Virus record (IMG/VR): IMGVR_UViG_3300036770_003657
Coordinates: 310,001-374,000 of that record
Length of the DNA: 64,000 nt
Direction: 5' to 3' (one strand)
Each line of letters starts with the position of its first letter. Positions within the stretch are counted from its first letter, which is position 1. The notes beneath the pieces were generated by a model. The model made no database searches, was not told the origin of the DNA, and was given only the letters and a program-made list of their open reading frames with translations. Of the stretch, positions 1 through 64,000 are shown one piece after another. The position numbers were made by a program, and so were the translations under genes.

Positions 1-189
1 TCTATGATAGCCTATACTTATTCCTAACAAGGTTATACACACATACCCAATTATTGAATATAGGAACCACCATTCTGTAGTATTATTGGTGCCTATATTG
101 AAAATAGCCAAAGCTCCTATTACTTGCATAGGAACTATACTAGCCCATAAATTTTTGAGTTTAAAAAAATTTATAATTTTCTTTTCCAT
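1..189 (-). CDS. Fatty-acid (delta-9-type) desaturase, N-terminal part; runs off window start
   Basis: Hand translation from ATG at 189: MEKKIINFFKLKNLWASIVPMQVIGALAIF...YVCITLLGISIGYHR. Hydrophobic helices followed by G-x-x-x-GYHR, the start of the first His box of membrane desaturases. Not in ORF track. Confidence 0.65.
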   Translation of the reverse strand, partial: MEKKIINFFKLKNLWASIVPMQVIGALAIFNIGTNNTTEWWFLYSIIGYVCITLLGISIGYHR

Positions 190-728
190 TTTTTTAATAA
201 ACTATACTTCCCTTGATAAATTATTTTTTGCCAACAGGTATTATCTGTTTCGTTAGGGCAGGTCAAGTAAAAATACTTATCAGTTTTAAAATCAAGTCCA
301 TAAAAATTTAAATTCGATGATAACCACTCGTCCCAATTAAGTGTTTGTCTACTAATAAATGAAATTTTACTGTCAGTATTTTCTTTAAGCCACGTTAATT
401 GACTTTTTGCAGTTTCGGCTATAGATTGGCTCAGCCTTCTTGAAAACCTTATCTTCTCGTTGGGCTTCCAGGTTCTATTTAAGATTCTATAAAAGTCAGT
501 TGGCCAACAATCTCTATAAGATATACTTGAACATATTATTGGTGTTTCATTATCAAAGCAGATGGTTAGTGCTAGACAATATTTTAGGAAATCTTTATCG
601 TAATTTTTCCATAACCTGTGAGTTCTGTCATTAAATTGTATGATTCGTAATTCGTCAAACAAACTATCTAAGTAATTGTCTGCACCTGGGGACCATGTAA
701 CAGTATTCATTACGCTATTTTCATCCAA
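171..728 (-). CDS. Hypothetical phage protein (start may be at 710)
   Basis: 185-aa ORF packed between neighbours; no clear motif. Confidence 0.6.
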   Translation of the reverse strand: MDENSVMNTVTWSPGADNYLDSLFDELRIIQFNDRTHRLWKNYDKDFLKYCLALTICFDNETPIICSSISYRDCWPTDFYRILNRTWKPNEKIRFSRRLSQSIAETAKSQLTWLKENTDSKISFISRQTLNWDEWLSSNLNFYGLDFKTDKYFYLTCPNETDNTCWQKIIYQGKYSLLKKWKRKL

Positions 729-1150
729 TAAAATTTTTCTTTTCTTTTATCAAGCCATTCTAAATACCCATGCGGTTCTATTGATGATGGATCATCTACT
801 GATTCATGTATACTATACAATAGTTTTTTATACCCTTGTTTCCTTAAATAGTCACAAAAAGACGCAATTAATGATCTTGTTAAAGATCCATGCCTATACT
901 CTTTGATAACATATATCCATGTTGCTAATGGGATAGTATTTTGAAAAATATAATCCCATGTTATCATACCGCATATATTAGAATCTATCTCTGCAATTAA
1001 AATTCTTTTACCTTCTATGGCTTCTCTTAACCATATATCTATATCATGTGTATAGATTAGTGTGTTACATTTGCTTAATTCTTTAATAATAAAAGATTCG
1101 GATTGAGTAGGAAACCTTATTATAAGATCAGCTATGCTATTATTGTTCAT
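710..1150 (-). CDS. GNAT-family acetyltransferase-like protein
   Basis: ILIAEIDSNICGMI...WIYVIKEYRHGSLTRSL matches the GNAT motif A-like V-x-x-x-Y-R-x-x-G pattern. Confidence 0.6.
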   Translation of the reverse strand: MNNNSIADLIIRFPTQSESFIIKELSKCNTLIYTHDIDIWLREAIEGKRILIAEIDSNICGMITWDYIFQNTIPLATWIYVIKEYRHGSLTRSLIASFCDYLRKQGYKKLLYSIHESVDDPSSIEPHGYLEWLDKRKEKFYWMKIA

Positions 1151-1176
1151 AAATTTTCAATAAGAAAATATTAATT

Positions 1177-1761
1177 TTAAAAATGTTTGATATCGTCTAA
1201 TGACCATATGGATCCTGTAATAGAAATACGGGAATGTTTTAAATGATCTACATCATGCATAACTAATCCATTTAATAATACCCAAGTACATTTTTCGAAT
1301 TTTATAGAGCCAATATTGACCAAAGAATTATAATCATTAGCAACGTCACCATATTCTCTCAATATAGGTTTATCTTCTTCTTGATAAAAATTAGTAAATA
1401 TACCTTCACCACCTAAATCTAAAATGTAAAGAATAGTCCATCGTCTAGGTTCCTTATCACAATGTGCTAGTAATTTAGTTTTTTCAATTACAGGCTCAAT
1501 TTTTTGAATTCCTACTTGGTTAAAATTACATGGAATATTTTCTTCTATCCAAGTGCTAAGAGGAGAAAGTAAAGGCCACCTTTTATATAATGAATTTTTA
1601 TACTTAATATCTTTATAATGTCCAACTCTTAATCCTTTACCCTCATATTGCAGTTCATCATTATTATAGTTAGAAATATCTAACAATAAATTATCAGGTA
1701 TTTTTGGCCAATCTTTTAATATAGCCCATAAAATTACGTCGTTATATCGAATAGTGTTCAT
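1177..1761 (-). CDS. Putative Fe(II)/2OG-oxygenase-like (DSBH) protein
   Basis: HCD...HDV...R arrangement. Confidence 0.5.
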   Translation of the reverse strand: MNTIRYNDVILWAILKDWPKIPDNLLLDISNYNNDELQYEGKGLRVGHYKDIKYKNSLYKRWPLLSPLSTWIEENIPCNFNQVGIQKIEPVIEKTKLLAHCDKEPRRWTILYILDLGGEGIFTNFYQEEDKPILREYGDVANDYNSLVNIGSIKFEKCTWVLLNGLVMHDVDHLKHSRISITGSIWSLDDIKHF

Positions 1762-1781
1762 ATGTCCTTAATAAAAAATAT

Positions 1782-1854
1782 TGGAGCGGGTAGTCGGATT
1801 CGAACCGGCTTCATTAGCTTGGAAGGCTAAGTCCTCTCCCAGGAGAATACCCGC
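1782..1854 (-). tRNA. trnG: tRNA-Gly(TCC)
   Basis: Acceptor GCGGGTA/TACCCGC, anticodon arm TTAGC-CTTCCAA-GCTAA, GTTCGAATC T-loop, encoded CCA; atypical D-arm. Confidence 0.9.
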
Positions 1855-1856
1855 AT

Positions 1857-1978
1857 ACTTTATTAAAACACACTACCACCGAACTTTTTCACCTAGGGTT
1901 ATTAGTTTGTCTGCTAGGCAGAACATTGACTACGTACCGTCGGGCTTTGACTAGTCTTCAAGTGTGCTTTAATAAAGT
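1857..1978 (-). ncRNA. Long-stem hairpin RNA (family member 1)
   Basis: 18-bp terminal stem ACTTTATTAAAGCACACT/AGTGTGTTTTAATAAAGT with one G:U that only pairs on the minus strand; interior carries TGCCTAGCAGACAAA. Confidence 0.65.
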
Positions 1979-2295
1979 GTAGGCCACTAGTTCCCACTAG
2001 CCCCTACTTGAGTTGTTACCCTGTCCGTGCCTTTTTACCAAGAGGCAACCTCCACACATACTTTTACCCTACCGGATGAATGGCCCGGAGGGAGGTAGGT
2101 ATGTTCTCACCTAATATGGTTCACGCACATATAAGACGCCTACTCGCTAACCGGCGTAGGGCCGGGGATTCTGTTCAGGGACGCAAAGTTGCTGTCGTTT
2201 AAGAGTTAGCGTAGGCTTCGGGTCTCCGCTTGTCGTTAAGTCTAACTACTACTCTCCCTCTATTGTGTCGCCCAATCCTGGCGATCAATACTTAA
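1979..2295 (-). ncRNA. Unassigned structured non-coding RNA (~310 nt)
   Basis: GC-richer, ORF-free, several hairpins (TCGCC/GGCGA, CCTAC/GTAGG, CCGG/CCGG, TGCCT/AGGCA, CTAGT-GGGA-ACTAG); lies between a promoter and tRNA-Gly. Confidence 0.55.
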
Positions 2296-2308
2296 TTTTC
2301 TAATAATT

Positions 2309-2337
2309 ATTTTACAGTACTTCTAATAAAAAAGCAA
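2309..2337 (-). promoter_or_regulatory. sigma70-type promoter for ncRNA/tRNA-Gly unit
   Basis: TTGCTT-17 nt-TAAAAT, with TG immediately 5' of the -10 hexamer. Confidence 0.6.
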
Positions 2338-2425
2338 CTAATAATTTTATCATTTTCTAATTCTTTATGAGTAATTTCCATACCCTATTTATATTAGATA
2401 GATTTTAAAAAAAGAGTTAAATAGT

Positions 2426-2902
2426 TTGAAAATTATGAAATACTTGACGCATTTAGATTTTCCTTATGATAAAGAACAATTAATTTCCATTGCTGCTTTA
2501 GCTAAAGAATCAGCTACATATTACACTGACGATCGTTTTCCAAACTTAAATCTCACGTCTCATCTTATAAGTTACTATAACAACGAATATTTGGAGTCAT
2601 TAATAAGATCTTTAGATATTTCAGGCCAACCTAGATTTTATTATATGCAACCTTATAGTTTTTTTCCCACCCATACTGATAACCAAACGAAATGTTCAAT
2701 TAATATCATATTAAGCAATGACCCTGCACCAATAACTCTGTTAGGTAAAGACCTATATTATAAGTGCGCTATTATAGATACAACTAAACCGCATTCAGTG
2801 AGAAATAACTTTAGTGAACGTGTATTGTTTAAAATTAGCATTTTTGATAAATCTTATAAATCTATACTCAATCAACTTGAACTTAGGAAATTTATAAAAT
2901 AA
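2426..2902 (+). CDS. Putative Fe(II)/2OG-oxygenase-like protein
   Basis: PTHTD...KPHSV...RVLF motif set. Confidence 0.5.
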   Translation: MKIMKYLTHLDFPYDKEQLISIAALAKESATYYTDDRFPNLNLTSHLISYYNNEYLESLIRSLDISGQPRFYYMQPYSFFPTHTDNQTKCSINIILSNDPAPITLLGKDLYYKCAIIDTTKPHSVRNNFSERVLFKISIFDKSYKSILNQLELRKFIK

Positions 2903-3028
2903 AGAAAATTTTTATTGAATATATCTTTCTTTAGCTAATAAAGATCTTAGCAACCAACTATCCTTCACAACATTTAGTACATTCTCCACAACTTCTTCCT
3001 AAAGTTTCCACGATAATGGGAATAGTTT

Positions 3029-3469
3029 TCAATCTCTTAAATCTCCGACCAAATGTAATCTCCATTGATCAGATCCATTAATTGCAGTATGATCTAAAGT
3101 TGAATCTACTAAACATATATGCCCAATTGGAATATGTTCGACCAAACCATTTTTAAAAACGAAAAAGCACTGATCATTTGTAATCAAAGGAATTTGTATT
3201 CGTTTATAGAAATCTCTGTGTAAACTATAACAGGATTTAGGACCTAACCATAACAATCTAGTTCTAAATAAATTGTATTTTTTAATATATATTTCTATAG
3301 TTGTATTATCTATTATTGATTTTATAGTATGTTCATCATCTAATTGGAGATAAAATTGCTTACTTTGAGGTACAAAATCAATCCATTCAATCTTAGGCTC
3401 TATTTGATAATAATCCTTTAATAATCTTACGTGAGTTATTGTATCTATAGTATCTAATATATCAATCAT
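3029..3469 (-). CDS. Aspartyl/asparaginyl beta-hydroxylase-like oxygenase
   Basis: YSLHRD..RIQIPL...HTAING...RLHLV is typical of the family. Confidence 0.65.
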   Translation of the reverse strand: MIDILDTIDTITHVRLLKDYYQIEPKIEWIDFVPQSKQFYLQLDDEHTIKSIIDNTTIEIYIKKYNLFRTRLLWLGPKSCYSLHRDFYKRIQIPLITNDQCFFVFKNGLVEHIPIGHICLVDSTLDHTAINGSDQWRLHLVGDLRD

Positions 3470-4046
3470 TTTTTTTAGAATAGCACAAGTTTGATATTTT
3501 TTGAATCACTTCGTCAAATGTAGGATTGCCAATTAAACGTACACTAAGAATACATCTATAACTATTGTCTAATCTACTAGTAACATTATGGGGAATATCA
3601 ACTCTAGTTATTGTTGGATAGTTATCAATATATGCTCTATCAATAATACTTGGTTTATCTTTCCAGACTACTTTATAAAATTTTGTTCCCCCAGTAGTAG
3701 AAACTGGCAATTTATAATAACTACCATCTAGCCAGTACATATAGGTTTCAGCACACCCTTCTAGAGGGAAAATTATTGAAGTATGTATTGCTCGTTTTTC
3801 TATGTTATCATAATCGACATGACATACATCACTTTCGTAGAAAAAATTTTTTCTTTTAAAGCATAAAAAATTCCATCCTGGAGTTAATCCATAGCTATTC
3901 ATTTCTTCAGCAAAAACTTCTATCAGATCTTTTGAAATTGGTATGTTTTTGATATAGATGTCTTCTGTATCAAATTTACTCATAAAATCCAATGTTTGTT
4001 TTTTGAAATGATCGAAACATTTTAATTTAAAAGAATAATGTAACAT
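3462..4046 (-). CDS. Putative Fe(II)/2OG-oxygenase-like protein
   Basis: CHVD...IPHNV...R motif set. Confidence 0.5.
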   Translation of the reverse strand: MLHYSFKLKCFDHFKKQTLDFMSKFDTEDIYIKNIPISKDLIEVFAEEMNSYGLTPGWNFLCFKRKNFFYESDVCHVDYDNIEKRAIHTSIIFPLEGCAETYMYWLDGSYYKLPVSTTGGTKFYKVVWKDKPSIIDRAYIDNYPTITRVDIPHNVTSRLDNSYRCILSVRLIGNPTFDEVIQKISNLCYSKKND

Positions 4047-4084
4047 AAGTTTATTTATTTTCTGTAGTTAAAAATAAATATTTC

Positions 4085-5053
4085 ATGAAAAAGGTTTTAC
4101 TTTTAGTTCCAAGATTAGACGTTCTGTTTATTCCAAATAGTTATATTCCGTCAATAATAGGTCCTCCATTAGATAACGGAAAAAAATTATGGGGTGATTT
4201 CTTAAAATGTTTAGAGAAAGAGTATAAAACTAGATCTGATATAAAATTTTCTAAATTAGAACTTCCTATTTGGCAATTTAGTCCCAATATGTTAAAAGAT
4301 TACGACTATGATATGGTACTAGTTCCTCATAGTGCAGACTATAATTTTAAAGTAAAAAATAAACAAGTATACTATTATATGCAAACGACTTTTCCATGGA
4401 TATTCAGTGTAGATCCAAAGGGCTGGGCAGGAGGTGCTAGTGTATATCCATATAATAGCTTATATACTGATAAAATTGATAGTACAGTTTTTAATAATTT
4501 AAGAACTAGAGCGTTAGAAAACAAAAGTAAATTTGATCAACCTAAATATACTGATATATCTTTACCTGAAAATTTTGTATTGTTTACCTGTCAAATACCA
4601 ACAGATCAAAATGTAATGTATCATAGTAAAACAAGTGTAATTAATGCACTAATTTGGACCTGTAAAGCTACAGAAAAGATAAACATACCTTTAATAGTAA
4701 AAGGCCATTTATATAGAAAAGAAACAATGAACCATCTAAAACAAATTGTAAAAACTTATAAACATGCTATTTTTATGGAAGATGTAAGTATACATCAATT
4801 AATAAGTTTATCTAAATGTGTAGTTACAATAAATTCTGGAACTGGAATGGAAGCATTGTTGCATAAAAAACCAGTTATTACATTTGGCAAAGCTGAATAT
4901 GATTGTGTAACTAATCATGCAACAAAAGATAATATCATTGAAGTATTGAAAAATTTATCTTATAATGAAAACGACGTTATTAGATTTTTTGATACTTGGT
5001 ATAACTGGTGTTATGACGTAAATAATCCAGATTCTTTTTTCAAACTGCCCTAA
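4085..5053 (+). CDS. Capsular polysaccharide synthesis (KpsS/Capsule_synth-like) glycosyltransferase
   Basis: QIPTD..V, LIVKGH, VVTINSGTGMEALLHKKPVITFG..Y. Confidence 0.7.
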   Translation: MKKVLLLVPRLDVLFIPNSYIPSIIGPPLDNGKKLWGDFLKCLEKEYKTRSDIKFSKLELPIWQFSPNMLKDYDYDMVLVPHSADYNFKVKNKQVYYYMQTTFPWIFSVDPKGWAGGASVYPYNSLYTDKIDSTVFNNLRTRALENKSKFDQPKYTDISLPENFVLFTCQIPTDQNVMYHSKTSVINALIWTCKATEKINIPLIVKGHLYRKETMNHLKQIVKTYKHAIFMEDVSIHQLISLSKCVVTINSGTGMEALLHKKPVITFGKAEYDCVTNHATKDNIIEVLKNLSYNENDVIRFFDTWYNWCYDVNNPDSFFKLP

Positions 5054-5236
5054 GCCCAACGACCAAAATCACTTAAATATTTCGTTTTAACTTTTTTGAA
5101 AGAATATCCATTTCTTAAATTAACTTTGAAATCAAATTTAATATCATTAATTTTTTTAATTTTTTAATTGTGACAGAAATTGATCAAAATCTGTACAGAA
5201 TCTTGGTTCACCTGAGATTAGAAGCGCTACTTTCAT
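5051..5236 (-). pseudogene. Collapsed remnant of a glycosyltransferase-like gene
   Basis: MKVALLISGEPRFCTDF... stops after 26 codons; another frame gives ...KYLSDFGRWA*. Looks like N- and C-termini joined across a deletion. Confidence 0.4.
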
Positions 5237-5688
5237 TTTTCAAATTCCAAAATAGCCAAAGATCGAAATAATGGATCATTACTATAAATATTTAGTTCTC
5301 CATTTTGATCATATGCAACCAAGTGTTTACCTTGCTTTGCCTGCTCTTCGGCCCATTCGTATACATATTTTTTAATTATACCTGCTGTAACTATTCTGTA
5401 GTATAGATAAGTTTCTAATTTCTTGGTTATAATTATAGCATTACATTTATCAGGTTTAAGGTTTTCTGGTAAGGAACTATTTTCAATCCAATCACAATAA
5501 AAATTTTTACATAAGGTATCTCTTACTGGGTAAATTCCACATCCAACTCTGCCTAAAAACCTACAAGAACCATTAGTTGGACTTATTTCAAAATTAAAAA
5601 CTCTGGCAATTAACCAACCTTCGCAGCATTTACTACATCCGTTACAACTTCTTCCTTTGGTTTCAACATATATAGAAAATTGCTTCAA
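5233..5688 (-). CDS. YkgJ-like Cys-cluster (CxxCxxCC) Zn/Fe-binding protein
   Basis: RSCNGCSKCCEG...CRFL...CGIYPVR..LCKNFYC. Confidence 0.7.
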   Translation of the reverse strand: MKQFSIYVETKGRSCNGCSKCCEGWLIARVFNFEISPTNGSCRFLGRVGCGIYPVRDTLCKNFYCDWIENSSLPENLKPDKCNAIIITKKLETYLYYRIVTAGIIKKYVYEWAEEQAKQGKHLVAYDQNGELNIYSNDPLFRSLAILEFEK

Positions 5689-5909
5689 TCTTTAATATCT
5701 CCTACTAAATGTAATCTCCAATCATTAGAACCATTTATGGTAGTATGTTCTAAAGTAGAATCTATTAAGTATGAAAATCCTACAGATATATGTTCAAACG
5801 GTCCATCTTTAAAAATTATTCCATAGATGTCCCATTCAATTTTAGGTTCTAAAAGGTAATAATCATCTAGTAAAATAATATGATTAATTGATTTTAACTT
5901 TTTTATCAT
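5685..5909 (-). pseudogene. Internally deleted paralog of the 3029-3469 hydroxylase
   Basis: Shares DYY..EPKIEW and DSTL.HT.INGS..WRLHLVGD but lacks the central ~70 aa including HRD. Confidence 0.6.
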
Positions 5910-6580
5910 TTTTTTGAAACTATTGCACAAGTTTGAAAATTTATAGTAAACTTTGGGTTTTTAAATTCTATATGATAATGAGGAAATAAACTAGCTAGGT
6001 ACTTTTTGTTATAAAAGGCTAAAAACATTTTATTATCGATTGGCCTATCTCCTTTTTTATTATCTATCAAATATAGTTTATCATTTGATATAATAGGGTC
6101 ACATGTACCAAAATCTTTAATTCTTTTCCGATAAAAGAAATTAGTTACCTTACTATCTTCTATATCACAGAAACTAAAATATATTTTGTTTTTACAATAG
6201 TTGAATAAATCATCAATTCTATTTTTCATCTCATCTTCTGTGGTATGTGTAAAAACACTATATGCAATAATATTATCAAAGGATTTATTCAATGATAGTT
6301 TTAAATTTTTAATTCCTGTAGGATTATACATTGCATTGTAATCATCAAAATGAAAAAATTCTGCTTTAGGGTACAAATATCTAGCCTGTTCTATAGCTTC
6401 TTTTAAAACATCTATTCCTGTATAAAGACTAATATCATAATCAACCTCTCTTGTTTCTAGAAATGAGCCAATATTACACCCGTAATCTAGTAAAGTCCCT
6501 TGAATAATTTTTTCATCTATACACTTAAAGTAAGAAAAATTTTCTTTTTTATAATTTATAATCATTGTAATTTTACCCAT
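5906..6580 (-). CDS. Class I SAM-dependent methyltransferase
   Basis: LLDYGCNIG motif I, YTGIDV, AYSVFTH. Confidence 0.8.
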   Translation of the reverse strand: MGKITMIINYKKENFSYFKCIDEKIIQGTLLDYGCNIGSFLETREVDYDISLYTGIDVLKEAIEQARYLYPKAEFFHFDDYNAMYNPTGIKNLKLSLNKSFDNIIAYSVFTHTTEDEMKNRIDDLFNYCKNKIYFSFCDIEDSKVTNFFYRKRIKDFGTCDPIISNDKLYLIDNKKGDRPIDNKMFLAFYNKKYLASLFPHYHIEFKNPKFTINFQTCAIVSKK

Positions 6581-6664
6581 TCTTTAATTATTCTCAATCC
6601 TTCTGGATCATGCCATAGTGAATGCTTGTCACTATTTAATACTTTAAATTTAACAAGAGAAATG

Positions 6665-7096
6665 TCAAATTATATATTCGTAATTTATGGTATCTACGTT
6701 TTCACGAAATATATTAGCACCATTTCTTAGATGAAACTTACGGGCCATTTCAGTTTTTGGACTAAGGGTTACAAATCTAGTGACTGTAGGATATAATTTT
6801 GGAATTTCGTCAACTACAGCAAATAATAACTTACTGGCCGCACCCGCACGATAACTCCATATGGTATAAAATATGGCAGTGGTGAGGGTTGTGTCATCTC
6901 TACTTAGATCTTCTACAGTTTGTGGAACAAAATTGTGTAGACTAACGCATATCATAGCCTCTAATTTTTCTTCAACTAGAGCACCTACAAATCTATTACG
7001 ACTAACACGGAAATCTATAGGAATGTCTGGACGTACTGGGTCATCTTTGATATATTCTAACAAAGGGTTATCTGTGTCCTTTATGAGATTTAACAT
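6665..7096 (-). CDS. Conserved phage protein, GNAT-like fold possible
   Basis: IFYTIWSYRAGAASKLL...VTLSPKTEMARKFHLRNGA. Confidence 0.5.
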   Translation of the reverse strand: MLNLIKDTDNPLLEYIKDDPVRPDIPIDFRVSRNRFVGALVEEKLEAMICVSLHNFVPQTVEDLSRDDTTLTTAIFYTIWSYRAGAASKLLFAVVDEIPKLYPTVTRFVTLSPKTEMARKFHLRNGANIFRENVDTINYEYII

Positions 7097-7139
7097 ATAG
7101 CTACTTTATTATATACATATTTATATAATAAATATTTAC

Positions 7140-7664
7140 ATGAATGATTATTACCAAAAAATTAATTGGAATTATGATAAAGAATTACTTCTAAATTTGG
7201 TCACAGAAGTAAATCATATAGGTATGATAAATTTACCTTTTCAATATGTTCGAAAAATAAAAAATACCCTTAAATTGTTCATTCATCCTTTTAGTATTTT
7301 GTATTTTAACATTGAAGAAAATGGCGTAGGAACTATTCATATAGATTATTTGAATAACATTAGTGATTGGGCACTTAATCTTCCTTTAACGGAGAATTTT
7401 GCAACAATGCATTGGTACACGCAAAATAAAAAAGATGTTGAATTTTATAACACCAGTGATAATTTTGCTGCCAGTCCTAGGCTAAATCAGGAAAATGCTA
7501 TTCAAATAGCAAGTTGTCAAATAAGTCAACCCTTAATTGTTAAAATAAATTATTGGCATAATGTAACTAATCAAACAAAAGATTTTACAAAGTTTATAAG
7601 TTTGAGATTTCTTAAAATAACATCAGATGAATTCTTATCAAGACAAAAAATAATTAAATTTTAA
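7140..7664 (+). CDS. Putative Fe(II)/2OG-oxygenase-like protein
   Basis: IHID...WALNLP...WHNV...SLRF. Confidence 0.5.
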   Translation: MNDYYQKINWNYDKELLLNLVTEVNHIGMINLPFQYVRKIKNTLKLFIHPFSILYFNIEENGVGTIHIDYLNNISDWALNLPLTENFATMHWYTQNKKDVEFYNTSDNFAASPRLNQENAIQIASCQISQPLIVKINYWHNVTNQTKDFTKFISLRFLKITSDEFLSRQKIIKF

Positions 7665-7675
7665 TAACTAATTTT

Positions 7676-7751
7676 TGGTGCCGCCTCGTGGGATCGAACC
7701 ACGTTCCTCGGTTCTTCAGACCGGTGCTATGACCACATCAGCTAAAGCGGC
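7676..7751 (-). tRNA. trnF: tRNA-Phe(GAA)
   Basis: Cloverleaf, loop CTGAAGA, CCA; C:A mismatch at top of anticodon stem. Confidence 0.9.
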
Positions 7752-7756
7752 ATATT

Positions 7757-7832
7757 TGGGGTAACCTATGAGGATCGAACTCATACTGTCTCGGTCACGA
7801 CGAGAGGTGCAGGCCACTACACTAAGGTCACC
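7757..7832 (-). tRNA. trnH: tRNA-His(GTG)
   Basis: G-1:C73 identity pair, loop TCGTGAC, CCA. Confidence 0.9.
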
Positions 7833-7838
7833 ATTAAC

Positions 7839-7913
7839 TGGTGCTGATAATAGGATTTGAACCTATGACTTCCATCTTACCAAGATGGCGATCTACCCCT
7901 GATCTATATCAGC
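7839..7913 (-). tRNA. trnT: tRNA-Thr(GGT)
   Basis: CCATC-TTGGTAA-GATGG, CCA. Confidence 0.92.
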
Positions 7914-7984
7914 AAGAAAGTTAGTTGTACAAAAGTATAGGTTTTGATCGAAACTTATCTAGTAAGTATACAAAAGGACTTACT

Positions 7985-8254
7985 ATGAGAGCACAAGACC
8001 TACTAAGAGATTATATAAACATTGTTGAAAAATGGGGCACGCCTACTACAGTCGCACCCAGCGAACGTGGCAAATATAAGGGCAAGAGTAAACAGGAACT
8101 ACAAAAAAGTTACAATTCTCTAAAAGCCAGTGGCCCACATAAAAAAGGATCAACAGAATATGGTCGTATGCGTGAACTAGCATTTGCCATACGTGCTAAA
8201 AGTGGATGGGGCAGTGTAAAGGGTGAAGGTAGTTATGAACAAGAGGAAGAATAA
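7985..8254 (+). CDS. Small basic phage protein (possible virion internal protein)
   Basis: SD AAAGGA before ATG 7985; MRAQDLLRDYINIVEKW... Confidence 0.6.
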   Translation: MRAQDLLRDYINIVEKWGTPTTVAPSERGKYKGKSKQELQKSYNSLKASGPHKKGSTEYGRMRELAFAIRAKSGWGSVKGEGSYEQEEE

Positions 8255-8257
8255 TTC

Positions 8258-8503
8258 TTGGATATAGAATTTATCTGCCTCTCAAAACTTGGTGTAGGAT
8301 CTGTTCTAGTAAGACATACGGATATTATTACTATGGAGCTTACTCCTATGGGATTCACTCGTATTGAATTTGGTTACGGTGAACATCTCATAGTGGAGGA
8401 AACACCTATTCAAATACTAAACAAGATTAGAGCAGCACAAGAACTCAGTGAGCAGTCTGTTGAATCAACAATTAAAGAACCTATTAATAAGGAGTCTAAA
8501 TAA
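8258..8503 (+). CDS. Small protein, FlbD-like fold possible
   Basis: DIITME.....TRIEF..GEHLIVEETPIQIL resembles the FlbD family pattern. Confidence 0.35.
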   Translation: MDIEFICLSKLGVGSVLVRHTDIITMELTPMGFTRIEFGYGEHLIVEETPIQILNKIRAAQELSEQSVESTIKEPINKESK

Positions 8504-9107
8504 TCTCTACACTAATTTTTTCTTTAGTTTTAGTAGGAAACAGTTGATTAGTTACATGATGCAGTCTTCTGCTTCTATCAGGATCACCAAATCCAATTCC
8601 CATTAATAAACTAGGACCGTTTGTCATTCCTAAAATTTGTTGTATCTGTGTTCCATCAAAACAGGCACAACAACCAGTTTTATAACCTAAAATATTACTG
8701 ATTAAATTAGCATAACCTGCCGCTATACCTATGGCCATGTCGCTATCTCTAGTTGAAGTAGCTTTGGAACCATTTTCATAAATATGGTTTTTTATTTTAT
8801 GTCTATCACTGGTTTCTATAGCCTCAAACACAAGTAAAAGATTAGCTAAAGTTTGACTGTTAGTTGTCCACTCTCCATTAGGTAACAAAAATCCTTCAGT
8901 AGTTGCATGTATAGATTCAATAATATTTCTATTTACTACAGCATAAACCTTATAAAAAGCATGATTTTGTTTACTGGGGCAATTAGATACAGCATGTATT
9001 ATAAGTTCTAAATCCTCTTGCGGAATATTTTTAGAAATGTCCCAATTACGCTGACAATGTTGACTTCTTATTATAGCTTTTTCAAGTTCTTGATGAGTAA
9101 TTTGCAT
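8496..9107 (-). CDS. Nitroreductase-family flavoprotein
   Basis: RSQHCQRNWD, CPSKQN, LLMGIGF. Confidence 0.8.
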   Translation of the reverse strand: MQITHQELEKAIIRSQHCQRNWDISKNIPQEDLELIIHAVSNCPSKQNHAFYKVYAVVNRNIIESIHATTEGFLLPNGEWTTNSQTLANLLLVFEAIETSDRHKIKNHIYENGSKATSTRDSDMAIGIAAGYANLISNILGYKTGCCACFDGTQIQQILGMTNGPSLLMGIGFGDPDRSRRLHHVTNQLFPTKTKEKISVEII

Positions 9108-9143
9108 AATATTGCTCCTAGTACATTATTTATACTAGAAATT

Positions 9144-9218
9144 TGGTGCCTCTTCTTGGGAACGATCCAAGGACCCCCACCTTATCAAGATGGTGCTCTA
9201 CCACTGAGCTAAAGAGGC
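9144..9218 (-). tRNA. trnI: tRNA-Ile(GAT)
   Basis: CCATC-TTGATAA-GGTGG, CCA; T-loop ATCGTTC. Confidence 0.88.
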
Positions 9219-9222
9219 ATAT

Positions 9223-9297
9223 TGGATGCGGAGGACGGATTCGAACCGCCGATCTCTAGGTTATGAGCCTAGTGAGTTTCCTCTTCTCTACCCCGCG
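9223..9297 (-). tRNA. trnM: tRNA-Met(CAT), initiator-like
   Basis: C1:A72 mismatch, loop CTCATAA, CCA. Confidence 0.85.
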
Positions 9298-9303
9298 ATT
9301 GTA

Positions 9304-9378
9304 TGGTGGACCGGCGGAGGATCGAACTCCGACTAAAGGCTTGCAAAGCCCCTGTGCTACCATTATCACTACCAGCCC
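9304..9378 (-). tRNA. trnA: tRNA-Ala(TGC)
   Basis: G3:U70, loop TTTGCAA, CCA. Confidence 0.92.
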
Positions 9379-9384
9379 ATTGTT

Positions 9385-9460
9385 TGGCTCCGGTCCAGGG
9401 ATTCGAACCCCGCTTCATGGATTAACAGTCCACCGCCTACACCTAGCTTGCTCGACCGGA
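9385..9460 (-). tRNA. trnN: tRNA-Asn(GTT)
   Basis: GTGGA-CTGTTAA-TCCAT, CCA. Confidence 0.92.
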
Positions 9461-9467
9461 ATATACT

Positions 9468-9559
9468 TGGTGGAAGGAGAGGGATTCGAACCCTCGGAGC
9501 AGGTTACCCCACTCGACAGATTAGCAATCTGCTGCCTTAAGCCTCTCAGCCATCCTTCC
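9468..9559 (-). tRNA. trnS: tRNA-Ser(GCT)
   Basis: Long variable arm, loop TTGCTAA, CCA. Confidence 0.93.
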
Positions 9560-9568
9560 TAATACTAC

Positions 9569-9652
9569 TGGTGCCCTGAGAGGGACTCGAACCCCCACAC
9601 CTTACGGCACTTGCTCCTAAGGCAAGCGTGTCTACCATTTCACCACCAGGGC
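9569..9652 (-). tRNA. trnL: tRNA-Leu(TAG)
   Basis: CTTGC-CTTAGGA-GCAAG, variable arm, CCA. Confidence 0.93.
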
Positions 9653-9659
9653 TACAACT

Positions 9660-9734
9660 TGGAGCAGGATATCGGATTCGAACCGATGACATTCTCGTTG
9701 GCAACGAGACATTCTACCCCTGAATTAATCCTGC
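9660..9734 (-). tRNA. trnG: tRNA-Gly(GCC)
   Basis: TCTCG-TTGCCAA-CGAGA, CCA. Confidence 0.93.
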
Positions 9735-9758
9735 ACTACACTACTTATATCTTGTCTA

Positions 9759-9848
9759 TGGTGGAAGCGGTGAGATTCGAACTCACGGACCGTTACCAGT
9801 CGTCTGTTTTCAAGACAGGTGCATTAAACCAGGCTCTGCCACACTTCC
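9759..9848 (-). tRNA. trnS: tRNA-Ser(TGA)
   Basis: Loop CTTGAAA, long variable arm, CCA. Confidence 0.93.
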
Positions 9849-9853
9849 TTATT

Positions 9854-9929
9854 TGGTAGCAATGGTCAGACTCGAACTGACGATAGGCACCGTATGAAGG
9901 TGCTGCATTAGCCACTATGCTACATTGCT
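9854..9929 (-). tRNA. trnM: tRNA with CAT anticodon (elongator Met or Ile2)
   Basis: GCACC-TTCATAC-GGTGC, paired 1:72, CCA. Confidence 0.85.
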
Positions 9930-9930
9930 G

Positions 9931-11226
9931 TTAATTATGTGATATAAACTTAAGACCTGCTTGAGCGGCTATTGCAGCCCAAGCATCATTATGATCTTCA
10001 TCTACTGAAAAAACTGCCGCCTTAGCATTAGTTTTTTGTAACTGGCTGTTGGCAAACCTAGCCCATTCTCTAGCAATTAATTTCCATACACCTTTATATT
10101 GGCCGCTTGATGCATTGTCCACCATAAGTTCAAGATATGGAGTCTGATCCTCCATATGGAATAGTGGAGTAACTACAAAACTACATTCCCAATTTGGATT
10201 GTCACGCATATTAAAAACATCAGGATCAAGTTCACTAAAACGAGTTTTAGGATCAGTTGTGGCCATTATCATTATATCCTCTCGCCTTATACGAATTGGC
10301 ACATTGGGATATAAACTGTTAAAGGAATTCTTAACAACCTTGGCCATATAGGCTGCGGCTTTTGGAGCCCAAGATCTCATCAATTCTTGTTCCCACTTTA
10401 ACCCTTGTTTTTGATCCATACCAGTTTGTTGAACATCTTCATCTAATTTATTATCAGAATCACTTGGAACTGTTACACCCATTGTGTTAACACGAATCTT
10501 TCCTTGTTCTACCTGATCAATTTGTGCTTGATTACCAAATGATAACGGATCCGTTATTACAAGTTGTGGTCCATATTTTGTTCTACGAAACATAAAATTA
10601 CCACCATTTAGATCTCTTTTATAACCACTTTTATAAAGATATCGTATGATATTGATTGCTTCTATCAATTGCGGATCTTTTATACTATTGCCTTTCTTAT
10701 CTTTATATTTAGGATCAAGTAAAGTTTGAGTTATAAGATAAACTAATTCTGACATTATAATAATACCTGGTCTCCCTACTGTATAGGGATATTGATCTTG
10801 GAGACTATTAAAATCAACATTCAATATTTTACTAAAAACCATAATCAATTCATCTGAGTCGAGGTCTCGCCAGTTACTTAACTTTTCTATGTCTAATTCA
10901 AAATATGGAGCACCTCTTTTAGGCTTTACTATATTGGCATTGTAGACCTGAGGTAGATAAGGATTATCGGTTTGATCCTTTAATGACATCAACTTATTAA
11001 TGTATGCGTAATAACCGTCTAATTTAGGCTTATTTTGATCAAATCTAGATACTTTCTTTGCTGTGCCAATACCCAATTCGCCTTCTGGTTGATCATAAAC
11101 TTTACCAAAATGTCCACTACCTAATTCAGGTTGTGTCTTGGATATTGCTGCCATTCGTTGCTTTTGAGTTGGGCCTTGTGTAACTGGAAGATCCTCACTG
11201 ATAATGTCTGTAATTTTCATAATCAT
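9931..11226 (-). CDS. Protein-kinase-like (Ser/Thr/Tyr or small-molecule) protein with extra C-terminal module
   Basis: Gly-rich loop LGSGHFGKVY, AKK, catalytic-loop-like RDLNGGN, ITDP at the DFG position. Confidence 0.7.
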   Translation of the reverse strand: MIMKITDIISEDLPVTQGPTQKQRMAAISKTQPELGSGHFGKVYDQPEGELGIGTAKKVSRFDQNKPKLDGYYAYINKLMSLKDQTDNPYLPQVYNANIVKPKRGAPYFELDIEKLSNWRDLDSDELIMVFSKILNVDFNSLQDQYPYTVGRPGIIIMSELVYLITQTLLDPKYKDKKGNSIKDPQLIEAINIIRYLYKSGYKRDLNGGNFMFRRTKYGPQLVITDPLSFGNQAQIDQVEQGKIRVNTMGVTVPSDSDNKLDEDVQQTGMDQKQGLKWEQELMRSWAPKAAAYMAKVVKNSFNSLYPNVPIRIRREDIMIMATTDPKTRFSELDPDVFNMRDNPNWECSFVVTPLFHMEDQTPYLELMVDNASSGQYKGVWKLIAREWARFANSQLQKTNAKAAVFSVDEDHNDAWAAIAAQAGLKFISHN

Positions 11227-11240
11227 ATTTAGTTAGGTTT

Positions 11241-11326
11241 ACCATATTGAAACACACTGATTGAACCTTTACCTCTTCCGAGTCCGTTCTTACCGTCAGG
11301 CGTTACACAATGTGCTTCAATATGGT
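11241..11326 (-). ncRNA. Long-stem hairpin RNA (family member 2)
   Basis: 16-bp stem ACCATATTGAAGCACA/TGTGTTTCAATATGGT (G:U on minus strand). Confidence 0.65.
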
Positions 11327-11449
11327 TGCCGGTTACAAAATCCGGCGTTACACTTTCGGAGTAACTGTTCTACCTATCCCGTCACCGACTTCGTTTAAGA
11401 CTCGCCGCCTTTATACACGCTGATGGCCACGTGTTCTGGTATTGCTACC
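11323..11449 (-). ncRNA. CCA-ending structured RNA with anticodon-stem-loop mimic
   Basis: Ends GCCGG-ATTTTGTAA-CCGGC-AACCA; internal GTTAC/GTAAC hairpin; not a cloverleaf. Confidence 0.5.
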
Positions 11450-11514
11450 ATATTTGAGCATACTACTCATCGGCTAGCCGCCATTTGTCTGTTCGGCAAT
11501 ATGCTCAAATATGG
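11448..11514 (-). ncRNA. Long-stem hairpin RNA (family member 3)
   Basis: Perfect 15-bp stem enclosing a core that is repeated at 12851-12889. Confidence 0.75.
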
Positions 11515-11586
11515 CAGGGGTACTCCGACTCGAACGGAGAAATGCGGGATCAAAACCCGGTGTTTTACCAATTAGACTATACCCCA
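11512..11586 (-). tRNA. trnQ: tRNA-Gln(TTG)
   Basis: Loop TTTTGAT, CCA. Confidence 0.92.
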
Positions 11587-11592
11587 ACTGAT

Positions 11593-11667
11593 TGGCGGTC
11601 CCAACGGGAATCGAACCCGTCCCTGCGGCGTGACAAGCCGCTATACTCACCGATATACTATGGAACC
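11593..11667 (-). tRNA. trnD: tRNA-Asp(GTC)
   Basis: GCGGC-TTGTCAC-GCCGC, CCA. Confidence 0.93.
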
Positions 11668-11672
11668 ATATT

Positions 11673-11746
11673 TGGCGTCCCTGCACGGATTCGAACCGCG
11701 ACTAAGAATTTTGGAGATTCACGTGCTACCGTTACACTACAGAGAC
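11673..11746 (-). tRNA. trnW: tRNA-Trp(CCA)
   Basis: Loop CTCCAAA, G73, CCA. Confidence 0.9.
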
Positions 11747-11753
11747 ATTGTTT

Positions 11754-11828
11754 TGGTGCTCTGTGAAGGACTTGAACCCTCATCGCCGGATTACAAAACC
11801 GGAATTCTAGCCTTTGAAATAACAGAGC
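11754..11828 (-). tRNA. trnT: tRNA-Thr(TGT)
   Basis: CCGGT-TTTGTAA-TCCGG (U:U at 31:39), CCA. Confidence 0.88.
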
Positions 11829-11833
11829 GTTGG

Positions 11834-11911
11834 TGGAGTTAGGAGTCGGATTCGAACCGACGGGTTGACAGTTTTGCAGACTGTTGCGTTGGGCCTCTCC
11901 GCCATCCTAAC
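11834..11911 (-). tRNA. trnC: tRNA-Cys(GCA)
   Basis: ACAGT-CTGCAAA-ACTGT, U73, CCA followed by a second CCA. Confidence 0.92.
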
Positions 11912-11914
11912 ATT

Positions 11915-11989
11915 TGGTACGGGCACTCGGGCTCGAACCGAGAACTTACTGGTTAAAAGCCAGTTACTCTACCTTTGAGTTATACCCGC
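11915..11989 (-). tRNA. trnK: tRNA-Lys(TTT)
   Basis: ACTGG-CTTTTAA-CCAGT, CCA. Confidence 0.93.
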
Positions 11990-12041
11990 AAAATAAAAAA
12001 CCCTTGGCAAAATCTATGACTTACCCAAAGGCCATAATTCT

Positions 12042-12116
12042 TGGTACACCCAACGGGAGTCGAACCCGTCTTTCCAGCTTGAAAGGCTAGCGTCCTAACC
12101 GATAGACGATGGGTGC
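12042..12116 (-). tRNA. trnE: tRNA-Glu(TTC)
   Basis: CTAGC-CTTTCAA-GCTGG, CCA. Confidence 0.93.
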
Positions 12117-12122
12117 TTTGTT

Positions 12123-12207
12123 TGGTGGAGAGCCAGGGACTCGAACCCCGTATGCCTGAGGCGTCGGATTTACAGTCCGATGCAGTAACCTGTTCTGCTC
12201 GCTCTCC
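12123..12207 (-). tRNA. trnY: tRNA-Tyr(GTA)
   Basis: TCGGA-CTGTAAA-TCCGA, variable arm, CCA. Confidence 0.93.
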
Positions 12208-12243
12208 GTATGTGTTTATAAATACTCCGAAGAGAACATCCCA

Positions 12244-12732
12244 CTAAATGTTCACATTTATGAATGGGTCTTCGTCCATTAATCCAATTGTTATTGCCTT
12301 TCTAACAGATGTTACATTTGCTACACTATGCAAAACATGCGTATTTAATATATGCCATCTGAAAGGTTCTATTTCTAATTTCATTATCGTTTCTAAATCA
12401 TCTATTGTCGGATGGCTGTATCTAGGACCAATATAAATATCTCTATTCTTGATACGATGCAGCCGTGTTACGACGTTTCCTCCTCTAGAAATAATATAGT
12501 TTAATCCCCAACGTCTGAAATCGCAGTGAGGAGCAACATTAGCTTCCATAACTTGACAGCCCATTCTGTCTTTTATAGGGCTAACATGTTTTACTAGCCA
12601 ATCTATAAGTTGTTCTGAAATGTTATATCTTGAGTAAACTCCATCTTTAAATCCTACTTTATCTGTGTAATAACAATCTACAAGAAGATTGGAGGGTATA
12701 TTAGGTAATTGATCCAAATAAGTAAAAAGCAT
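12244..12732 (-). CDS. Putative Fe(II)/2OG-oxygenase-like protein
   Basis: APHCD...WGLNYI...WHILNTHVLHSV...RKAIT; paralog of 1177-1761. Confidence 0.55.
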   Translation of the reverse strand: MLFTYLDQLPNIPSNLLVDCYYTDKVGFKDGVYSRYNISEQLIDWLVKHVSPIKDRMGCQVMEANVAPHCDFRRWGLNYIISRGGNVVTRLHRIKNRDIYIGPRYSHPTIDDLETIMKLEIEPFRWHILNTHVLHSVANVTSVRKAITIGLMDEDPFINVNI

Positions 12733-12776
12733 AATCTATTTATTTTAATAACAGATAATTTATCTTAAAAAAATTT

Positions 12777-12840
12777 TAACACACTCTAGCAGTTTATCTT
12801 TCTGCCCCATCTTACTAGGTAAGTGTGGACGAGTGTGTGT
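12777..12840 (-). ncRNA. Long-stem hairpin RNA (family member 4)
   Basis: ACACACTC/GAGTGTGT stem; inner GCAG-AAAGATAAA-CTGC and CTTAC-CTAG-TAAG. Confidence 0.5.
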
Positions 12841-12899
12841 AATAAAGCAGACTACTCATCGGCTCGCCGCCATTTGTCTGTTCGGCAATCTGCTTTATT
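12841..12899 (-). ncRNA. Long-stem hairpin RNA (family member 5)
   Basis: 11-bp stem AATAAAGCAGA/TCTGCTTTATT around the 39-nt repeated core. Confidence 0.75.
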
Positions 12900-12900
12900 A

Positions 12901-13018
12901 CTACTACCTTTTTACACATCCTAGTTACCGCCTAGGACTTATCATCCGGTAGTACGCCCTCGTTTGCCACATGTTTTAAGTGCATGGCAGGACCGCGTTC
13001 CCTATACACACTTTGCTA
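12901..13018 (-). ncRNA. Unassigned structured RNA directly after promoter P3
   Basis: Hairpins TGCCA..TGGCA (loop CACTTAAAA) and TCCTAG-GCGGTAA-CTAGGA. Confidence 0.45.
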
Positions 13019-13029
13019 TCTTAAACTGT

Positions 13030-13058
13030 ATTATATACAGTCTCCAGCATATTGTCAA
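13030..13058 (-). promoter_or_regulatory. Consensus sigma70 promoter P3
   Basis: TTGACA-17 nt-TATAAT; palindrome CTGTA-N5-TACAG spans the -10 box. Confidence 0.85.
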
Positions 13059-13088
13059 CTATTGCTTTGTTACTCTTTTACAACATCT

Positions 13089-13122
13089 AAAAAAAACCCC
13101 AAGGTGTTTAGTCCTGGGGTCC
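13089..13122 (-). terminator. Intrinsic terminator of attenuator
   Basis: CCCCAGG-ACTAAACA-CCTTGGGG followed by T8. Confidence 0.85.
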
Positions 13123-13157
13123 TTAAGTTGGATATACTACTATCCTACCGGGACCCC
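13116..13157 (-). promoter_or_regulatory. Antiterminator hairpin of attenuator
   Basis: GGGGTCC (inside leader ORF 3' end) pairs with GGACCCC (5' arm of terminator); inner GGATA/TATCC. Confidence 0.75.
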
Positions 13158-13255
13158 CGACAATCTGTATCATTAGCCTTAATCATTGACCAATAGGCTG
13201 GCATTGAGCCTGACTCATGGCGTTGACTAAAACTAAAATAATACTGGGATTTCAT
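13145..13255 (-). CDS. Attenuator leader peptide, 36 aa
   Basis: MKSQYYFSFSQRHESGSMPAYWSMIKANDTDCRGSR*; AAGGA SD-like upstream; below ORF-track cutoff. Confidence 0.75.
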   Translation of the reverse strand: MKSQYYFSFSQRHESGSMPAYWSMIKANDTDCRGSR

Positions 13256-13292
13256 TTAAACTTTATTTCCTTTGTTACTTACTATGCTTCAC

Positions 13293-13321
13293 ATTATACA
13301 CTTGCTAGTACAAGTTGTCAA
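13293..13321 (-). promoter_or_regulatory. Consensus sigma70 promoter P2
   Basis: TTGACA-17 nt-TATAAT; spacer contains inverted repeat ACTTG-N6-CAAGT. Confidence 0.88.
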
Positions 13322-13354
13322 CAACTTTTGGTGTTGTTTTTCTACTACATCTTG

Positions 13355-13362
13355 TATTTATA
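13355..13362 (-). promoter_or_regulatory. T4-like late promoter
   Basis: TATAAATA. Confidence 0.55.
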
Positions 13363-13383
13363 CAATTGCTTAATTCATATGCT

Positions 13384-13412
13384 ATTATATGGTGATTTCA
13401 TTGACCTGTCAA
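13384..13412 (-). promoter_or_regulatory. Consensus sigma70 promoter P1
   Basis: TTGACA-17 nt-TATAAT. Confidence 0.85.
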
Positions 13413-13708
13413 CTATGTTTGAGCATCCAGAACAGAGCCTCACCTTTTTTCCAAAAACCAAAATACCATTCTTGCCTTGTGTCTCGTTGTAGGAAGAATG
13501 CTTCCACCTTACCGTTGGCTCTATGTACTTTGTTATTCATTTCTTCCCACCAATCTGTTTTGTGTAGGAAGTCTGCGTTGAAATATTCGTGTGTCTTAAT
13601 TACTAGAATATCGGCTGGAGGATTGTTAGCATAAAGATTCTTAAACCTTTCTGCTTCGTAGTAAGGTATATGACCTTCTAACCAATCCTGCCAAGCCAAT
13701 ATTTGCAT
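13409..13708 (-). CDS. Hypothetical protein
   Basis: 99-aa ORF in operon with rbr/DUF3501. Confidence 0.6.
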   Translation of the reverse strand: MQILAWQDWLEGHIPYYEAERFKNLYANNPPADILVIKTHEYFNADFLHKTDWWEEMNNKVHRANGKVEAFFLQRDTRQEWYFGFWKKGEALFWMLKHS

Positions 13709-13715
13709 TCATTAT

Positions 13716-14294
13716 TTAAGCAAAGTCTTTAACTAATTCGTTTCTAACTTCATCTTTAAGTTGAATTTCATAAGGATAAAGATCATGCCCAATCCCTAGG
13801 TATACTTTATTGGCGGAATCCTTAAAATCTATGATTTCACCAGGTTTAAGTTCAAACCTAAGAAAATGAACCGCACTCGTTTTGGAATCTGTGCTACGTT
13901 CGAGATCTTCATCTGCAATTGCATATATACGCTGATGTCCTTGGATTCTTAAAAATACTGTATCTTCAATATTTTTAAGTTGTTCCAATTTCACTTTACG
14001 TAGATCAGGATCCCCGTATTCCAAAGTCATAGTGGCAATAAGATTCATACCGTTTGGTATTAAAGGATTATAAGCATCTAGTTCATCCTTGATACCATTA
14101 GTTGTAAATGTACGCTCAATGAACAACATTTCCTGAACTTGGTACTTTACAGTATCTCTATCTTCAAAAGCCAAAGTACAATTTGGTCCAATTGATACTT
14201 GACGTAGGCGACGATGATCTATAGCACTGCGTCTAAAGTCATCACGAACCTTACTATAATCTTCCAATGTCATTAAATCGTCTTGAGTTAACAT
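13716..14294 (-). CDS. DUF3501-family protein (rubrerythrin-associated)
   Basis: FEDRDTVKYQVQEMLFIER, ELDAYNPLIP, KTSAVHFLRFEL; follows rubrerythrin as in proteobacterial loci. Confidence 0.85.
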   Translation of the reverse strand: MLTQDDLMTLEDYSKVRDDFRRSAIDHRRLRQVSIGPNCTLAFEDRDTVKYQVQEMLFIERTFTTNGIKDELDAYNPLIPNGMNLIATMTLEYGDPDLRKVKLEQLKNIEDTVFLRIQGHQRIYAIADEDLERSTDSKTSAVHFLRFELKPGEIIDFKDSANKVYLGIGHDLYPYEIQLKDEVRNELVKDFA

Positions 14295-14305
14295 ATCTAA
14301 TCCTA

Positions 14306-14740
14306 TTATTGCTCTGCTTTAAATGCGTCAAGAGTTTTCTTGAACTTACCAGCGTGGCTACGTTCTGCCTTGGCCAATGTTTCAAACCAATCAGCAATCT
14401 CGTCAAAACCTTCATCACGAGCATCACGTGCCATACCTGGGTACATATCTGTGTACTCATGTGTTTCACCAGCAATGGCTGATTCAAGTGCTTCAACAAC
14501 TGTTTTAGCGCTCATACCAGTTTCTGGATCACCGCTTCCACCATTGATCAAATATTCCATATGACCGTGTGCATGACCAGTTTCACCTTCTGCTGTATGA
14601 CGGAAGATTGATGCTACATCTGGTGCACCTGCAATGTCTGCCATGTTTGCGAAATACAAGTATCTACGATTTGCTTTACTTTCACCTGTAAACGCATCCT
14701 TAAGATGCTGTTCTGTTTTACTACCTACTAGTTTAGTCAT
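14306..14740 (-). CDS. rbr: Rubrerythrin
   Basis: [41 protein letters not shown] diiron motifs. Confidence 0.92.
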
Positions 14741-14785
14741 TGTTTTCTCCTTGTGTGTATGACGTGTTTTATTGTACATTTATTT

Positions 14786-14815
14786 AATCTATTAATCAAG
14801 CGATTTTAATAGATT
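14786..14815. promoter_or_regulatory. Inverted repeat upstream of rbr (LysR/OxyR-like operator candidate)
   Basis: AATCTATTAA-N10-TTAATAGATT with CTAT/ATAG cores. Confidence 0.45.
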
Positions 14816-14842
14816 TTTTATGGTATTTTTTAATAAGGCTTA

Positions 14843-15655
14843 TTAAATTTTTTTATAAACAGCAATTACAGTATGCCCAATATCAAAGTTTATATTATGA
14901 TCTTTGATATCATATCTATTCTCATCAAGTAAACTACGATGAAAATCTGCTAGGGGTTCTTCGTATATTTCCACTTGTCTTAGGTCAAACAAGTTGGCAA
15001 TATTAGTCAAACATTGTTTGGTAAATCGTGTAACATGATGTGGAGGATAGTTTAGTGCCCAACCTTCTATATTGCCTAAAAAACCGTCTTCGTTTGGCAC
15101 ACTGAGTATGAGTATACCATTAACTTTTAAACAGCGTAGAGCATTGGATATAAAAGATCGTGTGTCATCTACATGTTCTAATACTTGGAATCCACATATT
15201 ACGTCATATAGGCCTTGATGTTCTTGTATGCTTTGTTTTATTACTTTCGGGTTTTGGCTGTAAGGATCTAGCCCAGTATAATCGGCTTCAACCATTTTAC
15301 CAAAGTAACCCTCTCCGCAGCCAATCTCCAGTATATTGTCATCTGATATGATGTATCTTTTGGCAAAGTCAAATTCTGGTTTGACCAATTGATAGTACCA
15401 AGGAAATGCCTGTAGTTGACTATAGAAGTTTGAACCACCCATAACAGGTGGTTTATAAAACCTAAGATCACAATCCATACATCTGTATAATTCTATATCA
15501 GAGGTAATATCTTCTGTGACATCAACTGGTGTATTATCAAACAAGGGATCTGTTTTATAAGCATTATGTATAAAATCACGGCTATACGTTTTATGTATAG
15601 CTGTGTTACTACTATGACATAAAGGACATTTTTTCATCTTTTTCCATATATTCAA
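14843..15655 (-). CDS. Class I SAM methyltransferase with N-terminal Zn-ribbon
   Basis: CPLC...CMDC, ILEIGCGEG, FQVLEHV, HHVTRF. Confidence 0.85.
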   Translation of the reverse strand: MNIWKKMKKCPLCHSSNTAIHKTYSRDFIHNAYKTDPLFDNTPVDVTEDITSDIELYRCMDCDLRFYKPPVMGGSNFYSQLQAFPWYYQLVKPEFDFAKRYIISDDNILEIGCGEGYFGKMVEADYTGLDPYSQNPKVIKQSIQEHQGLYDVICGFQVLEHVDDTRSFISNALRCLKVNGILILSVPNEDGFLGNIEGWALNYPPHHVTRFTKQCLTNIANLFDLRQVEIYEEPLADFHRSLLDENRYDIKDHNINFDIGHTVIAVYKKI

Positions 15656-16121
15656 AAAGGTTATTCCAGACTTCTTGTTTTTTCATTTCTTTAATTTCAT
15701 CGTCATATGGATGACTACCATCGAACCTATAGTGATAACGTAGAGCATCAGCACATACTATGTTCTTCTCTACAATATGTCTAAGATCTTCCCTACCACA
15801 GAGTAATCTTTCTCTACATAAGTCTACATTGTCCTGCATGAGATCAACTCCGTAAACTGTAGATAACGCCTGTTCAAAGGTTGAACCATTCTCCATCTTG
15901 CGGATTAAGACTTCGCCAAGGAACTGTCCATCACCGCAAGTAGGGTCCAGGAAAGTTTTGGTAGTATCAGTAAACACTTCTTCGGGTAATTGTGTTAGTA
16001 TTTCTTGAACAAGAGGAGTCGGGGTAAAGACTTCTCCCGTTGCCTTTACCCTTGCCTGTTCTCGCTCTACACCACTCATGTAATCACGGTCGCGGATGTG
16101 ATTGATTATGTCATTTAACAT
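15612..16121 (-). CDS. N6-adenine DNA methyltransferase-like small subunit
   Basis: RVKATGEVFTP (motif X), FLDPTCGDGQF (motif I), YGVDL; no NPPY. Start overlaps the upstream stop. Confidence 0.75.
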   Translation of the reverse strand: MLNDIINHIRDRDYMSGVEREQARVKATGEVFTPTPLVQEILTQLPEEVFTDTTKTFLDPTCGDGQFLGEVLIRKMENGSTFEQALSTVYGVDLMQDNVDLCRERLLCGREDLRHIVEKNIVCADALRYHYRFDGSHPYDDEIKEMKKQEVWNNLFEYMEKDEKMSFMS

Positions 16122-19100
16122 TGGCTTCAACATAATCGATTTCATCTTGAGTAAGGCCGAAGTGAGCATATAGTTCTGCGTCAGTCCAAACCTTACTAGC
16201 GAGTTTAGGCAATGATGACAACACTTTTCCATTAAGGAAACCGCTCCATTTACCTGTGTTTACGACAAATTTGTAAAGTTTGCTATTAAGATAACTTAGG
16301 ATATGTTGTGATTCTGCTGAGTTTGTTAAAATATATTGGCATACTTCTGAGGTTCCCAGATTGCCTTCACTATAGAAAGGTTTAAAATAACCACTTGTAG
16401 TCCAAATAATCTTAGACTTTAAAAAGTCTTTTGATTGTTTTTTACAAAATTTTGTTTGAGCATTGGTATGGAATGTTTCATACTTGTAAGTCGTGTCTTT
16501 AGTGTCAGAAAAATTCTTATGCTTATGGTCGCTATGGCACGATGTATCGCAAAGAATATCTAACTTGGGGTGAGTCGAGTTAATTACTTTATCATGTATA
16601 GGAAATGTTTTAGAAAAATTTCTCGGAAGATATTGAAGTCTAGCAAGGTCAACTTCTAGTCCGTCAATCAATGCCGTTGAGGTATTCTTATTTTTTTGCA
16701 TGATCCATGCTGTAAAACTACTACCAACCGTAAAATATTTTCCAACTTCAGTATCAACCCAAATCAGAGAGTTATCTTTAAACATTTTGAGGACTTGACT
16801 GTTTGGGCTCATCCAACTGTCAGGGGTAACAAATGCAATATACCCATCTGTGTTGAGTAGTTCAGATCCTTTGTCAACAAACTTACTCCACAAATTATGA
16901 CTCTTGGGTTGTTTTGTTCCCTTATCATTGTTACCTTGATAAGGAGGATTACCTACAATAACATCAAATTTCATATCAAACTCCAATTCTGTAAAGTCGC
17001 CTTGCATTACTGTGATGCCAGGATACTTGCGTTTAATCTGGTTGCAGAGAAAACTGTATTTGTCATTATACACAATCTTGTCTACAATAGCAACGCCAAA
17101 CATGTCCACAAGCACATCAATCTCCGATCCGTGACCACCTGCTACTACAAGGATCTGACGGCAATGCTTACTTTTGATAAAACGCTTTAGTTCTCTGTTA
17201 CCAAAAATATCAAACCAAAGTTTAAGATCATCTTTGAGAATGGCCAGGGCATTATTCTCAATGTGCTTTTGTTTATTATTATATTTACTCATCCGCACAA
17301 TCATGTCTAGCGTGGAAATCTCTAGACGACTAGCAAGACGCTTGATGGTGCCGGGATACACTCCGTAAAGTTCTGCAAACTCTCGGCTCATTTCTGCATT
17401 GACATCGATGATATCTACACACTCAAGGAAACTTTCACCTTGATAATTGCTCAGGGCCAACACAGTTGTGGCACTTCCGTTGATCATACGGATGGCTTTT
17501 TCTACGATCACCTTAAGAGGATTTTTTTTTGGTCGGCCCGATGCTGTATGACCTGAATCAAAAGTCTTGCCAGTGGCAACGACTTTGTCAATTTTAGATT
17601 TCTCTGCCTTACTTCCAGATGATCGTTTGGCCAATTCGCCAAAGGCTTCGATCTCTTCAGAAGTCAAATCCTCTAGAGTAATGCGAGTATGAGCATTGGC
17701 AATCTCCAACAGTTTATTGTTGTCTTCGAACTGCTTAATAACTTCGTCAGCATCAATCCATTGACCAGAAACCATGTCCTTGATGTTGACACTATTCAAC
17801 ACTTCTCGAACAGCGTCAGGATAGGTTTTTCCTTTTTGTCGAATCAACAGAGCCGCTTCTACTGCTACGCTCATCACAGTATTGCGAGTCTTACTTTGGT
17901 CAAAGGCAAAGTCAAAGATGTGACCAAACTTTTTGCCATAGCCGGGTGTAAGGCAACGACTGTATTTTTGCATGTAAGGATAGACATCGCCACCTTCTTG
18001 CATAAACAAGCAGGCCTGGATCTCAGGAATACTGTAACTGCGAGTGCCCATCATGTTGGTGATCACCAACAGTTTGTTGCGGCCTTCATAGTATCCGTTT
18101 TGCAAGCGGACCAGTTCTTCTTTGGTATCGCCTTCAGAATCTTTGTTGTTGGTGTGATCGCCGTGTAATACTTTTACCTTATGCTCGGGGCAGGCCTTTT
18201 CAATGACTTCGGCAAGTTGGTCCATTGCCAGTTTGGGAATATTAACAAACAGCATAGAATTTTGAATCTCTTCGCCGGCACAGTCACTTATGTTAAATCC
18301 ATAAATTGGCTGGTATCCAAAGATGTCCTGGAATAGTGCAGATATAAATTTCTGCTGGCTCAATGGCTTTGCTAGAATCTTTGTGATGTTAGGCAACAGA
18401 TCCTTATCAAAATCTTCCAGCAGTTTGTTGATGCGGCCGCTGAACAACATATTGTAGAATCTACGCACTACTACATTAGGAATACTTTTATCCTGTTCTA
18501 CCATGCAGTAAGGAACACTAATAATTTCATCGATGGCATTCTTGCCAAACGCCTTGGCTAGTCGACCGATGTTAGTTCCGCTGGCGTTGATTCGCGTTAC
18601 AGTCTTGTTTGCTAGAATGTATTCAACCTTTTCGACTTGACTGTCAGTGTGAGTGCCAAAGTCTGTTTCTTCTAGCAAGGCAATATGTGTGCCAGTAAGT
18701 TTGTTGATCCATTCGTATTTTTCTTCTGCTTCCGGATTCAGACTAACAAACACAACGGGCATCTTACCATCTGCGATAGCCTGTTGATATTGTTGTTCTG
18801 CGTCCGAATCGGCGGCATCAATAAACGTCATGCAAGCAAAATCAATATACTTGCCGATTTCATCTTTGTAAGAAGTCTTAACACTGAGCCCAACGCCGTA
18901 GGCCATAATAAACATCGACTCGTGCCCAAACTCTTCTCGCATGGTTTTTGCAAGGGACAGGAACAAGATAGTTTTACCAATTCGTGCCGCAAGTTCGCAT
19001 ACAAAATTAGTTACGATACCATTTTGGCGAAGAGCAGACAAAACTTTTTTAATAACTAGAATCTGAACTTCTCGCAAATTTGCAGCCTGCTTTACATGAT

Positions 19101-19545
19101 TAGGGTTGAGTTTTGCAGCACATCTGCGGATTTTCTCATTAAGCCAAACACGAATGGGCTCAAAATCTTTGGATTTTAGAAACTGTTTGACGAGCATTTC
19201 TTCTACAGCAATACGAAACACCTCATTCTTTTTGCCTGTGTTTGGGTCCTGTAGTTGAGCCGCAAAGGTTTGGCGGATTTCTTTATGCAGGCTGTAATCG
19301 CTATATCCTGGTGTAGGGATAGAGTCTAACAAGTAATGTTGCCATTTTAGATTTTTGGAACTTGTATGTCCTTCCATTCGACTTGCAATAGTGCTATGTT
19401 CAGCATCTTCGCGTGTCTGCCCTACACCAAATTCTAAAAAGCCAGTAGATAGCATAGCCTCAATTCGGGGTGCAGTAGTATCTATGTAAATTCCTTGGCA
19501 GTCCGTTTTAAGACCAAGTTCTACAGGACTTTTAACATAACTCAT
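16111..19545 (-). CDS. SF2-helicase / Eco57I-like DNA methyltransferase fusion (R-M-like enzyme)
   Basis: AARIGKT (Walker A-like), LLEETDFG, SGT, FDVIVGNPPYQ, FVTPDSW, C-terminal LYAHFGLTQDEIDYVE. Confidence 0.75.
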   Translation of the reverse strand: MSYVKSPVELGLKTDCQGIYIDTTAPRIEAMLSTGFLEFGVGQTREDAEHSTIASRMEGHTSSKNLKWQHYLLDSIPTPGYSDYSLHKEIRQTFAAQLQDPNTGKKNEVFRIAVEEMLVKQFLKSKDFEPIRVWLNEKIRRCAAKLNPNHVKQAANLREVQILVIKKVLSALRQNGIVTNFVCELAARIGKTILFLSLAKTMREEFGHESMFIMAYGVGLSVKTSYKDEIGKYIDFACMTFIDAADSDAEQQYQQAIADGKMPVVFVSLNPEAEEKYEWINKLTGTHIALLEETDFGTHTDSQVEKVEYILANKTVTRINASGTNIGRLAKAFGKNAIDEIISVPYCMVEQDKSIPNVVVRRFYNMLFSGRINKLLEDFDKDLLPNITKILAKPLSQQKFISALFQDIFGYQPIYGFNISDCAGEEIQNSMLFVNIPKLAMDQLAEVIEKACPEHKVKVLHGDHTNNKDSEGDTKEELVRLQNGYYEGRNKLLVITNMMGTRSYSIPEIQACLFMQEGGDVYPYMQKYSRCLTPGYGKKFGHIFDFAFDQSKTRNTVMSVAVEAALLIRQKGKTYPDAVREVLNSVNIKDMVSGQWIDADEVIKQFEDNNKLLEIANAHTRITLEDLTSEEIEAFGELAKRSSGSKAEKSKIDKVVATGKTFDSGHTASGRPKKNPLKVIVEKAIRMINGSATTVLALSNYQGESFLECVDIIDVNAEMSREFAELYGVYPGTIKRLASRLEISTLDMIVRMSKYNNKQKHIENNALAILKDDLKLWFDIFGNRELKRFIKSKHCRQILVVAGGHGSEIDVLVDMFGVAIVDKIVYNDKYSFLCNQIKRKYPGITVMQGDFTELEFDMKFDVIVGNPPYQGNNDKGTKQPKSHNLWSKFVDKGSELLNTDGYIAFVTPDSWMSPNSQVLKMFKDNSLIWVDTEVGKYFTVGSSFTAWIMQKNKNTSTALIDGLEVDLARLQYLPRNFSKTFPIHDKVINSTHPKLDILCDTSCHSDHKHKNFSDTKDTTYKYETFHTNAQTKFCKKQSKDFLKSKIIWTTSGYFKPFYSEGNLGTSEVCQYILTNSAESQHILSYLNSKLYKFVVNTGKWSGFLNGKVLSSLPKLASKVWTDAELYAHFGLTQDEIDYVEANVK

Positions 19546-19718
19546 TCTTCATCTCCAAAATCAGCGTTATCAATTTGCTCTTGCCAAAATGCACGAGCAT
19601 CCTTTTCGTTTTCAAAACTTTCCAAAACGTTCATACCACCCAAAGGATGAGGAAACCAAACTAACCAAATTTGGTCATCTTCATCATATGTACAATATAG
19701 TTCTACTGGATCTTCCAT
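19542..19718 (-). CDS. 58-aa highly acidic protein, leaderless, coupled to the R-M gene
   Basis: MEDPVELYC...DFGDEE*; TGA overlaps the ATG of 19545; TATAAT 6 nt upstream of ATG. Confidence 0.65.
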   Translation of the reverse strand: MEDPVELYCTYDEDDQIWLVWFPHPLGGMNVLESFENEKDARAFWQEQIDNADFGDEE

Positions 19719-19724
19719 GTTCGT

Positions 19725-19753
19725 ATTATAGTATAAGTCCTATATGTTGTCAA
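19725..19753 (-). promoter_or_regulatory. Consensus sigma70 promoter
   Basis: TTGACA-17-TATAAT. Confidence 0.85.
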
Positions 19754-19820
19754 GTGTTGCAATATTACTACACAATTTTTGATAAACTGTTTACAATTGT
19801 TTAACAATTTTCTTGACACA

Positions 19821-19849
19821 ATTATAGTAAATCTTGCTTTACATGTCAA
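19821..19849 (-). promoter_or_regulatory. Consensus sigma70 promoter
   Basis: TTGACA-17-TATAAT, inside inverted repeat TTCTTGACA...TGTCAAGAA. Confidence 0.8.
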
Positions 19850-19992
19850 GAATTTATATTACTCTTTGGCTGACAAAATTGTCTGCGTATAACCAATGTA
19901 GTTGCTTATGTGCGGTAGACTGCACTACAATAGTGCTACGATGTTTAACTTTTTTAATATATCTATACTGACGCATAGATAATACGGTTTAC

Positions 19993-20757
19993 GTGTCAAT
20001 TGGTGTAGATATATTGTTAAGTATTAGTACAACCAAGGAAATAGAAGTGAGTGATAAAACACAGTTTACCTATGTGATGAAATATTTTAATCCAGAAGAT
20101 TTTGAAACATTAGGATCTGCTATTAAAAGAGATCTTAACGGAGAAGTCGAAGTTTATAATGGTATCGAAGATTTATTTCCTTTACTTAGTAATCCTTTCT
20201 ATAATACTGACTATGTATTCATTGATATAGAAGGTTTTTATAGTGTAGGGCATAGTGATGTATTTGAATTAATACAGACATTAAACACCCTACTCAAATG
20301 TACAGTACATAAACAAACACCAAGTAGTAAACCAAAACAACGATCAACTAAAATTGTTGTTTTAGTTCAATCAACAACAGATCCCTGTCTCATCAAGGAA
20401 GTAATAAAAATACCTTCTATCTATGGTGTGTTGGCCAGAGTAGGTGATGGTATAAGTTATGAAAACGCTTTAGAAGATTGTAGGCAATTATTGGCTGGTA
20501 AATCCGGTCCTGGTAGGTTAGTGGTGAACCTACTTAAAAAACCTAAAGTTGTAGTTAAACCTATATCGTCGGAGATCGCAATGACTCCAAGACAAAAACA
20601 GATCATGGATCTTATCTGTAGCAAAGGTGCCAGCAATAAACACATTGCTCGCATATTGGCTATCAGTGAAAGTACTGTAAAATTACACGTGGGACATATT
20701 TTCAAAAAATATGGAGTGCGTAGTAGAACACAATTGGCAGTGTTCAATCGTAAGTAA
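19993..20757 (+). CDS. LuxR-family HTH regulator with degenerate receiver-like N-terminus
   Basis: MTPRQKQIMDL...SNKHIARIL.ISESTVKLHV..IFKK.GV.SR.Q. Confidence 0.85.
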   Translation: MSIGVDILLSISTTKEIEVSDKTQFTYVMKYFNPEDFETLGSAIKRDLNGEVEVYNGIEDLFPLLSNPFYNTDYVFIDIEGFYSVGHSDVFELIQTLNTLLKCTVHKQTPSSKPKQRSTKIVVLVQSTTDPCLIKEVIKIPSIYGVLARVGDGISYENALEDCRQLLAGKSGPGRLVVNLLKKPKVVVKPISSEIAMTPRQKQIMDLICSKGASNKHIARILAISESTVKLHVGHIFKKYGVRSRTQLAVFNRK

Positions 20758-20855
20758 AGAAGTATATTCAGTATCTTAGTATACCTTTTTAGCCATCTTA
20801 ACTCTTTAAGTACATATGAGAGGGCATGAGCCCTCCCATATATAGGAGATAAAAT

Positions 20856-21512
20856 ATGGCAGATATTTTTACAGGTACAGCGACTGGGTTTGTAAACAAC
20901 TATCCAGAAACTACCACAGCGGCACTAAGCGATATTCGCCTAGAGCAAATGAAGCAAAGCAGCGATGTGCTCGACGCTATAAAGGATGCTCGTCATGAAT
21001 TACTTGACAGCACAGGTAGTGGTACCGATCGTATCACTGACCGTGTCAATGCGTTAGATTCTAAAACCGGTGATCGCTTCTTTGATGTCGGTCGTGACAC
21101 ACAAGACATTCGTGCTCAGATTATTTCAGCACAACAGGCCATGGTTGCTGGATTCATGGGTGCATCAAAAGATGCTGAAATCAACGCACTAAAGACACAG
21201 GTTGAATTGGCCAAGCAGAGCACTTATCTCAGCGATAAGATTGATTCTGATGGTGAAAAGACTCGTGCTCTTGTAAACAGTTTGAAAGAGCAAGATTTAA
21301 ATCGTATGCTAATTGAGCGTAATACTCTATTATCAGAAGAGCGTTTTGGTCGTAGATATTGGAGTCATGGGGCTGATCAAGGTCAATGGGCTGCATTGAA
21401 TAGCCAGTTACAGGCTTTCCAAAGTCAACTACAGGAAACTCGCCAAGGTATGGTTAACTTCGGTACTATGGCAGGAGTAGGACAGACATCGACCAGCAAT
21501 AATGTAAGATAA
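20856..21512 (+). CDS. Hypothetical helical/coiled-coil protein
   Basis: Strong SD AGGAG; 218 aa. Confidence 0.7.
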   Translation: MADIFTGTATGFVNNYPETTTAALSDIRLEQMKQSSDVLDAIKDARHELLDSTGSGTDRITDRVNALDSKTGDRFFDVGRDTQDIRAQIISAQQAMVAGFMGASKDAEINALKTQVELAKQSTYLSDKIDSDGEKTRALVNSLKEQDLNRMLIERNTLLSEERFGRRYWSHGADQGQWAALNSQLQAFQSQLQETRQGMVNFGTMAGVGQTSTSNNVR

Positions 21513-21548
21513 TCTTACCTTATCTGTTCCTTATTGTCTGTAGTTGGG

Positions 21549-21571
21549 GTGGGCCGTTATGGCCCACTTTT
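21549..21571 (+). terminator. Intrinsic terminator
   Basis: GTGGGCC-GTTAT-GGCCCAC-TTTT. Confidence 0.65.
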
Positions 21572-21582
21572 ATGGAGTCATT

Positions 21583-22281
21583 ATGGATACGCATCACAGA
21601 AAACTTATAGAATTAAATCAAGCATTACTCAAATTACACTATGGTGAAAAAATATCTGACGACCTGTTACAGCAGGCTCAATATGCTATAGCAGGAGGTA
21701 TTGATACTGGTCCAGGTAATGATACTGTAATAATAAATCAAGGAGCGAATAATGGAACACAATGCGTCCAAGGAATCCAAGGTACCCAAGGACTTCAAGG
21801 TATTGGAGGAGATGCACAAGGTATTCAAGGAATCCAAGGACTTCAAGGCACCGATGGAGCACAGGGCGCCCAGGGTATCCAAGGTATACAAGGACCTGGA
21901 GGAGAGAGTGGCACGCCTGGAAGCCAAGGCCTTCAAGGACTCGATGGCCCTGTCGGACCTATTGGCCCGCCTGGAAAATGTACTTGTGAGTGCAAGGCAA
22001 TTTTGGTATCAGAAGACTACAGTGCTGACAGTACTGATTACTATATTGGCGTTAATAGTGATGGACCGACTGTTATTGAACTTCCCTGTGATGTTAGAGA
22101 TTGTCTCGAAATTATTGTAAAAGCAGAAATGGGACCACCTTTAGGTAATCGTAAGATAACAATCATTCCCTGTCAAGACAGCACAGCCTGTAAGATAGAT
22201 GGAGAGGATAGTTATGTTATTGAAGTACCTTACCAATCAGTGAATTTAATCTACCGTGGTGGAAATTGGTGGATTGTTTAG
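21583..22281 (+). CDS. Collagen-like (G-X-Y) protein with C-terminal beta domain
   Basis: QGIQGTQGLQG...GPVGPIGPPGKCTCEC; SD GGAG before ATG 21583. Confidence 0.85.
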   Translation: MDTHHRKLIELNQALLKLHYGEKISDDLLQQAQYAIAGGIDTGPGNDTVIINQGANNGTQCVQGIQGTQGLQGIGGDAQGIQGIQGLQGTDGAQGAQGIQGIQGPGGESGTPGSQGLQGLDGPVGPIGPPGKCTCECKAILVSEDYSADSTDYYIGVNSDGPTVIELPCDVRDCLEIIVKAEMGPPLGNRKITIIPCQDSTACKIDGEDSYVIEVPYQSVNLIYRGGNWWIV

Positions 22282-22289
22282 GAGCGAAT

Positions 22290-22481
22290 ATGTATTATAG
22301 AGATTACCGTAGACCGTATCATAGAGACTATTATTATAGGCCGTATTATAGGCCCTATTATGATTGGATGCTGTATGATGCCTACAGAGATAGGGATTAT
22401 TATAGAGACAAATACTTGGACGAACTATACAAAGTAAATCCATGTGATTACAGTGACCTACTATGTAGGTATAGAAGATAA
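22290..22481 (+). CDS. Tyr/Arg/Asp-rich small protein
   Basis: MYYRDYRRPYHRDYYYRPYYRPYYD...; SD AGGAG. Confidence 0.7.
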   Translation: MYYRDYRRPYHRDYYYRPYYRPYYDWMLYDAYRDRDYYRDKYLDELYKVNPCDYSDLLCRYRR

Positions 22482-22491
22482 AGGATGAATT

Positions 22492-23025
22492 ATGATCAGT
22501 ACAATAACTTTTAGAAATAATGTAAACAATTTTTGGTATAACTGGTGTGACTGGATAGAGGATTATACTAGCCTAACCGGTACTAGCAGTGATACCAGTG
22601 AGTTATATTGGAAAATTACAAGAAGCATACAGGATTTTTATGATCCAGTTAAATCAGCCTATGGAAAAATGGCAGCAGAAAATGTTTGCCGGTACCTACT
22701 AGGAATGTTTGAAGGGCTAGTTCAGGCCAAAACATTAATTGAGAATAACGTAGATCCACAGGTAATAACAGACAGAGTGGCACCTAATGTAGTAGGTGGG
22801 TTAGTTACCACCTTAAGTAGTCTTAATTCAGATTGGACCAGTGAAGTACTAACTCCTGTGTTTGTCAATATTTGGACTGCTTGGCTGGAGCATTGTACTG
22901 CTACACTGGCCAGTGATATGACAGCAGCAGATGCCGCTGAATCTAAGGCACTAATTAATTCATTAGCATTTGCCGATGCATTTGTTAATGGAACAATAAA
23001 ACAGTACAACCCAATCTTTTTTTAA
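22492..23025 (+). CDS. Hypothetical helical protein
   Basis: 177-aa ORF, SD AAGGA. Confidence 0.65.
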   Translation: MISTITFRNNVNNFWYNWCDWIEDYTSLTGTSSDTSELYWKITRSIQDFYDPVKSAYGKMAAENVCRYLLGMFEGLVQAKTLIENNVDPQVITDRVAPNVVGGLVTTLSSLNSDWTSEVLTPVFVNIWTAWLEHCTATLASDMTAADAAESKALINSLAFADAFVNGTIKQYNPIFF

Positions 23026-23038
23026 TAAGGAAATAAAA

Positions 23039-23158
23039 ATGTCAAATGAATGTGATCCAATTAGCCCACCACCCCCACCAACTCCAGTGTGTGAACCCCC
23101 ACCTCCGCCACCAGAGGAAACACCACCAGTTCCAGAACCTACCCCACAACCCAATTAA
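23039..23158 (+). CDS. 39-aa Pro-rich peptide
   Basis: MSNECDPISPPPPPTPVCEPPPPPPEETPPVPEPTPQPN*; SD AAGGA. Confidence 0.65.
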   Translation: MSNECDPISPPPPPTPVCEPPPPPPEETPPVPEPTPQPN

Positions 23159-23175
23159 ATTTTTAAGGAGCGAAG

Positions 23176-23805
23176 ATGAGTTATTTGAGCGAAGGCACTA
23201 GTAAAACCGACTACGGCGTAGTTAAAGTTGGTAATTTTATTAATGTAGATGAAGGTATAGTTAGCTTAGAACAGGATGTTAGTCCTAATGCTGATGTTAT
23301 TTTTAATAAAGTTGAAAGTATAGAAGTATACGATAGTGATGATCGTGTTGTTACTAGTGTTACTCTTAGCAGTGGTGACAATGGTATTGAAATTAACAGC
23401 AGTGTAACCACAGGGCCAACTACAAGTTTTACCATAAACAATACTGGTGTTAGAAGATTAACAGCAGGTCCTGGCATAGACCTAAGTGATAGTTCTGGTG
23501 AAATTGTAGTCAGTGCCACAGGTGCTGATCTGATCAGTGTATATGGTACAACCACAAGTTATACCGCTACAGCAGATGATGAATATATAGGTGTTAGTAG
23601 TGCCAGTGCTGTAACAATCACTCTACCTAATGCGGATCCAGGTAGAGTGTATTACATTAAAGATGAATATGGACAAGGCAGTGGAAAAATTACAATCCAA
23701 CCACAAGTTGGTACACTTATTGATAGGAAAAATAATTATATAATTAGTGTTCCTCATCAAAGTGTAGCCGTTGTGTATAGAGCAGGAGGTTGGTGGTTAA
23801 TCTAA
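23176..23805 (+). CDS. Structural protein sharing its C-terminal domain with the collagen-like gene
   Basis: DDEYIGV...TITLP...IKDE.G...ITI...ID....I.VP.QSV..VYR.G.WW. Confidence 0.7.
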   Translation: MSYLSEGTSKTDYGVVKVGNFINVDEGIVSLEQDVSPNADVIFNKVESIEVYDSDDRVVTSVTLSSGDNGIEINSSVTTGPTTSFTINNTGVRRLTAGPGIDLSDSSGEIVVSATGADLISVYGTTTSYTATADDEYIGVSSASAVTITLPNADPGRVYYIKDEYGQGSGKITIQPQVGTLIDRKNNYIISVPHQSVAVVYRAGGWWLI

Positions 23806-24323
23806 ACCGCTTTACGTTCAGCGTCTTTGATAGCCAACCAAAGAAGGTCTTCAACCAATTGATTGAGGGTGACATCACGTTCGTGTGCCATCTTCATCAA
23901 TTGGAAGACTTCCTCATCACTGAGTTCTAATGGTACACTAACTTTATTGTCATAGTCCTCATTGGCCACAATCTTACGACTCTTTTCCAACCAATCTTCT
24001 TCTACTTCCAAATCAGTGTAGTCAATACCGTCCCAAGCCTGATTCATATAGTGTGAATTATGCTCACGAGCATAATCAAAATAAGCGGCCTTGTAGTGGG
24101 GATTGACTAAACGATAGGCACGCTCACGTTTATAGTCACAACTTTCTACCATATAGACTTCTTGGGTTAGGGTATCAAAAGTAATGTTCAAACTCCAACC
24201 ATCGGTCTCTCCATTCCAGGCACTGATCGAGTAGGCTCTGTCTCCAAAACAAGGCCAACCAAAATCACTACCTTCAGTGATACGATATTGACTTACTTCC
24301 ATAAATTGTTTAATAGTGATCAT
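23802..24323 (-). CDS. Conserved hypothetical phage protein
   Basis: MITIKQFMEV..YRITEGSDFGW.CFG; own promoter. Confidence 0.7.
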   Translation of the reverse strand: MITIKQFMEVSQYRITEGSDFGWPCFGDRAYSISAWNGETDGWSLNITFDTLTQEVYMVESCDYKRERAYRLVNPHYKAAYFDYAREHNSHYMNQAWDGIDYTDLEVEEDWLEKSRKIVANEDYDNKVSVPLELSDEEVFQLMKMAHERDVTLNQLVEDLLWLAIKDAERKAV

Positions 24324-24351
24324 ATTAGCCTCTACAGTTGTTAATGTGTGT

Positions 24352-24390
24352 ATTATACAGATAAAAAAAGGGACCGTCAAGTCCCTTTTT
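24352..24390 (-). promoter_or_regulatory. Terminator hairpin overlapping a sigma70 promoter
   Basis: AAAAAGGGAC-TTGACG-GTCCCTTTTT; the loop is the -35 hexamer, TATAAT 17 nt downstream. Confidence 0.75.
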
Positions 24391-24406
24391 AACCATTTCT
24401 AACGGA

Positions 24407-25282
24407 TTAGAAACGATGTACTAGACCAATACCAAATTGGCTTTGATCTGCTGCATTTACCTTGCTGTCTACATTACGATATGCTACTACTAAGTCAGTA
24501 CGCTTGCTCAAATGATAGTCTGCACCAATAGCGTATGCGTCTACATCACGATTGGTACGACCATAACTGGCCTTTAATGTTACTGGACCACTGGTACGTG
24601 CAACACCAACTAGATCACCTTTATGTGCATAAGCACCCTTGTTATCACTATGGCTGTAGGTCACACTAAATCCAGCAACTTTAGTGGCTGCTGTCAATAC
24701 TGTGCTTTCCTCACTGCCTGCATCATAACGTGCTACTGCTGCCTGTACGGGACCAACACGACCACTGCCACTAACTACAGTGATTTCCTGTGCTAGGCCT
24801 TGTGTTTGAGTTAGCCCAAGGTTAATACCTTTAACTGGGGTAACTGTTAGATGTACGGCATCACTGACACGTAGTCCACGTAGGTTGTGAACATCACCAA
24901 CTAGTGAACCATATACTGCACCGAATACATCACTGTCTGCGATAGTATTGAATAAGCCGTGTGTGGCACGACCAAGGCTAACACCAGCAAAGTTATTGGC
25001 TACACCAACAGTCATTTGACGATCTCCTAGGCGTGTGCCTGGTGTACCAAATGTGTTGTCGCCAATGCTGGTTTCTACAACTGCTGTAGCAGTTAAGGCA
25101 CCAACCTTTTCTTTGGCTGTAATGTTAAGATTGTTTGTGGGCTCTGTTGCTGCGGCAGTAGTTGAACGTGATCCAACTTCTACGTTTTGTACATATGCAC
25201 CAACTTTACCACCTAATGTTACCTGTGCTTGTGCTGCACCGGCAACGGCCATCAACGCTACTGCAAGAATAGTTTTCTTCAT
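24407..25282 (-). CDS. Gram-negative outer-membrane porin (Burkholderiales type)
   Basis: Signal peptide MKKTILAVAL..AQAQVTL, YHLSKRT, C-terminal GLVHRF. Confidence 0.88.
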   Translation of the reverse strand: MKKTILAVALMAVAGAAQAQVTLGGKVGAYVQNVEVGSRSTTAAATEPTNNLNITAKEKVGALTATAVVETSIGDNTFGTPGTRLGDRQMTVGVANNFAGVSLGRATHGLFNTIADSDVFGAVYGSLVGDVHNLRGLRVSDAVHLTVTPVKGINLGLTQTQGLAQEITVVSGSGRVGPVQAAVARYDAGSEESTVLTAATKVAGFSVTYSHSDNKGAYAHKGDLVGVARTSGPVTLKASYGRTNRDVDAYAIGADYHLSKRTDLVVAYRNVDSKVNAADQSQFGIGLVHRF

Positions 25283-25308
25283 AAATTTTCCTTTAAAAAA
25301 GTTTCTAA

Positions 25309-26220
25309 TTAACCACCAAATGGTACGTATTCTACACCTGTGGTTTGGAGGCCTACTAAGTTGATTTGATCAAGTAGTTCTTCTCTATTAGCGGCAACCA
25401 TTAATACATCAGCCTGGCTATATCCATACTTTTCAATTACCTCTACTACTGCGGCAATCTCATCATATGTGCCTTCACGTTCAAATGTATTTTGCCAAAC
25501 ATGTTTAGCAAATATAACATTGCTTGATCCACCAGCATCTTCTAAATATTCATCACTGGTTAGAATTTTGGCTGCGATGTCTTCAATACTCCATCCCATT
25601 TGCTCTCTTAAGTACATGCCAGCACCAATATATTCTGGTGTAACATCACCATCTCCAAGAGCAGCGGTCATTAGAGCAATAATTTTACCCAAGTCACTAT
25701 CAACGGTGTCAAATGCTAGATGTTTGTCATCAAATGCTACACGTTCATGATCATGTAGGGTAAAGGTTAAATTAGTGGCAAGATCGCTGGTTGCAATAAT
25801 GTCACCATCAAGATAAGTCAGTGTGTAGTCTGTGCTATCGCCAGTAAAGGTATATGTGTCAATGTCTAATTCATCACCTTCAACATCAACTAGGATGTCA
25901 ATAACCCCATCACCTTTACGACCAGTACCTACAGTACCAAAGGTAGCAATTTTGCCACCCAAACCAACTGTGCCAACTGTTACGATTAAGTTGTTGTCTG
26001 GTGCTACTCCACCTAAATTTGTACCAGCGATAGTAATAGTATCACCTGCTACATAATCAGAGCCTTGACTGGCAGTATCCAATGTAACTGCATATGCCCC
26101 GTTAGTTTTAATAACATCAAACTCGGCACCTGTTCCAGCACCGCCACCACCAATCACTCCTGATACATTTTGGTAGGTTTCATTTATTGCTTTATCTGTC
26201 ACTGTAATTCTTACTGTCAT
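25309..26220 (-). CDS. S-layer-like protein with DUF4214-like C-terminus
   Basis: G/T-rich beta region; FA..VW.N.F.R..T..E...V..I. Confidence 0.55.
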   Translation of the reverse strand: MTVRITVTDKAINETYQNVSGVIGGGGAGTGAEFDVIKTNGAYAVTLDTASQGSDYVAGDTITIAGTNLGGVAPDNNLIVTVGTVGLGGKIATFGTVGTGRKGDGVIDILVDVEGDELDIDTYTFTGDSTDYTLTYLDGDIIATSDLATNLTFTLHDHERVAFDDKHLAFDTVDSDLGKIIALMTAALGDGDVTPEYIGAGMYLREQMGWSIEDIAAKILTSDEYLEDAGGSSNVIFAKHVWQNTFEREGTYDEIAAVVEVIEKYGYSQADVLMVAANREELLDQINLVGLQTTGVEYVPFGG

Positions 26221-26321
26221 ATTATTTTCCTTTCTGTGGGCTGTTACGCCTCTCTGTGTTTAATATATAGCAAACTAGGATAAAAAAGCAAGTAAAATGG
26301 CTAGATTTTAGTCATTAACTG

Positions 26322-26939
26322 CTAGTTTATTAGGCTATTCTTAATATCTTCAACGGTCCACAACGCCATACTCTTATCGTATGCGTCGCCCACTAAACCC
26401 TCATTTATAATGAATAATGGCTTAGGCAAGTTAAATGGCTCCGCCTCAAGATTCAATGCTCGCCACTTTCCCATTTCTATATCATTATTATTTACATGGT
26501 CTGGGAATGTGGTCATCAATACGTATTTACAATCGCTAAGACATATATTGTATAGGCTTTTGAATACTAGATCATTGGGGAAATGTACTAAACAATCCCT
26601 TATTAATACTAGGTCAGCATATGGTAGTTCACTATCTATTAAGTCTAATTCAATGAATTCTTTTTCTGGATATTTTATACGATTGTCCTTAATAATCTCA
26701 GTGACTAAATCGGCTCCAGTATAATCTATACCTGCAAGGTCAACAATCTTCATCCAATTAAAATCACCGCATGGTATATCCAATACACTGGTAATATTAA
26801 ATTGTTTGAAAAGTACAGGTAGTTGATCGGCCAGTTTACGTGTTTTTACTATGCTAGATCCTGTACCGCTACGACTTTCCTGATCACGCCAATAATTTGT
26901 ATTGTAGATATCTAAAAATATATCTGTATAATTCTTCAT
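26322..26939 (-). CDS. Class I SAM-dependent methyltransferase
   Basis: SRSGTGSS, VLDIPCGDFNW, YTGADL, RDCLVHF. Confidence 0.85.
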   Translation of the reverse strand: MKNYTDIFLDIYNTNYWRDQESRSGTGSSIVKTRKLADQLPVLFKQFNITSVLDIPCGDFNWMKIVDLAGIDYTGADLVTEIIKDNRIKYPEKEFIELDLIDSELPYADLVLIRDCLVHFPNDLVFKSLYNICLSDCKYVLMTTFPDHVNNNDIEMGKWRALNLEAEPFNLPKPLFIINEGLVGDAYDKSMALWTVEDIKNSLIN

Positions 26940-27075
26940 AAAATTACTTATACTAGTTCTAACCTGTTACAATCTTTTTTAACACACCAAAAATAATACC
27001 GATCATTGGTATGATCAATAGACTGAATCCAAATAATGCAATTAATCCTAATAAATATTTCATAAATAATTATAC

Positions 27076-27642
27076 ATGATTCTACAGATATTCACACAGA
27101 TTAATCGGCCCAATTTAGCCGATTCTTATAGTATTTGGATACCTTGCTTACGCACTGAGCCTGTAGAAATTTGTCCTATACAAACCACAAACATATTTAT
27201 TACTCATATTAATGCTGTAGAATACTGTAATCAAGACCTACACGACTATAAAATATATTGTATCGGACCCATTACTGAAGGTAGACTACGTGACAGAGGA
27301 TATAATGTACATAGACTAGCAGATAAGGCCAGTGATGTAGCACTACCCGATGAACCTATAACTTGGCTACACGGGGATACTTATAGTAGAGATTTTAGCA
27401 GCAATCATAATGTGACTAGTCTACAGGATTACACTACCGTAGTGGATGAGGAAGCTATAGATAGATTAATATATTTAGAGTATAAATTTTTACACATTTA
27501 CAGCCCTAAAGTATTACGTGCCTACGAGAGCAGAAATCCTGAGCGTAAAATTCATTTATACTATACAGATAGCTGCATACCTAATCCAGACTTATATGCT
27601 AGTATTACACGCTTTTATCCGGGTACTGATAAATACACTTAA
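27076..27642 (+). CDS. hemD: Uroporphyrinogen-III synthase-like protein
   Basis: IPCLRT, IFIT..NAV, IYCIGPIT...L...G, WLHGD; divergent. Confidence 0.5.
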   Translation: MILQIFTQINRPNLADSYSIWIPCLRTEPVEICPIQTTNIFITHINAVEYCNQDLHDYKIYCIGPITEGRLRDRGYNVHRLADKASDVALPDEPITWLHGDTYSRDFSSNHNVTSLQDYTTVVDEEAIDRLIYLEYKFLHIYSPKVLRAYESRNPERKIHLYYTDSCIPNPDLYASITRFYPGTDKYT

Positions 27643-27735
27643 CATACCCTAGGACCGTTAGGGTTATGTGGCTTACCCCAAGCCTCAGTAAAGGACTCGC
27701 TACCCTTTTACTGTAAATGGGGCCTACAAGGAGCA
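27642..27735 (+). promoter_or_regulatory. Structured 5' leader after a late-promoter motif (ATAAATA 27629-27635)
   Basis: Three hairpins: ACCCTA-GGACCGT-TAGGGT, GGCT/AGCC, CAGTAAA/TTTACTG; then SD AGGAG. Confidence 0.5.
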
Positions 27736-27738
27736 CAA

Positions 27739-28047
27739 ATGAAAATACTACTAGCGGCCCTACTCTTGATACCCGCAGTGGTATCTGCTCAACAGATCAA
27801 GCCGGTCAATAAAGTTGTTAACTGTGGCGATGCAAAATTAATAATTGGTGAACTACGCAAGGTAAAAGAAGATCCTGTATGGGTTGGTGACGTAGATGAC
27901 AATACCAACAGTCGTATGAGTCTATGGATTAGTAAAGAAAATAATACTTGGACTTTACTACAGAATAATGACAAAATAGCCTGTGTTATAGACTATGGTA
28001 ATAAGAATGTGTTTAGTTCAGAGTTGTTTGGCGGCAAAGGGGTTTAG
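27739..28047 (+). CDS. Secreted hypothetical protein
   Basis: Signal peptide MKILLAALLLIPAVVSA; two Cys. Confidence 0.7.
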   Translation: MKILLAALLLIPAVVSAQQIKPVNKVVNCGDAKLIIGELRKVKEDPVWVGDVDDNTNSRMSLWISKENNTWTLLQNNDKIACVIDYGNKNVFSSELFGGKGV

Positions 28048-28134
28048 TATAGTCACTACTAATACCCATTATTAAAAATGGAAAAAACCATAGCAGTATA
28101 AAATTTTTAACTATTTCATCAAACATTGTAATCA

Positions 28135-29676
28135 TTATACTGCTCCTTGAGGTTGTGTTGTAGTAATAGGTTGTGGAGCTACTGGTTGTGGAGCTATAGG
28201 TTGATTTGAAGTTACAGATCCAGGAATTCTAGTGCTTTGACCTTTTGTTAATTTTGGTTTAAGTTGAGGAATACGTCTTTCTAATTCATCTATTATGTCT
28301 TTTGTAGGAAGTTTTTCAACAATAATAAGTTTCATTGTTGTGTCAATAATCTTATGTAAAATCCTTTCATTATTGATATTCCTTAATTTAGCTAACTTTT
28401 GAGCCCAAGGAATAAGTTTTTCTACAAAATCGTCACTCTGTATATCTTTTGGCTTCTTAGCAAACTTACCTAATTCTTTGGCACTAACTTCACCGCCGAA
28501 TGTTGTCGGCTGTACATAGATTTGTGGATACGCGGTTCTACCAGGATCATTTACCCCAGTCAAATAGATACTGTCTGCATGGAATCTTAATCCTTGGCTT
28601 ATTAGATCTTCTGCACTATTATACCAAATTAAATTCCTATCATAAAGGTTGACAAATAGTACACCATCATCATGTTTAAGTGCCATATAGTTGTTAAAAC
28701 TGGCCTGTGAATAGGCTTGTTTAGCTGCCCCTAGATCTCCATCTTGTATGGTCAATAAAATTTCTTTTATATTTCTTTTTAATCTAGCAGTATATTCTTT
28801 TCTTTCTGTTTGAGCGTTACCAAATATTTTTTCAACAACACTTTTTAATTTCTGCATAAAAGTACTTTGAATTTCACCAGTAACATTTTGATGAAACTCT
28901 ATAGCCTGTGTAAGACTTAGCCCTGATTTAGTTAATTGAAGTTTAAAACCTTTTCTATTTTTATAAGGTCCAGTACCTCGTACAAAGTCATTTAAATCAC
29001 GAGCAGCAGGATCCCAACCTTCAATTGGCCTAACTTCCTGATCTCCAAAACGAGCTGATGCTTTACTGGATTTTTCCTTGCCAGTTTCAGGATCTACAGT
29101 GGTGGTCATACTGGCTGTTTTTACTTCAACTTGCCACATCCTACCATTCCATTCTGCTTTAAGGTCACCCTTACCATCATTAGGTTTGTTTATAGTTTTA
29201 CTAAAAACATTTAGGGCAAATTCGCCTTTACCATGTCCCAATGTAGCTACATTCATTAGAGTATCCACTAACTCAGTGGTGATTGGGTTAGATCCGTAAG
29301 TATTAAAAACTTCTTCAAAGGAAACAGACTCACCTGAAAATAAAGCGTCTTTGTTTACAATTTTATCCTGTTTCCATAAACTAAACAGTTGATTACGTTC
29401 TTCAGGAGTGCCATCTATGCTAAGAATATATCTTGTCAGATCTTTTTGTACTGCATTGACTGCAGGGTCATTAATACTTTGTAGGTCCTTTGCAATTAAG
29501 CCTTTTCTTCCACCAGCATTTACATCACGTAATAAATCCTCAATCTCTCTTAAGGTTTTAATAGTGGCATCATCAGAAGGAAGGATTTTGATTTGGCTCG
29601 CAATCTTCTCCTTCCAATTATCCACAGCATCAGCTGCCATTTCAGCCAATAGTAATCTAAATTCTTTATATCGCAT
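28135..29676 (-). CDS. Hypothetical protein with PD-(D/E)XK-like motif
   Basis: GKGEFAL...KGDL...QVEVK; Pro/Gln-rich tail. Confidence 0.5.
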   Translation of the reverse strand: MRYKEFRLLLAEMAADAVDNWKEKIASQIKILPSDDATIKTLREIEDLLRDVNAGGRKGLIAKDLQSINDPAVNAVQKDLTRYILSIDGTPEERNQLFSLWKQDKIVNKDALFSGESVSFEEVFNTYGSNPITTELVDTLMNVATLGHGKGEFALNVFSKTINKPNDGKGDLKAEWNGRMWQVEVKTASMTTTVDPETGKEKSSKASARFGDQEVRPIEGWDPAARDLNDFVRGTGPYKNRKGFKLQLTKSGLSLTQAIEFHQNVTGEIQSTFMQKLKSVVEKIFGNAQTERKEYTARLKRNIKEILLTIQDGDLGAAKQAYSQASFNNYMALKHDDGVLFVNLYDRNLIWYNSAEDLISQGLRFHADSIYLTGVNDPGRTAYPQIYVQPTTFGGEVSAKELGKFAKKPKDIQSDDFVEKLIPWAQKLAKLRNINNERILHKIIDTTMKLIIVEKLPTKDIIDELERRIPQLKPKLTKGQSTRIPGSVTSNQPIAPQPVAPQPITTTQPQGAV

Positions 29677-29686
29677 AGTTAAGTAT

Positions 29687-30370
29687 TTACCTTAACTCTG
29701 GAAACAAACACTCCTGTATGAATATACGTACATCTTCCTCATTCAATCCCAAACTGGTCATTACCTTAGGCGTATGTGGGTTCATCTTTTGGTTCTGTGC
29801 GTAAAAATTCTGTTGTTCGCTAGTATTAAGTACAGTGTTATTAGTTTCACCTACTGTGCTTAAGTAATGATCTACACCCTTGCGAGCCATTTCAAAGATT
29901 TGATCTAGTTCGTGTTCGTCCTGTACATTACCTGCTGCCACCATGCTCTTGCTGAATATACGGGTAGCCCAATCTGGTAGTGCTCTTTCCTTACGCCATT
30001 CCATCTTACTTACTTCGTTGGCAAACCATTCACACATAGGATGATTAGCATCCCCTGTAGGACTATAATCATAAAAACAGCCGGTAATTTTATTCTTACC
30101 GGCTATAACATCAAATCCAAAGATTGGGGCAGGGTTGTGTGTATGTGGAAATACGCAACAATGCATCATCCACAATCCCTTTTTCTCTCTAGCATCTACA
30201 ACATCTACGTGAGCCCTACGATATGCTTCACTGGTCCAAACACGGTTTACCCATCCTGGTTGATTAAACCTATCCATACCTGGTTCAAATGCTTCAGTAC
30301 CAGTGCGTTCAAAACTTTGCTCTAATAGGTGTTGTACATTAATTAGAGCGTCCCAAACTTTACTCTCCAT
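29687..30370 (-). CDS. Ferredoxin-dependent bilin reductase (PcyA/PcyX-like)
   Basis: RRAHVDVVD...LWMMHCCVFP...PIFGFDVIAG.NKITG.F.D.SP. Confidence 0.88.
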   Translation of the reverse strand: MESKVWDALINVQHLLEQSFERTGTEAFEPGMDRFNQPGWVNRVWTSEAYRRAHVDVVDAREKKGLWMMHCCVFPHTHNPAPIFGFDVIAGKNKITGCFYDYSPTGDANHPMCEWFANEVSKMEWRKERALPDWATRIFSKSMVAAGNVQDEHELDQIFEMARKGVDHYLSTVGETNNTVLNTSEQQNFYAQNQKMNPHTPKVMTSLGLNEEDVRIFIQECLFPELR

Positions 30371-30908
30371 TGTACAAATCCCTCATCATCTTAATGGCCC
30401 ATTCAAAGGCCACACGAGCCTCATCACCTAACTCATCTGTGAGTTCGGCTCTGATTGCTACTTTAAGTTGATCAGGATTAGTAAACTCATAGAACTTGCC
30501 ACTGCTAATGTGTGCTACTTGTTTCTTAATAATTAAGCCACCATTTAGGTCACCCATATGACGACAATACAAATGTGCCTTAAGTAAATGTCTACGTTCT
30601 AGGTCATTGGTTAGCTGGACCAAATAGTCATGATAGGCTAGGGTCTGTGGTAGCCAAACAAACTTGTGCTCTGGCCCAGCTAATTCCATAAAATCTTGAT
30701 ATATTGCTGGTAAACGCTCAATACCCTGTATGTTAGCAAAGTGTCCTAACATACGATTACCAAATTCAATTGGTCCGTATATGGGCAATAATTGGTATAG
30801 ATAATTTGCGTAATCTTCCTTACTAATTTTACCACTTAGTAATAGTTTAGCAAATTTAGTTGTTTCCGCCTCGTGATGTAAATCCTTAGTAATCTCTCTT
30901 AAACTCAT
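30360..30908 (-). CDS. Heme oxygenase
   Basis: LRE.TKDLHHEAE (proximal His), HLY.RHMGDL.GG. Confidence 0.9.
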   Translation of the reverse strand: MSLREITKDLHHEAETTKFAKLLLSGKISKEDYANYLYQLLPIYGPIEFGNRMLGHFANIQGIERLPAIYQDFMELAGPEHKFVWLPQTLAYHDYLVQLTNDLERRHLLKAHLYCRHMGDLNGGLIIKKQVAHISSGKFYEFTNPDQLKVAIRAELTDELGDEARVAFEWAIKMMRDLYNGE

Positions 30909-31234
30909 TCTTCCTCCATCTTCACTTGTAAGGGAAATCCGTTAGCCCTAGCCAAGCTAAATGTTTCACTTGATTTGACTTCTGCGATTTCATAAGTATA
31001 TGTACCTGCAATACCACTTCCAGACTCGTGAATTTGAAGCGTAATATCTTTAGCTGTTTCGGGAGTATGTTTAAAAATTTCAATTAATATACTAATTACA
31101 AACTCCATAGGAGTATGATTATCATTAAGGAAAACTACATGATATCGTTTGGGCTCAGACACCCTAATTTTAACTTTTTCATCTAGCACTACATCTGAGG
31201 TTACTTCTGTATCTACAGCCATTATTGACTCCAT
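30905..31234 (-). CDS. clpS: ClpS adaptor
   Basis: YHVVFLNDNHTPMEFV, LQIHESG..IAG.Y..EIAE. Confidence 0.92.
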   Translation of the reverse strand: MESIMAVDTEVTSDVVLDEKVKIRVSEPKRYHVVFLNDNHTPMEFVISILIEIFKHTPETAKDITLQIHESGSGIAGTYTYEIAEVKSSETFSLARANGFPLQVKMEEE

Positions 31235-31264
31235 ATAAGTGGGGGAGTTTCCTCCCCCTGTTGA

Positions 31265-31702
31265 TCAAGCTACGTTGACTTGAATCTTCCTTGGCAATAA
31301 TGCTTCTGGAACGATTCGTTCGATTACTACAGTAAGTAATCCATTTTTAAGATCAGCACTCTTAACTTCCATATGTTCTGAAAGAGCAAATGTTCTATCA
31401 AAACTACGATATGCTAGGCCCCTGTGAAGATATTCAATTTCTCCATCAGTTTCTACTGGCTTCTTTTCACCAGTAATGATTAACTGGTCCTGATCAATAC
31501 TTACATCAATTTCATCTCTACTAAAACCTGCTACTGCTAGGGTAATAGTGTAGATATCACCTTTGCGTTCTAGGTTATAGGGAGGATAGTTGTTATTGGC
31601 CATACTGTTCCCCCAACTACGTTCCATAGTGTTAAAAATACGATCAAAACCAATCAGCGCTCTATTCAAAGCCGCTGTATCCATTCTAGCTAATTGTGTC
31701 AT
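31265..31702 (-). CDS. ibpA: Small heat-shock protein Hsp20/IbpA
   Basis: NYPPYN, LAVAGF, YLHRGLA.RSF, A.L.NGLL. Confidence 0.93.
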   Translation of the reverse strand: MTQLARMDTAALNRALIGFDRIFNTMERSWGNSMANNNYPPYNLERKGDIYTITLAVAGFSRDEIDVSIDQDQLIITGEKKPVETDGEIEYLHRGLAYRSFDRTFALSEHMEVKSADLKNGLLTVVIERIVPEALLPRKIQVNVA

Positions 31703-31709
31703 AAAATTT

Positions 31710-31726
31710 CTCCTTTATTAAGCAAG
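31710..31726 (-). promoter_or_regulatory. ROSE-like RNA thermometer hairpin (hsp20)
   Basis: CTTGCT-TAATAA-AGGAG: UUGCU pairs with the SD, G bulged. Confidence 0.7.
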
Positions 31727-31771
31727 ATGCGTGTAGCCTCACCTGAGCACTACACGACTATTTATAAGGCA

Positions 31772-33649
31772 TTAGGCTGCGTTTTTAACTTCTGTAAAAT
31801 CTACATCCGTAATGTCCTTATCCTGTTGTTGAGGCTGTGCGTTTTTAGCAGTGTAAATAACCTGTGCCGCAGCAGCTAGGTCACTCATCTTCTGTGTTAT
31901 TGATTCCTTAGTACCTGTAGCAATCTCAGTTAATAGTGCTGTGATACTAGTTTCAATCTTATCTTTATCATCACTGCTAATCTTATCCTCAACTTCCTTC
32001 AAATCCTTACGAATTTGATGGACTTGTCCGTCTACGCTATTCCTTAAATCAACAATCTCACGCTGTTTGCGATCTTCCTCAGCGTTGGCTTCAGCTTCAC
32101 GGATCATTTTTTCAATTTGATCCTTACTTAAACCACCATCTGATTTAATAGTGATCTTGTTTTCTTTGCCTGTAGTCTTATCCTTGGCACTAATTTTCAT
32201 AATACCATTAGCATCTACATCAAAGGTTACTTCAATTTGAGGCATACCTCTGGGCTGTGGCATAATACCTTCTAGGTTAAACTCGCCTAGTAGTTTATTA
32301 TCCTTTACAAACTCACGTTCACCTTGGAATACCTTAATAGTGACAGCAGGTTGATTGTCATCTGCTGTGCTAAATGTTTGACTAGCCTTTGTGGGAATAG
32401 TAGTATTCTTTTGAATGATCTTGGTCATTACTCCACCAAGTGTTTCAATACCAAGACTCAATGGTGTAACATCTAATAACAATACGTCATTGCGTTCGCC
32501 GCTTAGTACAGCACCTTGTACAGCAGCACCCACTGCCACTGCTTCATCTGGGTTAACATCCTTACGTGGCGCTTTACCAAATAACTTTTCTACAGCGTCC
32601 TGTACCTTGGGCATACGTGTCATACCACCAACTAAAATAATTTCATCAATATCTGCTGGTGTAACTCCTGCGTCTTTCATAGCAGTACGACAGGGAGCAA
32701 TGCTACGTTCAATTAAATCTTCAACCAATGCTTCTAATTTAGCACGAGTAAGTTTTAGATTCATATGTTTTGGCCCGCTAGCATCAGCAGTAACATATGG
32801 TAGATTAATATCTGTTTGTTGGCTGCTACTTAATTCAATTTTAGCCTTTTCCGCTGCCTCTTTAAGACGTTGTAGAGCTAATACATCTTTAGTCAAGTCA
32901 ATACCTTGATCCATCTTAAAAGTATCAACTAAGTAATCCATAATACGTTGGTCGAAGTCTTCACCACCTAAGAAAGTATCACCATTAGTGCTTAGTACTT
33001 CAATTTGTTTGTCATTACCCAAGTTAGCAATTTCAATAATGCTAATATCAAAAGTGCCACCGCCCAAGTCATATACTGCTACCTTACGATCTTTTTTATC
33101 CGTCTTATCAACGCCGTAAGCCAACGCGGCAGCAGTCGGTTCATTAATGATGCGAAGAACTTCCAAGCCAGCAATACGGCCAGCATCTTTAGTAGCTTGA
33201 CGCTGACTATCATTAAAATAGGCCGGAACAGTAATAACAGCTTGGGTAACATCATAACCTAAATAATCTTCAGCAGTCTTTTTCATTTTACGCAATACTT
33301 CTGCGCTGATTTGAGGAGGTGCTAACTCCTTGCCCTGTGCCTTAACCCAAGCATCACCACTTGAGTTTTCAATGATTTCATAGGGCATTAGATCTAAATC
33401 TTTTTGTACAGCCTCTTCTTTAAACTTACGTCCAATTAAGCGTTTGGCTGCGTATACTGTATTCTTTGGATTAGTAACAGCTTGTCTTTTAGCACTGGCA
33501 CCTACAAGAATTTCTTCATCTGTATAGGCTACTATACTGGGAGTAGTACGTGCTCCTTCGCTGTTTTCAATTACTTTGGGATTGCCGCCTTCTATAATGG
33601 CGACGCAACTGTTAGTAGTACCGAGATCGATACCGATTACCTTACTCAT
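31772..33649 (-). CDS. dnaK: Chaperone DnaK (Hsp70)
   Basis: [43 protein letters not shown]. Confidence 0.98.
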
Positions 33650-33655
33650 ATGTAT

Positions 33656-33673
33656 CTCCTTAAATTAAGCAAG
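33656..33673 (-). promoter_or_regulatory. ROSE-like RNA thermometer hairpin (dnaK)
   Basis: CTTGCT-TAATTTA-AGGAG. Confidence 0.6.
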
Positions 33674-33711
33674 AATTAAATGGTCTTAGTTAAGCACCAT
33701 TATTATTTATT

Positions 33712-34242
33712 TCAATCAAATTTTCTACCCAGCTTTTTAAACATAGTTTGAACACCAATGACCTGCCTCAGAGCATCTTCAAGAGCATGATGCTTATTGG
33801 CCTGAGGCATTTCAGGATCCATACCCAAATCAAATAGTGTGCGAGTATCTCTTACTTCCCAAAATTTCCAAGGATATGGTTTATTGACTTGTCTAAAATA
33901 GTGTTCTAATATGATAATATCAAATGTACTACCATGACTCCAAAATTTACTAGAGCCCATACAGAACTTGTAGAATTCGTCTAACATCCAACGAACGTCT
34001 ACTCTATCATTGGGATCGAATGCTTCCTCTTGAGCAGCAGGGTCTTGTTTACTCCACCACTCAATAGTATTATCATCAATAAAGCTATCCAATCCTTCAA
34101 AACTTTCTAATTCAATTTTGTAGTAGAAAGTATCGTAGACTTTGGAACTATTGGGGTCAAATGTAGCCGCTCCAATGCTCAATATAGTGGCATTAGGAGT
34201 GGTGGCTAAAGTTTCTAAATCTACCATCAGATGTTTTGTCAT
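33712..34242 (-). CDS. DEDDh 3'-5' exonuclease
   Basis: LMVDLETL, WSHG..FD, RDTRT, HHALEDA. Confidence 0.88.
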   Translation of the reverse strand: MTKHLMVDLETLATTPNATILSIGAATFDPNSSKVYDTFYYKIELESFEGLDSFIDDNTIEWWSKQDPAAQEEAFDPNDRVDVRWMLDEFYKFCMGSSKFWSHGSTFDIIILEHYFRQVNKPYPWKFWEVRDTRTLFDLGMDPEMPQANKHHALEDALRQVIGVQTMFKKLGRKFD

Positions 34243-34270
34243 AATAGTGATTATACAACTAATTTAAGAT

Positions 34271-34498
34271 TTAGTAAAGCTTTGTTGGTAATCTTTCTTT
34301 TTCTAATTTCTTTTTGTACCTATTAACAGCAGCACCATGACGACGTTTGCGTTCGGTAGTTGGTTTTTCAAAAAATTCACGTTTACGTAATTCGTCTAAA
34401 ATACCACTATCTTCTACTTTATTTTTAAACTTGCGTAGAGCACGGTTGATATCTTCACCGTCTCTTAATTCCACTTTACGACCATTAAAATTATTCAT
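34271..34498 (-). CDS. rpsU: Ribosomal protein bS21
   Basis: INRALRKFK.KV..SGIL.ELRKREFFEKPTTERKR. Confidence 0.9.
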   Translation of the reverse strand: MNNFNGRKVELRDGEDINRALRKFKNKVEDSGILDELRKREFFEKPTTERKRRHGAAVNRYKKKLEKERLPTKLY

Positions 34499-34898
34499 CT
34501 TCACCTTCTTGTGTATCATCTACTCTCTTAAAAAATGGTATGCTATCTAAATCATAGATTCTGTTTTTACTTATCAGATGCCACGGAGTTATCTCATCTT
34601 TAGTGATATAGTAAGAATCAGTCTGTGCTATCATAAATGTAACAAAACTCCTAGTAATTACATCACAATTGTCTATATCAATTATAGTAACATCTGCATA
34701 GCTATGTACACTTAATAACCAATCTAAATCCATTTCATTTTCGTCAAATACAAATACATTGAGTTCTTCAATAATTTCACAAATGTATTTTTGAAAAGCT
34801 TCTTTTACCTCGTTTGTTGGTTTAACCAAAAGTATACTAGGATTTTGATTAAACAACTTATCAGGTGGTGTAATTACGTTAATTTTTCCCAGATTCAT
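34491..34898 (-). CDS. Hypothetical protein
   Basis: 135-aa ORF in operon. Confidence 0.65.
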   Translation of the reverse strand: MNLGKINVITPPDKLFNQNPSILLVKPTNEVKEAFQKYICEIIEELNVFVFDENEMDLDWLLSVHSYADVTIIDIDNCDVITRSFVTFMIAQTDSYYITKDEITPWHLISKNRIYDLDSIPFFKRVDDTQEGEDE

Positions 34899-36399
34899 CT
34901 CTAGCTCTTATTCTTTCTAATTCATCTATTTGCCAAGGTAATCTATCTACTAAACCCATTTTTTTAAGTTTAATTTGTTGTTTGATAGTATCATTTGGAT
35001 TAGAGTCTTTCCATGCTTTCATTAAATCTTTTTCACGTTGCTTTAGTTCATTTATATATCTTGTTTCATCATCTTCAACTAAAATAACACGATCTTCATC
35101 ATCAGTAGCTACTCTTTTTTTTTCCGTATCGGTATCAGTCTCAGGCTTAGGTTCTGGAGCAGTAGCTACTGGAACAGGACTCAAATATGGTTTTTCTGTT
35201 TCTATTTTAATTTCAGTAGTATCTACAGTAATAATAGGTTGCTCTACTACTGGAACTATTTCTGGTTGTAAAACAATTGGTTCCTCTGTCTTAACTTCTA
35301 TAATTGGTTCTGGGGGAACGATTATAGGCTCTTCTACTTTAATCTCCACAACTGGCGCTGGCTCGACGACGGGCTCTTCAATTTTAACTTCTTTGGCGGG
35401 TGCGGTTTCTTCATTAGGTGCTGGACGCCATTTAAAAAATACACCAGGTTTATCAAGATAACTTAATATTTTACTAGGTTCTGCTGGCTTAGGTGCAGTT
35501 TCCTTAATTTGTTCTATGACTTCTTCAGGTAAAGGCCCATCGTCCTTTTCGTACTTAGGTTCTTCAGGAGCGGGCTCATCCTTGCCCTTGGGACGCATTT
35601 CTTCCTTGACCTTATCCCATAAACTGGCTTTTTCCTTACGTTCTTGGAAAGCCCATTGAAAACTCATTTGACTGGCTAGTAATAATAACACTGCCAAAGG
35701 ATCAAATACAAATACAATGGTAAGAATTACCCAGACTACTGCTTTTTCTAGTAAATTAGTGTCAGGGTTATCACCATAGATTAAGGCTGCTATATATTTG
35801 ATTGGGCCAACTTCTGCTTCTACAGCACGAACTTCGGCACGTATTGGAGCAGCTTGTTCATTTAATTTTTGAATAACGCCCTGTTCAGTTTCAATCTCTT
35901 TTAATAGTCTTGCTCTATCTCTAGCCTGACTACGACGTATTTGATCTGACCTAGCAGCACCTTGTTCATTGGTACTACGGCTCATTACTTGATCTACTGC
36001 TGCATCCAATTGTTTTAATTGATTTCTAGCAGATTCAATATTTTCTCTACTTATTTTGATCTTTTCGTCAATAAGGCTTATCTTGGCCTGTACGTCACCA
36101 CTGACTAGGCTTTGGTCACTATGTGCTTTACTAAGATAGCCAAAAATACCCATGCTAGTTATGAGCATTAGGGTAATGACTGCTATAGTAAGGTAGCCTT
36201 TTAAACTCCATGGAGTTCGATACCAATTAGCCTTAAGCCACCATGCTGTGACCAATTTACTAATTTCCAATACAGTGCCCATAATGATGACACTAAGGGC
36301 GGCGGCACTGAATATGCTAGCCAGCCCTAGAACCGAATAATATATAGCTATTGTTGAAATAGCTATACCTGTAAAGAATGTTAAAAATGCGAGAACCAT
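34879..36399 (-). CDS. Membrane protein with coiled coil and Pro/Glu-rich tail
   Basis: Several N-terminal TM helices, EVGPIKYIA, VFDPLAV, EEPI/V repeats. Confidence 0.7.
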   Translation of the reverse strand: MVLAFLTFFTGIAISTIAIYYSVLGLASIFSAAALSVIIMGTVLEISKLVTAWWLKANWYRTPWSLKGYLTIAVITLMLITSMGIFGYLSKAHSDQSLVSGDVQAKISLIDEKIKISRENIESARNQLKQLDAAVDQVMSRSTNEQGAARSDQIRRSQARDRARLLKEIETEQGVIQKLNEQAAPIRAEVRAVEAEVGPIKYIAALIYGDNPDTNLLEKAVVWVILTIVFVFDPLAVLLLLASQMSFQWAFQERKEKASLWDKVKEEMRPKGKDEPAPEEPKYEKDDGPLPEEVIEQIKETAPKPAEPSKILSYLDKPGVFFKWRPAPNEETAPAKEVKIEEPVVEPAPVVEIKVEEPIIVPPEPIIEVKTEEPIVLQPEIVPVVEQPIITVDTTEIKIETEKPYLSPVPVATAPEPKPETDTDTEKKRVATDDEDRVILVEDDETRYINELKQREKDLMKAWKDSNPNDTIKQQIKLKKMGLVDRLPWQIDELERIRARDESGKN

Positions 36400-36408
36400 A
36401 TCAAATAT

Positions 36409-36813
36409 TTATTTGAAAAAGCTCCACATCCTTGTACTTTCATCTAGACAGGCCCAGTGTTCTTCTGTGTTACGACTACTGGTAGTTCGTATTTCACTAT
36501 ATACTCTACGACATAGTCTACCGCTTAGACGTTGAGTCATAATAATTTCAATAATGCCGTGATTGTAACTGTCATCGCTATACCAACGTATGACCTCACC
36601 ATTGTCCAAATTACCAAGAGCGGTAAACATTGCCTGTTGATGCTTTCTACGATCATCTTCATTTAGTCCATCCAACATTCTGATTACACTATTTTTAATA
36701 GACCAAATGCTCTCAGGTAAACGAATTGTAACCTGTGCATTAGCCTGTGTGCTAGCGATTAATGCCGCGGCCGTCAATAACTTCCCAACTACCATCACGC
36801 TTTTGGCAAGCAT
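36409..36813 (-). CDS. RT0821/Lpp0805 surface-antigen-like protein
   Basis: ALGNLDNGE...W......G.......RLCR......AC....W; start uncertain. Confidence 0.65.
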   Translation of the reverse strand: MLAKSVMVVGKLLTAAALIASTQANAQVTIRLPESIWSIKNSVIRMLDGLNEDDRRKHQQAMFTALGNLDNGEVIRWYSDDSYNHGIIEIIMTQRLSGRLCRRVYSEIRTTSSRNTEEHWACLDESTRMWSFFK

Positions 36814-37084
36814 AGTTAATTCCTTCAATAATACGCCCATTGGGCAATTGTTGTTTATAGGGATGTTCAAAGCACTTTGGGGCTACTCCCATTCTTTTAA
36901 TAGGGATGGCTTCAATGGGATCGTCTGTACATCGCATAATGGTTTGACTGGCTACAGACTTACCATCTACTATAGTAACATCTTTAGTACCATAACAAGC
37001 CGGTTTAGCCGGCTGGTGAATTTGTCTAGGAACAGAACCACAGCCAGCTAAAATCACTACTAAAGGTATTAGAATTACTTTCAT
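36752..37084 (-). CDS. Lipoprotein
   Basis: Lipobox LAGC. Confidence 0.7.
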   Translation of the reverse strand: MKVILIPLVVILAGCGSVPRQIHQPAKPACYGTKDVTIVDGKSVASQTIMRCTDDPIEAIPIKRMGVAPKCFEHPYKQQLPNGRIIEGINYACQKRDGSWEVIDGRGINR

Positions 37085-37090
37085 TATAAA

Positions 37091-37852
37091 TCAACGAATA
37101 GTTGTATTCATTACTACAGCATTTGGATCCTTTAATACTTCGGCTACTCTTGCCTTTACTTTTTCATCTGTAATAGAATTAGTAATCATTCTACTTCGAT
37201 CTAAACTTGCAACTGGAGTTACTATAATTCCATTAGAATTTTCCTTTTCATTTTTAGAAACTTCTTTAGGTTTTATCTCAGGTGTTTTTACTGGTTTTTT
37301 GTCTAATTCATTAAAAGCCTCTGTTTCAGCATCAACTTCTTTAACGGGCTCTTTAACTTCGACTTTTTGTTCATCTAATTTAATAGCCATAAGAACAAAT
37401 GCTCTATAAACATTAGTGCTTTCTAGTACGACTTTTGTATCTACAAGCTCTACACCAGTAAGACTTACGTTCTCAACTTTTTTTCTAGTAGCACTTTGAT
37501 AACTTCCTACATAAGAGCCGTTTTTGTCTGCCTGGAACATTTTAGTTTGTTTATCAATTTTAGAATCCAATGTTTCTGCAATTTTAGATTGAGCAAGTGT
37601 TCTTGCTTTTTCCACAGCCATAGAATAATCTTGACTACGAGCACTTGCACTAGAATATAAAATACCTGGAGTCTTAGGCAACTTGTGCATCCATTCTGGA
37701 GAACTATCTATGGTTACGTTGGATGGATGTTTGTAGATTACTTTTTCAACTACTCTTTCAGTAACTTGTGGGACAGGAGTCTCTTTTTTAGTAACAAAAG
37801 TTTCACAACCTGCAAGAGCAACTACAATTGGCAAAATAACAAATTTTTTCAT
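37091..37852 (-). CDS. LPP20-like lipoprotein
   Basis: Lipobox LAGC, PEWM, A.EKA...A...IA. Confidence 0.7.
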   Translation of the reverse strand: MKKFVILPIVVALAGCETFVTKKETPVPQVTERVVEKVIYKHPSNVTIDSSPEWMHKLPKTPGILYSSASARSQDYSMAVEKARTLAQSKIAETLDSKIDKQTKMFQADKNGSYVGSYQSATRKKVENVSLTGVELVDTKVVLESTNVYRAFVLMAIKLDEQKVEVKEPVKEVDAETEAFNELDKKPVKTPEIKPKEVSKNEKENSNGIIVTPVASLDRSRMITNSITDEKVKARVAEVLKDPNAVVMNTTIR

Positions 37853-38055
37853 TTTGAAGCTTCCTGTAAAGTTGTCCCTGCCTTTTGGCTAATATTATCT
37901 GTAAGTTTAAGTAAACCTGATATGTCTAATTTACCTACAACGAATCCAATTAGAAATACTGCAATATAACGCATATGATCCTCTATATCTGTGGGTTAAT
38001 GTTTTACTACAAGTCAAATTATACAATCGTTCCTATATCTTGTCATTAATTTTGG

Positions 38056-38385
38056 TTATTTAAAAATGATCAATCCCATAAGTGTTGCTTGAACAAAGAA
38101 ACCAAACCCAATTGTAATAATATTGAGTAAGTCCCTAGCAATTACACTACGGAGAAAGAACATAAACAGACCTAGCCAAACCAATCCAACCAAATCTACA
38201 GGTGGCATCTTTTCTGTTAATCCTGTTAATATGGCTATTAGTGTAGGAATAGTGGCCATATGTATTAGAATTACAGCTATCCAGTTCAATGTTTCTGCAC
38301 TGATATGTCCAATATTTTCTACTAGATTATTTGCCATTTCCTTAAAATTGAACAATTCAAGTACTTTATCCCATTGTATTTTCAT
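38056..38385 (-). CDS. Small membrane protein
   Basis: Three hydrophobic segments. Confidence 0.65.
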   Translation of the reverse strand: MKIQWDKVLELFNFKEMANNLVENIGHISAETLNWIAVILIHMATIPTLIAILTGLTEKMPPVDLVGLVWLGLFMFFLRSVIARDLLNIITIGFGFFVQATLMGLIIFK

Positions 38386-38393
38386 GTTTACTC

Positions 38394-38933
38394 CTATTTG
38401 TAAAAAATATGTTGACCTATTACTGCTACTCGTTTACGATTCCACCGTGGATTCACATATTTGGCATGAAAGTACATGGCATCTTCCAAACTGGGTAATC
38501 TAAATCCTTCAAGTAAAACCATTTTGGCTACTTTTTCACTTTCCCTATATGTTTGCTCATGTTTAGGAATACGCTTAGAAGGATGTGTACAATACCAACT
38601 AAATTGGCAAAGCACTTTTTCATATACTACGTTCTTTTGGTAAACTACTTGACACAGGTCTGCTGGAAATTGTCCACTGTTGGCTCTATTCAATGTTACC
38701 TGTGCTACTGCTACCTTACCCTCAAATGGTTCTGTGCCTGCTTCATAATATACATTACGTGCCAAACACTCTAGTTGTCTACTCATTGACTCAGCTGGTA
38801 TATGTTTAAAGGAACTCATTTTGATATTGATTTCCTTATTCTCATCCAACTTGAACATAACAACTTTATAACCTACCCACCCTAAACCAATTGCGGCAAT
38901 AAGGATGGCTAGCATTTTAACAATGCGTATCAT
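38394..38933 (-). CDS. Cell-wall hydrolase (SleB family)
   Basis: CLARNVYYEAGTE...VAQVTLNR, CQFSW, YFHA.YV.P.W, IGQHIFY. Confidence 0.92.
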   Translation of the reverse strand: MIRIVKMLAILIAAIGLGWVGYKVVMFKLDENKEINIKMSSFKHIPAESMSRQLECLARNVYYEAGTEPFEGKVAVAQVTLNRANSGQFPADLCQVVYQKNVVYEKVLCQFSWYCTHPSKRIPKHEQTYRESEKVAKMVLLEGFRLPSLEDAMYFHAKYVNPRWNRKRVAVIGQHIFYK

Positions 38934-38963
38934 TTTTATCTCCTTTACGCTGGATAATTAAGG

Positions 38964-39359
38964 CTATCTACGCATACTAGCAATGTCTTTAGCCTCATCA
39001 TCTGTAAAGATGGGCACAGCATTACTCTTATGCATGGTTCCAATACCCTTAATTTTAGTGCCGGTATAGAGCTTGGGTGCTGCCTTAGTAGCGGCGGCAC
39101 TGTCTATACCTTTATTTAGGCTGGGAATACGTGGAGCATCCATTCCACGATATGTCAGTTTTGGTGGCTGATATACAGTACGATCCATGGCGGCACGTTG
39201 TTTACGTTGCTCCTGTTCAATACCATATTTCTTTTGAAGCGCATGCCAATCCGCTTCAAGTTCCCTTGCCTTCCGTGCTTCATCGGCGTTGCGGAATTTA
39301 GTTTTACCCTTACGCTTGCCTGTAGTACTGAGCCACGGACCTTCAAGATGCATACTCAT
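38964..39359 (-). CDS. Conserved phage hypothetical protein
   Basis: YTGTKIKGIGTMHKSNAVPIF, a motif I recognise from T4-like phages. Confidence 0.7.
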   Translation of the reverse strand: MSMHLEGPWLSTTGKRKGKTKFRNADEARKARELEADWHALQKKYGIEQEQRKQRAAMDRTVYQPPKLTYRGMDAPRIPSLNKGIDSAAATKAAPKLYTGTKIKGIGTMHKSNAVPIFTDDEAKDIASMRR

Positions 39360-39505
39360 TAGTCTTCCCTTGTATAGTTTAACACATTGCCAACACCATA
39401 TTGTGCTTCTCCTAGCATTTTGGCAGCATAGTCATTCTCTGCGTATACAATGGTATTCACTGTTTGATATTCATTGATACGAACCCAAAGTTTGTACTTG
39501 TACAT
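39359..39505 (-). CDS. 48-aa hypothetical protein
   Basis: MYKYKLWVRINEY...; SD AGGAGG; TTGACA-17-TACAAT promoter upstream. Confidence 0.65.
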   Translation of the reverse strand: MYKYKLWVRINEYQTVNTIVYAENDYAAKMLGEAQYGVGNVLNYTRED

Positions 39506-39568
39506 GGTACCTCCTATAGTAATTTATTTATTGTAGTAGAACTGTAATCAAATGTCAACTAAAAGCGA

Positions 39569-39904
39569 TTAAATGGCTGGCATTTGTTTACTTACTAGAT
39601 TTAGTAAGTCCTGTAGGTCAAAATCCGCTAATTTCGCCCCTAATTCTACTGGTGAGTCAGGCAAATCTTCCCAATCTTTAATACAAAGTATTTCAAATAT
39701 TTCCCTACGACTTATAGGTTCTTCTCGCATATAACTTACCCATAAAACTGTAAGAAAACTCAGTGTGAATACTGTTTCATTGTTTATAATGTCGTTATCT
39801 TCACAGTATTTTACAGTTTGGTTTAGGTAATAATCTATATCTTCAATACGATTTTCTAATTGATTAATCCAAAGTTTAGTATCGTATATATTCCAATGTT
39901 TCAT
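39569..39904 (-). CDS. Hypothetical protein
   Basis: 111-aa ORF. Confidence 0.6.
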   Translation of the reverse strand: MKHWNIYDTKLWINQLENRIEDIDYYLNQTVKYCEDNDIINNETVFTLSFLTVLWVSYMREEPISRREIFEILCIKDWEDLPDSPVELGAKLADFDLQDLLNLVSKQMPAI

Positions 39905-40077
39905 TTTTGGTTATTCACATTTTGATATACATTACCTGCTATATAAGCACTGATGGCGGCCACTGCCACAACTGAATAGACTCCTGGATCTATTTTTCCA
40001 AACCATACCAGTAATTGGTTTCCAAGAATGGCCAACACGGCTACAATAAACTTGCGTTGTCCTATTAATTTATCCAT
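39901..40077 (-). CDS. 58-aa two-TM membrane peptide (holin-like possible)
   Basis: [19 protein letters not shown]...VVAVAAISAYIAGNV; start and stop overlap neighbours. Confidence 0.55.
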   Translation of the reverse strand: MDKLIGQRKFIVAVLAILGNQLLVWFGKIDPGVYSVVAVAAISAYIAGNVYQNVNNQK

Positions 40078-40403
40078 TAAACATTAAAACTTTCGCCACA
40101 ACCACATTTGGCTTTTTCATTTGGATTGTTAAATTCAAAACCTTCGTTTAGGCCTTGTTTAACCCAATCCATTTCTAAACCATCTACATAGACTAGGCTA
40201 CGTCCATCTACATATACTTTGACACCATAGTTATCATAGACAAATTGATCTCGTGTTACAGTCGGATTATCTACATATTCTAACACATAGGCTAGTCCAC
40301 TACACCCTGTGGTTTTTACTCCAATACGTATACCAATACCTTTACCTCTACGTTCTAAATTATTTTTAACTTTTTCAGCGGCACGTTCAGTCAGTGTAAT
40401 CAT
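40077..40403 (-). CDS. iscA: Fe-S cluster A-type carrier IscA
   Basis: [20 protein letters not shown]. Confidence 0.95.
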
Positions 40404-40417
40404 AAAAATATTTATAT

Positions 40418-40443
40418 AAAAAAAGGGCCCTAAGGCCCAATTT
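40418..40443 (-). terminator. Intrinsic terminator
   Basis: GGGCC-TTA-GGGCCC-TTTTTT. Confidence 0.55.
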
Positions 40444-40456
40444 GTAAAAGGCTAAA

Positions 40457-40585
40457 TTATTTTTTAGCTTCTTTTTTCTCTTCTTTCTTATCTACCTTCT
40501 TGTCATCCTTCTTAGCATCTGCTGCATAAGCGGTACCTACGGTTAAAGCAAAAAGAGCTGTCATCATTGCTGCAACGATTTTCAT
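40457..40585 (-). CDS. 42-aa secreted Lys/Glu/Asp-rich peptide
   Basis: Signal peptide followed by ADAKKDDKKVDKKEEKKEAKK. Confidence 0.6.
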   Translation of the reverse strand: MKIVAAMMTALFALTVGTAYAADAKKDDKKVDKKEEKKEAKK

Positions 40586-40650
40586 ACATGTTCCTTTCTA
40601 GTTAGTATGTATATATATTAACGCCTGTGTGTGTAAATGTGCTGACTTAT

Positions 40651-41046
40651 TTATTGAGCAGTTTGCTCAATCATATGTTTTTGTTTGTAGTCTGTTATTG
40701 CGGCCTTAATGGCATCCTCTGCCAAAATGCTACAGTGAATTTTTACAGGTGGCAGAGCCAATTCTTCGGCTATATGCGTGTTTCTAATTTCCCCTGCTTG
40801 TTCAAGACTGCGTCCTTTGACCCATTCTGTAACAAGACTACTACTGGCTATGGCACTACCACATCCATATGTCTTAAACTTTGCGTCGGTAATAATGCCA
40901 TCTTCCACCTTGATTTGTAATTTCATTACATCACCACAAGCAGGTGCTCCCACCATGCCTGTTCCTATGCCAGATTCGTCTTTGGCAAAACTGCCTACAT
41001 TACGTGGGTTTTCGTAGTGGTCTAATACTTTTGTTGAATATGCCAT
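40651..41046 (-). CDS. iscU: Fe-S scaffold IscU
   Basis: DHYENPRNVG, GAPACGDVM, FKTYGCGSAIASSS, LPPVKIHCS. Confidence 0.97.
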   Translation of the reverse strand: MAYSTKVLDHYENPRNVGSFAKDESGIGTGMVGAPACGDVMKLQIKVEDGIITDAKFKTYGCGSAIASSSLVTEWVKGRSLEQAGEIRNTHIAEELALPPVKIHCSILAEDAIKAAITDYKQKHMIEQTAQ

Positions 41047-41169
41047 CTATAACTTTCTCCTCAATGTGTTTATGTGTTTTAGGGGTAGGTGGCAATTTTA
41101 AATTCTCAAACTTCTTTAGAAACAATAACCAAGCCTCATCATCTTTCGAATCAGCATCAATTTTTGGAT

Positions 41170-41520
41170 CTATTGACATGAAAATACGGATCCGTATATG
41201 GGACGACCGTGTTGGTCTTTAAACCAACCTTTTTCCTCTCTGAGCATGGTTCCTAATGGACAAGTCAATGTAGGAACAGCATTCATATCATAGATTACAC
41301 TAGGTTTAGGGTTCTCATTCATAATTATTGTTTGTGTATCGTTACGCTGATTGGCTATTACAGCACCAGCAATACCACCAATAATTAATGGGGCTACCCA
41401 ATGATGTGCGGGTGGACTATTCCAATGTCTATGGTGATGATGTCTGTGTCCATGATAAGGACCCGCATCTACACCAGTACTAAAAATTGTTAAAGCCAAA
41501 CCTAGTATAATCTTTTTCAT
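41170..41520 (-). CDS. Secreted His-rich hypothetical protein
   Basis: Signal peptide, HGHRHHHHRH, Gly-zipper-like GGIAGAVI. Confidence 0.65.
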   Translation of the reverse strand: MKKIILGLALTIFSTGVDAGPYHGHRHHHHRHWNSPPAHHWVAPLIIGGIAGAVIANQRNDTQTIIMNENPKPSVIYDMNAVPTLTCPLGTMLREEKGWFKDQHGRPIYGSVFSCQ

Positions 41521-41545
41521 AATCTACCCCTTAAAGGTTGTAAAA

Positions 41546-41764
41546 TTATTTATCCTTGCTTTCTTTACGTGAGTTTTTGACTTCTGTAACGTGGTTTCTA
41601 ACTTCTTTACATAATTTGGCTAATTCTTGAAGGTGTTTACGCACACGAGTTCCAGCGGCATTATTGCCTTTATTGTAAAACTTTTCAAAATCGTCCTGCA
41701 TACCTTCCATTAAGGTCTTAAACTCATTAAATCTACTTGAATCCATATAAATCTCCTTGTACAT
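41546..41764 (-). CDS. Histone H1-like (Hc1-type) DNA-binding protein
   Basis: FYNKGNNAAGTRVRK.LQEL.KL.KEVR. Confidence 0.75.
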   Translation of the reverse strand: MYKEIYMDSSRFNEFKTLMEGMQDDFEKFYNKGNNAAGTRVRKHLQELAKLCKEVRNHVTEVKNSRKESKDK

Positions 41765-41802
41765 AATTTAGCATAATCTATACTATAGTCAAAGAAAAAC
41801 GA

Positions 41803-43278
41803 CTATTCCGCATCAAAAAAGAACATATGCCATAATCTACAATTGTCCTTGTTATAGCCAAAATATTCTTTAGCTGCGTGTATCAACCCACCATCATAGA
41901 TCACAAGTCGATTATATACATTGCCTACTACATCAACGTCTTCAAATCCAGTACCATCTAAAAATGTAATTTGATTAAAACAATCCATAATCCTAGGATC
42001 ACTACAATGACGTACACGATTAGTTTTGTAAGCACTCATTCTTGTGCCTGCACTATAGGGAGCGTTTGGTGTAAGATATATTAGACCAGCAAACTTTTGA
42101 AAATCAGTGTGCCAAGTTATAGCTTCACCTGCTACATTATGTTGAAATCTGCCATTCATTCCATGGCTTTCCCAATTGGTTATACGCATACCCATAACCT
42201 GTTCAAACTTTTCTTTCATTCCTGGAAAGAAAAACTGCTGTCTAGTACGTTTACCTATAAAACCAGGATCATCAAAGTAATGTTGATTTAAAGCGAATTC
42301 ACGCACACTATCGGGATCATCATAAAAATCCTCTACAATCCATAACCTAGGCTTTTTGTTAGCTCCCATAGTTACTCCACCCATCTGTGGGAAACTCCAT
42401 ACCAAGGATTGATGAGCGCCTTCTAATGTAGGTAAAAAGAACTCATTATTTCTAACAACTTCAGGTAACTTATCTGTATTGTAGGGTTTAAGATGATGAT
42501 CACGTACTGCTACAGGATCTTGACCATTGTCCGTAGGAACAAATGTGTTCATATAACTTTTACGTAATTCGTGCCCTAATGCGCTATGTTCACTGTAAAA
42601 GTGGCTATCTTCGTACATCTTCCACTTAAGTTCACGATTTCCCATCCATTGGAATTTCCAGCCTGCGTCCTGTATTTCGTTATTGTCTTGTAGGTACATT
42701 CCAGGGAAGTCTACCCAAGTCCATTTACCGTCTCTAGTCTTTTCTCTACGAAAGTCGCTTAAACTATATATGGTAAAGTGTTCACTGCGACAAACATAAC
42801 CCTGACGATTTTGTACCATCTCTCCACTTTCTGCCTGTAATTGCCAAGCACTATGTCCGCTTAGATGTGCTAATGGTAATCTAATATTATGTACTGGACT
42901 ATTATAGCTTATACTACGATAATAATCAACAAACCCATAATTAGGTATTTCATCTTCGTAGTTTACAAATACTATGCTATTTTGTGGTATGTGTTTACGC
43001 ATACAATCAAACAGCCAATCGCTGCGTTCTTCTACGCTATGTCCAAACTTTGGTAAATCGTTACGTTTAACTTGAACAATTTGAATTTTATCTGTTGGTA
43101 ATCCAAGGTCAACTATATCTTGTTCTAGGGTAAAAGGTTTATCTTTCCCTGATAGTGCATAATCGGCTTCTGCTATAATAAACAAATCAAAGCGATCATA
43201 CAAGTATTCAATTCTTAATTTCAATAATTCCTTAACGCCAGTATAAACTGAGCAATTTACAACTGGTTTATCGTACAT
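41803..43278 (-). CDS. Glycosyltransferase family 17-like domain fused to DUF6445/2OG-oxygenase-like domain
   Basis: N-term F.IAEA....SG..KPF...DEIP, GWKF.WMG; C-term VEDFYDDPD.VR, WHTD, YLTP, YNRLVIY..H. Confidence 0.7.
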   Translation of the reverse strand: MYDKPVVNCSVYTGVKELLKLRIEYLYDRFDLFIIAEADYALSGKDKPFTLEQDIVDLGLPTDKIQIVQVKRNDLPKFGHSVEERSDWLFDCMRKHIPQNSIVFVNYEDEIPNYGFVDYYRSISYNSPVHNIRLPLAHLSGHSAWQLQAESGEMVQNRQGYVCRSEHFTIYSLSDFRREKTRDGKWTWVDFPGMYLQDNNEIQDAGWKFQWMGNRELKWKMYEDSHFYSEHSALGHELRKSYMNTFVPTDNGQDPVAVRDHHLKPYNTDKLPEVVRNNEFFLPTLEGAHQSLVWSFPQMGGVTMGANKKPRLWIVEDFYDDPDSVREFALNQHYFDDPGFIGKRTRQQFFFPGMKEKFEQVMGMRITNWESHGMNGRFQHNVAGEAITWHTDFQKFAGLIYLTPNAPYSAGTRMSAYKTNRVRHCSDPRIMDCFNQITFLDGTGFEDVDVVGNVYNRLVIYDGGLIHAAKEYFGYNKDNCRLWHMFFFDAE

Positions 43279-43319
43279 AGTAGTCCTTTAGTAGTATAAG
43301 CTATTTACTATTCTATGCT

Positions 43320-43616
43320 TTAGTCACCTGCATAAACGTTAGGACTGCCCTGTGCTGACGCACTTCCACAAGCCACAGGGTCACCTACTCTACAAACATC
43401 CAAATAATTGGCAAATACTGTTCCACTACCTTTAGCTAAATTACTAGAATGACAACTTGATCCGCAGCAGTGTACAATCCAGTGATCAGTTCTTCTATGT
43501 ACATTTAAAAAATTTGCATAAACATTAGGACTACCTTGACTATTTGGTCTTGGAGGCCAACATCCATGTCCCGTACAAACGTCGCCTAATCTTGTAACAT
43601 TTTTACTATTAGCCAT
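43320..43616 (-). CDS. PAAR-domain spike tip protein
   Basis: VTRLGD.C.GH, V.R.GD.VACG, GS.NV..GD. Confidence 0.9.
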   Translation of the reverse strand: MANSKNVTRLGDVCTGHGCWPPRPNSQGSPNVYANFLNVHRRTDHWIVHCCGSSCHSSNLAKGSGTVFANYLDVCRVGDPVACGSASAQGSPNVYAGD

Positions 43617-43617
43617 T

Positions 43618-44502
43618 TTACCATGTAGTAGTATTTTTACCACTATCTCCTATTATTTGTCCAATACTATATGCAGCAGGAGCAGCTACAAATTCCACTG
43701 GATTATTATGATGTTGTGTTACCCAATCTCTTATTCTAGTCCAGTCTTGAAATAAGCTTTGTGTAGTTGTATATGTTCTTTTAGTACCTTTATTAGTCGT
43801 TAATTCGTAGCTATATGTAATTGTGTAAGTTAAATCATTGGTCCAATAATATATTTCAGATTCAGGTCTTGTTGGACATTCAGTTATATCATACTCTGTT
43901 AAAATTCTAGGAGTAGTGTGTGGAGCAGAGTCAGAAGTAGTAGCACTTGATAAATGATCAACATATTTCATTGTTCCAGTCGGTATCATATCATAAAATC
44001 CACTGGCTTCACAATTATCTGCATTGATAGTCAATGTAATATGATCTAAAAATCTTGGGCGTCTTGGCATACTAATATCAGTACATTGTACTTCAATAAT
44101 TTCTTCATCTTCTTCATCATTATACCATAAGTAAGGTATAGGATCATAATCTGGATTTGGTACTTCTCCTGCATAATTGCCATCACCATCATATGCAGCT
44201 ATAGTTTGGGGTAAAAAATGTGCTGGGTTAGGGATATGTGGTGGTTTTACTATTGATGCTCCAACTGTAAAACTAAAATTAGCATAAATTTCTACACTGC
44301 CTCCAGAACCAGACCAATTAAAAGTATTTCTATAGTCATAGCTATAACTAACACTGTCTCCAGGTTTATCATTACTAGAAGGAGTAAATGTTTCTGGAGC
44401 ACGCCACTCTGCTCCATTTTTAAATGGAAAAATAAATGGAAAATCTGTATTAGGTGGAGGAGGTGACTGTATCAGTGTATAGCCATCTATTATCACACTC
44501 AT
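43618..44502 (-). CDS. Hypothetical virion/baseplate protein
   Basis: Translationally coupled between the giant fibre and PAAR genes. Confidence 0.55.
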   Translation of the reverse strand: MSVIIDGYTLIQSPPPPNTDFPFIFPFKNGAEWRAPETFTPSSNDKPGDSVSYSYDYRNTFNWSGSGGSVEIYANFSFTVGASIVKPPHIPNPAHFLPQTIAAYDGDGNYAGEVPNPDYDPIPYLWYNDEEDEEIIEVQCTDISMPRRPRFLDHITLTINADNCEASGFYDMIPTGTMKYVDHLSSATTSDSAPHTTPRILTEYDITECPTRPESEIYYWTNDLTYTITYSYELTTNKGTKRTYTTTQSLFQDWTRIRDWVTQHHNNPVEFVAAPAAYSIGQIIGDSGKNTTTW

Positions 44503-47500
44503 TATAGTCTCCCTACAACTACTTCAATAACGCCTTCATCACCATCAAAATCTTCTAGTGCTTTACCTATTACCATACCCATACGTGGATCATCATGTGC
44601 CTTGGCATAGCCATCTCCTGCACTGACCAACATATCACCTTTGCTTATCTTACCACGTACCTTAACTGGTACACGACCTTGTAGAGCAACTGCTACAACG
44701 TGTTCACCTTCTAGTTCACTGTTCATTAAGTGTGCTGGGTTCTTACTAACTACACCTACTACTTTACGTGTTAAATCTGTACCTATGGTAACTTCATTTA
44801 CTCCACCAATCATTAGAACTGTGCCTTCTTCGTATTTTGCATCAGCAAGATAGTTCTCTGCCAAGTCAGCATATTTTGCTTGTGTAGCTACACCATTGAA
44901 TACAGAAGCATATAATGTATCAGTAGCAGGATTACAGTATATACCACCTGTTCCATAAACACTGTTACCGCTACCCCATAGCATTTGGTATGTAGAATTA
45001 CTATCGTTATTGTAATTGATAGTAACTTGCGAGGAAGTGGAAGCTGAAGCAGCATTACCTGTACAGCTTCCTGAACTTCCACTTACATTACCTGTTACAT
45101 TTCCTGTTAGATTACCAGAAAATGTGGCAGTTATAGTACCTGCACTGAAATTACCACTTGCATCACGTTTGACTAATGTACTTGCTGTATTTGCTGTAGC
45201 ACTTGATACATTAAAGGTAGTTCCACTTAATGAAAGATCGGTTCCGGCACTGTAAGTAGTATTAGTATCTGGATTAGCTGGCATAGTCAATGTTATTGAA
45301 CTAGTTCCTGTGATGTGTCCGTTTGCATCATAAGTAACACTAGGTATTTTAAATGTACCACCAAATGCCAGTGTTCTTGTTGCTCCTCCATCACTTATTG
45401 TACCAGCTGTTACTGAATTACTATGATTAAACGTAGTTCCACTTAGAGATAATCCAGTTCCAGCACTATAGGTAGTATTAGTATCTGGATTAGCTGGCAT
45501 AGTCAATGTAATAGTATTGGTACCAGTAATATGTCCATATGCATCATAAGTAACACTAGGTATTTTAAATGTACCACCAAATGCCAGTGTTCTTGTTGCT
45601 CCACCATCACTTACTGTACCAGCTGTTATTGCACTATTGGCATGCCCTAAAGTTATTGTACCTGCTGTACTTTGATTAGCAGTAAACGTACCGGTACCAG
45701 TTAATCCATTATTACCCTGTACAGTAAGTGTACCATTGCCTATACTGACTGTAGCTGTAGCTACACTAGCAGCAGTAACGTGACCATAACCATCAAACTC
45801 AAAACTAATATCTTGTATAAATGTATTATCACTGTTATCACTGCTTAAATTACCTACACTGCTAGTGTCAGCATGACTTAGTGTAATAGTACCTGCTGTA
45901 CTTTGATTAGCTGTAAATGTACCACTACCAGTTAATCCATTGTTACCCTGTACAGTAAGTGTACCGTTACCTATACTAACTGTGGCAGTAGCTACACTAG
46001 CACTAGTAACGTGTCCAAATCCATCAAAATCAAAACTAATATCTTGTATAAATGTATTACCACTATTATCACTGCTTAAATTACCTACACTGCTAGTGTC
46101 AGCATGAGAAATATTAACAGTGACACCTTCACCACTTCCTGAAATAGTTAACCCACTAGTTCCAGTTTGACTACCTGGAGTTCCAGAACTTACTGCTGCT
46201 ATATAATTACCAGTAGTATCAGTTCCTAGTGCTACACTATCAATTCCAATAGTTGTAGTCATGCTAACATTGTTAGATCCATCAAATGTCACACTACCAC
46301 TAACATCACCAGTTAAGGCAATAGTTCTGGCTGTAGCTAATTTTGTAGCAGTGTCAGCGTTCCCACTCAATCCACCACTTACACTACCTTGGAAAGTTCC
46401 TGCGATAACAGTTGACCCTGCTCCAAATGTCCATTTATCAACACTTTCATCCCATAATAAACTTACGTTGGTATCAGTACCTCTTTCTATTTCTATACCA
46501 GCATTTTGTGTTGGTTCAGCAGTTTCGTTACTATTCAGTACAATGATATTATCAGCTAACTCAATAGTTTCAGTATTGATTGTAGTAGTTGTGCCACTTA
46601 CTGTTAGATTACCACCAATAACAGTATTACCTGTAACGTTAAAGTTTCCACCAACATTAAGGTTTTCAGTTACCGCTACTCCACCAGTAACAATTAAAGT
46701 ACCAGTTGACGTATTTGTACTGGATATATTACCTGCCATTTCAATACGGCCAGTCCCAAATACCTTAAACTTATCTGCACTGGCTAAATTAGTAGGTCCA
46801 CCATAAGTAAAGGCTATGTAGCTGGTAGTATCAGTTACCGTAATAACCTTATCTATAGCCCAATGACTCTTTAGGTTATTATCCTTTACAAACGCACTAC
46901 CATTCCAATTTAAATTAGTTAACCAACTAAATCTATTGGTTGTTCCTACACTAGTAAATCTAGTTTTAAAATCTGTAGTATAAGCACTTTGTAAAGTAAC
47001 ACTAGTTAATGCCCCACTGCCATTGTAGGTAATATTAAAAGTTGGATCATCTATAGTAGGTGCTGCTTTATAAATCACCTGTCCACCAGTAGTAAAGTTA
47101 ATAGTGCTACCATCAGTGGCTTGGAACGTCATGGTGTTACTTGCTGTTAATGTCTTAGCATTAGCCAATGTAAATGTACCTGTGCTGTTGGAAATAGTCA
47201 TTCCATTTACAGTCTTATTGGTCAATGCTTCTGTACCTGCCAATGTAGCCAATGTACCTGTCGTTGGGAAGGTTACACTGGTTGCAGCAGTCATAGTAAA
47301 TGTGCTGGCATATGCTCCTGATGTAGTTAAGTTACCTCCTAAGGTTATAGTCTTTGTACCATTGTTAACACCAGTGCCACCATATGTTGGGCTAATTATG
47401 CTGGCTTGCCAAGTACCTGTACTAATAGTGCCTACTCCAGTTAGACTACTATTGACAACACCTGAACCTAATGTTGTACTACTCAATACATCTACACCGT

Positions 47501-50500
47501 TGATCTTATAAGTTTTACCTGTGGCAAGATCCATGTTCTCACTACTGGTCCAGCTACTTGTAGATTGTATCCAACGGAAAAGTTTATCAGTGGTGCCTTT
47601 TATTGTTATACCACCTCCAGCTGCTGTAGCATCAGTAATTCCACCAGTGTTGAAAACTACAGCCACTCCATTTGGACTAATTTGATCTGGTGGTGTATCA
47701 GCTGTAAACGTAAACAAATTAGCACCATTAATAGCAGTTACTCTTGGATTGGCACCTAATTGACCACCACTTACTCTACTCAATGTCATCCCAGGAATCA
47801 TTCCTGCTGTACTAGCAGTAATTGTAGTTGTCAGTGCTCCAATAGCGGTAAAGTTAATATTGCCACTACGACTTGATATTGGTTCTACTGAGCCTAATTC
47901 AATATTGTTATCATCCATTTGGATGTCATATGCATTAAGAGTGCTGGCAGCACCGGTAATATTAACATTACCATTTACAGTGAGCCCGTTTAAGGTTATG
48001 CTGTCGGTCCAAACTGGACGTTTATTAGCACTGCCTAAACTCACTGGCTGAACATTTAACACAGAATTAGTATCACCTATAGGTAATTTTTGTATTATGG
48101 TGGAGCCACTGGCATATAACATGTCCCCGACAGTATAACTGGCAATATTAGTACCACCCTTATCTACAGGAACTTGACCAATAATATTACTTGGTGTTAG
48201 ATAATATAATCCATCTTGTCCATCTAGAGTACCTGCATCTACTACACCTGATTTAATACCAACAGCACCCTGACTACCTCCGGTACCTACTTCAAATTGA
48301 CTCTTATTAAATGACGCTACACCTAAGTTTGTATGGCCAGGGATATTTGCATTTTCCTGTCCTCCACTGACTACATCCACACCAACAGTAACTTCATTGT
48401 AGAATTCTTGTATGCCTCCAGGTCCTGGATCAAAGAATGGGCCAGTTATAGTAATAGCACTATCAACACTTGGTTTTTTGATCTTTTGTACGGCCTTGGC
48501 CCATGTACTATCGCCTCTTAAAAAGGTGTTACTATTAGCAGTACCAATAGCTAATCTAGTAGTGCTCATTATACCACTAACAATATTAGTTGTATCTATA
48601 TTACTGGCGCTTAGACTACTCCAGTTTTCTGCCAGTATACTAGCATTATCTACAACACCAATAATTTTAATGCTTTGCTTTCTAAAACTAGCAACCCCAG
48701 TACCAGTATTAGTAAAATTAAATGCACCAATAGTAAGACCTAATGTACTGGCCACTGCATCAGCTCTACCTTCATGTATAGTAAAGGTGTTAGTAGTCAC
48801 ACTTCCTACAAAGAATATGCTGTTAGTTAGTATACCGTATGGTGGATCTGCTGCAATAATTTTTACTGCATCACCAGTAGCAAATCCATGATCTGGAATA
48901 TAAACTGTATCTTTGGTGATATCTAATATAGATAATGTTAAAGTTTGATTACCTGCACCAGAGTTAACAATTGTTAACTTGGTTGATAGACTATAAGTTG
49001 TATAAAGTTCAATAGTATCAGCATCAATACTTTTCACATAATAGATGCTATTATTAACAATCCCACCTAATGGTGTTCCAAATCCTGCATTATATTGTAC
49101 AGCATCACCATCATCAAATGGGTGACCAACGATAGTTATACGACTTAGCGCAGTATTAACATTGCCTCCTGAACCTGTACTAGCAGCATTAAATGTAGCA
49201 ACTACAGTACTGTCTAATTGATCAGTTGTTTTCGTTACAACATTTGCATCTTCTGTAAATTCTGGGGCTATACTATTTGCATTAAACTTCAATGCGCCAA
49301 CAATATCAACATACACACGATTTTGTATTTGGCTAACCTTAACACTAAATGCGCTTCCACCTGTACGTCCATTCAAATTTGCATCATTTGCACTGAGTCT
49401 ATCTACTGTGGTATACCCACTTCCACCGGCAGTTAGTACTACATTAGTAACGACTCCACCACTTAGGAACAGGTCTGCCCTAGCTCCAGTTCCTGATCCT
49501 CCTGTTAAAGGCACATCAGTATAAAATCCTGAAGGTGGTTGAGTATATCCACTACCCCCTGCTAATCCTGTTACTGGATCATTGCTATTATCTAGTGCAT
49601 TAGCAACACCTTCTACAATATATTCTATAGTGCCTTGTGCTTGACTATTACTACCTGTTACACTAGTTACTCCTGTAAAATCATAAGTTTGAGTTGGGTC
49701 TAATAGTAATATCTGTTTACTATCTAATTCACTTAAAATGTAATTGGTATTTTGATCTGGAATAATACCTCCTACTAGGGTAGGTGTTAATCCAGTGCTT
49801 GCACCATTAAGAGTTATTTCTCCTACAGTATCAAATGTATCGTCAAAAAATTCACCTAAACTTCCAATGACTACAGTAGTAGAATTATTGCCACCGACTA
49901 CTCGACCAGTTGCTCCAGAACTGGCTTGTAGGATTAAGTCACCATCAACGGCCACTAATACACCATCTAGAGTCAACGATACTCCACTATATGTTTCAAT
50001 GGCTAAATCACCATTTAAAATACTAGTAGGAGGTACTGTATTGACCAAGTTTAGTCTACTACGATATCCATTACTTCTATATACTAAGAAGTTTCTTAAT
50101 GGTGGTATCTGATCAGCACTTAATTTTCCTAGTGCATTTAACTGAGGGATACCACCTGGTTGAGTAGTAGTTGTAAGTTCTTTGTCAATAAAGTCTCCTA
50201 GTCTATTTTCTAAGAAACTTCTAACAGCCAACTGTGTGCTTAATCTATTATGACTTGGTCCGCCTACTTCATTATCACCGAGATCAATATCAGCACTAAA
50301 TTCTTCAATAGTAATATTACCAACAGCCAACTTCAACGCATCTAAAGCAGCAATACTAACAGTGTTTGTAAATTGTACATTACCTGTTTTGTTTTCAGCT
50401 TTAATAAAATCACCAACTTTAAAGTCACCAAGTTCATTGGTTCCTGAACTATATACACGCCCTGGTAATTCACTGACTTGTTCATATTCAACTCTAGTAC

Positions 50501-53500
50501 GTCCACCGTTTTGTGGTAATGCATTATAGTCAGTTCCGCTACCTGCATATTCCCAAGTGTGGCTACTGCTGTTAACAATACTAGGTCTATGCAACCATAT
50601 CTGTTTACTTGGCAGTGTTTCTAAATTGATTAGTTCATTACCACTGGTAGTGGCCAATATCTTAAATGTTGCCGTGTATAAGTTATCTACGTTTTGGACA
50701 TCAGTTACATCAATATTTAAAATAGCAGGGCTACCATTGTCATATTGAATAACAGTATCTAAGGTAAAGTTATTTCTAATAAAATTTTCCCCAACTAATA
50801 CTTTTTCTACGCTAACAACTAGGCTTCGTGTTGTTGGATCCCAACTGAATATATATGCTCTATTTGGTGTTATACCACTGGTTGTACCTTCGATTACTCT
50901 ACCTGGAATAAATGTATAACTTTGTCCTATAGGAGGAGGTTCTACTTGTAATTTTTGATATACAACGTGACTTTCAGTGAGATCATCAATAAAAAATTCT
51001 TTAATATTCTTTAATAAAAGATGTTCACCTGTTGGTAGTGGAGCAGTAAATTTTGCCTTTATTTCAAAACCATCGTCCAAATATAATTCAAATTGATTGG
51101 CATTTAAAATTTTAATTACATAAGTTTGTTCGTCATAAAGACCTTTAATTAAACTATTTCCATTAGCTCTATAAACTATTTTCTCTGTATTTTGAAAACC
51201 GTGAGCAGGAATTGTTATGACATTAGTATTGACATTTATAACTGGTTCGATTTGTGCAGGACTAGTTCCTGGAATGGTGACATTATTACTTGGTGTAAAA
51301 GGTACCTGATCATCCACCTGTTTGTAACTATTAGTTACATCTCCAATATTACTATAGTCAACTATTTCTGGAACATTAATGATACTGTCAATAATATCTA
51401 TAATGATATCAAATAAATCACCAACTCTACTCTGTGCATCAGGATGTACTAGCGCAATAGTTAACGATTTTAGTTCTTGGAAGGCAGCAATATTTTGAGT
51501 TCTTTGATTTATTAGAGCTGCCACAGTGCTTGTAGAATAGGCTACACCAGCTTCAACGCTTTTACTATTGCCTCCTGTTAGTACATCATATGCTACTGCC
51601 TCTAATACTAGTAAAGTATCTCTTCTACAAGTATCTTGATCATATGTAAATCCTGTATAATATGGCGCTGTGTTGGCAGTTACTTGGCTGTCAATCCAAG
51701 TTATTAGTGCATCTCTTAATTCTTCTTTGTTATTTAAAATTGTACTATATGTTTCTCTATATACAGGATTTCTAAATCTTATTACATAGTGCTGTACTGG
51801 TAGGTCCCCAAAACCAATAGCAGTAATAGTTTGTTGTGCTCCTGCGCTGCCTGTAGCAACTACAATACCTTTATTAAAATCAAAAGCATTAGGACTATAA
51901 CCATTGGCCCTTAAAGCAAATTGACCAAAGTTAGTAGCACTATTGGTAATACTTAGATATCCACCGCTTTGACAATAACTACCATTTAAACAGAAGATCT
52001 GGAAACAGCTAACAATCTGTGCATATGCATCATTAATAACACGATATCCTGTACCCCCAAAGCTCAACATAGTAAATGCATTACCTACCATTGATTTACC
52101 TTGTTGCGGAGCAGGTCCTTCTACTGGGTTCTCTGCTTCAATTTGATTAACAGGTATATTTGGTGTACGTACTTTACTACCATCAACCAATACACCATTA
52201 CCACCTAAGAAGCTGATTATACTACAGTTCTGCACATATGGGCTAATACTAATAACTGGTTTATTATTTGGTAGTCTAGTATATCCTACACGACTACATT
52301 CTGGATCAGCTGGATCATCAAACGCCACTGCATAGTCAAATGTAAAGCTAGGTATATTGTTTACATCCAGTGCATCTCTGAAAGTTATCTCTGTAAAATA
52401 ACAGCCATTACGTACACGTAGCATATCCTTACCAGCATTAAGTGGTCTAATATTACAGGCACGTAGACCAGCTCCTACTACACTAACGTTATCTGGAATA
52501 ATAATTGGATTATCTTCGTAATAGTCTCCACTAGCAACTGCTATAACAATACGCTTTTCGTTTGGAATGTAGTCAGCAACAAAAGCTACAGTTTCGGTTT
52601 GAATGATTTCCTTGTCTGCTAGTAATGCTGCTCTAGCATCACTCTTAGTTGGACTTATTGGTGTAGCATTAGGATATTCTGTATTTGGTGCTTGACTGGG
52701 TCCTTGATCTATAATTGTTACTACATATCCTAAAAGTTCCTGAGCTTTATCTATGGCAGCACTGCTGGCTGGATCTCCTACACCAAATGCGTTGAGATCA
52801 TTTTCTAATACTAAATTGATTATTTCTTCTTTCAAATATCTATATGTTATTGCACTGGCTTGTCTATCATTGAATATAGGTAATCCCATTCCATAACTAA
52901 AATATTTTTTAGCAGCATCTATAGTTTGACTATTGCCACCATACATTAGGTCATAGGCTAAACTGTAGACTAGATATCTTATATCACGAGCGCACTTTTC
53001 TTCATTATAAGTAAAGTTATTAAACTCAACAGTAATAAATTGACTTACTCCAGTAATAATAGCAGCTTTGTTTTCCTGTATCAGTCCAAAATTAAGTTGC
53101 GTTGTTGGATTAGCCGAACTAATGTCTGGAAATACTTTATTGTTTAAAGAACTAGTATTTTCATCTGTAATAACATCAATGATTATATCAACTAAATCTT
53201 GGCATTTGATAGTTTGTTCAGAATTAGTAGCAGGATATAATGAAGTATCTTGTGTAAGAAGATTGGTACTAGATTTAGTAATTGGTACTGCGTTAACAAT
53301 ATCACCAATAATCTCTTGTAGTCTTGTATATGCTGCTAGTGTTTGTGCCTTCTCACCAGCACCTAATTGTAGCACGGCTCCAAATATATAAGCTTCTGCA
53401 TTAGAATAGGTTGCACTATTACCGCCATATAATACATCGTATGTTATAGCATCAACTATAAATTCTACATCACGTCTACATTTATCTATTATACTTCCTG

Positions 53501-56500
53501 GGGTGCTGGCATATGATGGATAAGTATCAATTAACCAAGCAATGACTTCCTCTCTAATAAATGCTTTATTTGTTTGTAATTGATTTTTAGCATTTAAAAC
53601 TGCAACTTCTGCATTACTGGGATCAGTGAAAGACACTGCATCAATAGCAGGATAACCTTCCTCAAGAAAATCAATTATTTCCTGTACTTTATTTTTATAG
53701 CTTAAGAAGAATGTGCCACTGGTTACATATTGTTCACTTTCTCTGTATAATTGTTTTAATGCTGCTGCTGTCTGTATCTTTTGATTATAGAAAGTGCCTA
53801 ATTGATTCTGTCTATCATAACTATATTGATTTTGTCTAGTATTTAAGTTAGTTCCCAGTACTATGTCATATATAGCTCCTTCAATGACTAGACTCATATC
53901 TCTTTCACATTTGGTTACTGTGGGGCCAGTATAACTAAATCCTAAAAATGTATTATTGACATAGTTAGTACCTTGATCAACTATATATTCAATATTATCT
54001 AATAATAAGTCTTTGGCATTGACATAACCTACTGGCAATCCTGCAGGAGTTGGCATAGTAATTGCAGGTAATATTGTAGGTATTTTAGCAATACCATCTC
54101 CAGTACCAGGTACAGCGGCTACAAAGGTATCTCCTACTGTATAAGATTCACCAGTAGTACCAGCTACAGCGTTCCAATCAGTGCTTCCTAATACTTCAAT
54201 TTCATACGTAATACCCGCAACTAAATCTGTTACAGGATATGATACATCAACTACGTTGATTAAGTCACCAGCATATGTATTCGCCAGTATGTTTGTAATA
54301 CTTTGAATACTGGCAGCTACTTCAGTTGCCTCAGTTCCACTTTGAGTATCTACAGCCTTTAACAATAGATAGTTTAAAGCTCTAATGGTAATATCTTTTT
54401 GACTAATTAGTACTGCACTGGCTGTGGCATTGCTATAGGTAAATCCTGCCTTTACGCTTTGCCAATTACTGCCATAGATAAGATCATATCCAATAGCATC
54501 AATAATTAAACCAACATCTCTAAAACAAGTTTGATCATTAAATTCATTTCTTTGTTTATAGACTAAATTACTGGCTATTTGTAGGGCACGTTTAATAGTT
54601 TTTACTGGTTTATTAATGCCATCAAAATTATCATCACCATTAGTTGCACTAACAGCTACTTGTCCACCACCAAATAAATCAGCACTAACAAATTCTAATT
54701 TATTTCCATCTCGATTAAGTGATAATATTGATCCATCTACACCTAAAACTCTTGGAAATGTTAATGTATAACTGTTTACAAACTCTTCCGGTGTTGTTCC
54801 TGCTGGGGCACGTAATCCTACATAGTTATTGCCGTTTGAAGTTAACTCTTTTAATCTAATCTCGCCTTGATTATTAACATTAAGACCGTCAGTGTTGATT
54901 AAGGTAGATCTTATTGTAGATGGAGTTGTCTCACCTATCCTAGTATTATCAATAGTTCCACTGTTGATATCTACGTTGGCTAATGTGCTAGTGCCATCTA
55001 CAGTAAGATCTTCAGCAATATACACATTGTTGTTTACTGTAATATTATTTACTGTAATATCATCTAATAACAAACTGCCTAAAGTTGCTTGGCCAGTAAC
55101 ATCGAGGTCACCACCAATATTAACATTACCAGTAGTATCAAGTGTATTGGCATCAATGTTATCAGCATTTATATCATTACTTGTTATTGTGCCTGTGAAA
55201 TTACTAGTACCAGTAACATCTAGATTGCCACCTACATGTAAGTTTTCGCTTATTCCTACACCACCTGTTACTACGACGGTTCCAGTAGTTGTATCGGTAG
55301 AACCTATATTAGCCTTTGCATATACCTGTCCATCTAAATTAGTCTCTAAATTAACTGTTAAGTTTTCAATAGTAGCATTATCAAGTACATCTAATATATC
55401 AGTTTCTATATTAGTGGCATCAACGTCACCAGTCAAATCACCTGTAACATCACCTGTAACATTACCAGTATACATAGCATCGGTACCTGTAGTACCTCTA
55501 TCCAATATTACAGTTTCAGTGACTACACCACCAGTGTCCTTATAAAGAATAATATCTGTGTATGCTTTTGCATCAAACCCATTAGTACCATTTTCAAAAA
55601 CTTTTACACTTACATTTTCAGCAAATATATCACCAGTGCTTGGTCCAATAATAGTACCTTCAAACTCACCAATAAATCTTTCAGTGGCTTCGATTATTGT
55701 TCCTGTTATGGCTCTAGGTTCTTCTGCTCCAATTACAGTGGCATCAATATTCCCACCATTTATATCAACTTGATCTAACCTACTAAGCCCATAACTGGTT
55801 ATATTACCACTTACCTTACCGATAAACTCAGCTTCTACATAACCTGAATCTAAGGGTGCTCCACCTGTACCATTCTCCAATACTTTTGTAATACCATCTT
55901 CAGCATAGATATCACCAGCAAAATTTCCGCTTATGCTACCTTCAACATTACCATAGAATACAGGTGGTTGATAACTTAATACATTTGTTGGGCCACCTGT
56001 TCCATTATCTAATATTTTAGTAGTGCCATCAGCAGCATATAAATCACCAACTACATTACCTTCTAGTTTACCAACAAATTTTACACTGGCAGTAATTACA
56101 GTTCCTGTGATTAAGGTAGGACCGCTATTACCAATTATAGTGCTGTTAATAAATCCACCGTTTAATAACAAACTACTTATTTGACTGGTTCCAGTAGTTT
56201 GAGTTATTCGACCTAACAATTCACCTGTAAAAGTTGCATCTGTTCCATTGGTGCCATTCTCTAAAACTTTTACTCCACTATCGCTATAAATATCACCAAA
56301 AACATCACCAAACAAGTTACCAGTAATATTGCCTTGAATGTTAGCTAGAATTTCTTCTTCTACATTTATACTATTGGCTACTATATCGCCAGCTACATTA
56401 AGATCGCCTCCAATACCTACTCCACCAGATACAATCAATGTTCCTGTATATGGGTCTAAACTAGGCGTATTATCAGAAAGTATTGTTTTAACATTAACAG

Positions 56501-56786
56501 TAATTATTTCTGGATCAGCTACTAGGGTTTCTACAGTATTGTTTGTCATGACAATACTATTGATTCTATCTTCAGGGCCAATGCTTAGAAAAGTATAGGG
56601 ATTGAATTCGGAAACAACTTCACCTAAAGTAACAATATAGGATAAGTTGTTCCACCTAGTAAAACCATCACCTATTTTAAAGTTTTTTTGATCTAGGTCA
56701 ACCCCAATCTCGCCCTGTGCAAGAATCGGGTTAATATCTATCCAGTTTTGTCTTGAATCTCTTCTTAATTGAATCCTTTTGGCCAT
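44502..56786 (-). CDS. Giant (~4.1k aa) tail fibre/virion structural protein
   Basis: N-term RIQLRRD...NPILAQGEIG...FKIGDG (Mtd N-like); C-term YADLAENY...VALQGRVPVKV...IGKALE (tail-fibre/peptidase G2-like); many internal repeats. Track start 56831. Confidence 0.85.
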   Translation of the reverse strand: MAKRIQLRRDSRQNWIDINPILAQGEIGVDLDQKNFKIGDGFTRWNNLSYIVTLGEVVSEFNPYTFLSIGPEDRINSIVMTNNTVETLVADPEIITVNVKTILSDNTPSLDPYTGTLIVSGGVGIGGDLNVAGDIVANSINVEEEILANIQGNITGNLFGDVFGDIYSDSGVKVLENGTNGTDATFTGELLGRITQTTGTSQISSLLLNGGFINSTIIGNSGPTLITGTVITASVKFVGKLEGNVVGDLYAADGTTKILDNGTGGPTNVLSYQPPVFYGNVEGSISGNFAGDIYAEDGITKVLENGTGGAPLDSGYVEAEFIGKVSGNITSYGLSRLDQVDINGGNIDATVIGAEEPRAITGTIIEATERFIGEFEGTIIGPSTGDIFAENVSVKVFENGTNGFDAKAYTDIILYKDTGGVVTETVILDRGTTGTDAMYTGNVTGDVTGDLTGDVDATNIETDILDVLDNATIENLTVNLETNLDGQVYAKANIGSTDTTTGTVVVTGGVGISENLHVGGNLDVTGTSNFTGTITSNDINADNIDANTLDTTGNVNIGGDLDVTGQATLGSLLLDDITVNNITVNNNVYIAEDLTVDGTSTLANVDINSGTIDNTRIGETTPSTIRSTLINTDGLNVNNQGEIRLKELTSNGNNYVGLRAPAGTTPEEFVNSYTLTFPRVLGVDGSILSLNRDGNKLEFVSADLFGGGQVAVSATNGDDNFDGINKPVKTIKRALQIASNLVYKQRNEFNDQTCFRDVGLIIDAIGYDLIYGSNWQSVKAGFTYSNATASAVLISQKDITIRALNYLLLKAVDTQSGTEATEVAASIQSITNILANTYAGDLINVVDVSYPVTDLVAGITYEIEVLGSTDWNAVAGTTGESYTVGDTFVAAVPGTGDGIAKIPTILPAITMPTPAGLPVGYVNAKDLLLDNIEYIVDQGTNYVNNTFLGFSYTGPTVTKCERDMSLVIEGAIYDIVLGTNLNTRQNQYSYDRQNQLGTFYNQKIQTAAALKQLYRESEQYVTSGTFFLSYKNKVQEIIDFLEEGYPAIDAVSFTDPSNAEVAVLNAKNQLQTNKAFIREEVIAWLIDTYPSYASTPGSIIDKCRRDVEFIVDAITYDVLYGGNSATYSNAEAYIFGAVLQLGAGEKAQTLAAYTRLQEIIGDIVNAVPITKSSTNLLTQDTSLYPATNSEQTIKCQDLVDIIIDVITDENTSSLNNKVFPDISSANPTTQLNFGLIQENKAAIITGVSQFITVEFNNFTYNEEKCARDIRYLVYSLAYDLMYGGNSQTIDAAKKYFSYGMGLPIFNDRQASAITYRYLKEEIINLVLENDLNAFGVGDPASSAAIDKAQELLGYVVTIIDQGPSQAPNTEYPNATPISPTKSDARAALLADKEIIQTETVAFVADYIPNEKRIVIAVASGDYYEDNPIIIPDNVSVVGAGLRACNIRPLNAGKDMLRVRNGCYFTEITFRDALDVNNIPSFTFDYAVAFDDPADPECSRVGYTRLPNNKPVISISPYVQNCSIISFLGGNGVLVDGSKVRTPNIPVNQIEAENPVEGPAPQQGKSMVGNAFTMLSFGGTGYRVINDAYAQIVSCFQIFCLNGSYCQSGGYLSITNSATNFGQFALRANGYSPNAFDFNKGIVVATGSAGAQQTITAIGFGDLPVQHYVIRFRNPVYRETYSTILNNKEELRDALITWIDSQVTANTAPYYTGFTYDQDTCRRDTLLVLEAVAYDVLTGGNSKSVEAGVAYSTSTVAALINQRTQNIAAFQELKSLTIALVHPDAQSRVGDLFDIIIDIIDSIINVPEIVDYSNIGDVTNSYKQVDDQVPFTPSNNVTIPGTSPAQIEPVINVNTNVITIPAHGFQNTEKIVYRANGNSLIKGLYDEQTYVIKILNANQFELYLDDGFEIKAKFTAPLPTGEHLLLKNIKEFFIDDLTESHVVYQKLQVEPPPIGQSYTFIPGRVIEGTTSGITPNRAYIFSWDPTTRSLVVSVEKVLVGENFIRNNFTLDTVIQYDNGSPAILNIDVTDVQNVDNLYTATFKILATTSGNELINLETLPSKQIWLHRPSIVNSSSHTWEYAGSGTDYNALPQNGGRTRVEYEQVSELPGRVYSSGTNELGDFKVGDFIKAENKTGNVQFTNTVSIAALDALKLAVGNITIEEFSADIDLGDNEVGGPSHNRLSTQLAVRSFLENRLGDFIDKELTTTTQPGGIPQLNALGKLSADQIPPLRNFLVYRSNGYRSRLNLVNTVPPTSILNGDLAIETYSGVSLTLDGVLVAVDGDLILQASSGATGRVVGGNNSTTVVIGSLGEFFDDTFDTVGEITLNGASTGLTPTLVGGIIPDQNTNYILSELDSKQILLLDPTQTYDFTGVTSVTGSNSQAQGTIEYIVEGVANALDNSNDPVTGLAGGSGYTQPPSGFYTDVPLTGGSGTGARADLFLSGGVVTNVVLTAGGSGYTTVDRLSANDANLNGRTGGSAFSVKVSQIQNRVYVDIVGALKFNANSIAPEFTEDANVVTKTTDQLDSTVVATFNAASTGSGGNVNTALSRITIVGHPFDDGDAVQYNAGFGTPLGGIVNNSIYYVKSIDADTIELYTTYSLSTKLTIVNSGAGNQTLTLSILDITKDTVYIPDHGFATGDAVKIIAADPPYGILTNSIFFVGSVTTNTFTIHEGRADAVASTLGLTIGAFNFTNTGTGVASFRKQSIKIIGVVDNASILAENWSSLSASNIDTTNIVSGIMSTTRLAIGTANSNTFLRGDSTWAKAVQKIKKPSVDSAITITGPFFDPGPGGIQEFYNEVTVGVDVVSGGQENANIPGHTNLGVASFNKSQFEVGTGGSQGAVGIKSGVVDAGTLDGQDGLYYLTPSNIIGQVPVDKGGTNIASYTVGDMLYASGSTIIQKLPIGDTNSVLNVQPVSLGSANKRPVWTDSITLNGLTVNGNVNITGAASTLNAYDIQMDDNNIELGSVEPISSRSGNINFTAIGALTTTITASTAGMIPGMTLSRVSGGQLGANPRVTAINGANLFTFTADTPPDQISPNGVAVVFNTGGITDATAAGGGITIKGTTDKLFRWIQSTSSWTSSENMDLATGKTYKINGVDVLSSTTLGSGVVNSSLTGVGTISTGTWQASIISPTYGGTGVNNGTKTITLGGNLTTSGAYASTFTMTAATSVTFPTTGTLATLAGTEALTNKTVNGMTISNSTGTFTLANAKTLTASNTMTFQATDGSTINFTTGGQVIYKAAPTIDDPTFNITYNGSGALTSVTLQSAYTTDFKTRFTSVGTTNRFSWLTNLNWNGSAFVKDNNLKSHWAIDKVITVTDTTSYIAFTYGGPTNLASADKFKVFGTGRIEMAGNISSTNTSTGTLIVTGGVAVTENLNVGGNFNVTGNTVIGGNLTVSGTTTTINTETIELADNIIVLNSNETAEPTQNAGIEIERGTDTNVSLLWDESVDKWTFGAGSTVIAGTFQGSVSGGLSGNADTATKLATARTIALTGDVSGSVTFDGSNNVSMTTTIGIDSVALGTDTTGNYIAAVSSGTPGSQTGTSGLTISGSGEGVTVNISHADTSSVGNLSSDNSGNTFIQDISFDFDGFGHVTSASVATATVSIGNGTLTVQGNNGLTGSGTFTANQSTAGTITLSHADTSSVGNLSSDNSDNTFIQDISFEFDGYGHVTAASVATATVSIGNGTLTVQGNNGLTGTGTFTANQSTAGTITLGHANSAITAGTVSDGGATRTLAFGGTFKIPSVTYDAYGHITGTNTITLTMPANPDTNTTYSAGTGLSLSGTTFNHSNSVTAGTISDGGATRTLAFGGTFKIPSVTYDANGHITGTSSITLTMPANPDTNTTYSAGTDLSLSGTTFNVSSATANTASTLVKRDASGNFSAGTITATFSGNLTGNVTGNVSGSSGSCTGNAASASTSSQVTINYNNDSNSTYQMLWGSGNSVYGTGGIYCNPATDTLYASVFNGVATQAKYADLAENYLADAKYEEGTVLMIGGVNEVTIGTDLTRKVVGVVSKNPAHLMNSELEGEHVVAVALQGRVPVKVRGKISKGDMLVSAGDGYAKAHDDPRMGMVIGKALEDFDGDEGVIEVVVGRL
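45241..45650 (-). repeat. Two ~216-nt tandem repeats in the fibre gene
   Basis: GTAGTATTAGTATCTGGATTAGCTGGCATAGTCAATGT at 45256 and 45472. Confidence 0.85.
45650..46110 (-). repeat. Two ~231-nt tandem repeats in the fibre gene
   Basis: CTGCTTAAATTACCTACACTGCTAGTGTCAGCATGA at 45841 and 46072. Confidence 0.85.
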
Positions 56787-56870
56787 TATTGTCTCCAACT
56801 GTAGTTTGGAGATAGCCTCCAAACCGCCCATAATAGTATTTATTAGGAACGATTTGGATAGTAAACTAGT

Positions 56871-57161
56871 TTAATTCAATGCGATTCCTGAGGTTTTACT
56901 TAGATATTGCTTGGCAATCTCTGTGTCTGTTATAGCATGTGTGATAATTCCACTTTTATTAATTGCATATTCATCATCTGGATTTACTGTAAACATAAAA
57001 GGAACCATGCCCATTCCTTGTTGATTCATCATTAATACACTGGGTTTAGTTATGTACATTGTAGTGTCATCCTCACGTACAAACCTACCTAATATTTCTT
57101 CACCGCTGCTTAATTTAAAGCTTACTACGTCATTATCTTTGTATTTTTTTGCTAATAGCAT
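56871..57161 (-). CDS. Conserved small phage protein (Sm-like fold possible)
   Basis: VSFKLSSGEEILGR...P.VL......M.P. Confidence 0.65.
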   Translation of the reverse strand: MLLAKKYKDNDVVSFKLSSGEEILGRFVREDDTTMYITKPSVLMMNQQGMGMVPFMFTVNPDDEYAINKSGIITHAITDTEIAKQYLSKTSGIALN

Positions 57162-57391
57162 TATGCCGCCTTTTGAAAGTATTTTGCTAGTTCATTATAA
57201 CCACCAATATGTTGTTCATCTAAAAATATTTGTGGTACCGTACGAGCTGTTGGTACTGCTTCTAATAACTCTTCCTTAGTCCATCCATCACCAATTTTAC
57301 GTTCTTCAAACTCAATGCCTTTTAATTCTAATAGGCTCTTGGCCTGATCACAATAGGGGCAATGATACTTACTCCAGATAATAGCCTTCAT
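57161..57391 (-). CDS. Glutaredoxin
   Basis: CPYC, RTVPQIF, IGGY. Confidence 0.95.
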   Translation of the reverse strand: MKAIIWSKYHCPYCDQAKSLLELKGIEFEERKIGDGWTKEELLEAVPTARTVPQIFLDEQHIGGYNELAKYFQKAA

Positions 57392-57403
57392 CTTAGTTCC
57401 TTT

Positions 57404-58501
57404 CTAGAATTGAGGAAGTTCATCATAGTTAATAGCATCACTCATGACACCAATAACATAGTTAGTTGATTCGTTTTCCTGTAATGCTGTTTGTTTCTTA
57501 CTAGTATCGCTATGTTTGTTAAACCACGGAATAGGATTGGTCTTGATGTGTGTAGCATATTTTAATCCTATTTCCTTTAGTGCTGATACTGCTGTATAAT
57601 CAACAAAATCCTTTAGAATGTTAGCATTAAGTCCAATAACAGGTCCACGCTTAAACAAGTAGTCAGCCCAAGCCTTTTCTTCTCGTATAACATCCATATA
57701 TAAGGCATAGACTTCTGCTTCACATTCTACTTTGGCCTGTGCGAACCTTGGATCTTCCTTGACCACTTGATTGATCAACCAGCCTGTCCATCCCTTGTGT
57801 AATAATTCATCCTGTAGGATAAGACTGATAATGTTGCCATTTCCAATAAAGATCTTGTTCTCTACCATGGCTAGGCTAGTAGCAAAACTTACCATAAATC
57901 GTAGTGCCTCAAGAGCATAACTGGCATTAAGTGCTAGCCAAATTGCTTTGATATGATGGTCTACAGCGACTTCTGTACCTGTTTCTTTGAAGCAATTTAA
58001 TTGATGTAACTGCTCATAGTATCGACCTACACTAGCAGCCATATCCACAATCTCTTGTGTGTCATGTATGGTGTTAAACACATCTTTAGGTACATTATAA
58101 ATGTTACGAATGATATGACTGTAGCTACGACTATGTATATTAGTCTCGAAGAATGTCCAGTTGTACACTAATGCTTCTAGTTCAGGTAAACTTACTACTG
58201 GAGTAAAGATTTGACTGGGCCCACGTCCTTGTAAACTATCCAATGCTGTTTGACGCAATAAGTTACTAGTGAAAATATGTTTTACTGCTTCACTGGCTTC
58301 TTTAAAATCCTGAGCATCTTTAACTAGGCTGATCTCCTCTGGTACCCAAAAGAAACCACGTGCTGTTTTTTCAAAGTCTGCTATTTTATTATATTTGACT
58401 TCTTCAAATCGTTGTATTGTCACTGGACCTGCTGGGTCAAGGAACATTTTACGATGTAGGTAGTCTGTCTTTGTGTGTAAGTTATATTGTTGTTTGCTCA
58501 T
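57404..58501 (-). CDS. nrdB: Ribonucleotide reductase class Ia beta subunit
   Basis: FWVPEEI, ETNIHSRSY, LEALRF, DELLH, ALQENE. Confidence 0.97.
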   Translation of the reverse strand: MSKQQYNLHTKTDYLHRKMFLDPAGPVTIQRFEEVKYNKIADFEKTARGFFWVPEEISLVKDAQDFKEASEAVKHIFTSNLLRQTALDSLQGRGPSQIFTPVVSLPELEALVYNWTFFETNIHSRSYSHIIRNIYNVPKDVFNTIHDTQEIVDMAASVGRYYEQLHQLNCFKETGTEVAVDHHIKAIWLALNASYALEALRFMVSFATSLAMVENKIFIGNGNIISLILQDELLHKGWTGWLINQVVKEDPRFAQAKVECEAEVYALYMDVIREEKAWADYLFKRGPVIGLNANILKDFVDYTAVSALKEIGLKYATHIKTNPIPWFNKHSDTSKKQTALQENESTNYVIGVMSDAINYDELPQF

Positions 58502-60831
58502 AATACGCAGGAATCGCAGTCCTCCTCCATTTCTATCTCTGTGTAATCCATTTTACTTTCTATACTAGCACCATTGGTATACTTAATATCTGCCTTGGCG
58601 CCTTGTTTATCTATTAGGCTGTAATAGAATGTTTTGATTCCCCAAATATGTGCCTGCATAAGGTTTTTCGCTATCAATGTACTAGGTACTTTACGATCAG
58701 GAAAATGTTTGGGACTATAAAATGTGTTTGTACTAATGCTTTGATCCACATAGGCTGCTAGAACTGCTGCTGTTTTAATATAGCCAACGCAGTCTGTTTG
58801 TTCCCACATTAGTTGATACTTGTTTTTAAGTTTGTGGTATTCTGGAACTACCTGTGTAAAACTACCTGCCTTACTTTCCTTAGTACTAATAAGGCTCATG
58901 GGTAATTCTATACCATTAGTGCTGTTGATTACTACACTGCTAGATTCAACAGGAGCAATAGCCATTAAGGTAGCATTACGCACACCATACTGTATCATAT
59001 TTTGTCTAAGTGGTTCCCAGTCTAGTTCTGGAGTAAAGTCTGCTAGTTCATTAACACCCTTGGCTCTACGCTCCCACGGAAAGACTCCTTTGCCATAGTG
59101 GGTTAGTCTACTATCCTTGCATGGACCACGTTCTTTGGCTAATTCAACTGTGGCTTCTGTTAGATAAAATGCTTGATGTTCCATCCAACTTTTAACTTCT
59201 GCTAGAGCATCCTTATCACCATACTTTAGGCCACGTTTGGCATGCCAGTAGGCCAAATTAGTAACACCAATACCTAATGGCTGTATTTCATCATTGCTTA
59301 ATTTGCTCTGTATGCTTAAGTAATCTTGGTAATCAAGAATGTTACAAAGGCTACGCTGGAGTATACGGCAAGCACGACGCATATCCTCAGGGTTGCGGAA
59401 GCAGCCCCAGTTAATTGACCCCAAGGTGCATAAAGCGATGCGGCCTTCTTGATCATCAAGTCTTTTGAATGTGCGTGTAGGAAGCAGGATTTCACAGCAT
59501 AAGTTACTTTGGTATATGGGATGATGCAGGGGATCAAATGGTCCTTGGTTCAATACGTTATCTATGAACACAAGGTATATGCGTCCTGTATCAGTTCGTT
59601 CCTTAAGTATGCCTCCCTTAAATACTTCCTCGGCACTCATAGTCTTTTTGCGTAGACCTGGTGTCTTCTCGTATTTAACATACAATTCTTCAAATAGTTC
59701 AACATCTCTATAAAATGCTTCATAGAGATCTGGAACTTCATTGGGGTCAAAAAATGTTATGTCTTTTTGTTCTCTGAATCTTCGCCAGAAGAAACTCGAA
59801 AGCACAACCCCATAATCCATATGTCGTACCCTGGTTTCCTCTGTTCCTTGGTTGTTTTTGAGAACAATGAGATCATCAAACTGATGATGCCAAATAGGAT
59901 AAAACACAGTGGCACTAGCATTGCGTATTCCACCTTGACTGCAACTCCTTAAATCGCCGAACCACTTTTTGAGGAAAGGTAGCATGCCTGTATGCATGAT
60001 CTCTCCACCCCTAATCGGACTACCTAATGGTCTGAGGCGTCCTATTTCCAAACCTATACCAGCACGTTTGCTGGCATATTTAGCCATCATTTCGCCGCTA
60101 GCAAATATACTGTCAAGATCATCGTCACTGCGGATAAGCACACAGCTAGAAAACTGTTTGGTAGGAGTACCAAGACCAGCAAGCACAGGAGTGGCAAGAG
60201 TAAAGAGCCCATCAGAGGCAGCATTGTAATATTCCCTTATGTAACGCATACGAGCAGTGTTAGGTTCTTCCTTATGAAATATAGTGGCAGCGGCTACCAT
60301 ATAACGTACTTGTGGAGTTTCGTAGGTTTCTTTTGTACTACGATTCTTTACAAGATACTTTTCAATAAGTTGTTCAATAGCAGCATAGCTATATTGGAAG
60401 TCTTTGTCGTGATCAATCATATCATTCATACGATTCCAATCAGCTTCAGTATACCACTCTAGTAGTTCTTTAGTATACAGACCAGTAGCTATGTTGCGTT
60501 TAATGATTTCATAAAGATGAGGTATTTCGCTACTACCATATACATCTTTACGTAGCATATGGTATCGTTGACGACCTGCTACATATTGATAGTTAGTGTT
60601 ACCAATGTCTGGATTTGACTCCACATCAATAAGATCAACAATAGCACGTAAGGTAATTTCATCTATCTCTCTAGTAGTAATACCATCATAGAAATGAGGG
60701 TTACTACGTATTTCAATCATACTTTGGCTTACATCAGCAATGCCATTACATATTCTTGATACTTGGGCTTGCCATTTTGTGAGATCTAAAGGCTCTCGGC
60801 TACCATTACGTTTTACTACAGTTATATTCAT
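58498..60831 (-). CDS. nrdA: Ribonucleotide reductase class Ia alpha subunit
   Basis: ATP-cone VVKRNG, FSSCVL, SNLCCEI, C-terminal CDSC; no intein evident. Confidence 0.97.
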   Translation of the reverse strand: MNITVVKRNGSREPLDLTKWQAQVSRICNGIADVSQSMIEIRSNPHFYDGITTREIDEITLRAIVDLIDVESNPDIGNTNYQYVAGRQRYHMLRKDVYGSSEIPHLYEIIKRNIATGLYTKELLEWYTEADWNRMNDMIDHDKDFQYSYAAIEQLIEKYLVKNRSTKETYETPQVRYMVAAATIFHKEEPNTARMRYIREYYNAASDGLFTLATPVLAGLGTPTKQFSSCVLIRSDDDLDSIFASGEMMAKYASKRAGIGLEIGRLRPLGSPIRGGEIMHTGMLPFLKKWFGDLRSCSQGGIRNASATVFYPIWHHQFDDLIVLKNNQGTEETRVRHMDYGVVLSSFFWRRFREQKDITFFDPNEVPDLYEAFYRDVELFEELYVKYEKTPGLRKKTMSAEEVFKGGILKERTDTGRIYLVFIDNVLNQGPFDPLHHPIYQSNLCCEILLPTRTFKRLDDQEGRIALCTLGSINWGCFRNPEDMRRACRILQRSLCNILDYQDYLSIQSKLSNDEIQPLGIGVTNLAYWHAKRGLKYGDKDALAEVKSWMEHQAFYLTEATVELAKERGPCKDSRLTHYGKGVFPWERRAKGVNELADFTPELDWEPLRQNMIQYGVRNATLMAIAPVESSSVVINSTNGIELPMSLISTKESKAGSFTQVVPEYHKLKNKYQLMWEQTDCVGYIKTAAVLAAYVDQSISTNTFYSPKHFPDRKVPSTLIAKNLMQAHIWGIKTFYYSLIDKQGAKADIKYTNGASIESKMDYTEIEMEEDCDSCVL

Positions 60832-60872
60832 AATTTATTTTAACAACTTTACTAGTATAATACAAGAACAAA

Positions 60873-62612
60873 TTAAGTCAAAACCTTATATGTATAGGTC
60901 AATGTGCCTTCTTCAAAAGGTTGTTGATCAACACTAAGTGATTGATGTTGGTATGTCAATACAATTTCCTTTTGGTTCTGTATTGAATTTATCTGTTCTA
61001 CAGCCCTAAAGATTAATTTTTCATCCTCAGGAGTAATATTTCCAGTAGCGTTAGTAGTTAATCCATACCCTATATATTCATAATCATCGTATAAATTAAT
61101 AATAGGAAGCGTCAAAGTGTTAGCTCTAAAATCTACAATTACTGTAAGAGTTCCTTTTCTTATTCTTCTTGATTTTTCATATATTGCAGGACTACCTGAT
61201 GTGGTGTCAAAAGTTTTACTTTGATACAAATAATCTATTTCTATACTCATAGATTCTGGACCAATACCAGTGGTATTGCTCAAAGGAATAGGAAATCTTA
61301 CAAAATTAACAGGATTAGTAGAATAGGTAATCTTTTTTGTTTGGGTAATAAAGTTTTGATTTAATCCATAGCCAGTAAATTCACTAACATATGGTCTAGT
61401 ACTTAGACTGTTGGCTCCGTATTTTGATAATTCTTTATGTCTTAAACTGCTATAATCTAAATTAATATTTCCTGGTACGTCAAATTCAATTTGTCCGTAA
61501 GCAGCATTTTGTATTCCACCATATATATTTCCCACACTTAGAAGATTATTGCTAGAACACATATTACTATATCCTTGTCTAATCTTCACAGCCTGTTTTT
61601 CAATATTGTCAAAGAAGCATGATTTTATTAAATTATGTCTAGGACCTTCATTTGAATTTGCAGATCCTAAAACAACACCTTGACTTAGCGTGATAAATCG
61701 ACTTTCTGATATTGAATTTTTATTGATTGGTCTTGAAGCATAAAACCCAATTTTAAAATTTTTAAATGTTACATTATTTATAGAGCATAAATTAGTATAG
61801 GTAAAAGGTGATAGATCATTTACGTTTCCATTTCTAGGTTCATCAACTCGAAAAGCTATACTATCTATAGCATCTGGAACTACTGCACTTGTTACTAACG
61901 GCCCAATCAGTTCTAGATTACTAAATTCACATTTGGTTACACCGTAAAGATCAAATATTACTGATGGAGTATCAAGATACGATTGAGTTATTGGGTTTGG
62001 TCTAACAATTTCAATAGTTAAATTTGAAATACTTAAATTTCTACATTGATTTACTATCTCAATAGCATTGTTATCATCATGTATACTTTCAAATACATTT
62101 CCTGAACCTATGTATTTTAATATAGTATTTCCTTTTCCTGCACCTTGAATTCTAGTAAAGCTTGGTAATTGTACTGTACTATCAAATATAAAAATACCTG
62201 GACCAATATCTATAACATTTTTACTATCATTTGATGTACCTATGTATAATTTTTCCATTAAAGCATTTAATACATCAGTATTTCTTGATGCATAACTTAG
62301 GTTATCTCCTTCTAATAATCCAAAGTCATTGGCACTTACTCTATCTTCTAGTCTATCAGTAAAACTTCTAAAGATTCCATTATTTTTATAGGTATATCTT
62401 CCTAGGCTAAAGATATCACTATTCTCTGTTAAAATTTCAACATTTTCTAATTGACTAGCACTTCCAATAATGGAAGATCCTATATATAACTGTTTGGTAT
62501 CTATACACCAAGCGAACTCACCGTTGCTTAACTTGATAGGAAGATCACTACTAGGGCTAGCATCTTTAATATCTCTACGTATTTGTATTTTACTTATTTG
62601 AACTACGGCCAT
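60873..62612 (-). CDS. Virion structural protein with beta-helix domain
   Basis: MAVVQISKIQIRR...GEFAW.ID..QLYIG; SANDFG..GD pectate-lyase-like start. Confidence 0.7.
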   Translation of the reverse strand: MAVVQISKIQIRRDIKDASPSSDLPIKLSNGEFAWCIDTKQLYIGSSIIGSASQLENVEILTENSDIFSLGRYTYKNNGIFRSFTDRLEDRVSANDFGLLEGDNLSYASRNTDVLNALMEKLYIGTSNDSKNVIDIGPGIFIFDSTVQLPSFTRIQGAGKGNTILKYIGSGNVFESIHDDNNAIEIVNQCRNLSISNLTIEIVRPNPITQSYLDTPSVIFDLYGVTKCEFSNLELIGPLVTSAVVPDAIDSIAFRVDEPRNGNVNDLSPFTYTNLCSINNVTFKNFKIGFYASRPINKNSISESRFITLSQGVVLGSANSNEGPRHNLIKSCFFDNIEKQAVKIRQGYSNMCSSNNLLSVGNIYGGIQNAAYGQIEFDVPGNINLDYSSLRHKELSKYGANSLSTRPYVSEFTGYGLNQNFITQTKKITYSTNPVNFVRFPIPLSNTTGIGPESMSIEIDYLYQSKTFDTTSGSPAIYEKSRRIRKGTLTVIVDFRANTLTLPIINLYDDYEYIGYGLTTNATGNITPEDEKLIFRAVEQINSIQNQKEIVLTYQHQSLSVDQQPFEEGTLTYTYKVLT

Positions 62613-62637
62613 TGACTTTCCCCTTATCGGGTATTTA

Positions 62638-63354
62638 TCATAGGCTGGTGTAGTATTGCTCTACCCTATCAAACCAACGATGGCTCCAATAATCAAAGTC
62701 CTTAGCCCCTAGTATAAACTGTTGATATACAGGCTCACCCCATTGTCCAGGACTTGTTTCAGGGGGTCTAACACACATCATAATAACACCTTTACGTATA
62801 TCAGTACCATATACAGCATTATGAGCCAGTGCGTAGGCAGTGATCTGTAGGTAATAATCCTCAATCCATTCTAGCTTTTTAGGCTTATTGGTCTGCTTGA
62901 AGTCTAATATACTAGGCTCACCATCATGTAATCCTACGCAATCTGTAGTACCTGCATACATTTCAGGATAGTATAAGGGAACTTCATTGCCCCATATTTC
63001 ATTAATGGCACCAAATCCTTCATCAATTACCTTACGTGCCATTAATAGGCTTTGTTGAGCATATGGGTTACTCACACTGTCCTTGATGCCTTCACCCTTA
63101 ATGTAGCGTTCTAGGAAGGTGTGCATCCTTGTGCCACGAGCAGCGGCTTCTGTAGTAATGGCCTGTGCCTGTGCATGTCCCACACGATTACGCCATTCCT
63201 TCAATGCCTGTTTGGCTTCTTCTGGTTTGGTACGATCAAGTATAGTAGTTACACTGGGTACACGATGTCCATCTGGTGTGGCGTATAAGCGTTTGCCTGA
63301 TGATTCATCTCTGGTTAAGTTTTTATATTGGAATTTTTCTATTAGTAGTGTCAT
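62638..63354 (-). CDS. PD-(D/E)XK exonuclease
   Basis: PSVTTIL, RGT.MH..LE, YAGT.D, ILDFKQ, Y.LQ..AYA. Confidence 0.9.
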   Translation of the reverse strand: MTLLIEKFQYKNLTRDESSGKRLYATPDGHRVPSVTTILDRTKPEEAKQALKEWRNRVGHAQAQAITTEAAARGTRMHTFLERYIKGEGIKDSVSNPYAQQSLLMARKVIDEGFGAINEIWGNEVPLYYPEMYAGTTDCVGLHDGEPSILDFKQTNKPKKLEWIEDYYLQITAYALAHNAVYGTDIRKGVIMMCVRPPETSPGQWGEPVYQQFILGAKDFDYWSHRWFDRVEQYYTSL

Positions 63355-63384
63355 TAAGGAATTATAGCAGAAATTTTTATAATG

Positions 63385-63708
63385 TCAACGTCTTCGGTTA
63401 AGTGCGCTCTTTGCCATACTTTTTGTAAGATTGCCTTTTCCAGGATCACCACCTGACTGTTGTGGTTCTTCACTGGCTCTTGTCTTAAGACGTACACCTT
63501 GTGGGTCAAAGCTACAAATTTCAGCAAAGCTTGGATTGGCTTCAAAGCGTGGACCAAATTTGCTAGGGCTGTCTATACGTTGCCCTAGCACATTTTGTGT
63601 TATATCTCCAAAAGCGGCCCAGTTAATAACTTCTGGGTTGTCTGCACTATCAGCAGAGTTACGCTTGGCTACTAGTAAATCAAATAACTTATCTTGGTTT
63701 TCAGTTAC
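63385..63708 (-). CDS. ORF without a proper start; probably reached by -1 frameshift
   Basis: Open from the A9 run (KVTENQDKLFDL...NRRR*); first in-frame start is GTG at 63591. Confidence 0.5.
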   Translation of the reverse strand, partial: VTENQDKLFDLLVAKRNSADSADNPEVINWAAFGDITQNVLGQRIDSPSKFGPRFEANPSFAEICSFDPQGVRLKTRASEEPQQSGGDPGKGNLTKSMAKSALNRRR

Positions 63709-64000
63709 TTTTTTTTTGTAAGTATGGCAGCAAGTCTACGGCTATAAGCAGCAGTTTCTCTCATAGCACGACCTGCTGGTTCCGCTGCCCCTGCTGCACC
63801 AAGTTCATCTTCCATACCTGCTGCTGCTTCTGGAGCACCTACTTCTGGAGCACCCATACCACCCATACCCATGCCTGCGCCACCTGGAGCTTCTGTGCCT
63901 GTTAATACTGCTACTGCCTGTGCTAGTGCTTGACGATTTTTCTCTAAGGCCAAATATATTTCATCTAGAGCAGGACGAACTGTTTGTTCAAAACTGCTAC
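63705..64000 (-). CDS. C-terminal part of a probable head core/scaffold-type protein; runs off window end
   Basis: Open from window end; Gly/Met/Ala/Glu/Pro-rich linker, ends ...RRLAAILTKKK*. Confidence 0.6.
   Translation of the reverse strand, partial: SSFEQTVRPALDEIYLALEKNRQALAQAVAVLTGTEAPGGAGMGMGGMGAPEVGAPEAAAGMEDELGAAGAAEPAGRAMRETAAYSRRLAAILTKKK

What the first reader, a model, noticed from the sequence alone, without database searches (positions are those of the whole stretch)
1857..2337. Promoter-driven ~430-nt structured non-coding region upstream of an isolated tRNA-Gly
Seen: ORF-free, GC-richer than its flanks, with many hairpins, its own sigma70-like promoter, and a long-stem family element at its 3' end. 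Established: large ncRNAs such as GOLLD and ROOL occur beside phage tRNAs. Whether this is one of them, or new, cannot be told by eye.
Basis: partly seen in the sequence, partly recalled or inferred. Interest (0 to 1): 0.6.

Follow-up and report, generated by a model that had tools for sequence, protein, structure and literature searches.

The report
Pseudoknotted phage RNA beside tRNA genes
The GC-rich, gene-free gap upstream of a huge phage's tRNA-Gly gene holds three conserved structured-RNA modules; the central one, about 195 nt and multiply pseudoknotted, belongs to a family with over 100 copies in uncultivated phages, almost always inside tRNA gene arrays, that matches no catalogued RNA family and has no known function.

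Summary
Window 1857-2290 is ORF-free and 45-52% GC against 20-32% flanks. It lies on the minus strand directly upstream of tRNA-Gly(UCC). It is not GOLLD, ROOL, RNase P, tmRNA, SRP or any other Rfam 15 family, even at E<=10.

It is also not one 430-nt RNA. It is three modules that occur independently elsewhere:
- a 5' module (about 2171-2290);
- a 196-nt core (1975-2170);
- a 120-nt long-stem module (1857-1978), which is a presence/absence indel in metagenome variants.

The core is a full-length member (69 bits, E 1e-18) of a family I defined from IMG/VR contigs: about 130 hits, 87 distinct among the first 101. Of those 87, 77 have a same-strand tRNA within 300 nt, and compact copies fill inter-tRNA gaps of 197-213 nt.

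Covariation supports tandem H-type pseudoknots, an invariant 3' motif, and pairing of the 5' tail with the loop of the terminal hairpin. I found no member in GenBank phages or among the prokaryotic genome loci that carry the motif pattern. The claimed promoter is no better than chance.

Most likely this is a compact, stable RNA excised from tRNA-array transcripts by tRNA-processing enzymes and acting in trans. Its target is unknown, and expression could not be tested.

The parts
1782..1854 (-). tRNA-Gly (anticodon UCC), with CCA encoded just downstream. It is the last unit of the transcript.
   Evidence: ARAGORN; Rfam tRNA 37.9 bits.
1857..1978 (-). Long-stem module, about 120 nt. An 18-bp closing stem (arms 1961-1978 and 1857-1874) encloses about 86 nt. 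Probably a double-strand-specific (RNase III-type) processing stalk or a small separate RNA.
   Evidence: - Inverted repeat I1, 94% complementary. Its single imperfection is a G.U pair in the minus-sense RNA but an A.C mismatch in the plus sense, read directly from the sequence.
- Full-length homologues lie between tRNA-Ile and tRNA-Ala in L110 and L103.
- The family with a conserved stem and a variable interior gave 132 distinct arm pairs, counted on both strands of a palindromic stem, several per array.
- Contigs in runs X2 and X3 join 1856 directly to 1976/1977.
1975..2170 (-). Core RNA, a member of the new family of pseudoknotted RNAs found in tRNA arrays.
- 5' tail: 2164-2170.
- Four tandem pseudoknot units: about 2022-2165.
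- Hairpin G: 2067-2092.
   Evidence: - Covariance model R1 matches full length: 69 bits, E 1.3e-18. It is the only copy in the 399,796-bp genome.
- Covariation is shown.
2009..2026 (-). Invariant 18-nt motif (GGACAGGGUAACAACUCA). It includes a 4-bp mini-hairpin, GGGU / ACUC, with a 4-5-nt loop.
   Evidence: - Invariant columns in 45 seed sequences.
- 100% paired in 87 distinct sequences, with only one-sided changes.
- Loop length varies between 4 and 5 nt while the stem is kept.
1979..2008 (-). Terminal hairpin T. The outer and inner stems covary, and the internal loop is invariant (GGGC opposite GURGC). The apical loop GGGA (within 1990-1997) pairs with UCCC of the 5' tail (within 2164-2170).
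   Evidence: - Helix 11 is 91-92% paired, with 8-9 pairs changed on both sides.
- Tail-loop complementarity covaries across subfamilies, p = 2.5e-8.
2171..2290 (-). 5' module, about 120 nt. It includes a covarying hairpin (2268-2284) with a conserved AGGAUUG loop and an invariant 21-nt block. It is a separate conserved element, not part of the core.
   Evidence: - Homologues precede cores in L146, L159, L280 and L277.
- It stands alone after tRNA-Met in L278, and a short form follows protein genes in L279, L281 and L282.
- The consensus fold has 4 pairs with compensatory changes in only 4 sequences, so the structure is tentative.
2309..2337 (-). Unsupported.
   Evidence: Read. The scan did not list it, and it found 3 sites against 4.2 expected. 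The region is about 20% GC.

Best explanation
The region encodes, on the minus strand and co-oriented with tRNA-Gly(UCC), three juxtaposed structured-RNA modules rather than one large RNA.

The central 196 nt (1975-2170) belongs to a previously uncatalogued family of ~200-nt RNAs that huge, mostly freshwater phages carry inside their tRNA gene arrays.

Shown:
- family membership;
- the tRNA-array context;
- a fold of consecutive H-type pseudoknots, two of them strongly supported on both stems and two more weakly;
- an invariant 18-nt motif with a mini-hairpin;
- a terminal hairpin whose loop pairs with the RNA's own 5' tail, so the molecule is closed on itself.

Inferred:
- The array is transcribed as one precursor.
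- The RNA is cut out by the machinery that matures the flanking tRNAs: RNase P at the 5' end of the next tRNA, and 3'-end processing of the previous tRNA.
- Where no tRNA flanks it, as on the window's 3' side, the long conserved stem supplies a double-strand-specific cut.
- The released compact, pseudoknot-rich RNA is nuclease-resistant and acts in trans.
- Its invariant motif and invariant internal loop present a fixed surface to a conserved partner, most plausibly a component of translation or tRNA metabolism.

The partner and the effect are not known.
For: Identity of the region:
- GC island without ORFs.
- No Rfam family at E<=10 in the window, and none over seven compact homologues.

Family:
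- Model R1 found 101 + 30 + 1 hits, 87 distinct among the first 101. The window scored 69 bits, E 1.3e-18, full length.

Context:
- 77 of 87 distinct members have a same-strand tRNA within 300 nt, and only 1 has only an opposite-strand tRNA. The median is 11 tRNAs per locus.
- In 15 compact cases the whole inter-tRNA gap is 197-230 nt.
- The element starts right after the encoded CCA.

Structure:
- 82.9% of cells are paired against 60.5% in shuffles. The covariation score is 0.481 against 0.148 (0/500 shuffles reach it), and slid controls stay at or below 0.10.
- Helices C and E were not in the model, yet are 82% and 94% paired with GC/CG and CG/GU/AU/GC alternation.
- Tail-loop pairing covaries: CCUC/GAGG, CCCC/GGGG, UCCC/GGGA, UUUCC/GGAAA.

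Conservation beyond flanks:
- In four unrelated freshwater metagenome runs, contigs cover only 1781-2301, at about 97-99% identity, and then run on into unlike sequence.

Strand:
- The model hit and the tRNA are both on the minus strand.
- The G.U pair in the long stem exists only in the minus sense.
Against: - No expression data. No RNA run holds the sequence, so transcript ends, strand and stability are untested.
- Single-sequence folding energy is not significant.
- Stems A and I of pseudoknots I and IV have only modest support: 55% and 48% paired in alignments, with script tests at p = 0.002 and 3e-5.
- No protein family recurs next to the RNA. The best is a metallophosphoesterase-like protein in 37 of 122 loci.
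- Always lying in cis within arrays fits a purely cis-acting role equally well.
- The loci are partly redundant populations, so the counts overstate the number of independent events.
Confidence: 0.6

Rival explanations
1. Cis-acting spacer. The pseudoknotted unit is not a trans-acting RNA. It is a structural insulator within the tRNA array that blocks exonucleases, guides folding or ordered processing of neighbouring tRNAs, or sets their stoichiometry.
For: - It is always in cis inside same-strand arrays, flush with tRNA ends.
- Tandem pseudoknots are classic exonuclease blocks (general knowledge).
- No partner protein gene was found.
Against: - An 18-nt motif and an internal loop that are invariant across subfamilies whose stems have diverged completely point to a specific recognition surface, more than a roadblock needs.
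- There are only 1-2 copies per array of 10-27 tRNAs, not one per tRNA.
Confidence: 0.15
2. Ribozyme. The compact pseudoknotted fold is catalytic. It either self-cleaves at one of its boundaries to help mature the adjacent tRNAs, or is a phage substitute for an RNA-processing ribozyme.
For: - Its boundaries coincide with tRNA 3' (CCA) and 5' ends.
- The fold is closed and multiply pseudoknotted, with a few invariant nucleotides.
- HDV-like ribozymes flanking phage tRNAs are known (own knowledge).
Against: - No match to any Rfam ribozyme or RNase P model at permissive thresholds.
- The topology is a string of simple H-type pseudoknots, not the nested double pseudoknot of HDV (parse).
- RNase P-like resemblances are limited to 5-nt words and lack P1-P3/P15 equivalents.
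- Host enzymes already explain the processing.
Confidence: 0.1
3. One ~430-nt promoter-driven large RNA of the GOLLD/ROOL type spans 1857-2337.
For: - Contiguous GC-rich block.
- X6 and X4 contigs carry most of the block together, at about 97-99% identity.
- It is next to a phage tRNA, as GOLLD and ROOL are (own knowledge; PMC12286853 was listed).
Against: - No GOLLD or ROOL hit at E<=10.
- The three modules occur independently.
- Natural variants lack 1857-1975 or 2174-2251.
- Most family members are ~200 nt between two tRNAs.
- The promoter is at chance level.
Confidence: 0.05
4. A divergent tmRNA-like RNA for ribosome rescue. It has a string of pseudoknots and a tag-like stretch in the 5' module (NDSNFA when translated).
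For: - Tandem H-type pseudoknots resemble PK2-PK4 of tmRNA (own knowledge).
- Related viral contigs do carry real permuted tmRNAs with the tag ANDERFALAA.
- A tag-like codon run lies at about 2185-2205.
Against: - ARAGORN and the Rfam tmRNA models are negative.
- There is no acceptor/T-arm domain and no G.U alanine identity pair in any terminal helix.
- The tag-like frame has no conserved stop and no terminal Ala-Ala (read).
- Most members lack the 5' module altogether.
- No SmpB gene in the genome.
- The same peptide word occurs in a protein-coding frame (possibly a tail-fibre gene, not checked).
Confidence: 0.03
5. Not a functional RNA. The block is decayed tRNA genes, a captured host fragment or a coding remnant.
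For: GC content like that of tRNA clusters.
Against: - Compensatory changes in most helices.
- Full-length conservation in more than 80 distinct sequences.
- Flanks diverge while the block is kept at about 97-99% identity.
- No true full-length member among the 61 loci from 185,579 species genomes that carry the motif pattern.
Confidence: 0.01

Closest known systems
GOLLD and ROOL large ornate RNAs
   Same: Phage- or prophage-borne structured non-coding RNAs of unknown function that tend to lie next to tRNA genes. They are rich in pseudoknots, and GOLLD was first seen in lake metagenomes (own knowledge; PMC12286853).
   Different: - They are 580-800 nt, against ~200 nt here.
- Rfam models give no hit even at E<=10.
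- The architecture here is a linear string of H-type pseudoknots closed by a tail-loop pairing.
- Whether this RNA oligomerises is untested.
tmRNA (including permuted forms on related viral contigs)
   Same: A series of abutting H-type pseudoknots. The genes sit among or beside tRNAs, and phage-encoded examples exist.
   Different: No tRNA-like domain, no tag reading frame with a stop, no SmpB gene, and no model hit.
Stable RNAs C and D (species 1 and 2) of the phage T4 tRNA cluster
   Same: Small stable RNAs of unknown function that are co-transcribed with phage tRNAs and released by tRNA-processing enzymes (own knowledge). This is the closest analogue for the mechanism proposed here.
   Different: No sequence or structure comparison could be made with these tools. 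Those RNAs are 120-140 nt and, as far as I know, have not been described as multiply pseudoknotted.
Upstream pseudoknot domain plus tRNA-like structure of tobamovirus 3' UTRs
   Same: Tandem H-type pseudoknots directly 5' of a tRNA-shaped element. They are known to bind a translation factor (own knowledge).
   Different: That is a 3' UTR of a eukaryotic plus-strand RNA virus, not a discrete gene in a DNA phage. The analogy is in shape only.
HDV-like (theta) ribozymes next to phage tRNAs
   Same: A structured RNA flush with the end of a phage tRNA gene (own knowledge).
   Different: The nested double-pseudoknot topology is not seen here, and no Rfam ribozyme hit was found.

Membership tests
New family (pseudoknotted RNA of phage tRNA arrays, model R1) | Full-length match to the covariance model built from 45 seed sequences | tested here: met
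   Window 1975-2170 (-): 69 bits, E 1.3e-18, model positions 1-204 of 204. The same hit came from the genome search.
New family (pseudoknotted RNA of phage tRNA arrays, model R1) | Invariant 18-nt motif followed by the terminal hairpin with the GGGC / GURGC internal loop | tested here: met
   Present at 2009-2026 and 1979-2008.
New family (pseudoknotted RNA of phage tRNA arrays, model R1) | Same-strand tRNA context | tested here: met
   tRNA-Gly lies 120 nt downstream on the same strand. In variants without the long stem it is directly adjacent.
New family (pseudoknotted RNA of phage tRNA arrays, model R1) | 5' tail complementary to the apical loop of the terminal hairpin | tested here: met
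   UCCC / GGGA in the window.
GOLLD / ROOL | Match to the Rfam covariance model | tested here: not met
   No hit at E<=10 over 1500-2700, both strands. None at gathering score over the window.
Bacterial RNase P RNA | Match to the Rfam models; P4 pseudoknot formed by CR-I and CR-V; P1-P3 and P15 | tested here: not met
   No model hit. Only 5-nt word resemblances were seen. The 5' end abuts a tRNA, so no P1-P3 can exist.
tmRNA | tRNA-like domain with CCA end, tag ORF with stop, detection by ARAGORN or Rfam, SmpB partner | tested here: not met
   ARAGORN found none in the window. No Rfam hit. No SmpB in the genome, while the control rang in 10 of 14 well-known genomes.
SRP RNA / 6S / Y RNA | Match to the Rfam models; for Y RNA, a Ro60 (TROVE) partner gene | tested here: not met
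   No hits. No TROVE gene.
Group I intron | Rfam model match; P3-P8-P7 core with room for P8 between the R-like and S-like elements; an interrupted host gene | tested here: not met
   No hit. An R/S-like word pair on the plus strand is only 24 nt apart, and no exon context exists (read).
Self-cleaving ribozymes (HDV-like, glmS, twister, hatchet, pistol, hammerhead) | Rfam model match; catalytic activity | tested here: inconclusive
   No model hit. Activity cannot be tested with these tools.

The most novel reading that the evidence does not exclude
The core is the founding member of a new class of phage RNA. It is a ~200-nt ring of tandem pseudoknots, closed by a tail-loop pairing, that is produced from tRNA-array transcripts. 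It either targets a universally conserved piece of the host translation or tRNA machinery, for example as a decoy against tRNA-directed defence nucleases or as a modulator of the ribosome or a tRNA enzyme. Or, if the tail-loop pairing forms between molecules, it assembles head-to-tail into RNA-only oligomers in the manner of ROOL and GOLLD.
Probability: 0.3. Interest if true: 0.85.

Novelty: categorically new. Interest (0 to 1): 0.66.

Why it matters
Huge phages carry large tRNA arrays whose roles, in translation take-over and in escape from tRNA-cleaving defences, are under active study.

A widespread, highly constrained RNA embedded in those arrays is a missing part of that picture. It matches none of the 4227 Rfam families, no GenBank phage record and no paper text.

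Its fold is unusual and testable: a string of pseudoknots closed on itself, with an invariant 18-nt motif. It is a compact target for structure determination.

It would also add a third example, after GOLLD and ROOL, to the unexplained link between ornate RNAs and phage tRNAs.

Caveat: a 2023 catalogue of 10,006 unnamed candidate structured RNAs from IMG/VR (PMC10690425) may list it without characterisation. I could not check its supplements.

Tried and rejected
- **Rfam and ARAGORN.** Rfam was run at gathering score on the whole window, at E<=10 on 1500-2700, and at E<=1 on seven loci with compact homologues. Only tRNAs were found. ARAGORN found no tmRNA.
- **BLAST against 50,697 GenBank phage records.** The whole region matched only tRNA-Gly. 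The conserved 3' domain at E<=10 gave only chance hits inside protein genes.
- **Synteny through flanking proteins.** The 194-aa neighbour has no relatives. The 158-aa neighbour's loci lack the element. Homologues were finally reached through DnaK-bearing contigs.
- **Partner genes.** No SmpB or Ro60 gene. No neighbouring protein family occurs in more than 30% of loci.
- **Resemblances by eye, rejected:**
  - A group I R/S-like pair on the plus strand (spacing too short, no exons).
  - RNase P CR-I/CR-V words (5 nt only).
  - The 16S rRNA 3' end (GUAACAA and GUAGGGG). The second word is conserved only in the window's own subfamily.
  - The tag-like NDSNFA run (no conserved stop; the same word occurs in a protein-coding frame).
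- **Other searches.**
  - A pattern scan of 596 Gb of prokaryotic genomes gave 61 hits, which is at or below chance. None was a true full-length member.
  - The sequencing-run search found no RNA run, so expression is untested.
  - mafft-qinsi was unavailable.
  - An iterated sequence-only HMM for the long-stem module found only 3 members. The family is defined by its stem, not its interior.

The large protein searches were not used.

Full report
**Setting.**
- The window is bases 310001-374000 of a 399,796-bp IMG/VR virus record that CheckV estimates as complete.
- The genome is 36.6% GC and has 27 tRNA genes and ORFs of 4,100-6,700 codons, so it is a huge phage.
- The window encodes a DnaK homologue, ribonucleotide reductase and 21 tRNAs, all on the minus strand.
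- The finding lies in a locally AT-rich stretch (about 28% GC) of small accessory genes.

**The observation.**
- Between the minus-strand ORF 1177-1761 plus tRNA-Gly(UCC) (1782-1854) and the plus-strand ORF starting near 2435, there is no ORF over 57 aa.
- GC rises to 0.45-0.52 in 1801-2300 and falls to 0.20 by 2301-2500.
- An 18-bp inverted repeat joins 1857-1874 to 1961-1978.
- Folding energies of either strand are not significantly below shuffled controls.

**Known families.**
- Rfam 15 (4227 models) gives only tRNAs at gathering score over the window.
- Nothing overlaps 1857-2340 at E<=10.
- ARAGORN finds no tmRNA.
- GenBank phages match only through the tRNA.

**Finding relatives.**
- Flanking proteins were of no use.
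- Contigs reached through DnaK gave three short matches to window 1978-2035. Each lay inside a same-strand tRNA array.
- In 101 non-redundant contexts the motif sits in tRNA arrays. In compact cases the whole gap between two tRNAs is 197-230 nt. The recurrent unit is therefore a ~200-nt RNA, not a 430-nt one.
- Seven such loci also gave no Rfam hit over the element at E<=1.

**Structure.**
A 45-sequence alignment (A1) could be parsed by hand into these elements:
- Four consecutive H-type pseudoknots: stems A/B, C/D, E/F (with an inserted hairpin G) and H/I.
- An invariant 18-nt stretch containing a 4-bp mini-hairpin.
- A terminal hairpin T with an invariant internal loop.

On A1 the covariation score is 0.338 against 0.136 in shuffles (0 of 500 reach it) and at most 0.12 when partners are slid.

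A covariance model used only stems B, D, F, G, H, the mini-hairpin and T (R1). It found 101 hits in the first 100 sources, 30 more in the remaining viral loci, and one more later.

On the model-based alignment of 87 distinct sequences:
- 82.9% of cells pair, against 60.5% in shuffles.
- The covariation score is 0.481 against 0.148, and at most 0.10 for slid partners.
- Stems C and E were not in the model, yet are 82% and 94% paired with alternating pair types. Pseudoknots II and III are therefore supported on both stems.
- Stems A and I align poorly (55% and 48%). Per-sequence tests still show more complementarity than with segments taken from other members (p = 0.002 and 3e-5).

A further long-range pairing joins the 5' tail, directly after the upstream tRNA's CCA, to the apical loop of hairpin T. 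Matched pairs change together across subfamilies: CCUC/GAGG, CCCC/GGGG, UCCC/GGGA, UUUCC/GGAAA and AACU/AGUU (p = 2.5e-8). The RNA is thus closed on itself. Alternatively, the same pairing could link molecules head to tail.

**The window's copy.**
- R1 matches 1975-2170 on the minus strand over the full model (69 bits, E 1.3e-18).
- It is the only copy in the genome. Several related contigs carry two divergent copies.
- All helices can be placed on the window sequence.

**The other two modules.**
- *Long-stem module (1857-1978).*
  - It has full-length homologues between tRNA-Ile and tRNA-Ala in two other contigs.
  - It belongs to a family with a conserved ~12-18-bp stem and a variable interior of roughly 40-110 nt (spans mostly 62-136 nt). 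There are several copies per tRNA array.
  - Its one imperfect pair is G.U in the tRNA sense and A.C in the antisense. This argues for an RNA-level structure on the minus strand.
  - In related loci the stem often abuts the 5' end of a core, taking the place of a tRNA.
- *5' module (about 2171-2290).*
  - It precedes cores in four loci, and there it directly follows a tRNA.
  - It stands alone after tRNA-Met in another locus.
  - A short form follows protein genes in three more loci.
  - Its structure is only tentatively supported.

**Natural variants.**
- No RNA run holds the sequence.
- Contigs from four freshwater metagenome runs match only 1781-2301 and then continue into unlike sequence. 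One 585-nt contig covers 1867-2301 with 12 differences. Another covers 1848-2173 with 4 differences.
- Two runs carry a form that joins 1856 directly to 1976/1977. One carries a form that skips 2174-2251.
- The RNA block is therefore far better conserved than the neighbouring genes, and its outer modules are optional.

**Distribution.**
- Of 87 distinct members, 77 have a same-strand tRNA within 300 nt, and one has only an opposite-strand tRNA. Most of the others sit at contig ends. The loci hold a median of 11 tRNAs.
- The same pattern in 596 Gb of prokaryotic species genomes gave 61 hits, about what chance predicts. None is a full-length member.
- GenBank phages lack it.
- The motif sequence occurs in no searchable paper.
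- A 2023 catalogue of unnamed IMG/VR candidates could contain it.

**Function.**
Nothing here shows what the RNA does.
- The position, flush between tRNAs that encode their own CCA, makes excision by tRNA-maturing enzymes the simplest route to a discrete RNA.
- The conserved long stems would supply cuts where no tRNA flanks it.
- The closed pseudoknotted fold predicts stability.
- The motif stays invariant while every stem diverges. This predicts a fixed, conserved partner.
They are weighed in their own sections.
- I found no partner gene.

**Verdict.**
This is a real and previously uncatalogued RNA family of unknown function.

Noticed in passing
L103, L108, L110, L121, L146, L190 and many other loci; window 1857-1978: A family of long-stem elements populates the tRNA arrays of these phages. 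The stem is conserved (AUAUUGAAGCAC paired with GUGUUUCAAUAU) and the interior varies over roughly 40-110 nt. There are up to four copies per locus, and they often take the slot of a tRNA. The conserved G.U pair is present only in the tRNA sense.
   Followed up: partly
L278 about 2470-2600 (-); L279 about 13560-13700; L281 about 1450-1600; L282 about 2840-2980: The 5' module, with its invariant 21-nt block GCGGAGACCCGAAGCCUACGC, also occurs without the core. It lies after tRNA-Met in L278, and a shorter form lies just after protein-coding genes in L279, L281 and L282. It may be a separate small RNA or a 3' UTR element.
   Followed up: partly
L281 3215-3602 (+); L282 4614-5024 (+): Two viral contigs that share the 5' module block carry a permuted (two-piece) tmRNA of betaproteobacterial type, with tag ANDERFALAA. 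It scores 113-124 bits on the two Rfam tmRNA models in L281. This is a possible host clue for this phage group, or it may be captured host DNA.
   Followed up: partly
L107, L120, L121, L126, L138, L173, L180, L182, L190, L193, L194, L201: Many related contigs encode two copies of the core RNA from different subfamilies, for example 180 bits and 60 bits on the same contig. These look like paralogues rather than recent duplicates. The window's genome has one copy.
   Followed up: no
window 1-7100: The RNA sits in an AT-rich island (about 28% GC against 36.6% for the genome). The island holds small accessory genes: GNAT acetyltransferase, Asp/Arg hydroxylase-like, capsule-synthesis-like and methyltransferase. 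Two 194-aa ORFs (1177-1761 and 3462-4046) have no Pfam family.
   Followed up: no
window 7900-8400 and 12800-13000: Further GC-enriched stretches (0.39-0.48) with only short ORFs lie next to the other tRNA clusters. Model R1 and Rfam found nothing there. They were not examined further.
   Followed up: no
window 31772-33649 (-), 44502-56831 (-): There is a phage DnaK/Hsp70 homologue, 66% identical to bacterial DnaK and 91% identical to those of related viral contigs. There is also a 4109-codon ORF. Elsewhere the genome has ORFs of 4800, 6000 and 6682 codons.
   Followed up: no
loci L096-L214, flanks of the arrays: The most recurrent neighbours of the arrays are a metallophosphoesterase-like protein (37 of 122 loci), an unannotated 219-aa protein (27 loci), an RNaseH-like PF04308 protein (25 loci) and a dual-specificity-phosphatase-like protein (25 loci). 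None is consistent enough to be called a partner.
   Followed up: partly

Follow-up and report, generated by a model that had tools for sequence, protein, structure and literature searches.

The T7 kinase gp0.7 (T7K; phrog_15752, Pfam Phage_T7_kinase) disarms many bacterial defences through pervasive phosphorylation, and the function of its jumbophage homologues has yet to be elucidated (PMC13645617). In the ~400-kb jumbophages Salmonella phage Munch as well as Escherichia phage G17, the T7K-type kinase has lost its shutoff (SO) domain at the C-terminus, and the Val of the DPV motif is reported lost (PMC13645617). A second described class comprises the polyvalent proteins found in phages and in conjugative elements, which carry kinase, GNAT and NTase domains and for which capsid delivery and proteolytic separation were predicted (Iyer, Burroughs, Anand, de Souza and Aravind 2017; PMC5512222). 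Finally, the CTS proteins of phage T4, Alt and IPI–III, bear an acidic-hydrophobic propeptide of ~10 residues, cut by gp21, whose last residues are hydrophobic-x-E, with D next. The T4 gene ipI presumably adjoins the T4 tRNA gene cluster.

Here we describe a gene that appears to combine these known kinds: a jumbophage T7K homologue, a polyvalent-type effector and a leader resembling T4 capsid-targeting sequences. Neither its fusion of the kinase to a GNAT-like module nor the leader itself is described for jumbophage T7K homologues. The gene is carried by a 400-kb freshwater jumbo phage genome of myovirus type with T4-type head genes, and lies within a tRNA array in the window, by which we mean the whole 64,000-nt stretch of DNA analysed:

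9931–11226, minus: whole ORF (P0001), 431 aa, comprising the leader, the T7K-type kinase cassette and a probable GNAT-like C module
9931–9933, minus: ORF stop codon
9144–9929, minus: downstream block of 9 tRNAs (Met, Ser, Gly, Leu, Ser, Asn, Ala, Met, Ile)
11512–12207, minus: upstream block of 8 tRNAs (Tyr, Glu, Lys, Cys, Thr, Trp, Asp, Gln)
11227–11511, minus: non-coding spacer between tRNA-Gln and the ORF, 285 nt, strongly structured

The ORF shares its strand with all 17 tRNA genes of the two flanking blocks; a single nt separates the end of tRNA-Met (9929) from the stop codon, and tRNA-Gln begins at 11512. The spacer, which is mostly missing from the relative L022, holds, at 11240–11340, a 19-bp hairpin ending ~15 nt before the ATG and folds with an MFE of -94.9 kcal/mol (z -6.0; 0 of 200 shuffles), and a search against Rfam matched no family.

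The original prediction, made from the sequence alone, had described a kinase-like gene on the basis of short motifs, all of which are present in the 431-aa minus-strand ORF: GSGHFGKVY (residues 36–44), RDLNGGN (204–210), ITDP (224–227), MKITDIISE (3–11) and KLDE (260–263), right after which an independent module begins. The ORF opens with two in-frame ATGs, and it is M3 that lines up with the family start, a position without variation in alignment A1.

The kinase module and its family

As judged from sequence and structural models, residues 12–263 make up a minimal protein kinase that belongs to the T7 gp0.7 (T7K) family and has its catalytic residues intact:

10438–11193, minus: kinase module, residues 12–263 (T7 gp0.7-type profile, fold and invariant residues)
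11104–11121, minus: Gly-rich loop G36–G41 (G36-S-G-H-F-G41)
11053–11055, minus: K58, the VAIK-type Lys
10885–10887, minus: E114, probably the Glu of helix alphaC
10612–10614, minus: D205, the catalytic Asp
10597–10599, minus: N210, the catalytic Asn
10549–10551, minus: D226 of the DPL motif, the Mg-binding Asp

These motifs are not chance occurrences, because K58, E114, D205, N210 and D226 show no variation across 118 family members and G38 is nearly invariant. The phrog_15752 profile matches residues 35–244 (E 1.3e-7), and an hhalign comparison of the A1 profile with T7 gp0.7 returned 98.3% probability over 155 columns (E 1.8e-14). Searches with the whole protein against Pfam, NCBIfam and PDB sequences gave no match; for Pfam, including Phage_T7_kinase (PF27024), this held at E<=10, and the relative P0007 has only a precomputed PF27024 match described as 'faint'.

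Structure prediction, which had been proposed as a check, likewise yielded a kinase-like fold. The AlphaFold model of the module has a pLDDT of 90.6 and at least 500 Foldseek matches at E<=1e-3; the top matches listed are mostly protein kinases, together with some kinase-fold phosphotransferases. VIA comparison matched residues 26–231 to IRE1 (Z 8.6) and TTK (Z 8.5). TM scores reach only 0.30–0.37 because the C-lobe is reduced. Thus, the kinase call of the original prediction is borne out by sequence, profile and fold, and can be narrowed to the T7 gp0.7 family.

The homology to T7K extends to the minimal kinase core and its details. Both proteins share the catalytic loop D-x-H/N-x-G-N and have I-T-D-P-(V/L)-S-F in place of DFG (V-I-T-D226-P-L-S-F here, Y-I-T-D-P-V-S-F in T7); both lack a canonical C-lobe, consist of two domains of which the C-terminal one is non-kinase, and lie behind three tandem strong host promoters. 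Even their first seven residues are alike (MNITDIM in T7K, MKITDII here). Unlike T7K, the protein carries a GNAT-like module instead of the SO DNA-binding domain, which was not found, the hhalign match stopping at the kinase core, and its Gly-rich loop is preceded by 34 residues rather than 66. The genomic settings also differ, T7K belonging to a 40-kb podovirus and the present gene to a myovirus-type genome of 400 kb whose head genes are of T4 type, where it sits within a tRNA array. The missing SO domain, and the presence of DPL rather than DPV, recall the Munch and G17 homologues, although the kinase here belongs to a different subfamily.

Most of the 728 matches in a family search are standalone proteins of 210–250 aa from uncultured aquatic phages, and a tblastn search of 50,697 phage records with P0001 and P0058 as queries matched only the Stenotrophomonas phages RAS14 and CM1. 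This large, mostly uncultured T7K branch, with 728 detectable members, is modular: the kinase has moved as an in-frame cassette and been joined to other enzymes. Solo versions exist for both the kinase (for example P0006 and P0010) and the C module (P0155 and others). The relatives P0004, P0005 and P0007 (698–1349 aa) combine an NTase-like domain with one or two kinases, and fit the polyvalent scheme directly. The gene studied here draws on the same effector repertoire (C-lobe-less Ser/Thr kinases, GNATs, Pol-beta NTases) and shows the same cassette-like recombination. It departs from the proteins of PMC5512222 in having two domains only, a kinase of the T7K family rather than of the Verrucomicrobia/Bacteroidetes clade, and no zincin-like peptidase domain, so that separation would depend on the prohead protease.

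An in-frame kinase cassette and a GNAT-like C module

Comparison with L022, a relative 94–97% identical that has the same locus without the kinase, resolves how the gene was assembled:

10442–11184, minus: kinase cassette, 743 nt in frame, missing from L022 (BLAST)
11185–11196, minus: direct repeat copy 1, GAGGATCTTCCA, encoding E11-D12-L13-P14; upstream border of the cassette (alignment A3, BLAST break points)
10429–10440, minus: direct repeat copy 2, GAAGATGTTCAA, encoding E263-D264-V265-Q266; downstream border of the cassette (alignment A3, BLAST break points)
9934–10437, minus: C module, residues 264–431, with a GNAT-like fold supported by weak matches

The gene arose by placement of the 743-nt cassette in frame between an 11-residue leader and the C module. 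The repeats that border it are 12 nt long and encode E-D-(L/V)-(P/Q), and the kinase-less allele (P0155 and others) keeps an identical leader. A kinase cassette has thus been caught between two near-identical genomes, with the junction repeat still marked. Joints consistent with presence or absence of the whole gene were also seen at 9924->11239 (run X2) and 9927->11666 (run X4); their flanks are shorter than 30 nt, and they were not relied on.

The C module, which the original prediction had correctly placed after KLDE, is an independent module and probably GNAT-like. Its model has a pLDDT of 91.1, with the first 9 residues disordered, and the predicted order of secondary-structure elements fits the alpha1-alpha2-beta2-4-alpha3-beta5-alpha4-beta6 of GNATs. 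Between beta4 and alpha3 lies a conserved loop, SGQYKGVW, in the right place for the GNAT motif Q/R-x-x-G-x-G/A, which follows beta4 and binds the pyrophosphate of acetyl-CoA; in the loop, G, Y, G and V are nearly invariant, and the last G/A of the motif is replaced by W. GNATs rank first in Foldseek (E about 5e-3), in the VIA-wide search (NatD, Z 5.7 over 133 aa, rmsd 4.3) and in the Atlas (TM 0.37–0.45), all of these below the confident threshold. GNAT Pfam models gave 0 matches at E<=1 among 25 C-module family members, where only scattered chance families appeared. Language-model Atlas neighbours of the C module were unannotated clusters and uninformative. Kinship to a GNAT-bearing 752-aa ORF of the same genome was considered and rejected, as hhalign of the C-module profile showed no relation.

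Related phages carry the C module as a gene of its own, encoding ~180 aa, which sits in tRNA arrays in four of the five relatives examined; both the fusion ORF and the kinase-less allele lie 1–19 nt from flanking tRNAs. Residency in the tRNA array is therefore a trait of the C module and not of the kinase, which was inserted, and this weakens the earlier proposal, drawn from the tRNA setting, that the kinase targets translation. The consistent placement among tRNA genes recalls TacT and AtaT, GNAT toxins acetylating aminoacyl-tRNA, to which the C module has a weak structural likeness (Z 4.5–4.6). However, TacT and AtaT score no better than other GNATs such as NatD, and the C module differs from them in lacking sequence similarity to them and an antitoxin partner. 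We regard the likeness as a lead only, albeit a testable one, towards a tRNA- or translation-directed activity.

Two doubts about the nature of this fusion can be weighed against these data. The N-terminal module might be a small-molecule phosphotransferase of the APH or choline-kinase type, or an inactive pseudokinase, rather than a protein kinase; APH(3'), APH(2'') and PsiK do occur among the Foldseek matches, and the domain has no substrate-binding C-lobe. Nevertheless, the best Foldseek and VIA matches are protein kinases, the homology is directly to T7K, an experimentally established protein kinase (PMC13645617), and catalytic residues that never vary speak against a pseudokinase, which leaves this reading improbable. 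Still less probable, and in our judgement very remote, is a chimera created by the assembly, or an accidental fusion of very recent date and without function. The two modules occur together in no second protein among 5.8e9 or 1.84e9 library proteins, and the 12-nt repeats could mislead an assembler; yet 12 nt is far below assembler k-mer sizes, the frame is intact through 431 codons, and independent Logan contigs cover the junctions. Those of run X1, possibly the source sample, span both junctions with 0 mismatches (10237–11107 and 11080–11350), and one of run X2, which belongs to another study, covers the leader-kinase junction (11068–11234).

The N-terminal leader and the T4-type head genes

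The remaining element is the leader, which bears on whether the protein is packaged and cut:

11194–11226, minus: N-terminal leader, residues 1–11 (MIMKITDIISE), with family start M3 (ATG 11218–11220) and a candidate cut after I-S-E11
10429–10440, minus: repeat copy 2, holding a second candidate cut after L-D-E263

The leader is disordered in the model (pLDDT<50), and the only disordered stretches are the leader and both junctions, which places both candidate cut sites in predicted disordered linkers. Its PSSM score of 9.8 falls in the top 0.05% of internal-Met controls. By sequence, the leader is portable across proteins: ~12 unrelated ORFs in the genome bear it, ~10 of them outscoring all internal-Met controls (1,428 as run, 2,107 in a re-run), and its strict form occurs in 6 ORFs against 0.04 expected, with 0 internal occurrences. 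These ORFs cluster at 220–224 kb and 387–388 kb and have no mutual similarity beyond the leader. They are predominantly basic (10 of 12, compared with 120 of 458 genome-wide; p 4.6e-5), and include a PG_binding_1 and Phage_lysozyme2 protein and nucleotidyltransferase-like enzymes. Among family members, hydrophobic-x-E falls within the first 12 residues of 115 of 117 N-termini, as opposed to 121 of 458 genome ORFs, and in multidomain relatives it precedes every kinase module. SD-match lengths are similar in leader genes (3.0) and others (3.4), and we accordingly rejected the idea that the leader helps genes lacking an SD to initiate translation.

The leader resembles the N-terminus of T4 Alt, which reads MELITELFDE|D, compared with ITDIISE-D here. 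The 752-aa leader ORF, which had no tblastn match in cultured phages, begins EIITELFD, 7 of 8 residues being identical to Alt, and a 68-aa ORF (MRLRELYE-TASGGATSAGNV) mimics the N-arm of the major capsid protein (MCP; YLAE-TASAGTTSAGNV). As with T4 CTS proteins, the leader is constant and the cargo variable, including host-modifying enzymes and small basic proteins. The present cargo is a kinase with a GNAT-like module rather than the ADP-ribosyltransferase of Alt. The T4 IPIII CTS (MKTYQEFIAE) did not score significantly against the leader PSSM (p 0.01–0.04); we accordingly dropped that sequence comparison, keeping a likeness at the pattern level only, and retained Alt. T7 gp0.7, with its start MNITDIM, scored at p about 0.004. 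As T7 lacks a prohead protease and gp0.7 is not known to be packaged, the leader may instead be an ancient element of the kinase family that serves some other function.

Like T4, the genome encodes a prohead protease of the Peptidase_S77 type at C1:91575-92201 (PF03420, E 3.5e-26; C1:91632-92072), a gp23-like MCP (Gp23, E 1.1e-98) and, between them, a gp22-like scaffold ORF, and the cultured relative RAS14 likewise has a leader-bearing kinase, WAX21561.1, which starts MKLIDLFED, together with an S77 protease. Modelling of residues 1–45 in complex with the S77 protease scored 0.00, but was run without controls and counts neither way. A literature search found no virion proteomics for this phage or for RAS14 and CM1. 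Against cleavage, the E-D-hydrophobic-P/Q repeats could be recombination scars and not protease sites.

On this evidence, packaging followed by cleavage is plausible, with chances near or just under even. The virion-processing N-terminus proposed at the outset therefore stands in part: the protease, scaffold and MCP genes, the leader on ~12 ORFs, the likeness to Alt and the disordered cut sites favour it, whereas the upstream sigma-70 promoters, the MNITDIM start of the T7 kinase and the mismatch to the IPIII CTS do not. A broader generalization is tentative and, on balance, rather doubtful: that M-(K/R)-(L/I)-x-(E/D)-(L/I)-(I/L/F)-x-E acts as a portable signal for capsid targeting and for the prohead protease, kin to the Alt propeptide, which marks the whole injected effectorome of a large clade of uncultured jumbo phages with T4-type heads, with hydrophobic-x-E|D junctions doubling as protease sites and in-frame cassette-swap points.

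Delivery and timing of the fusion protein

Our preferred explanation, to which we assign a probability of about 0.5, is a two-enzyme 'polyvalent' host-takeover effector whose kinase and GNAT-like modules are targeted by the leader, cut and injected. The kinase would phosphorylate host proteins broadly, like T7K, and the C module, as a divergent GNAT-type acyltransferase, would supply a second activity or assume the targeting role of the DNA-binding SO domain of T7K. The step of which we are least sure is that M-K-I-T-D-I-I-S-E|D, the leader, would direct the protein to the capsid in the way the T4 Alt propeptide does. Once the protein is inside the T4-type prohead, the S77 prohead protease would cut it after E11 and E263, releasing the kinase (28.6 kDa) and the C module (19.3 kDa) for injection along with the DNA. 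Co-transcription with the tRNAs may additionally supply the protein early, from three consensus sigma-70 promoters:

13384–13412, 13293–13321 and 13030–13058, minus: perfect sigma-70 promoters (TTGACA-17-TATAAT), three in tandem, directed towards the tRNA array and the ORF

The same promoters invite a competing account, in which the identical enzyme is a purely early cytoplasmic effector as in T7, co-transcribed with the tRNAs by host RNA polymerase and acting as an intact 431-aa fusion that is never packaged or cut. The C module would then steer the promiscuous kinase to partners of its own, which may be associated with tRNA or translation, much as T7K is directed by its SO domain to nucleic-acid-binding proteins, and the leader would have another role, such as folding, partner binding or turnover. 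All three promoters are 12/12 matches on the same strand, 1.8 kb upstream of the ORF with no terminator in between, and such perfect promoters are 45-fold enriched genome-wide (36 against 0.8 expected); they point to early synthesis, as for T7 gp0.7, which T7 places behind promoters A1–A3. T7K starts with residues similar to the leader, its C-terminal domain biases the choice of substrate (PMC13645617), and the present gene and its kinase-less allele lie close to tRNAs. With a pI of 6.5, moreover, the whole protein is not basic, unlike T4 CTS cargo, which counts against packaging. What this account leaves unexplained is why ~12 proteins, unrelated and for the most part basic, share the leader, among them a virion-type lysozyme and the mimic of the MCP N-arm, as well as the match to the Alt propeptide and the hydrophobic-x-E before every module in relatives. 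Gene position is not decisive, since T4 alt lies on the early-gene strand by the ligase gene and its product is nonetheless packaged. Overall, we consider a purely early effector a serious possibility that nonetheless falls short of even odds.

If the leader is indeed an Alt-like capsid-targeting signal, the injected effectors of jumbo phages with T4-type heads would be predictable from sequence alone. For this large group of uncultured phages, the effectorome would comprise hundreds of kinases of the T7K type, GNAT-like enzymes, nucleotidyltransferases, a lysozyme and small, basic proteins that bind DNA. The chimera would then be a freshly made polyprotein giving rise to two injected enzymes, and a promiscuous, defence-disarming kinase would arrive with the DNA and be active in the cell ahead of any phage gene expression, changing models of early phage-defence conflict. 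Foreign proteins could moreover be loaded into large capsids with the leader as a natural tag.

The promoters recognised upstream of the ORF are all of the early sigma-70 type. The T4 late motif TATAAATA is depleted (27 sites against ~78 expected) and occurs upstream of neither the ORF nor the MCP gene, so late promoters are not recognisable here by the T4 motif. The MCP itself presents two candidate maturation sites, LLE18|G and LAE41|T, and in its alignment with mature T4 gp23 the mature T4 N-terminus falls ~12 residues upstream of LAE|TAS.

The chimeric ORF and its two modules

The source virus record (C1) spans 399,796 bp at 36.6% G+C, with the window at C1:310001-374000. Metagenomes from freshwater, lakes, the subsurface and estuaries contain DNA near-identical to the locus. 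Two blocks of tRNA genes, encoded on the same strand as the ORF, flank it on either side, with its stop codon 1 nt from the end of tRNA-Met. The principal features, in window coordinates, are as follows.

9854-9929, minus strand, tRNA-Met
9931-11226, minus strand, intact ORF of 431 codons (P0001)
11184-10442, minus strand, 743-nt segment encoding the kinase
11227-11511, minus strand, 285-nt non-coding spacer between tRNA-Gln and the ORF start
11512-11586, minus strand, tRNA-Gln
13030-13412, minus strand, three tandem perfect TTGACA-17-TATAAT sigma-70 promoters, 1.8 kb upstream of the ORF

P0001, translated by genetic code table 11 alone, is most aptly described as a polyvalent effector with two modules. 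The motifs quoted in the original prediction were all found (GSGHFGKVY, 36-44; RDLNGGN, 204-210; ITDP, 224-227; MKITDIISE, 3-11; KLDE, 260-263). Searches of P0001 against Pfam, NCBIfam and PDB sequences returned no match, and PHROGs returned phrog_15752, the T7 gp0.7 family (E 1.3e-7, residues 35-244). An exhaustive search recovered 728 relatives of the kinase, the majority of which stand alone at 210-250 aa; when 118 of them were aligned, K58, E114, D205, N210 and D226 were invariant and G38 almost so, which together constitute a complete protein-kinase catalytic set. The family profile matched the T7 gp0.7 sequence in NC_001604 at a probability of 98.3% (E 1.8e-14), in an alignment that takes in the catalytic loop D-x-H/N-x-G-N and the segment I-T-D-P-(V/L)-S-F. 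Structure prediction likewise upheld a kinase-like fold: the AlphaFold model (pLDDT 90.6) had mostly protein kinases among its top Foldseek hits, with a few kinase-fold small-molecule phosphotransferases, and protein kinases throughout in VIA-align (Z up to 8.6, residues 26-231). Its TM-scores are low owing to the lack of a C-lobe, a feature shared with T7 gp0.7. Family profile and model together identify the N-terminal module as a member of the T7-type kinases, which bears out the original assignment. A 2026 paper shows T7 gp0.7 to be a hyper-promiscuous enzyme able to disarm defence systems, its substrate choice biased by a C-terminal shutoff DNA-binding domain (SO), and reports that ~400-kb jumbophages carry homologues without SO whose function remains to be elucidated (PMC13645617). 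Because of the family match and these SO-less homologues, the kinase as such belongs to a known kind.

Among cultured phages, a clear homologue was found in a single lineage, that of Stenotrophomonas phage RAS14 (N-terminus MKLIDLFED...). P0007, a 1349-aa relative with two kinase modules, has the closest kinase (74% identity) as the first of them, and there VVDE followed by DIPVTQGPTQKQR precedes the module. In related large phage contigs, the next gene downstream of a Porin_4 gene encodes an NTase-kinase polyvalent protein of 698-1349 aa (L009, 8745-12097; L010, 1880-5232; also the P0007 context), and ARAGORN called a permuted tmRNA at L009 8098-8639.

The second module predicted to follow KLDE proved real: residues 264-431 also exist alone, as ~178-aa proteins with identity up to 94%, and as fusions of 254-1019 aa with different partners, marking the C module, by sequence comparison, as an independent unit. 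Its model is confident (pLDDT 91.1) and has the order alpha1-alpha2-beta2-beta3-beta4-alpha3-beta5-alpha4-beta6. GNAT acetyltransferases topped each structure search with modest scores throughout (Foldseek E 4.5e-3; exhaustive VIA-align to NatD, Z 5.7 over 133 residues; Atlas TM 0.37-0.45), and a conserved, non-canonical Gly-rich loop, SGQYKGVW, occupies the GNAT acetyl-CoA-pyrophosphate-binding position. GNAT HMMs matched none of 25 C-module members. The module is probably GNAT-like, judging from the model.

Origin within the tRNA array

In the closest C-module relatives (P0155-P0163), MIMKITDVISED is followed directly by the C module, with no kinase between. Contig L022, whose DNA is 94-97% identical to the window on both sides of a gap, reads tRNA-Asp, a 19-nt UTR, the first 14 codons, the C module and tRNA-Ser, and lacks the 743-nt kinase segment. 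A 12-nt direct repeat borders this segment (GAGGATCTTCCA and GAAGATGTTCAA, coding E-D-L-P and E-D-V-Q), and the junction in L022 is a hybrid of both copies. Libraries of 5.8 billion and 1.84 billion sequences contained no other protein with both modules, and versions lacking the kinase are both frequent and diverse, which makes insertion in this lineage the simpler reading: a T7 gp0.7-family cassette would have entered, in frame, a leader plus GNAT-like gene that normally resides in a tRNA array. Logan contigs from metagenome run X1 cross both junctions with 0 mismatches, and one from run X2, another study, crosses the upstream junction; the fusion is therefore not an artefact of one assembly.

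In the contigs of four out of five relatives (L022, L023, L025, L026), the standalone C-module gene lies within a tRNA array and is separated from the neighboring tRNA by 11-14 nt, even with a different leader; kinase relatives lie outside such arrays (L009, L011). The original description, which places the kinase inside the tRNA array, is thus literally true, but the residency is a property of the C module, not the kinase.

Some contigs appear to skip the entire ORF (window 9924-11239 in X2; 9927-11666 in run X4), a weak indication of an empty-site allele given flanks of <30 nt. Array tRNA content varies between the 94-97% identical genomes, the tRNA-Met and tRNA-Gln flanking the gene here being absent beside it in L022, and the shuffling of tRNA genes seems to keep pace with that of the kinase cassette. 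Genes of metabolic look also lie between the tRNA blocks (window 6665-7096, 8496-9107, 13716-14294, 14306-14779 and 14843-15655), encoding a malonyl-CoA-decarboxylase-C-like protein, a nitroreductase, a DUF3501 and rubrerythrin pair and a class I methyltransferase.

Capsid loading or early expression

Nearly all kinase-family members begin M-(K/R/L)-(L/I)-x-E-(L/I)-(I/L/F)-(E/D). In this genome the strict motif starts 6 ORFs versus 0.04 expected, with 0 internal occurrences, and by a PSSM trained on kinases of other phages ~10 ORFs outscore every internal-Met control. Leader ORFs in C1 coordinates include:

220296-224115 (220.3-224.1 kb), cluster of 68, 125, 453 and 626 aa
387024-388377 (387.0-388.4 kb), cluster of 273, 80 and 98 aa
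81624-82523, 281617-281940, 285181-287439 and 375302-376186, further leader ORFs

Mutually unrelated past the leader, they include a PG_binding_1 and Phage_lysozyme2 protein, a cytidylyltransferase-like enzyme, DUF6267, DUF6321, a DUF6934 protein that matches GNAT weakly, two small, strongly basic proteins and, ~9 kb upstream of the head genes, a protein whose hydrophobic stretches, judged by eye, make it a likely membrane protein. Ten of 12 are basic (pI >= 8.5), versus 120/458 ORFs overall (p 4.6e-5); T4 internal proteins are highly basic too (PMC8442874). The basic 68-aa ORF (C1:220296-220502, L016, minus strand) reads MRLRELYE-TASGGATSAGNV (TASGGATSAGNVVAI...) and after its leader copies a segment of the major capsid protein, YLAE-TASAGTTSAGNV (TASAGTTSAGNVATL), which surrounds a candidate maturation site. 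Its product may mimic that protein's N-arm or serve as a protease substrate.

The original prediction also proposed that the kinase, with its virion-processing-like N-terminus, is packaged and injected. Head genes as in T4 are present in the genome and encode a Peptidase_S77 prohead protease (E 3.5e-26), a scaffold resembling gp22 and a major capsid protein resembling gp23. A 350-aa, extremely acidic D/E/G/M-rich protein immediately upstream of the protease (C1:90512-91564; L001 381-1433) is a possible part of the head core. Internal proteins and Alt of T4 reach the prohead by means of propeptides, 10-20 residues long, which gp21 cuts off (PMC5694885). T4 Alt begins MELITELFDE-DTTLP (NC_000866), resembling EIITELFD in the 752-aa leader ORF (7/8 identical) and ITDIISE-D-LP in P0001. 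Hydrophobic-x-E precedes each internal kinase module of multidomain relatives (VDE-D, FDE-D, VEE-D, LDE-E, VKE-A, MSE-D, LNE-A), and the leader and junctions are the sole disordered stretches in both models. RAS14, with its clear homologue of the kinase, also encodes an S77 protease. The modular kinase, GNAT and NTase repertoire matches that of the 'polyvalent proteins' for which Iyer et al. predicted delivery by the capsid and separation by proteolysis (PMC5512222). Capsid loading of P0001 with cleavage after E11 and E263 is thus a coherent hypothesis with several independent lines of support, to which we assign a probability of roughly 0.45-0.5.

Several observations count against capsid targeting: the leader PSSM did not match the T4 IPIII capsid-targeting sequence; P0001 as a whole is not basic (pI 6.5; kinase part 8.5); the major capsid protein has two candidate cut sites, LLE18-G and LAE41-T; no late promoter was recognizable, the T4 late motif being scarcer in the genome than expected (27 sites versus about 78); and gp0.7 of T7, a phage without a prohead protease, begins MNITDIM (leader PSSM p about 0.004). 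So do the tandem promoters, which recall A1-A3 ahead of T7 gp0.7 and favor the main rival, a credible one somewhat short of even odds, in which an intact fusion would be expressed early and the C module would steer the kinase. No terminator was found between these promoters and the ORF, whose strand they share. Perfect TTGACA-N16-18-TATAAT sites number 36 genome-wide versus 0.8 expected, 13 of them within C1:10.3-19.4 kb; given this excess the promoters are real early signals, and such sites are predicted to map host-RNAP early regions. However, T4 alt lies on the early-gene strand, adjoining the ligase gene, and is packaged nonetheless, so gene position alone is not decisive.

The spacer upstream of the ORF folds at -94.9 kcal/mol (z -6.0 versus shuffles), with a ~16-bp terminal hairpin and a 19-bp one ending ~15 nt before the ATG. 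It matched no Rfam family, is mostly missing from near-identical L022 and is partly conserved in L023. Its depth in metagenomes is tRNA-like. An as yet unknown small RNA is one possible reading, an RNase III-type processing site another.

What the first reader, a model, noticed from the sequence alone, without database searches (positions are those of the whole stretch)
11448..12899. Family of hairpin RNAs among tRNAs: identical 39-nt core inside different terminal stems
Seen: ACTACTCATCGGCT(A/C)GCCGCCATTTGTCTGTTCGGCAAT occurs at 11462-11500 and 12851-12889 (38/39 identical). Each copy is closed by a perfect but different-sequence stem (15 bp and 11 bp), which is natural covariation supporting a conserved RNA structure. 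Related elements lie at 1857-1978 (shares TGCCnAnCAGACAAA), 12777-12840 (loop AAAGATAAA) and 11241-11326. The elements at 1857, 11241 and 12777 share a CACA(C)T/(A)GTGTG-type stem. G:U pairs place them on the tRNA strand. Inference: a multicopy small RNA family co-processed with tRNAs, possibly decoys or sponges for host defence nucleases or RNA-binding proteins. I cannot match it to a known family.
Basis: partly seen in the sequence, partly recalled or inferred. Interest (0 to 1): 0.8.

Follow-up and report, generated by a model that had tools for sequence, protein, structure and literature searches.

The report
Hairpin RNA cassettes in phage tRNA arrays
The two repeats are copies of a conserved, previously uncatalogued small structured RNA; it is one of more than a hundred different RNA "cargoes" that uncultivated phages carry on a shared stem, slotted right behind the CCA ends of their tRNA genes, and what they do is unknown.

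Summary
The 39-nt core occurs twice (11462-11500, 12851-12889), on the tRNA (minus) strand, and each copy is closed by a different stem.

- **Family:** At least 82 distinct relatives exist in viral and metagenome contigs. The fold is strongly supported: 96% of cells paired, 15 of 23 pairs with compensatory changes, and conserved G.U wobbles.
- **Fold:** A 17-19 bp closing helix, a nearly invariant asymmetric internal loop (C-GAACAG(A/U)CAAA opposite AUGA), and a variable upper hairpin.
- **Databases:** Rfam 15, GenBank phages and the literature hold no match. Scanning 185,579 prokaryotic genomes for the canonical arms found one short MAG contig.
- **Superfamily:** This "class A" core is one of at least 106 core classes carried on a shared 18-bp helix (ACCAUAUUGAAGCACAUU / AGUGUGUUUCAAUAUGGU). 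The helix starts exactly in the CCA of the preceding tRNA in 71 of 172 cases and often ends at the next tRNA.
- **Orientation and turnover:** Cores keep a fixed orientation relative to tRNAs (247 of 247 pairs). They are gained, lost or swapped at the arms.
- **Window members:** 11241-11326 and 1857-1978 belong to other core classes. 12780-12838 is a separate conserved companion.

Most likely these are small RNAs co-transcribed with tRNAs and released by tRNA processing. The decoy or sponge idea is untested.

The parts
11448..11514 (-). Class A hairpin cassette, copy 1. 14-bp arms plus AUUGC/GUAGU, a 12+4 nt internal loop and an upper hairpin. Its first three bases are the CCA of tRNA-Gln.
   Evidence: Covariance model R1 scores it 93.1 bits. 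tRNA-Gln lies at 11512-11586.
12839..12901 (-). Class A hairpin cassette, copy 2. Same core with one loop base changed in the upper hairpin. It has 12-bp arms of different sequence and is not preceded by CCA.
   Evidence: R1 scores it 88.9 bits. The same arm type occurs in many metagenome loci.
11241..11326 (-). Hairpin cassette with the canonical superfamily helix (ACCAUAUUGAAGCACAUUG / CAGUGUGUUUCAAUAUGGU) and a different 48-nt core. It lies 14 nt upstream of the 431-aa ORF.
   Evidence: z = -4.5. R1 scores 35.7 bits through the helix only. One homolog, in L213 at 91%.
11327..11447 (-). 'Linker X', a 121-nt conserved non-coding module between the two cassettes. It starts with a GGUA-GCAA-UACC tetraloop hairpin and ends with a stem followed by A-ACCA, which opens the next cassette.
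   Evidence: 97-99% identical in 21 loci. About 123-nt spacing between cassettes recurs in many arrays.
1857..1978 (-). Hairpin cassette with a diverged superfamily helix (ACUUUAUUAAAGCACACUUG...) and an 85-nt core of another class (cluster 'HP2'). It ends 2 nt before tRNA-Gly.
   Evidence: 67% identity over 114 nt to HP2 members in L005, L006, L054, L059 and L076.
12902..13022 (-). Conserved structured leader domain that precedes copy 2 (four helices with conserved loops).
   Evidence: Homologs in 57 loci. RNAalifold on A4 gives 22 of 39 pairs with compensatory changes.
13030..13058 (-). Perfect consensus sigma-70-type promoter (TTGACA-17-TATAAT) that would start the leader / copy 2 transcript.
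   Evidence: 12 of 12 matches. Two more perfect sites lie at 13293-13321 and 13384-13412.
12780..12838 (-). Branched companion hairpin directly after copy 2. A U-run follows at 12767-12773.
   Evidence: Fold (z = -3.0). Conserved in 17 loci. Not matched by R1.
11512..11586 (-). tRNA-Gln(UUG), whose encoded CCA is paired inside cassette copy 1.

Best explanation
The two repeats are genes for a small structured RNA of about 60-65 nt, called 'class A' here. It is one cargo type in a modular hairpin-cassette system of uncultivated phages.

**Shown**
- The RNA lies on the tRNA strand, downstream of strong early-type promoters.
- It folds into a closing helix, a nearly invariant 12+4 nt internal loop, and a variable terminal hairpin.
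- The closing helix belongs to a superfamily consensus of 18 bp. That helix begins with the ACCA end of the preceding tRNA, or of a non-coding 'linker' module with an acceptor-like end. It often stops at or within a few bases of the 5' end of the next tRNA.
- At least 106 unrelated cores sit on this helix, always in the same orientation. They are exchanged between phages at the arms.

**Inferred**
- The array is transcribed as a polycistron.
- The nucleases that mature the flanking tRNAs free each cassette as a discrete RNA. These would be RNase P at the downstream tRNA, and an endonucleolytic cut at or just after CCA followed by 3' trimming upstream. RNase III in the 18-19 bp helix, or RNase E at CCAU/AUU, may take part.
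- The long helix protects the ends of the released RNA.
- The invariant internal loop of class A is then a specific binding site, for a protein most likely, and the RNA acts in trans. The partner and the benefit to the phage are unknown.
For: - **Family and fold.** 12 first relatives give 97.5% of cells paired and 8 pairs with double changes. 82 distinct sequences give 96.2% paired, 15 of 23 pairs and 278 cells with double changes. No shuffle out of 500 reaches the observed value on any of the five measures, and slid controls collapse to 27-49% paired.
- **Wobbles.** U20.G83, G22.U81 and U36.G75 are conserved.
- **Loop invariance without ascertainment by the loop.** In a scan anchored only on the arms, 11 of 18 distinct cores are class A. 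Their loop changes only at positions 12, 13 and 30.
- **Strand and orientation.** 118 cassettes lie on the strand of the nearest tRNA and 16 opposite. All 247 of 247 homologous core pairs have the same orientation relative to tRNAs.
- **Phasing.** 71 of 172 cassettes start inside the CCA (offset -1). Only one (+1) lies at any other offset up to 10. 21 end in G1 of the next tRNA and 29 end 2-10 nt before it.
- **Superfamily helix.** Consensus over 106 class representatives, with U.G at position 17 in 86 of 106.
- **Modularity.** Ile-HP0-Y-HP9-X-HP1-Asp in L008 compares with Ile-HP9-Asp in L142. The middle core is swapped between L008 and L041.
- **Promoters.**
- **Nuclease-related genes in the window.** A 3'-5' exoribonuclease (Rv2179c-like, E = 8e-41). 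A weak T7 gp0.7-like kinase directly downstream of cassette 11241-11326 (phrog_15752, described as regulating RNase III and RNase E, E = 1.3e-7).
Against: - No expression, end-mapping or binding data exist. Processing and stability are inferred only from genomic phasing.
- Copy 2 and its many relatives are not preceded by a CCA, so the CCA junction is not obligatory for class A.
- Most loci were retrieved with patterns taken from the core or the arms. The conservation figures for the pattern positions are therefore partly by construction.
- 16 cassettes appear better paired on the strand opposite the nearest tRNA.
- No candidate partner protein was found next to the cassettes.
Confidence: 0.55

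Rival explanations
1. One reading: the cassettes are decoys or sponges that titrate host defence nucleases or RNA-binding proteins, for example tRNA-targeting effectors. This is a functional sub-case of the best explanation.
For: - High class diversity and rapid gain, loss and swapping of cores between related phages, as is typical for arms-race loci.
- Several other core classes are tRNA-like, with a GGUUCGAAUCC T-loop next to the 3' arm.
- The location is inside tRNA arrays, which are themselves thought to counter tRNA-targeting defences (general knowledge).
Against: - The invariant part of class A has no anticodon-arm or acceptor-like feature. Its terminal hairpin, the only stem-loop that could mimic one, varies freely in length and sequence.
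- No defence or anti-defence gene association was tested or seen.
Confidence: 0.15
2. The cassettes are cis-acting processing or insulator elements. In this reading they are RNase III-type or RNase E-type sites that separate tRNAs, non-coding modules and mRNAs, as the RNase III hairpins do between T7 early genes. The cores would have no trans function.
For: - The helix is 18-19 bp, about the size of an RNase III substrate, followed by an internal loop.
- Exact placement between cistrons.
- CCAU/AUU fits the RNase E preference RN/WUU (from memory).
- A T7 gp0.7-like kinase gene follows cassette 11241-11326, and this order is also seen in L213.
Against: - A processing site does not need 16 nearly invariant loop bases kept across at least 82 variants whose stems co-vary freely.
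- It does not need more than 100 distinct conserved cores.
- Most tRNAs in the same arrays are separated by only 2-9 nt with no hairpin.
Confidence: 0.15
3. They are selfish palindromic DNA elements, like MITEs or REPs, that spread in phage tRNA arrays by means of their terminal inverted repeats. Any RNA structure would be incidental.
For: - Conserved inverted-repeat arms.
- Patchy presence or absence, with breakpoints exactly at the arms.
- Near-identical modules in otherwise different contigs: linker X at 97-99% and an identical class A core.
Against: - Orientation is fixed relative to tRNAs in 247 of 247 pairs.
- Conserved G.U and U.G pairs are mismatches on the other strand.
- Cores show compensatory changes.
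- No direct repeats were noticed in the flanks printed, though I ran no formal test for target-site duplications.
- No transposase was seen next to them in the window.
- Exchange at the arms is explained as well by homologous recombination.
Confidence: 0.06
4. Class A mimics the central part of 5S rRNA (loop C plus the loop E strand), and so binds or competes for 5S-binding ribosomal proteins.
For: The core aligns colinearly with E. coli 5S rRNA nt 40-80, with exact UGCCGAA and GCCGAUG-GUAGU. The score is 18 against 8.9 +/- 1.6 in shuffles, reached by 0 of 5000. A second class (L005 7098-7159) aligns to the same stretch.
Against: - The comparison was chosen post hoc.
- Random 120-nt windows of 16S and 23S rRNA give comparable maximum z-scores across the 104 cores, up to 4.8.
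- The 5S fold is absent, and the Rfam 5S model gives no hit at E <= 10.
- In class A these bases pair differently from their arrangement in 5S.
Confidence: 0.04
5. The invariant asymmetric internal loop is a small-molecule aptamer, acting as an RNA sponge or sensor.
For: The architecture (two helices around a highly conserved asymmetric loop, with a variable distal hairpin) is typical of small aptamers.
Against: - No riboswitch family matches.
- No expression platform or regulated gene follows consistently.
- No ligand is suggested by the gene context.
Confidence: 0.05

Closest known systems
GOLLD and ROOL RNAs (large ornate RNAs of phages and prophages near tRNA islands)
   Same: - Structured non-coding RNAs of unknown function in phage tRNA arrays, on the tRNA strand, found mostly in environmental sequence (10.1101/2024.12.08.627333, read).
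- A GOLLD RNA (214 bits) sits in the same array as two cassettes in L090.
   Different: - Those are single large RNAs of 500-800 nt with one conserved architecture.
- Here the units are small hairpins of 60-200 nt, with a shared helix and many unrelated cores.
- There is no sequence or model match in the window.
Phage T4 stable RNAs 'species 1 and 2' (rnaC, rnaD) in the T4 tRNA cluster (from memory)
   Same: Small non-tRNA RNAs co-transcribed with phage tRNAs and released by the tRNA-processing machinery. Function unknown.
   Different: - No similarity was found in GenBank phages, where only tRNAs matched.
- T4 has two such RNAs. It has no modular family on a common helix phased on CCA.
RNase III processing hairpins between phage T7 early genes (from memory)
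   Same: A repeated family of roughly 20-bp irregular hairpins with an internal loop, placed between cistrons of a polycistronic phage transcript. A T7 gp0.7-like kinase candidate lies next to one cassette.
   Different: T7 sites carry no large, diverse, conserved cores and are not joined to tRNA CCA ends. Cleavage is untested here.
Y RNAs (Ro60/Rsr-binding), including bacterial YrlA with a tRNA-like module (PMC4201824, listed; details from memory)
   Same: A conserved closing helix formed by the 5' and 3' ends, with a variable and sometimes tRNA-like distal module.
   Different: - No Rfam Y RNA or YrlA match.
- No Rsr/TROVE gene among the window ORFs scanned.
- The helix sequence is unrelated.
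Palindromic mobile DNA repeats (MITEs, REP/BIME) and integron attC sites
   Same: Inverted-repeat arms around a variable centre. Cassette-like gain and loss.
   Different: - Strand-specific wobble pairs, fixed orientation, and conserved co-varying cores.
- No integrase or transposase was seen.
- No attC R-box sequences.

Membership tests
Any Rfam 15 family | Score at or above the family's gathering threshold | tested here: not met
   Only tRNAs are found in the window. At E <= 10 over 11150-13400 and E <= 1 over 1-16000 there is nothing credible on the hairpins. In 14 cassette-rich loci, the listed matches are tRNAs plus one tRNA-Sec call, one GOLLD and one group I intron (24 lower-scoring matches were not listed).
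Hammerhead ribozyme | CUGAUGA and GAAA cores around a three-helix junction | tested here: not met
   The RNA has CCGAUGA and CGAAC, but only two helices. Only 19 nt lie between the two motifs, and there is an extra C next to the helix (read). No Rfam hammerhead hit.
Sarcin-ricin / loop E (bulged-G) motif or kink-turn | AGUA opposite GAA with a bulged G; or a 3-nt bulge followed by tandem sheared G.A pairs next to a canonical helix | tested here: not met
   The AGUA bases (34-37) are engaged in pairs that co-vary as Watson-Crick or wobble pairs: G4.U36 also occurs as G-C and A-U, and C5-G35 and U3-A37 are invariant. The strand opposite GAUGA carries 12 unpaired bases, not a k-turn geometry.
5S rRNA | Three-way junction fold with helix I; match to the 5S covariance model | tested here: not met
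   No 5S hit at E <= 10, and the fold differs.
5S rRNA (mimicry, not membership) | Sequence resemblance to loop C and loop E strands beyond chance | tested here: inconclusive
   z of about 5.8 against shuffles. Control rRNA windows reach a z of up to 4.8 over the set of cores.
tRNA / tRNA-like | Cloverleaf recognised by ARAGORN or the tRNA covariance model | tested here: not met
   Class A, 11241-11326, 1857-1978 and linker X are not called. Some other core classes elsewhere do carry T-loop-like arms.
GOLLD / ROOL | Match to RF02032 / the ROOL model | tested here: not met
   No match in the window. GOLLD is present in a related array, L090.
RNase III processing site (T7 type) | About 20 bp of helix between cistrons | tested here: met
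   17-19 bp in class A and an 18-bp consensus in the superfamily. Intercistronic position.
RNase III processing site (T7 type) | Staggered cleavage by RNase III | not testable with these tools
   Needs in vitro cleavage, or rnc+ versus rnc- end mapping.
MITE / REP-like mobile DNA | Both orientations, target-site duplication, cognate transposase | tested here: not met
   Orientation is fixed in 247 of 247 pairs. Wobble pairs are strand-specific. No direct repeats were noticed in the flanks printed, but I ran no formal test. No transposase domain among the window ORFs scanned.
DNA inversion system (shufflon-like) | Segments between inverted repeats found in both orientations | tested here: not met
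   0 of 247 homologous core pairs are inverted relative to the tRNA strand.
Y RNA / YrlA | Ro/Rsr-binding helix, model match, neighbouring rsr gene | tested here: not met
   No Rfam hit. No TROVE-domain ORF in the 64-kb window. The rest of the roughly 400-kb genome was not available.

The most novel reading that the evidence does not exclude
Uncultivated phages carry, inside their tRNA arrays, an exchangeable library of more than 100 distinct structured RNA 'cargoes'. All are displayed on one common 18-bp helix that is welded to tRNA CCA ends, so the host's tRNA-maturation enzymes release them. In effect this would be an RNA-only accessory genome: decoys, sponges, mimics of tRNA or rRNA pieces, or aptamers that act on host defence or translation. 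Class A would be its most widespread member.
Probability: 0.25. Interest if true: 0.9.

Novelty: new variant of a known kind. Interest (0 to 1): 0.72.

Why it matters
Phage tRNA islands are already known to hold enigmatic RNAs such as GOLLD, ROOL and the T4 stable RNAs, and none of these has a known function. This finding adds a large, well-supported and apparently uncatalogued layer.

- There is a common "display" helix phased on the tRNA CCA end.
- It carries many different conserved cores, which phages shuffle.

Three things follow.
- It gives a concrete, testable route by which phages could express many small RNAs without dedicated promoters or terminators.
- It supplies a ready set of short, covariation-backed RNA folds for structural and binding studies. 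Class A has 16 nearly invariant loop bases.
- It may explain part of the unexplained spacing in phage tRNA arrays.

If the cargoes act on host defence or on the translation apparatus, this would be a new class of RNA-based phage accessory function.

Tried and rejected
- **Rfam.** Gathering and permissive thresholds, on the window and on 14 related loci, gave no family for the hairpins.
- **GenBank phages.** Near mode found nothing and distant mode found only tRNA matches.
- **Full-text literature.** Searching for the arm and core sequences gave only unrelated primer hits. The supplement of the IMG/VR structured-RNA survey is not held, so I cannot exclude that the motif is among its 10,006 unnamed candidates.
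- **Known motifs.** Hammerhead, sarcin-ricin/loop E and k-turn readings of CCGAUGAGUAGU / CCGAAC were rejected on helix count and on the co-varying pairs.
- **5S rRNA mimicry.** The alignment is attractive, but the controls do not separate it from chance over many cores. I keep it only as a lead. A 23S-like alignment of one core (L139) has the same status.
- **DNA inversion or shufflon between the inverted arms.** Rejected, with 0 of 247 inverted.
- **Alternative register,** in which the arms pair across a tRNA or linker rather than across the core. Rejected for class A, because compensatory changes link the two arms of the same hairpin.
- **Trans target of the loop within the window.** No excess of complementary or similar sites (6 found, 9 expected).
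- **Bacterial and archaeal genomes.** One hit only, on a 5-kb MAG contig.
- **Neighbouring proteins as partners.** Nothing RNA-binding was found next to the cassettes.
Full report
**Where the window comes from.** The 21-mer from the core matches two stretches (L001, L002) of IMGVR_UViG_3300036770_003657, a 399,796-bp viral contig, and their flanks are identical to the window. The window carries 21 tRNA genes, all on the minus strand. Neighbouring genes include heme oxygenase, a bilin reductase, Hsp70, ribonucleotide reductase and an Rv2179c-like 3'-5' exoribonuclease. No GenBank phage resembles the region apart from its tRNAs.

**The observation.**
- The 39-nt core occurs exactly twice, and none is expected by chance.
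- Read on the tRNA strand, copy 1 (11448-11514) is CCAUAUUUGAGCAU-AUUGC-C-GAACAGACAAA-UGGC-GGCUA-GCCG-AUGA-GUAGU-AUGCUCAAAUAUGG.
- Copy 2 (12839-12901) has the same core on GUAAUAAAGCAG/CUGCUUUAUUAC arms.
- Both fold much better than shuffles.
- The first CCA of copy 1 is the encoded 3' end of tRNA-Gln.

**Class A is a real RNA family.**
- Pattern scans of IMG/VR and of JGI/ENA metagenomes returned many relatives.
- A covariance model built from 12 of them recovered 86 matches, 82 of them distinct. There is a clean gap between members (at least 55 bits) and everything else (36 bits or less).
- On that alignment 96.2% of cells are paired. 15 of 23 pairs show changes on both sides, in 278 cells. 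No shuffle out of 500 reaches the observed value on any of the five measures. Sliding the partners by 1-3 columns drops pairing to 27-49%.
- The upper helix switches between GG/CC, UG/CA, CC/GG and CG/CG.
- Three wobble pairs are conserved. On the other strand they would be A.C mismatches, so the functional strand is the tRNA strand.
- Most relatives were found through the loop sequence. I therefore repeated the search with a pattern anchored only on the arms and the two closing pairs. 11 of the 18 distinct cores found were class A. Their 16 loop bases changed only at position 12 (once), position 13 (A or U) and position 30 (once).
- Many contigs carry two class A copies, as the window does.

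**The superfamily.**
- The model also hit, at about 30 bits, hairpins that share only the helix, including 11241-11326 in the window.
A script found 190 arm-paired hairpins.
- Their cores fall into 106 sequence clusters.
- Over one representative per cluster, the helix consensus is 5'-ACCAUAUUGAAGCACAUU / AGUGUGUUUCAAUAUGGU-3'. Positions outside my search pattern are also conserved: A-U at position 1, C-G at position 2, and A-U, U.G and U-A at positions 16-18, with U.G in 86 of 106.
- 118 hairpins pair better on the strand of the nearest tRNA, against 16 on the other.
- All 247 homologous core pairs have the same orientation relative to tRNAs. This excludes inversion between the arms and argues against a DNA palindrome without an RNA role.
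- In 71 of 172 cases the hairpin begins inside the CCA of the upstream tRNA. Only one lies at any other offset up to 10 nt. 21 end in the first G of the next tRNA and 29 end 2-10 nt before it. Upstream tRNAs are of many kinds; downstream, tRNA-Ala and tRNA-Asp are frequent.
- Where cassettes follow each other, they are separated by modules of about 123 nt belonging to a few families. One of these families ("linker X") includes window 11327-11447. These modules end in a helix followed by N-CCA (in linker X one extra A intervenes), which opens the next cassette.
- Related arrays differ by whole modules, with breakpoints at the arms. L008 has Ile-A-Y-HP9-X-B-Asp, L142 has Ile-HP9-Asp, and L041 has another core in the middle position.
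- Some cores are tRNA-like, with a T-loop next to the 3' arm.
- In one array a GOLLD RNA lies beside two cassettes.
- The canonical hairpin is essentially absent from 185,579 prokaryotic species genomes, where one short MAG contig was the only hit.

- 11241-11326 has the canonical helix and its own core, with one homolog in L213.
- 1857-1978 has a diverged helix and a core of cluster HP2, and ends 2 nt before tRNA-Gly.
- 12780-12838 is a separate branched hairpin followed by a U-run, conserved in 17 loci after copy-2-type hairpins.
- Copy 2 is preceded by a 121-nt leader domain (12902-13022), conserved in 57 loci. In the joint leader-plus-hairpin alignment (A4), 22 of 39 predicted pairs show compensatory changes, and the leader helices are among them.
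- The leader starts just downstream of a perfect TTGACA-17-TATAAT promoter.
- In a few loci the same leader is followed by a different cassette.

**How it most likely works.**
- Shown: the fold, the strand, the promoters, the exact junctions with tRNA ends, the common helix, the many cores, and their exchange.
- Inferred: the arrays are transcribed as polycistrons. RNase P cutting at the next tRNA, and the 3' maturation of the previous tRNA, release each cassette. The long helix shields both ends, so the RNAs accumulate.
- The cut after CCA could come from RNase E, because CCAU/AUU fits its RN/WUU preference (from memory). It could also come from RNase III, because the helix is 18-19 bp.
- The window encodes a 3'-5' exoribonuclease. 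A weak T7 gp0.7-like kinase, a family described as modulating RNase III and RNase E, lies directly after cassette 11241-11326.
- The nearly invariant 12+4 nt loop of class A, held between two helices whose sequences drift freely, looks like a specific binding surface. I consider a protein partner most likely, but nothing here identifies it.

**Rivals.**
- Pure processing sites would not need invariant loops or 106 conserved cores.
- Selfish DNA palindromes are contradicted by the fixed orientation, the strand-specific wobbles and the covariation.
- The decoy or sponge idea is compatible with the diversity and turnover, and with the tRNA-like cores of other classes. It is untested, and class A itself does not resemble a tRNA part.
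- The colinear resemblance of the class A core to E. coli 5S rRNA nt 40-80 is striking (UGCCGAA... GCCGAUG-GUAGU). It does not clearly exceed what control rRNA windows give across the core set, and the 5S fold is absent. I keep it as a lead.
- An aptamer reading cannot be excluded.

**Novelty.** Nothing in Rfam 15, in GenBank phages or in the searchable literature corresponds to the class A RNA or to the common helix. It may sit unnamed among published bulk predictions that I could not read. The kind of object, a structured RNA of unknown role in a phage tRNA island, is known (GOLLD, ROOL, the T4 stable RNAs). The modular cassette design on a CCA-phased helix is, as far as I can tell, new.

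Noticed in passing
window 1979-2262 (minus strand): GC-rich non-coding stretch upstream of cassette 1857-1978. It is conserved in 42 fetched loci (up to 92% identity over 285 nt). This includes a stretch downstream of the GOLLD RNA in L090 (shared GGACAGGGUAACAACUC...). No Rfam match. It is probably another structured RNA.
   Followed up: partly
L090:1381-1845: A GOLLD RNA (RF02032, 214 bits) with an embedded tRNA, in the same array as two hairpin cassettes (L090 401-625 and 792-925).
   Followed up: partly
window 9931-11226 (minus strand): A 431-aa ORF that starts 14 nt after cassette 11241-11326. Residues 35-244 weakly match phrog_15752, the T7 gp0.7-like protein kinase family, described as regulating RNase III and RNase E (E = 1.3e-7). 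There is no Pfam hit. Its C-terminal 170 aa are about 80% identical in 11 other loci, and the cassette-then-ORF order recurs in L213.
   Followed up: partly
window 33712-34242 (minus strand): Phage-encoded Rv2179c-like 3'-5' exoribonuclease of the DEDD / RNase T type (Pfam E = 8e-41). It is a candidate for 3' trimming of the tRNAs and cassettes.
   Followed up: no
window 29687-30908, 31772-33649, 40651-41046, 24407-25282: Auxiliary genes: ferredoxin-dependent bilin reductase, heme oxygenase, Hsp70, NifU-like protein and a Gram-negative-type porin. The pigment genes hint at a cyanobacterial or other phototroph-associated host.
   Followed up: no
window 13293-13321 and 13384-13412 (minus strand); small ORF 13145-13255: Two further perfect 12/12 sigma-70 consensus promoters. 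One drives a 36-codon ORF that ends in a strong hairpin plus U-run, just upstream of the leader / class A unit. A similarly placed small ORF and terminator occur in L004.
   Followed up: no
L004, about 6 nt after tRNA-Tyr (945-1028, minus strand): A 25-nt copy of the 5' end of tRNA-Glu is followed by an ORF-bearing insert of about 800 nt, and then by a complete tRNA-Glu. It looks like an insertion (homing-endonuclease-type or intron-like) with partial duplication of the tRNA. In the window a 162-aa ORF (12244-12732) is instead inserted before tRNA-Tyr.
   Followed up: no
window 12902-13022 and homologs (A4): One conserved loop of the leader domain reads CACUNUAAACA. From memory, this loosely recalls boxA antitermination sequences of rRNA operons. 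Not tested.
   Followed up: no
window 21751-21958: A run of 9-nt periodic CAAGGN repeats (collagen-like Gly-X-Y coding) inside ORF 21544-22281.
   Followed up: no
window 45210-46101: Tandem 216-nt and 231-nt repeats (87-90% identical) inside a 4109-aa ORF (44502-56831).
   Followed up: no
L139:172-325: A 128-nt cassette core aligns, with many gaps, to E. coli 23S rRNA nt 1635-1766. The score is 36 against 24.6 +/- 2.2 in shuffles, with a shuffle maximum of 34. Possible rRNA-fragment likeness, unconfirmed.
   Followed up: partly
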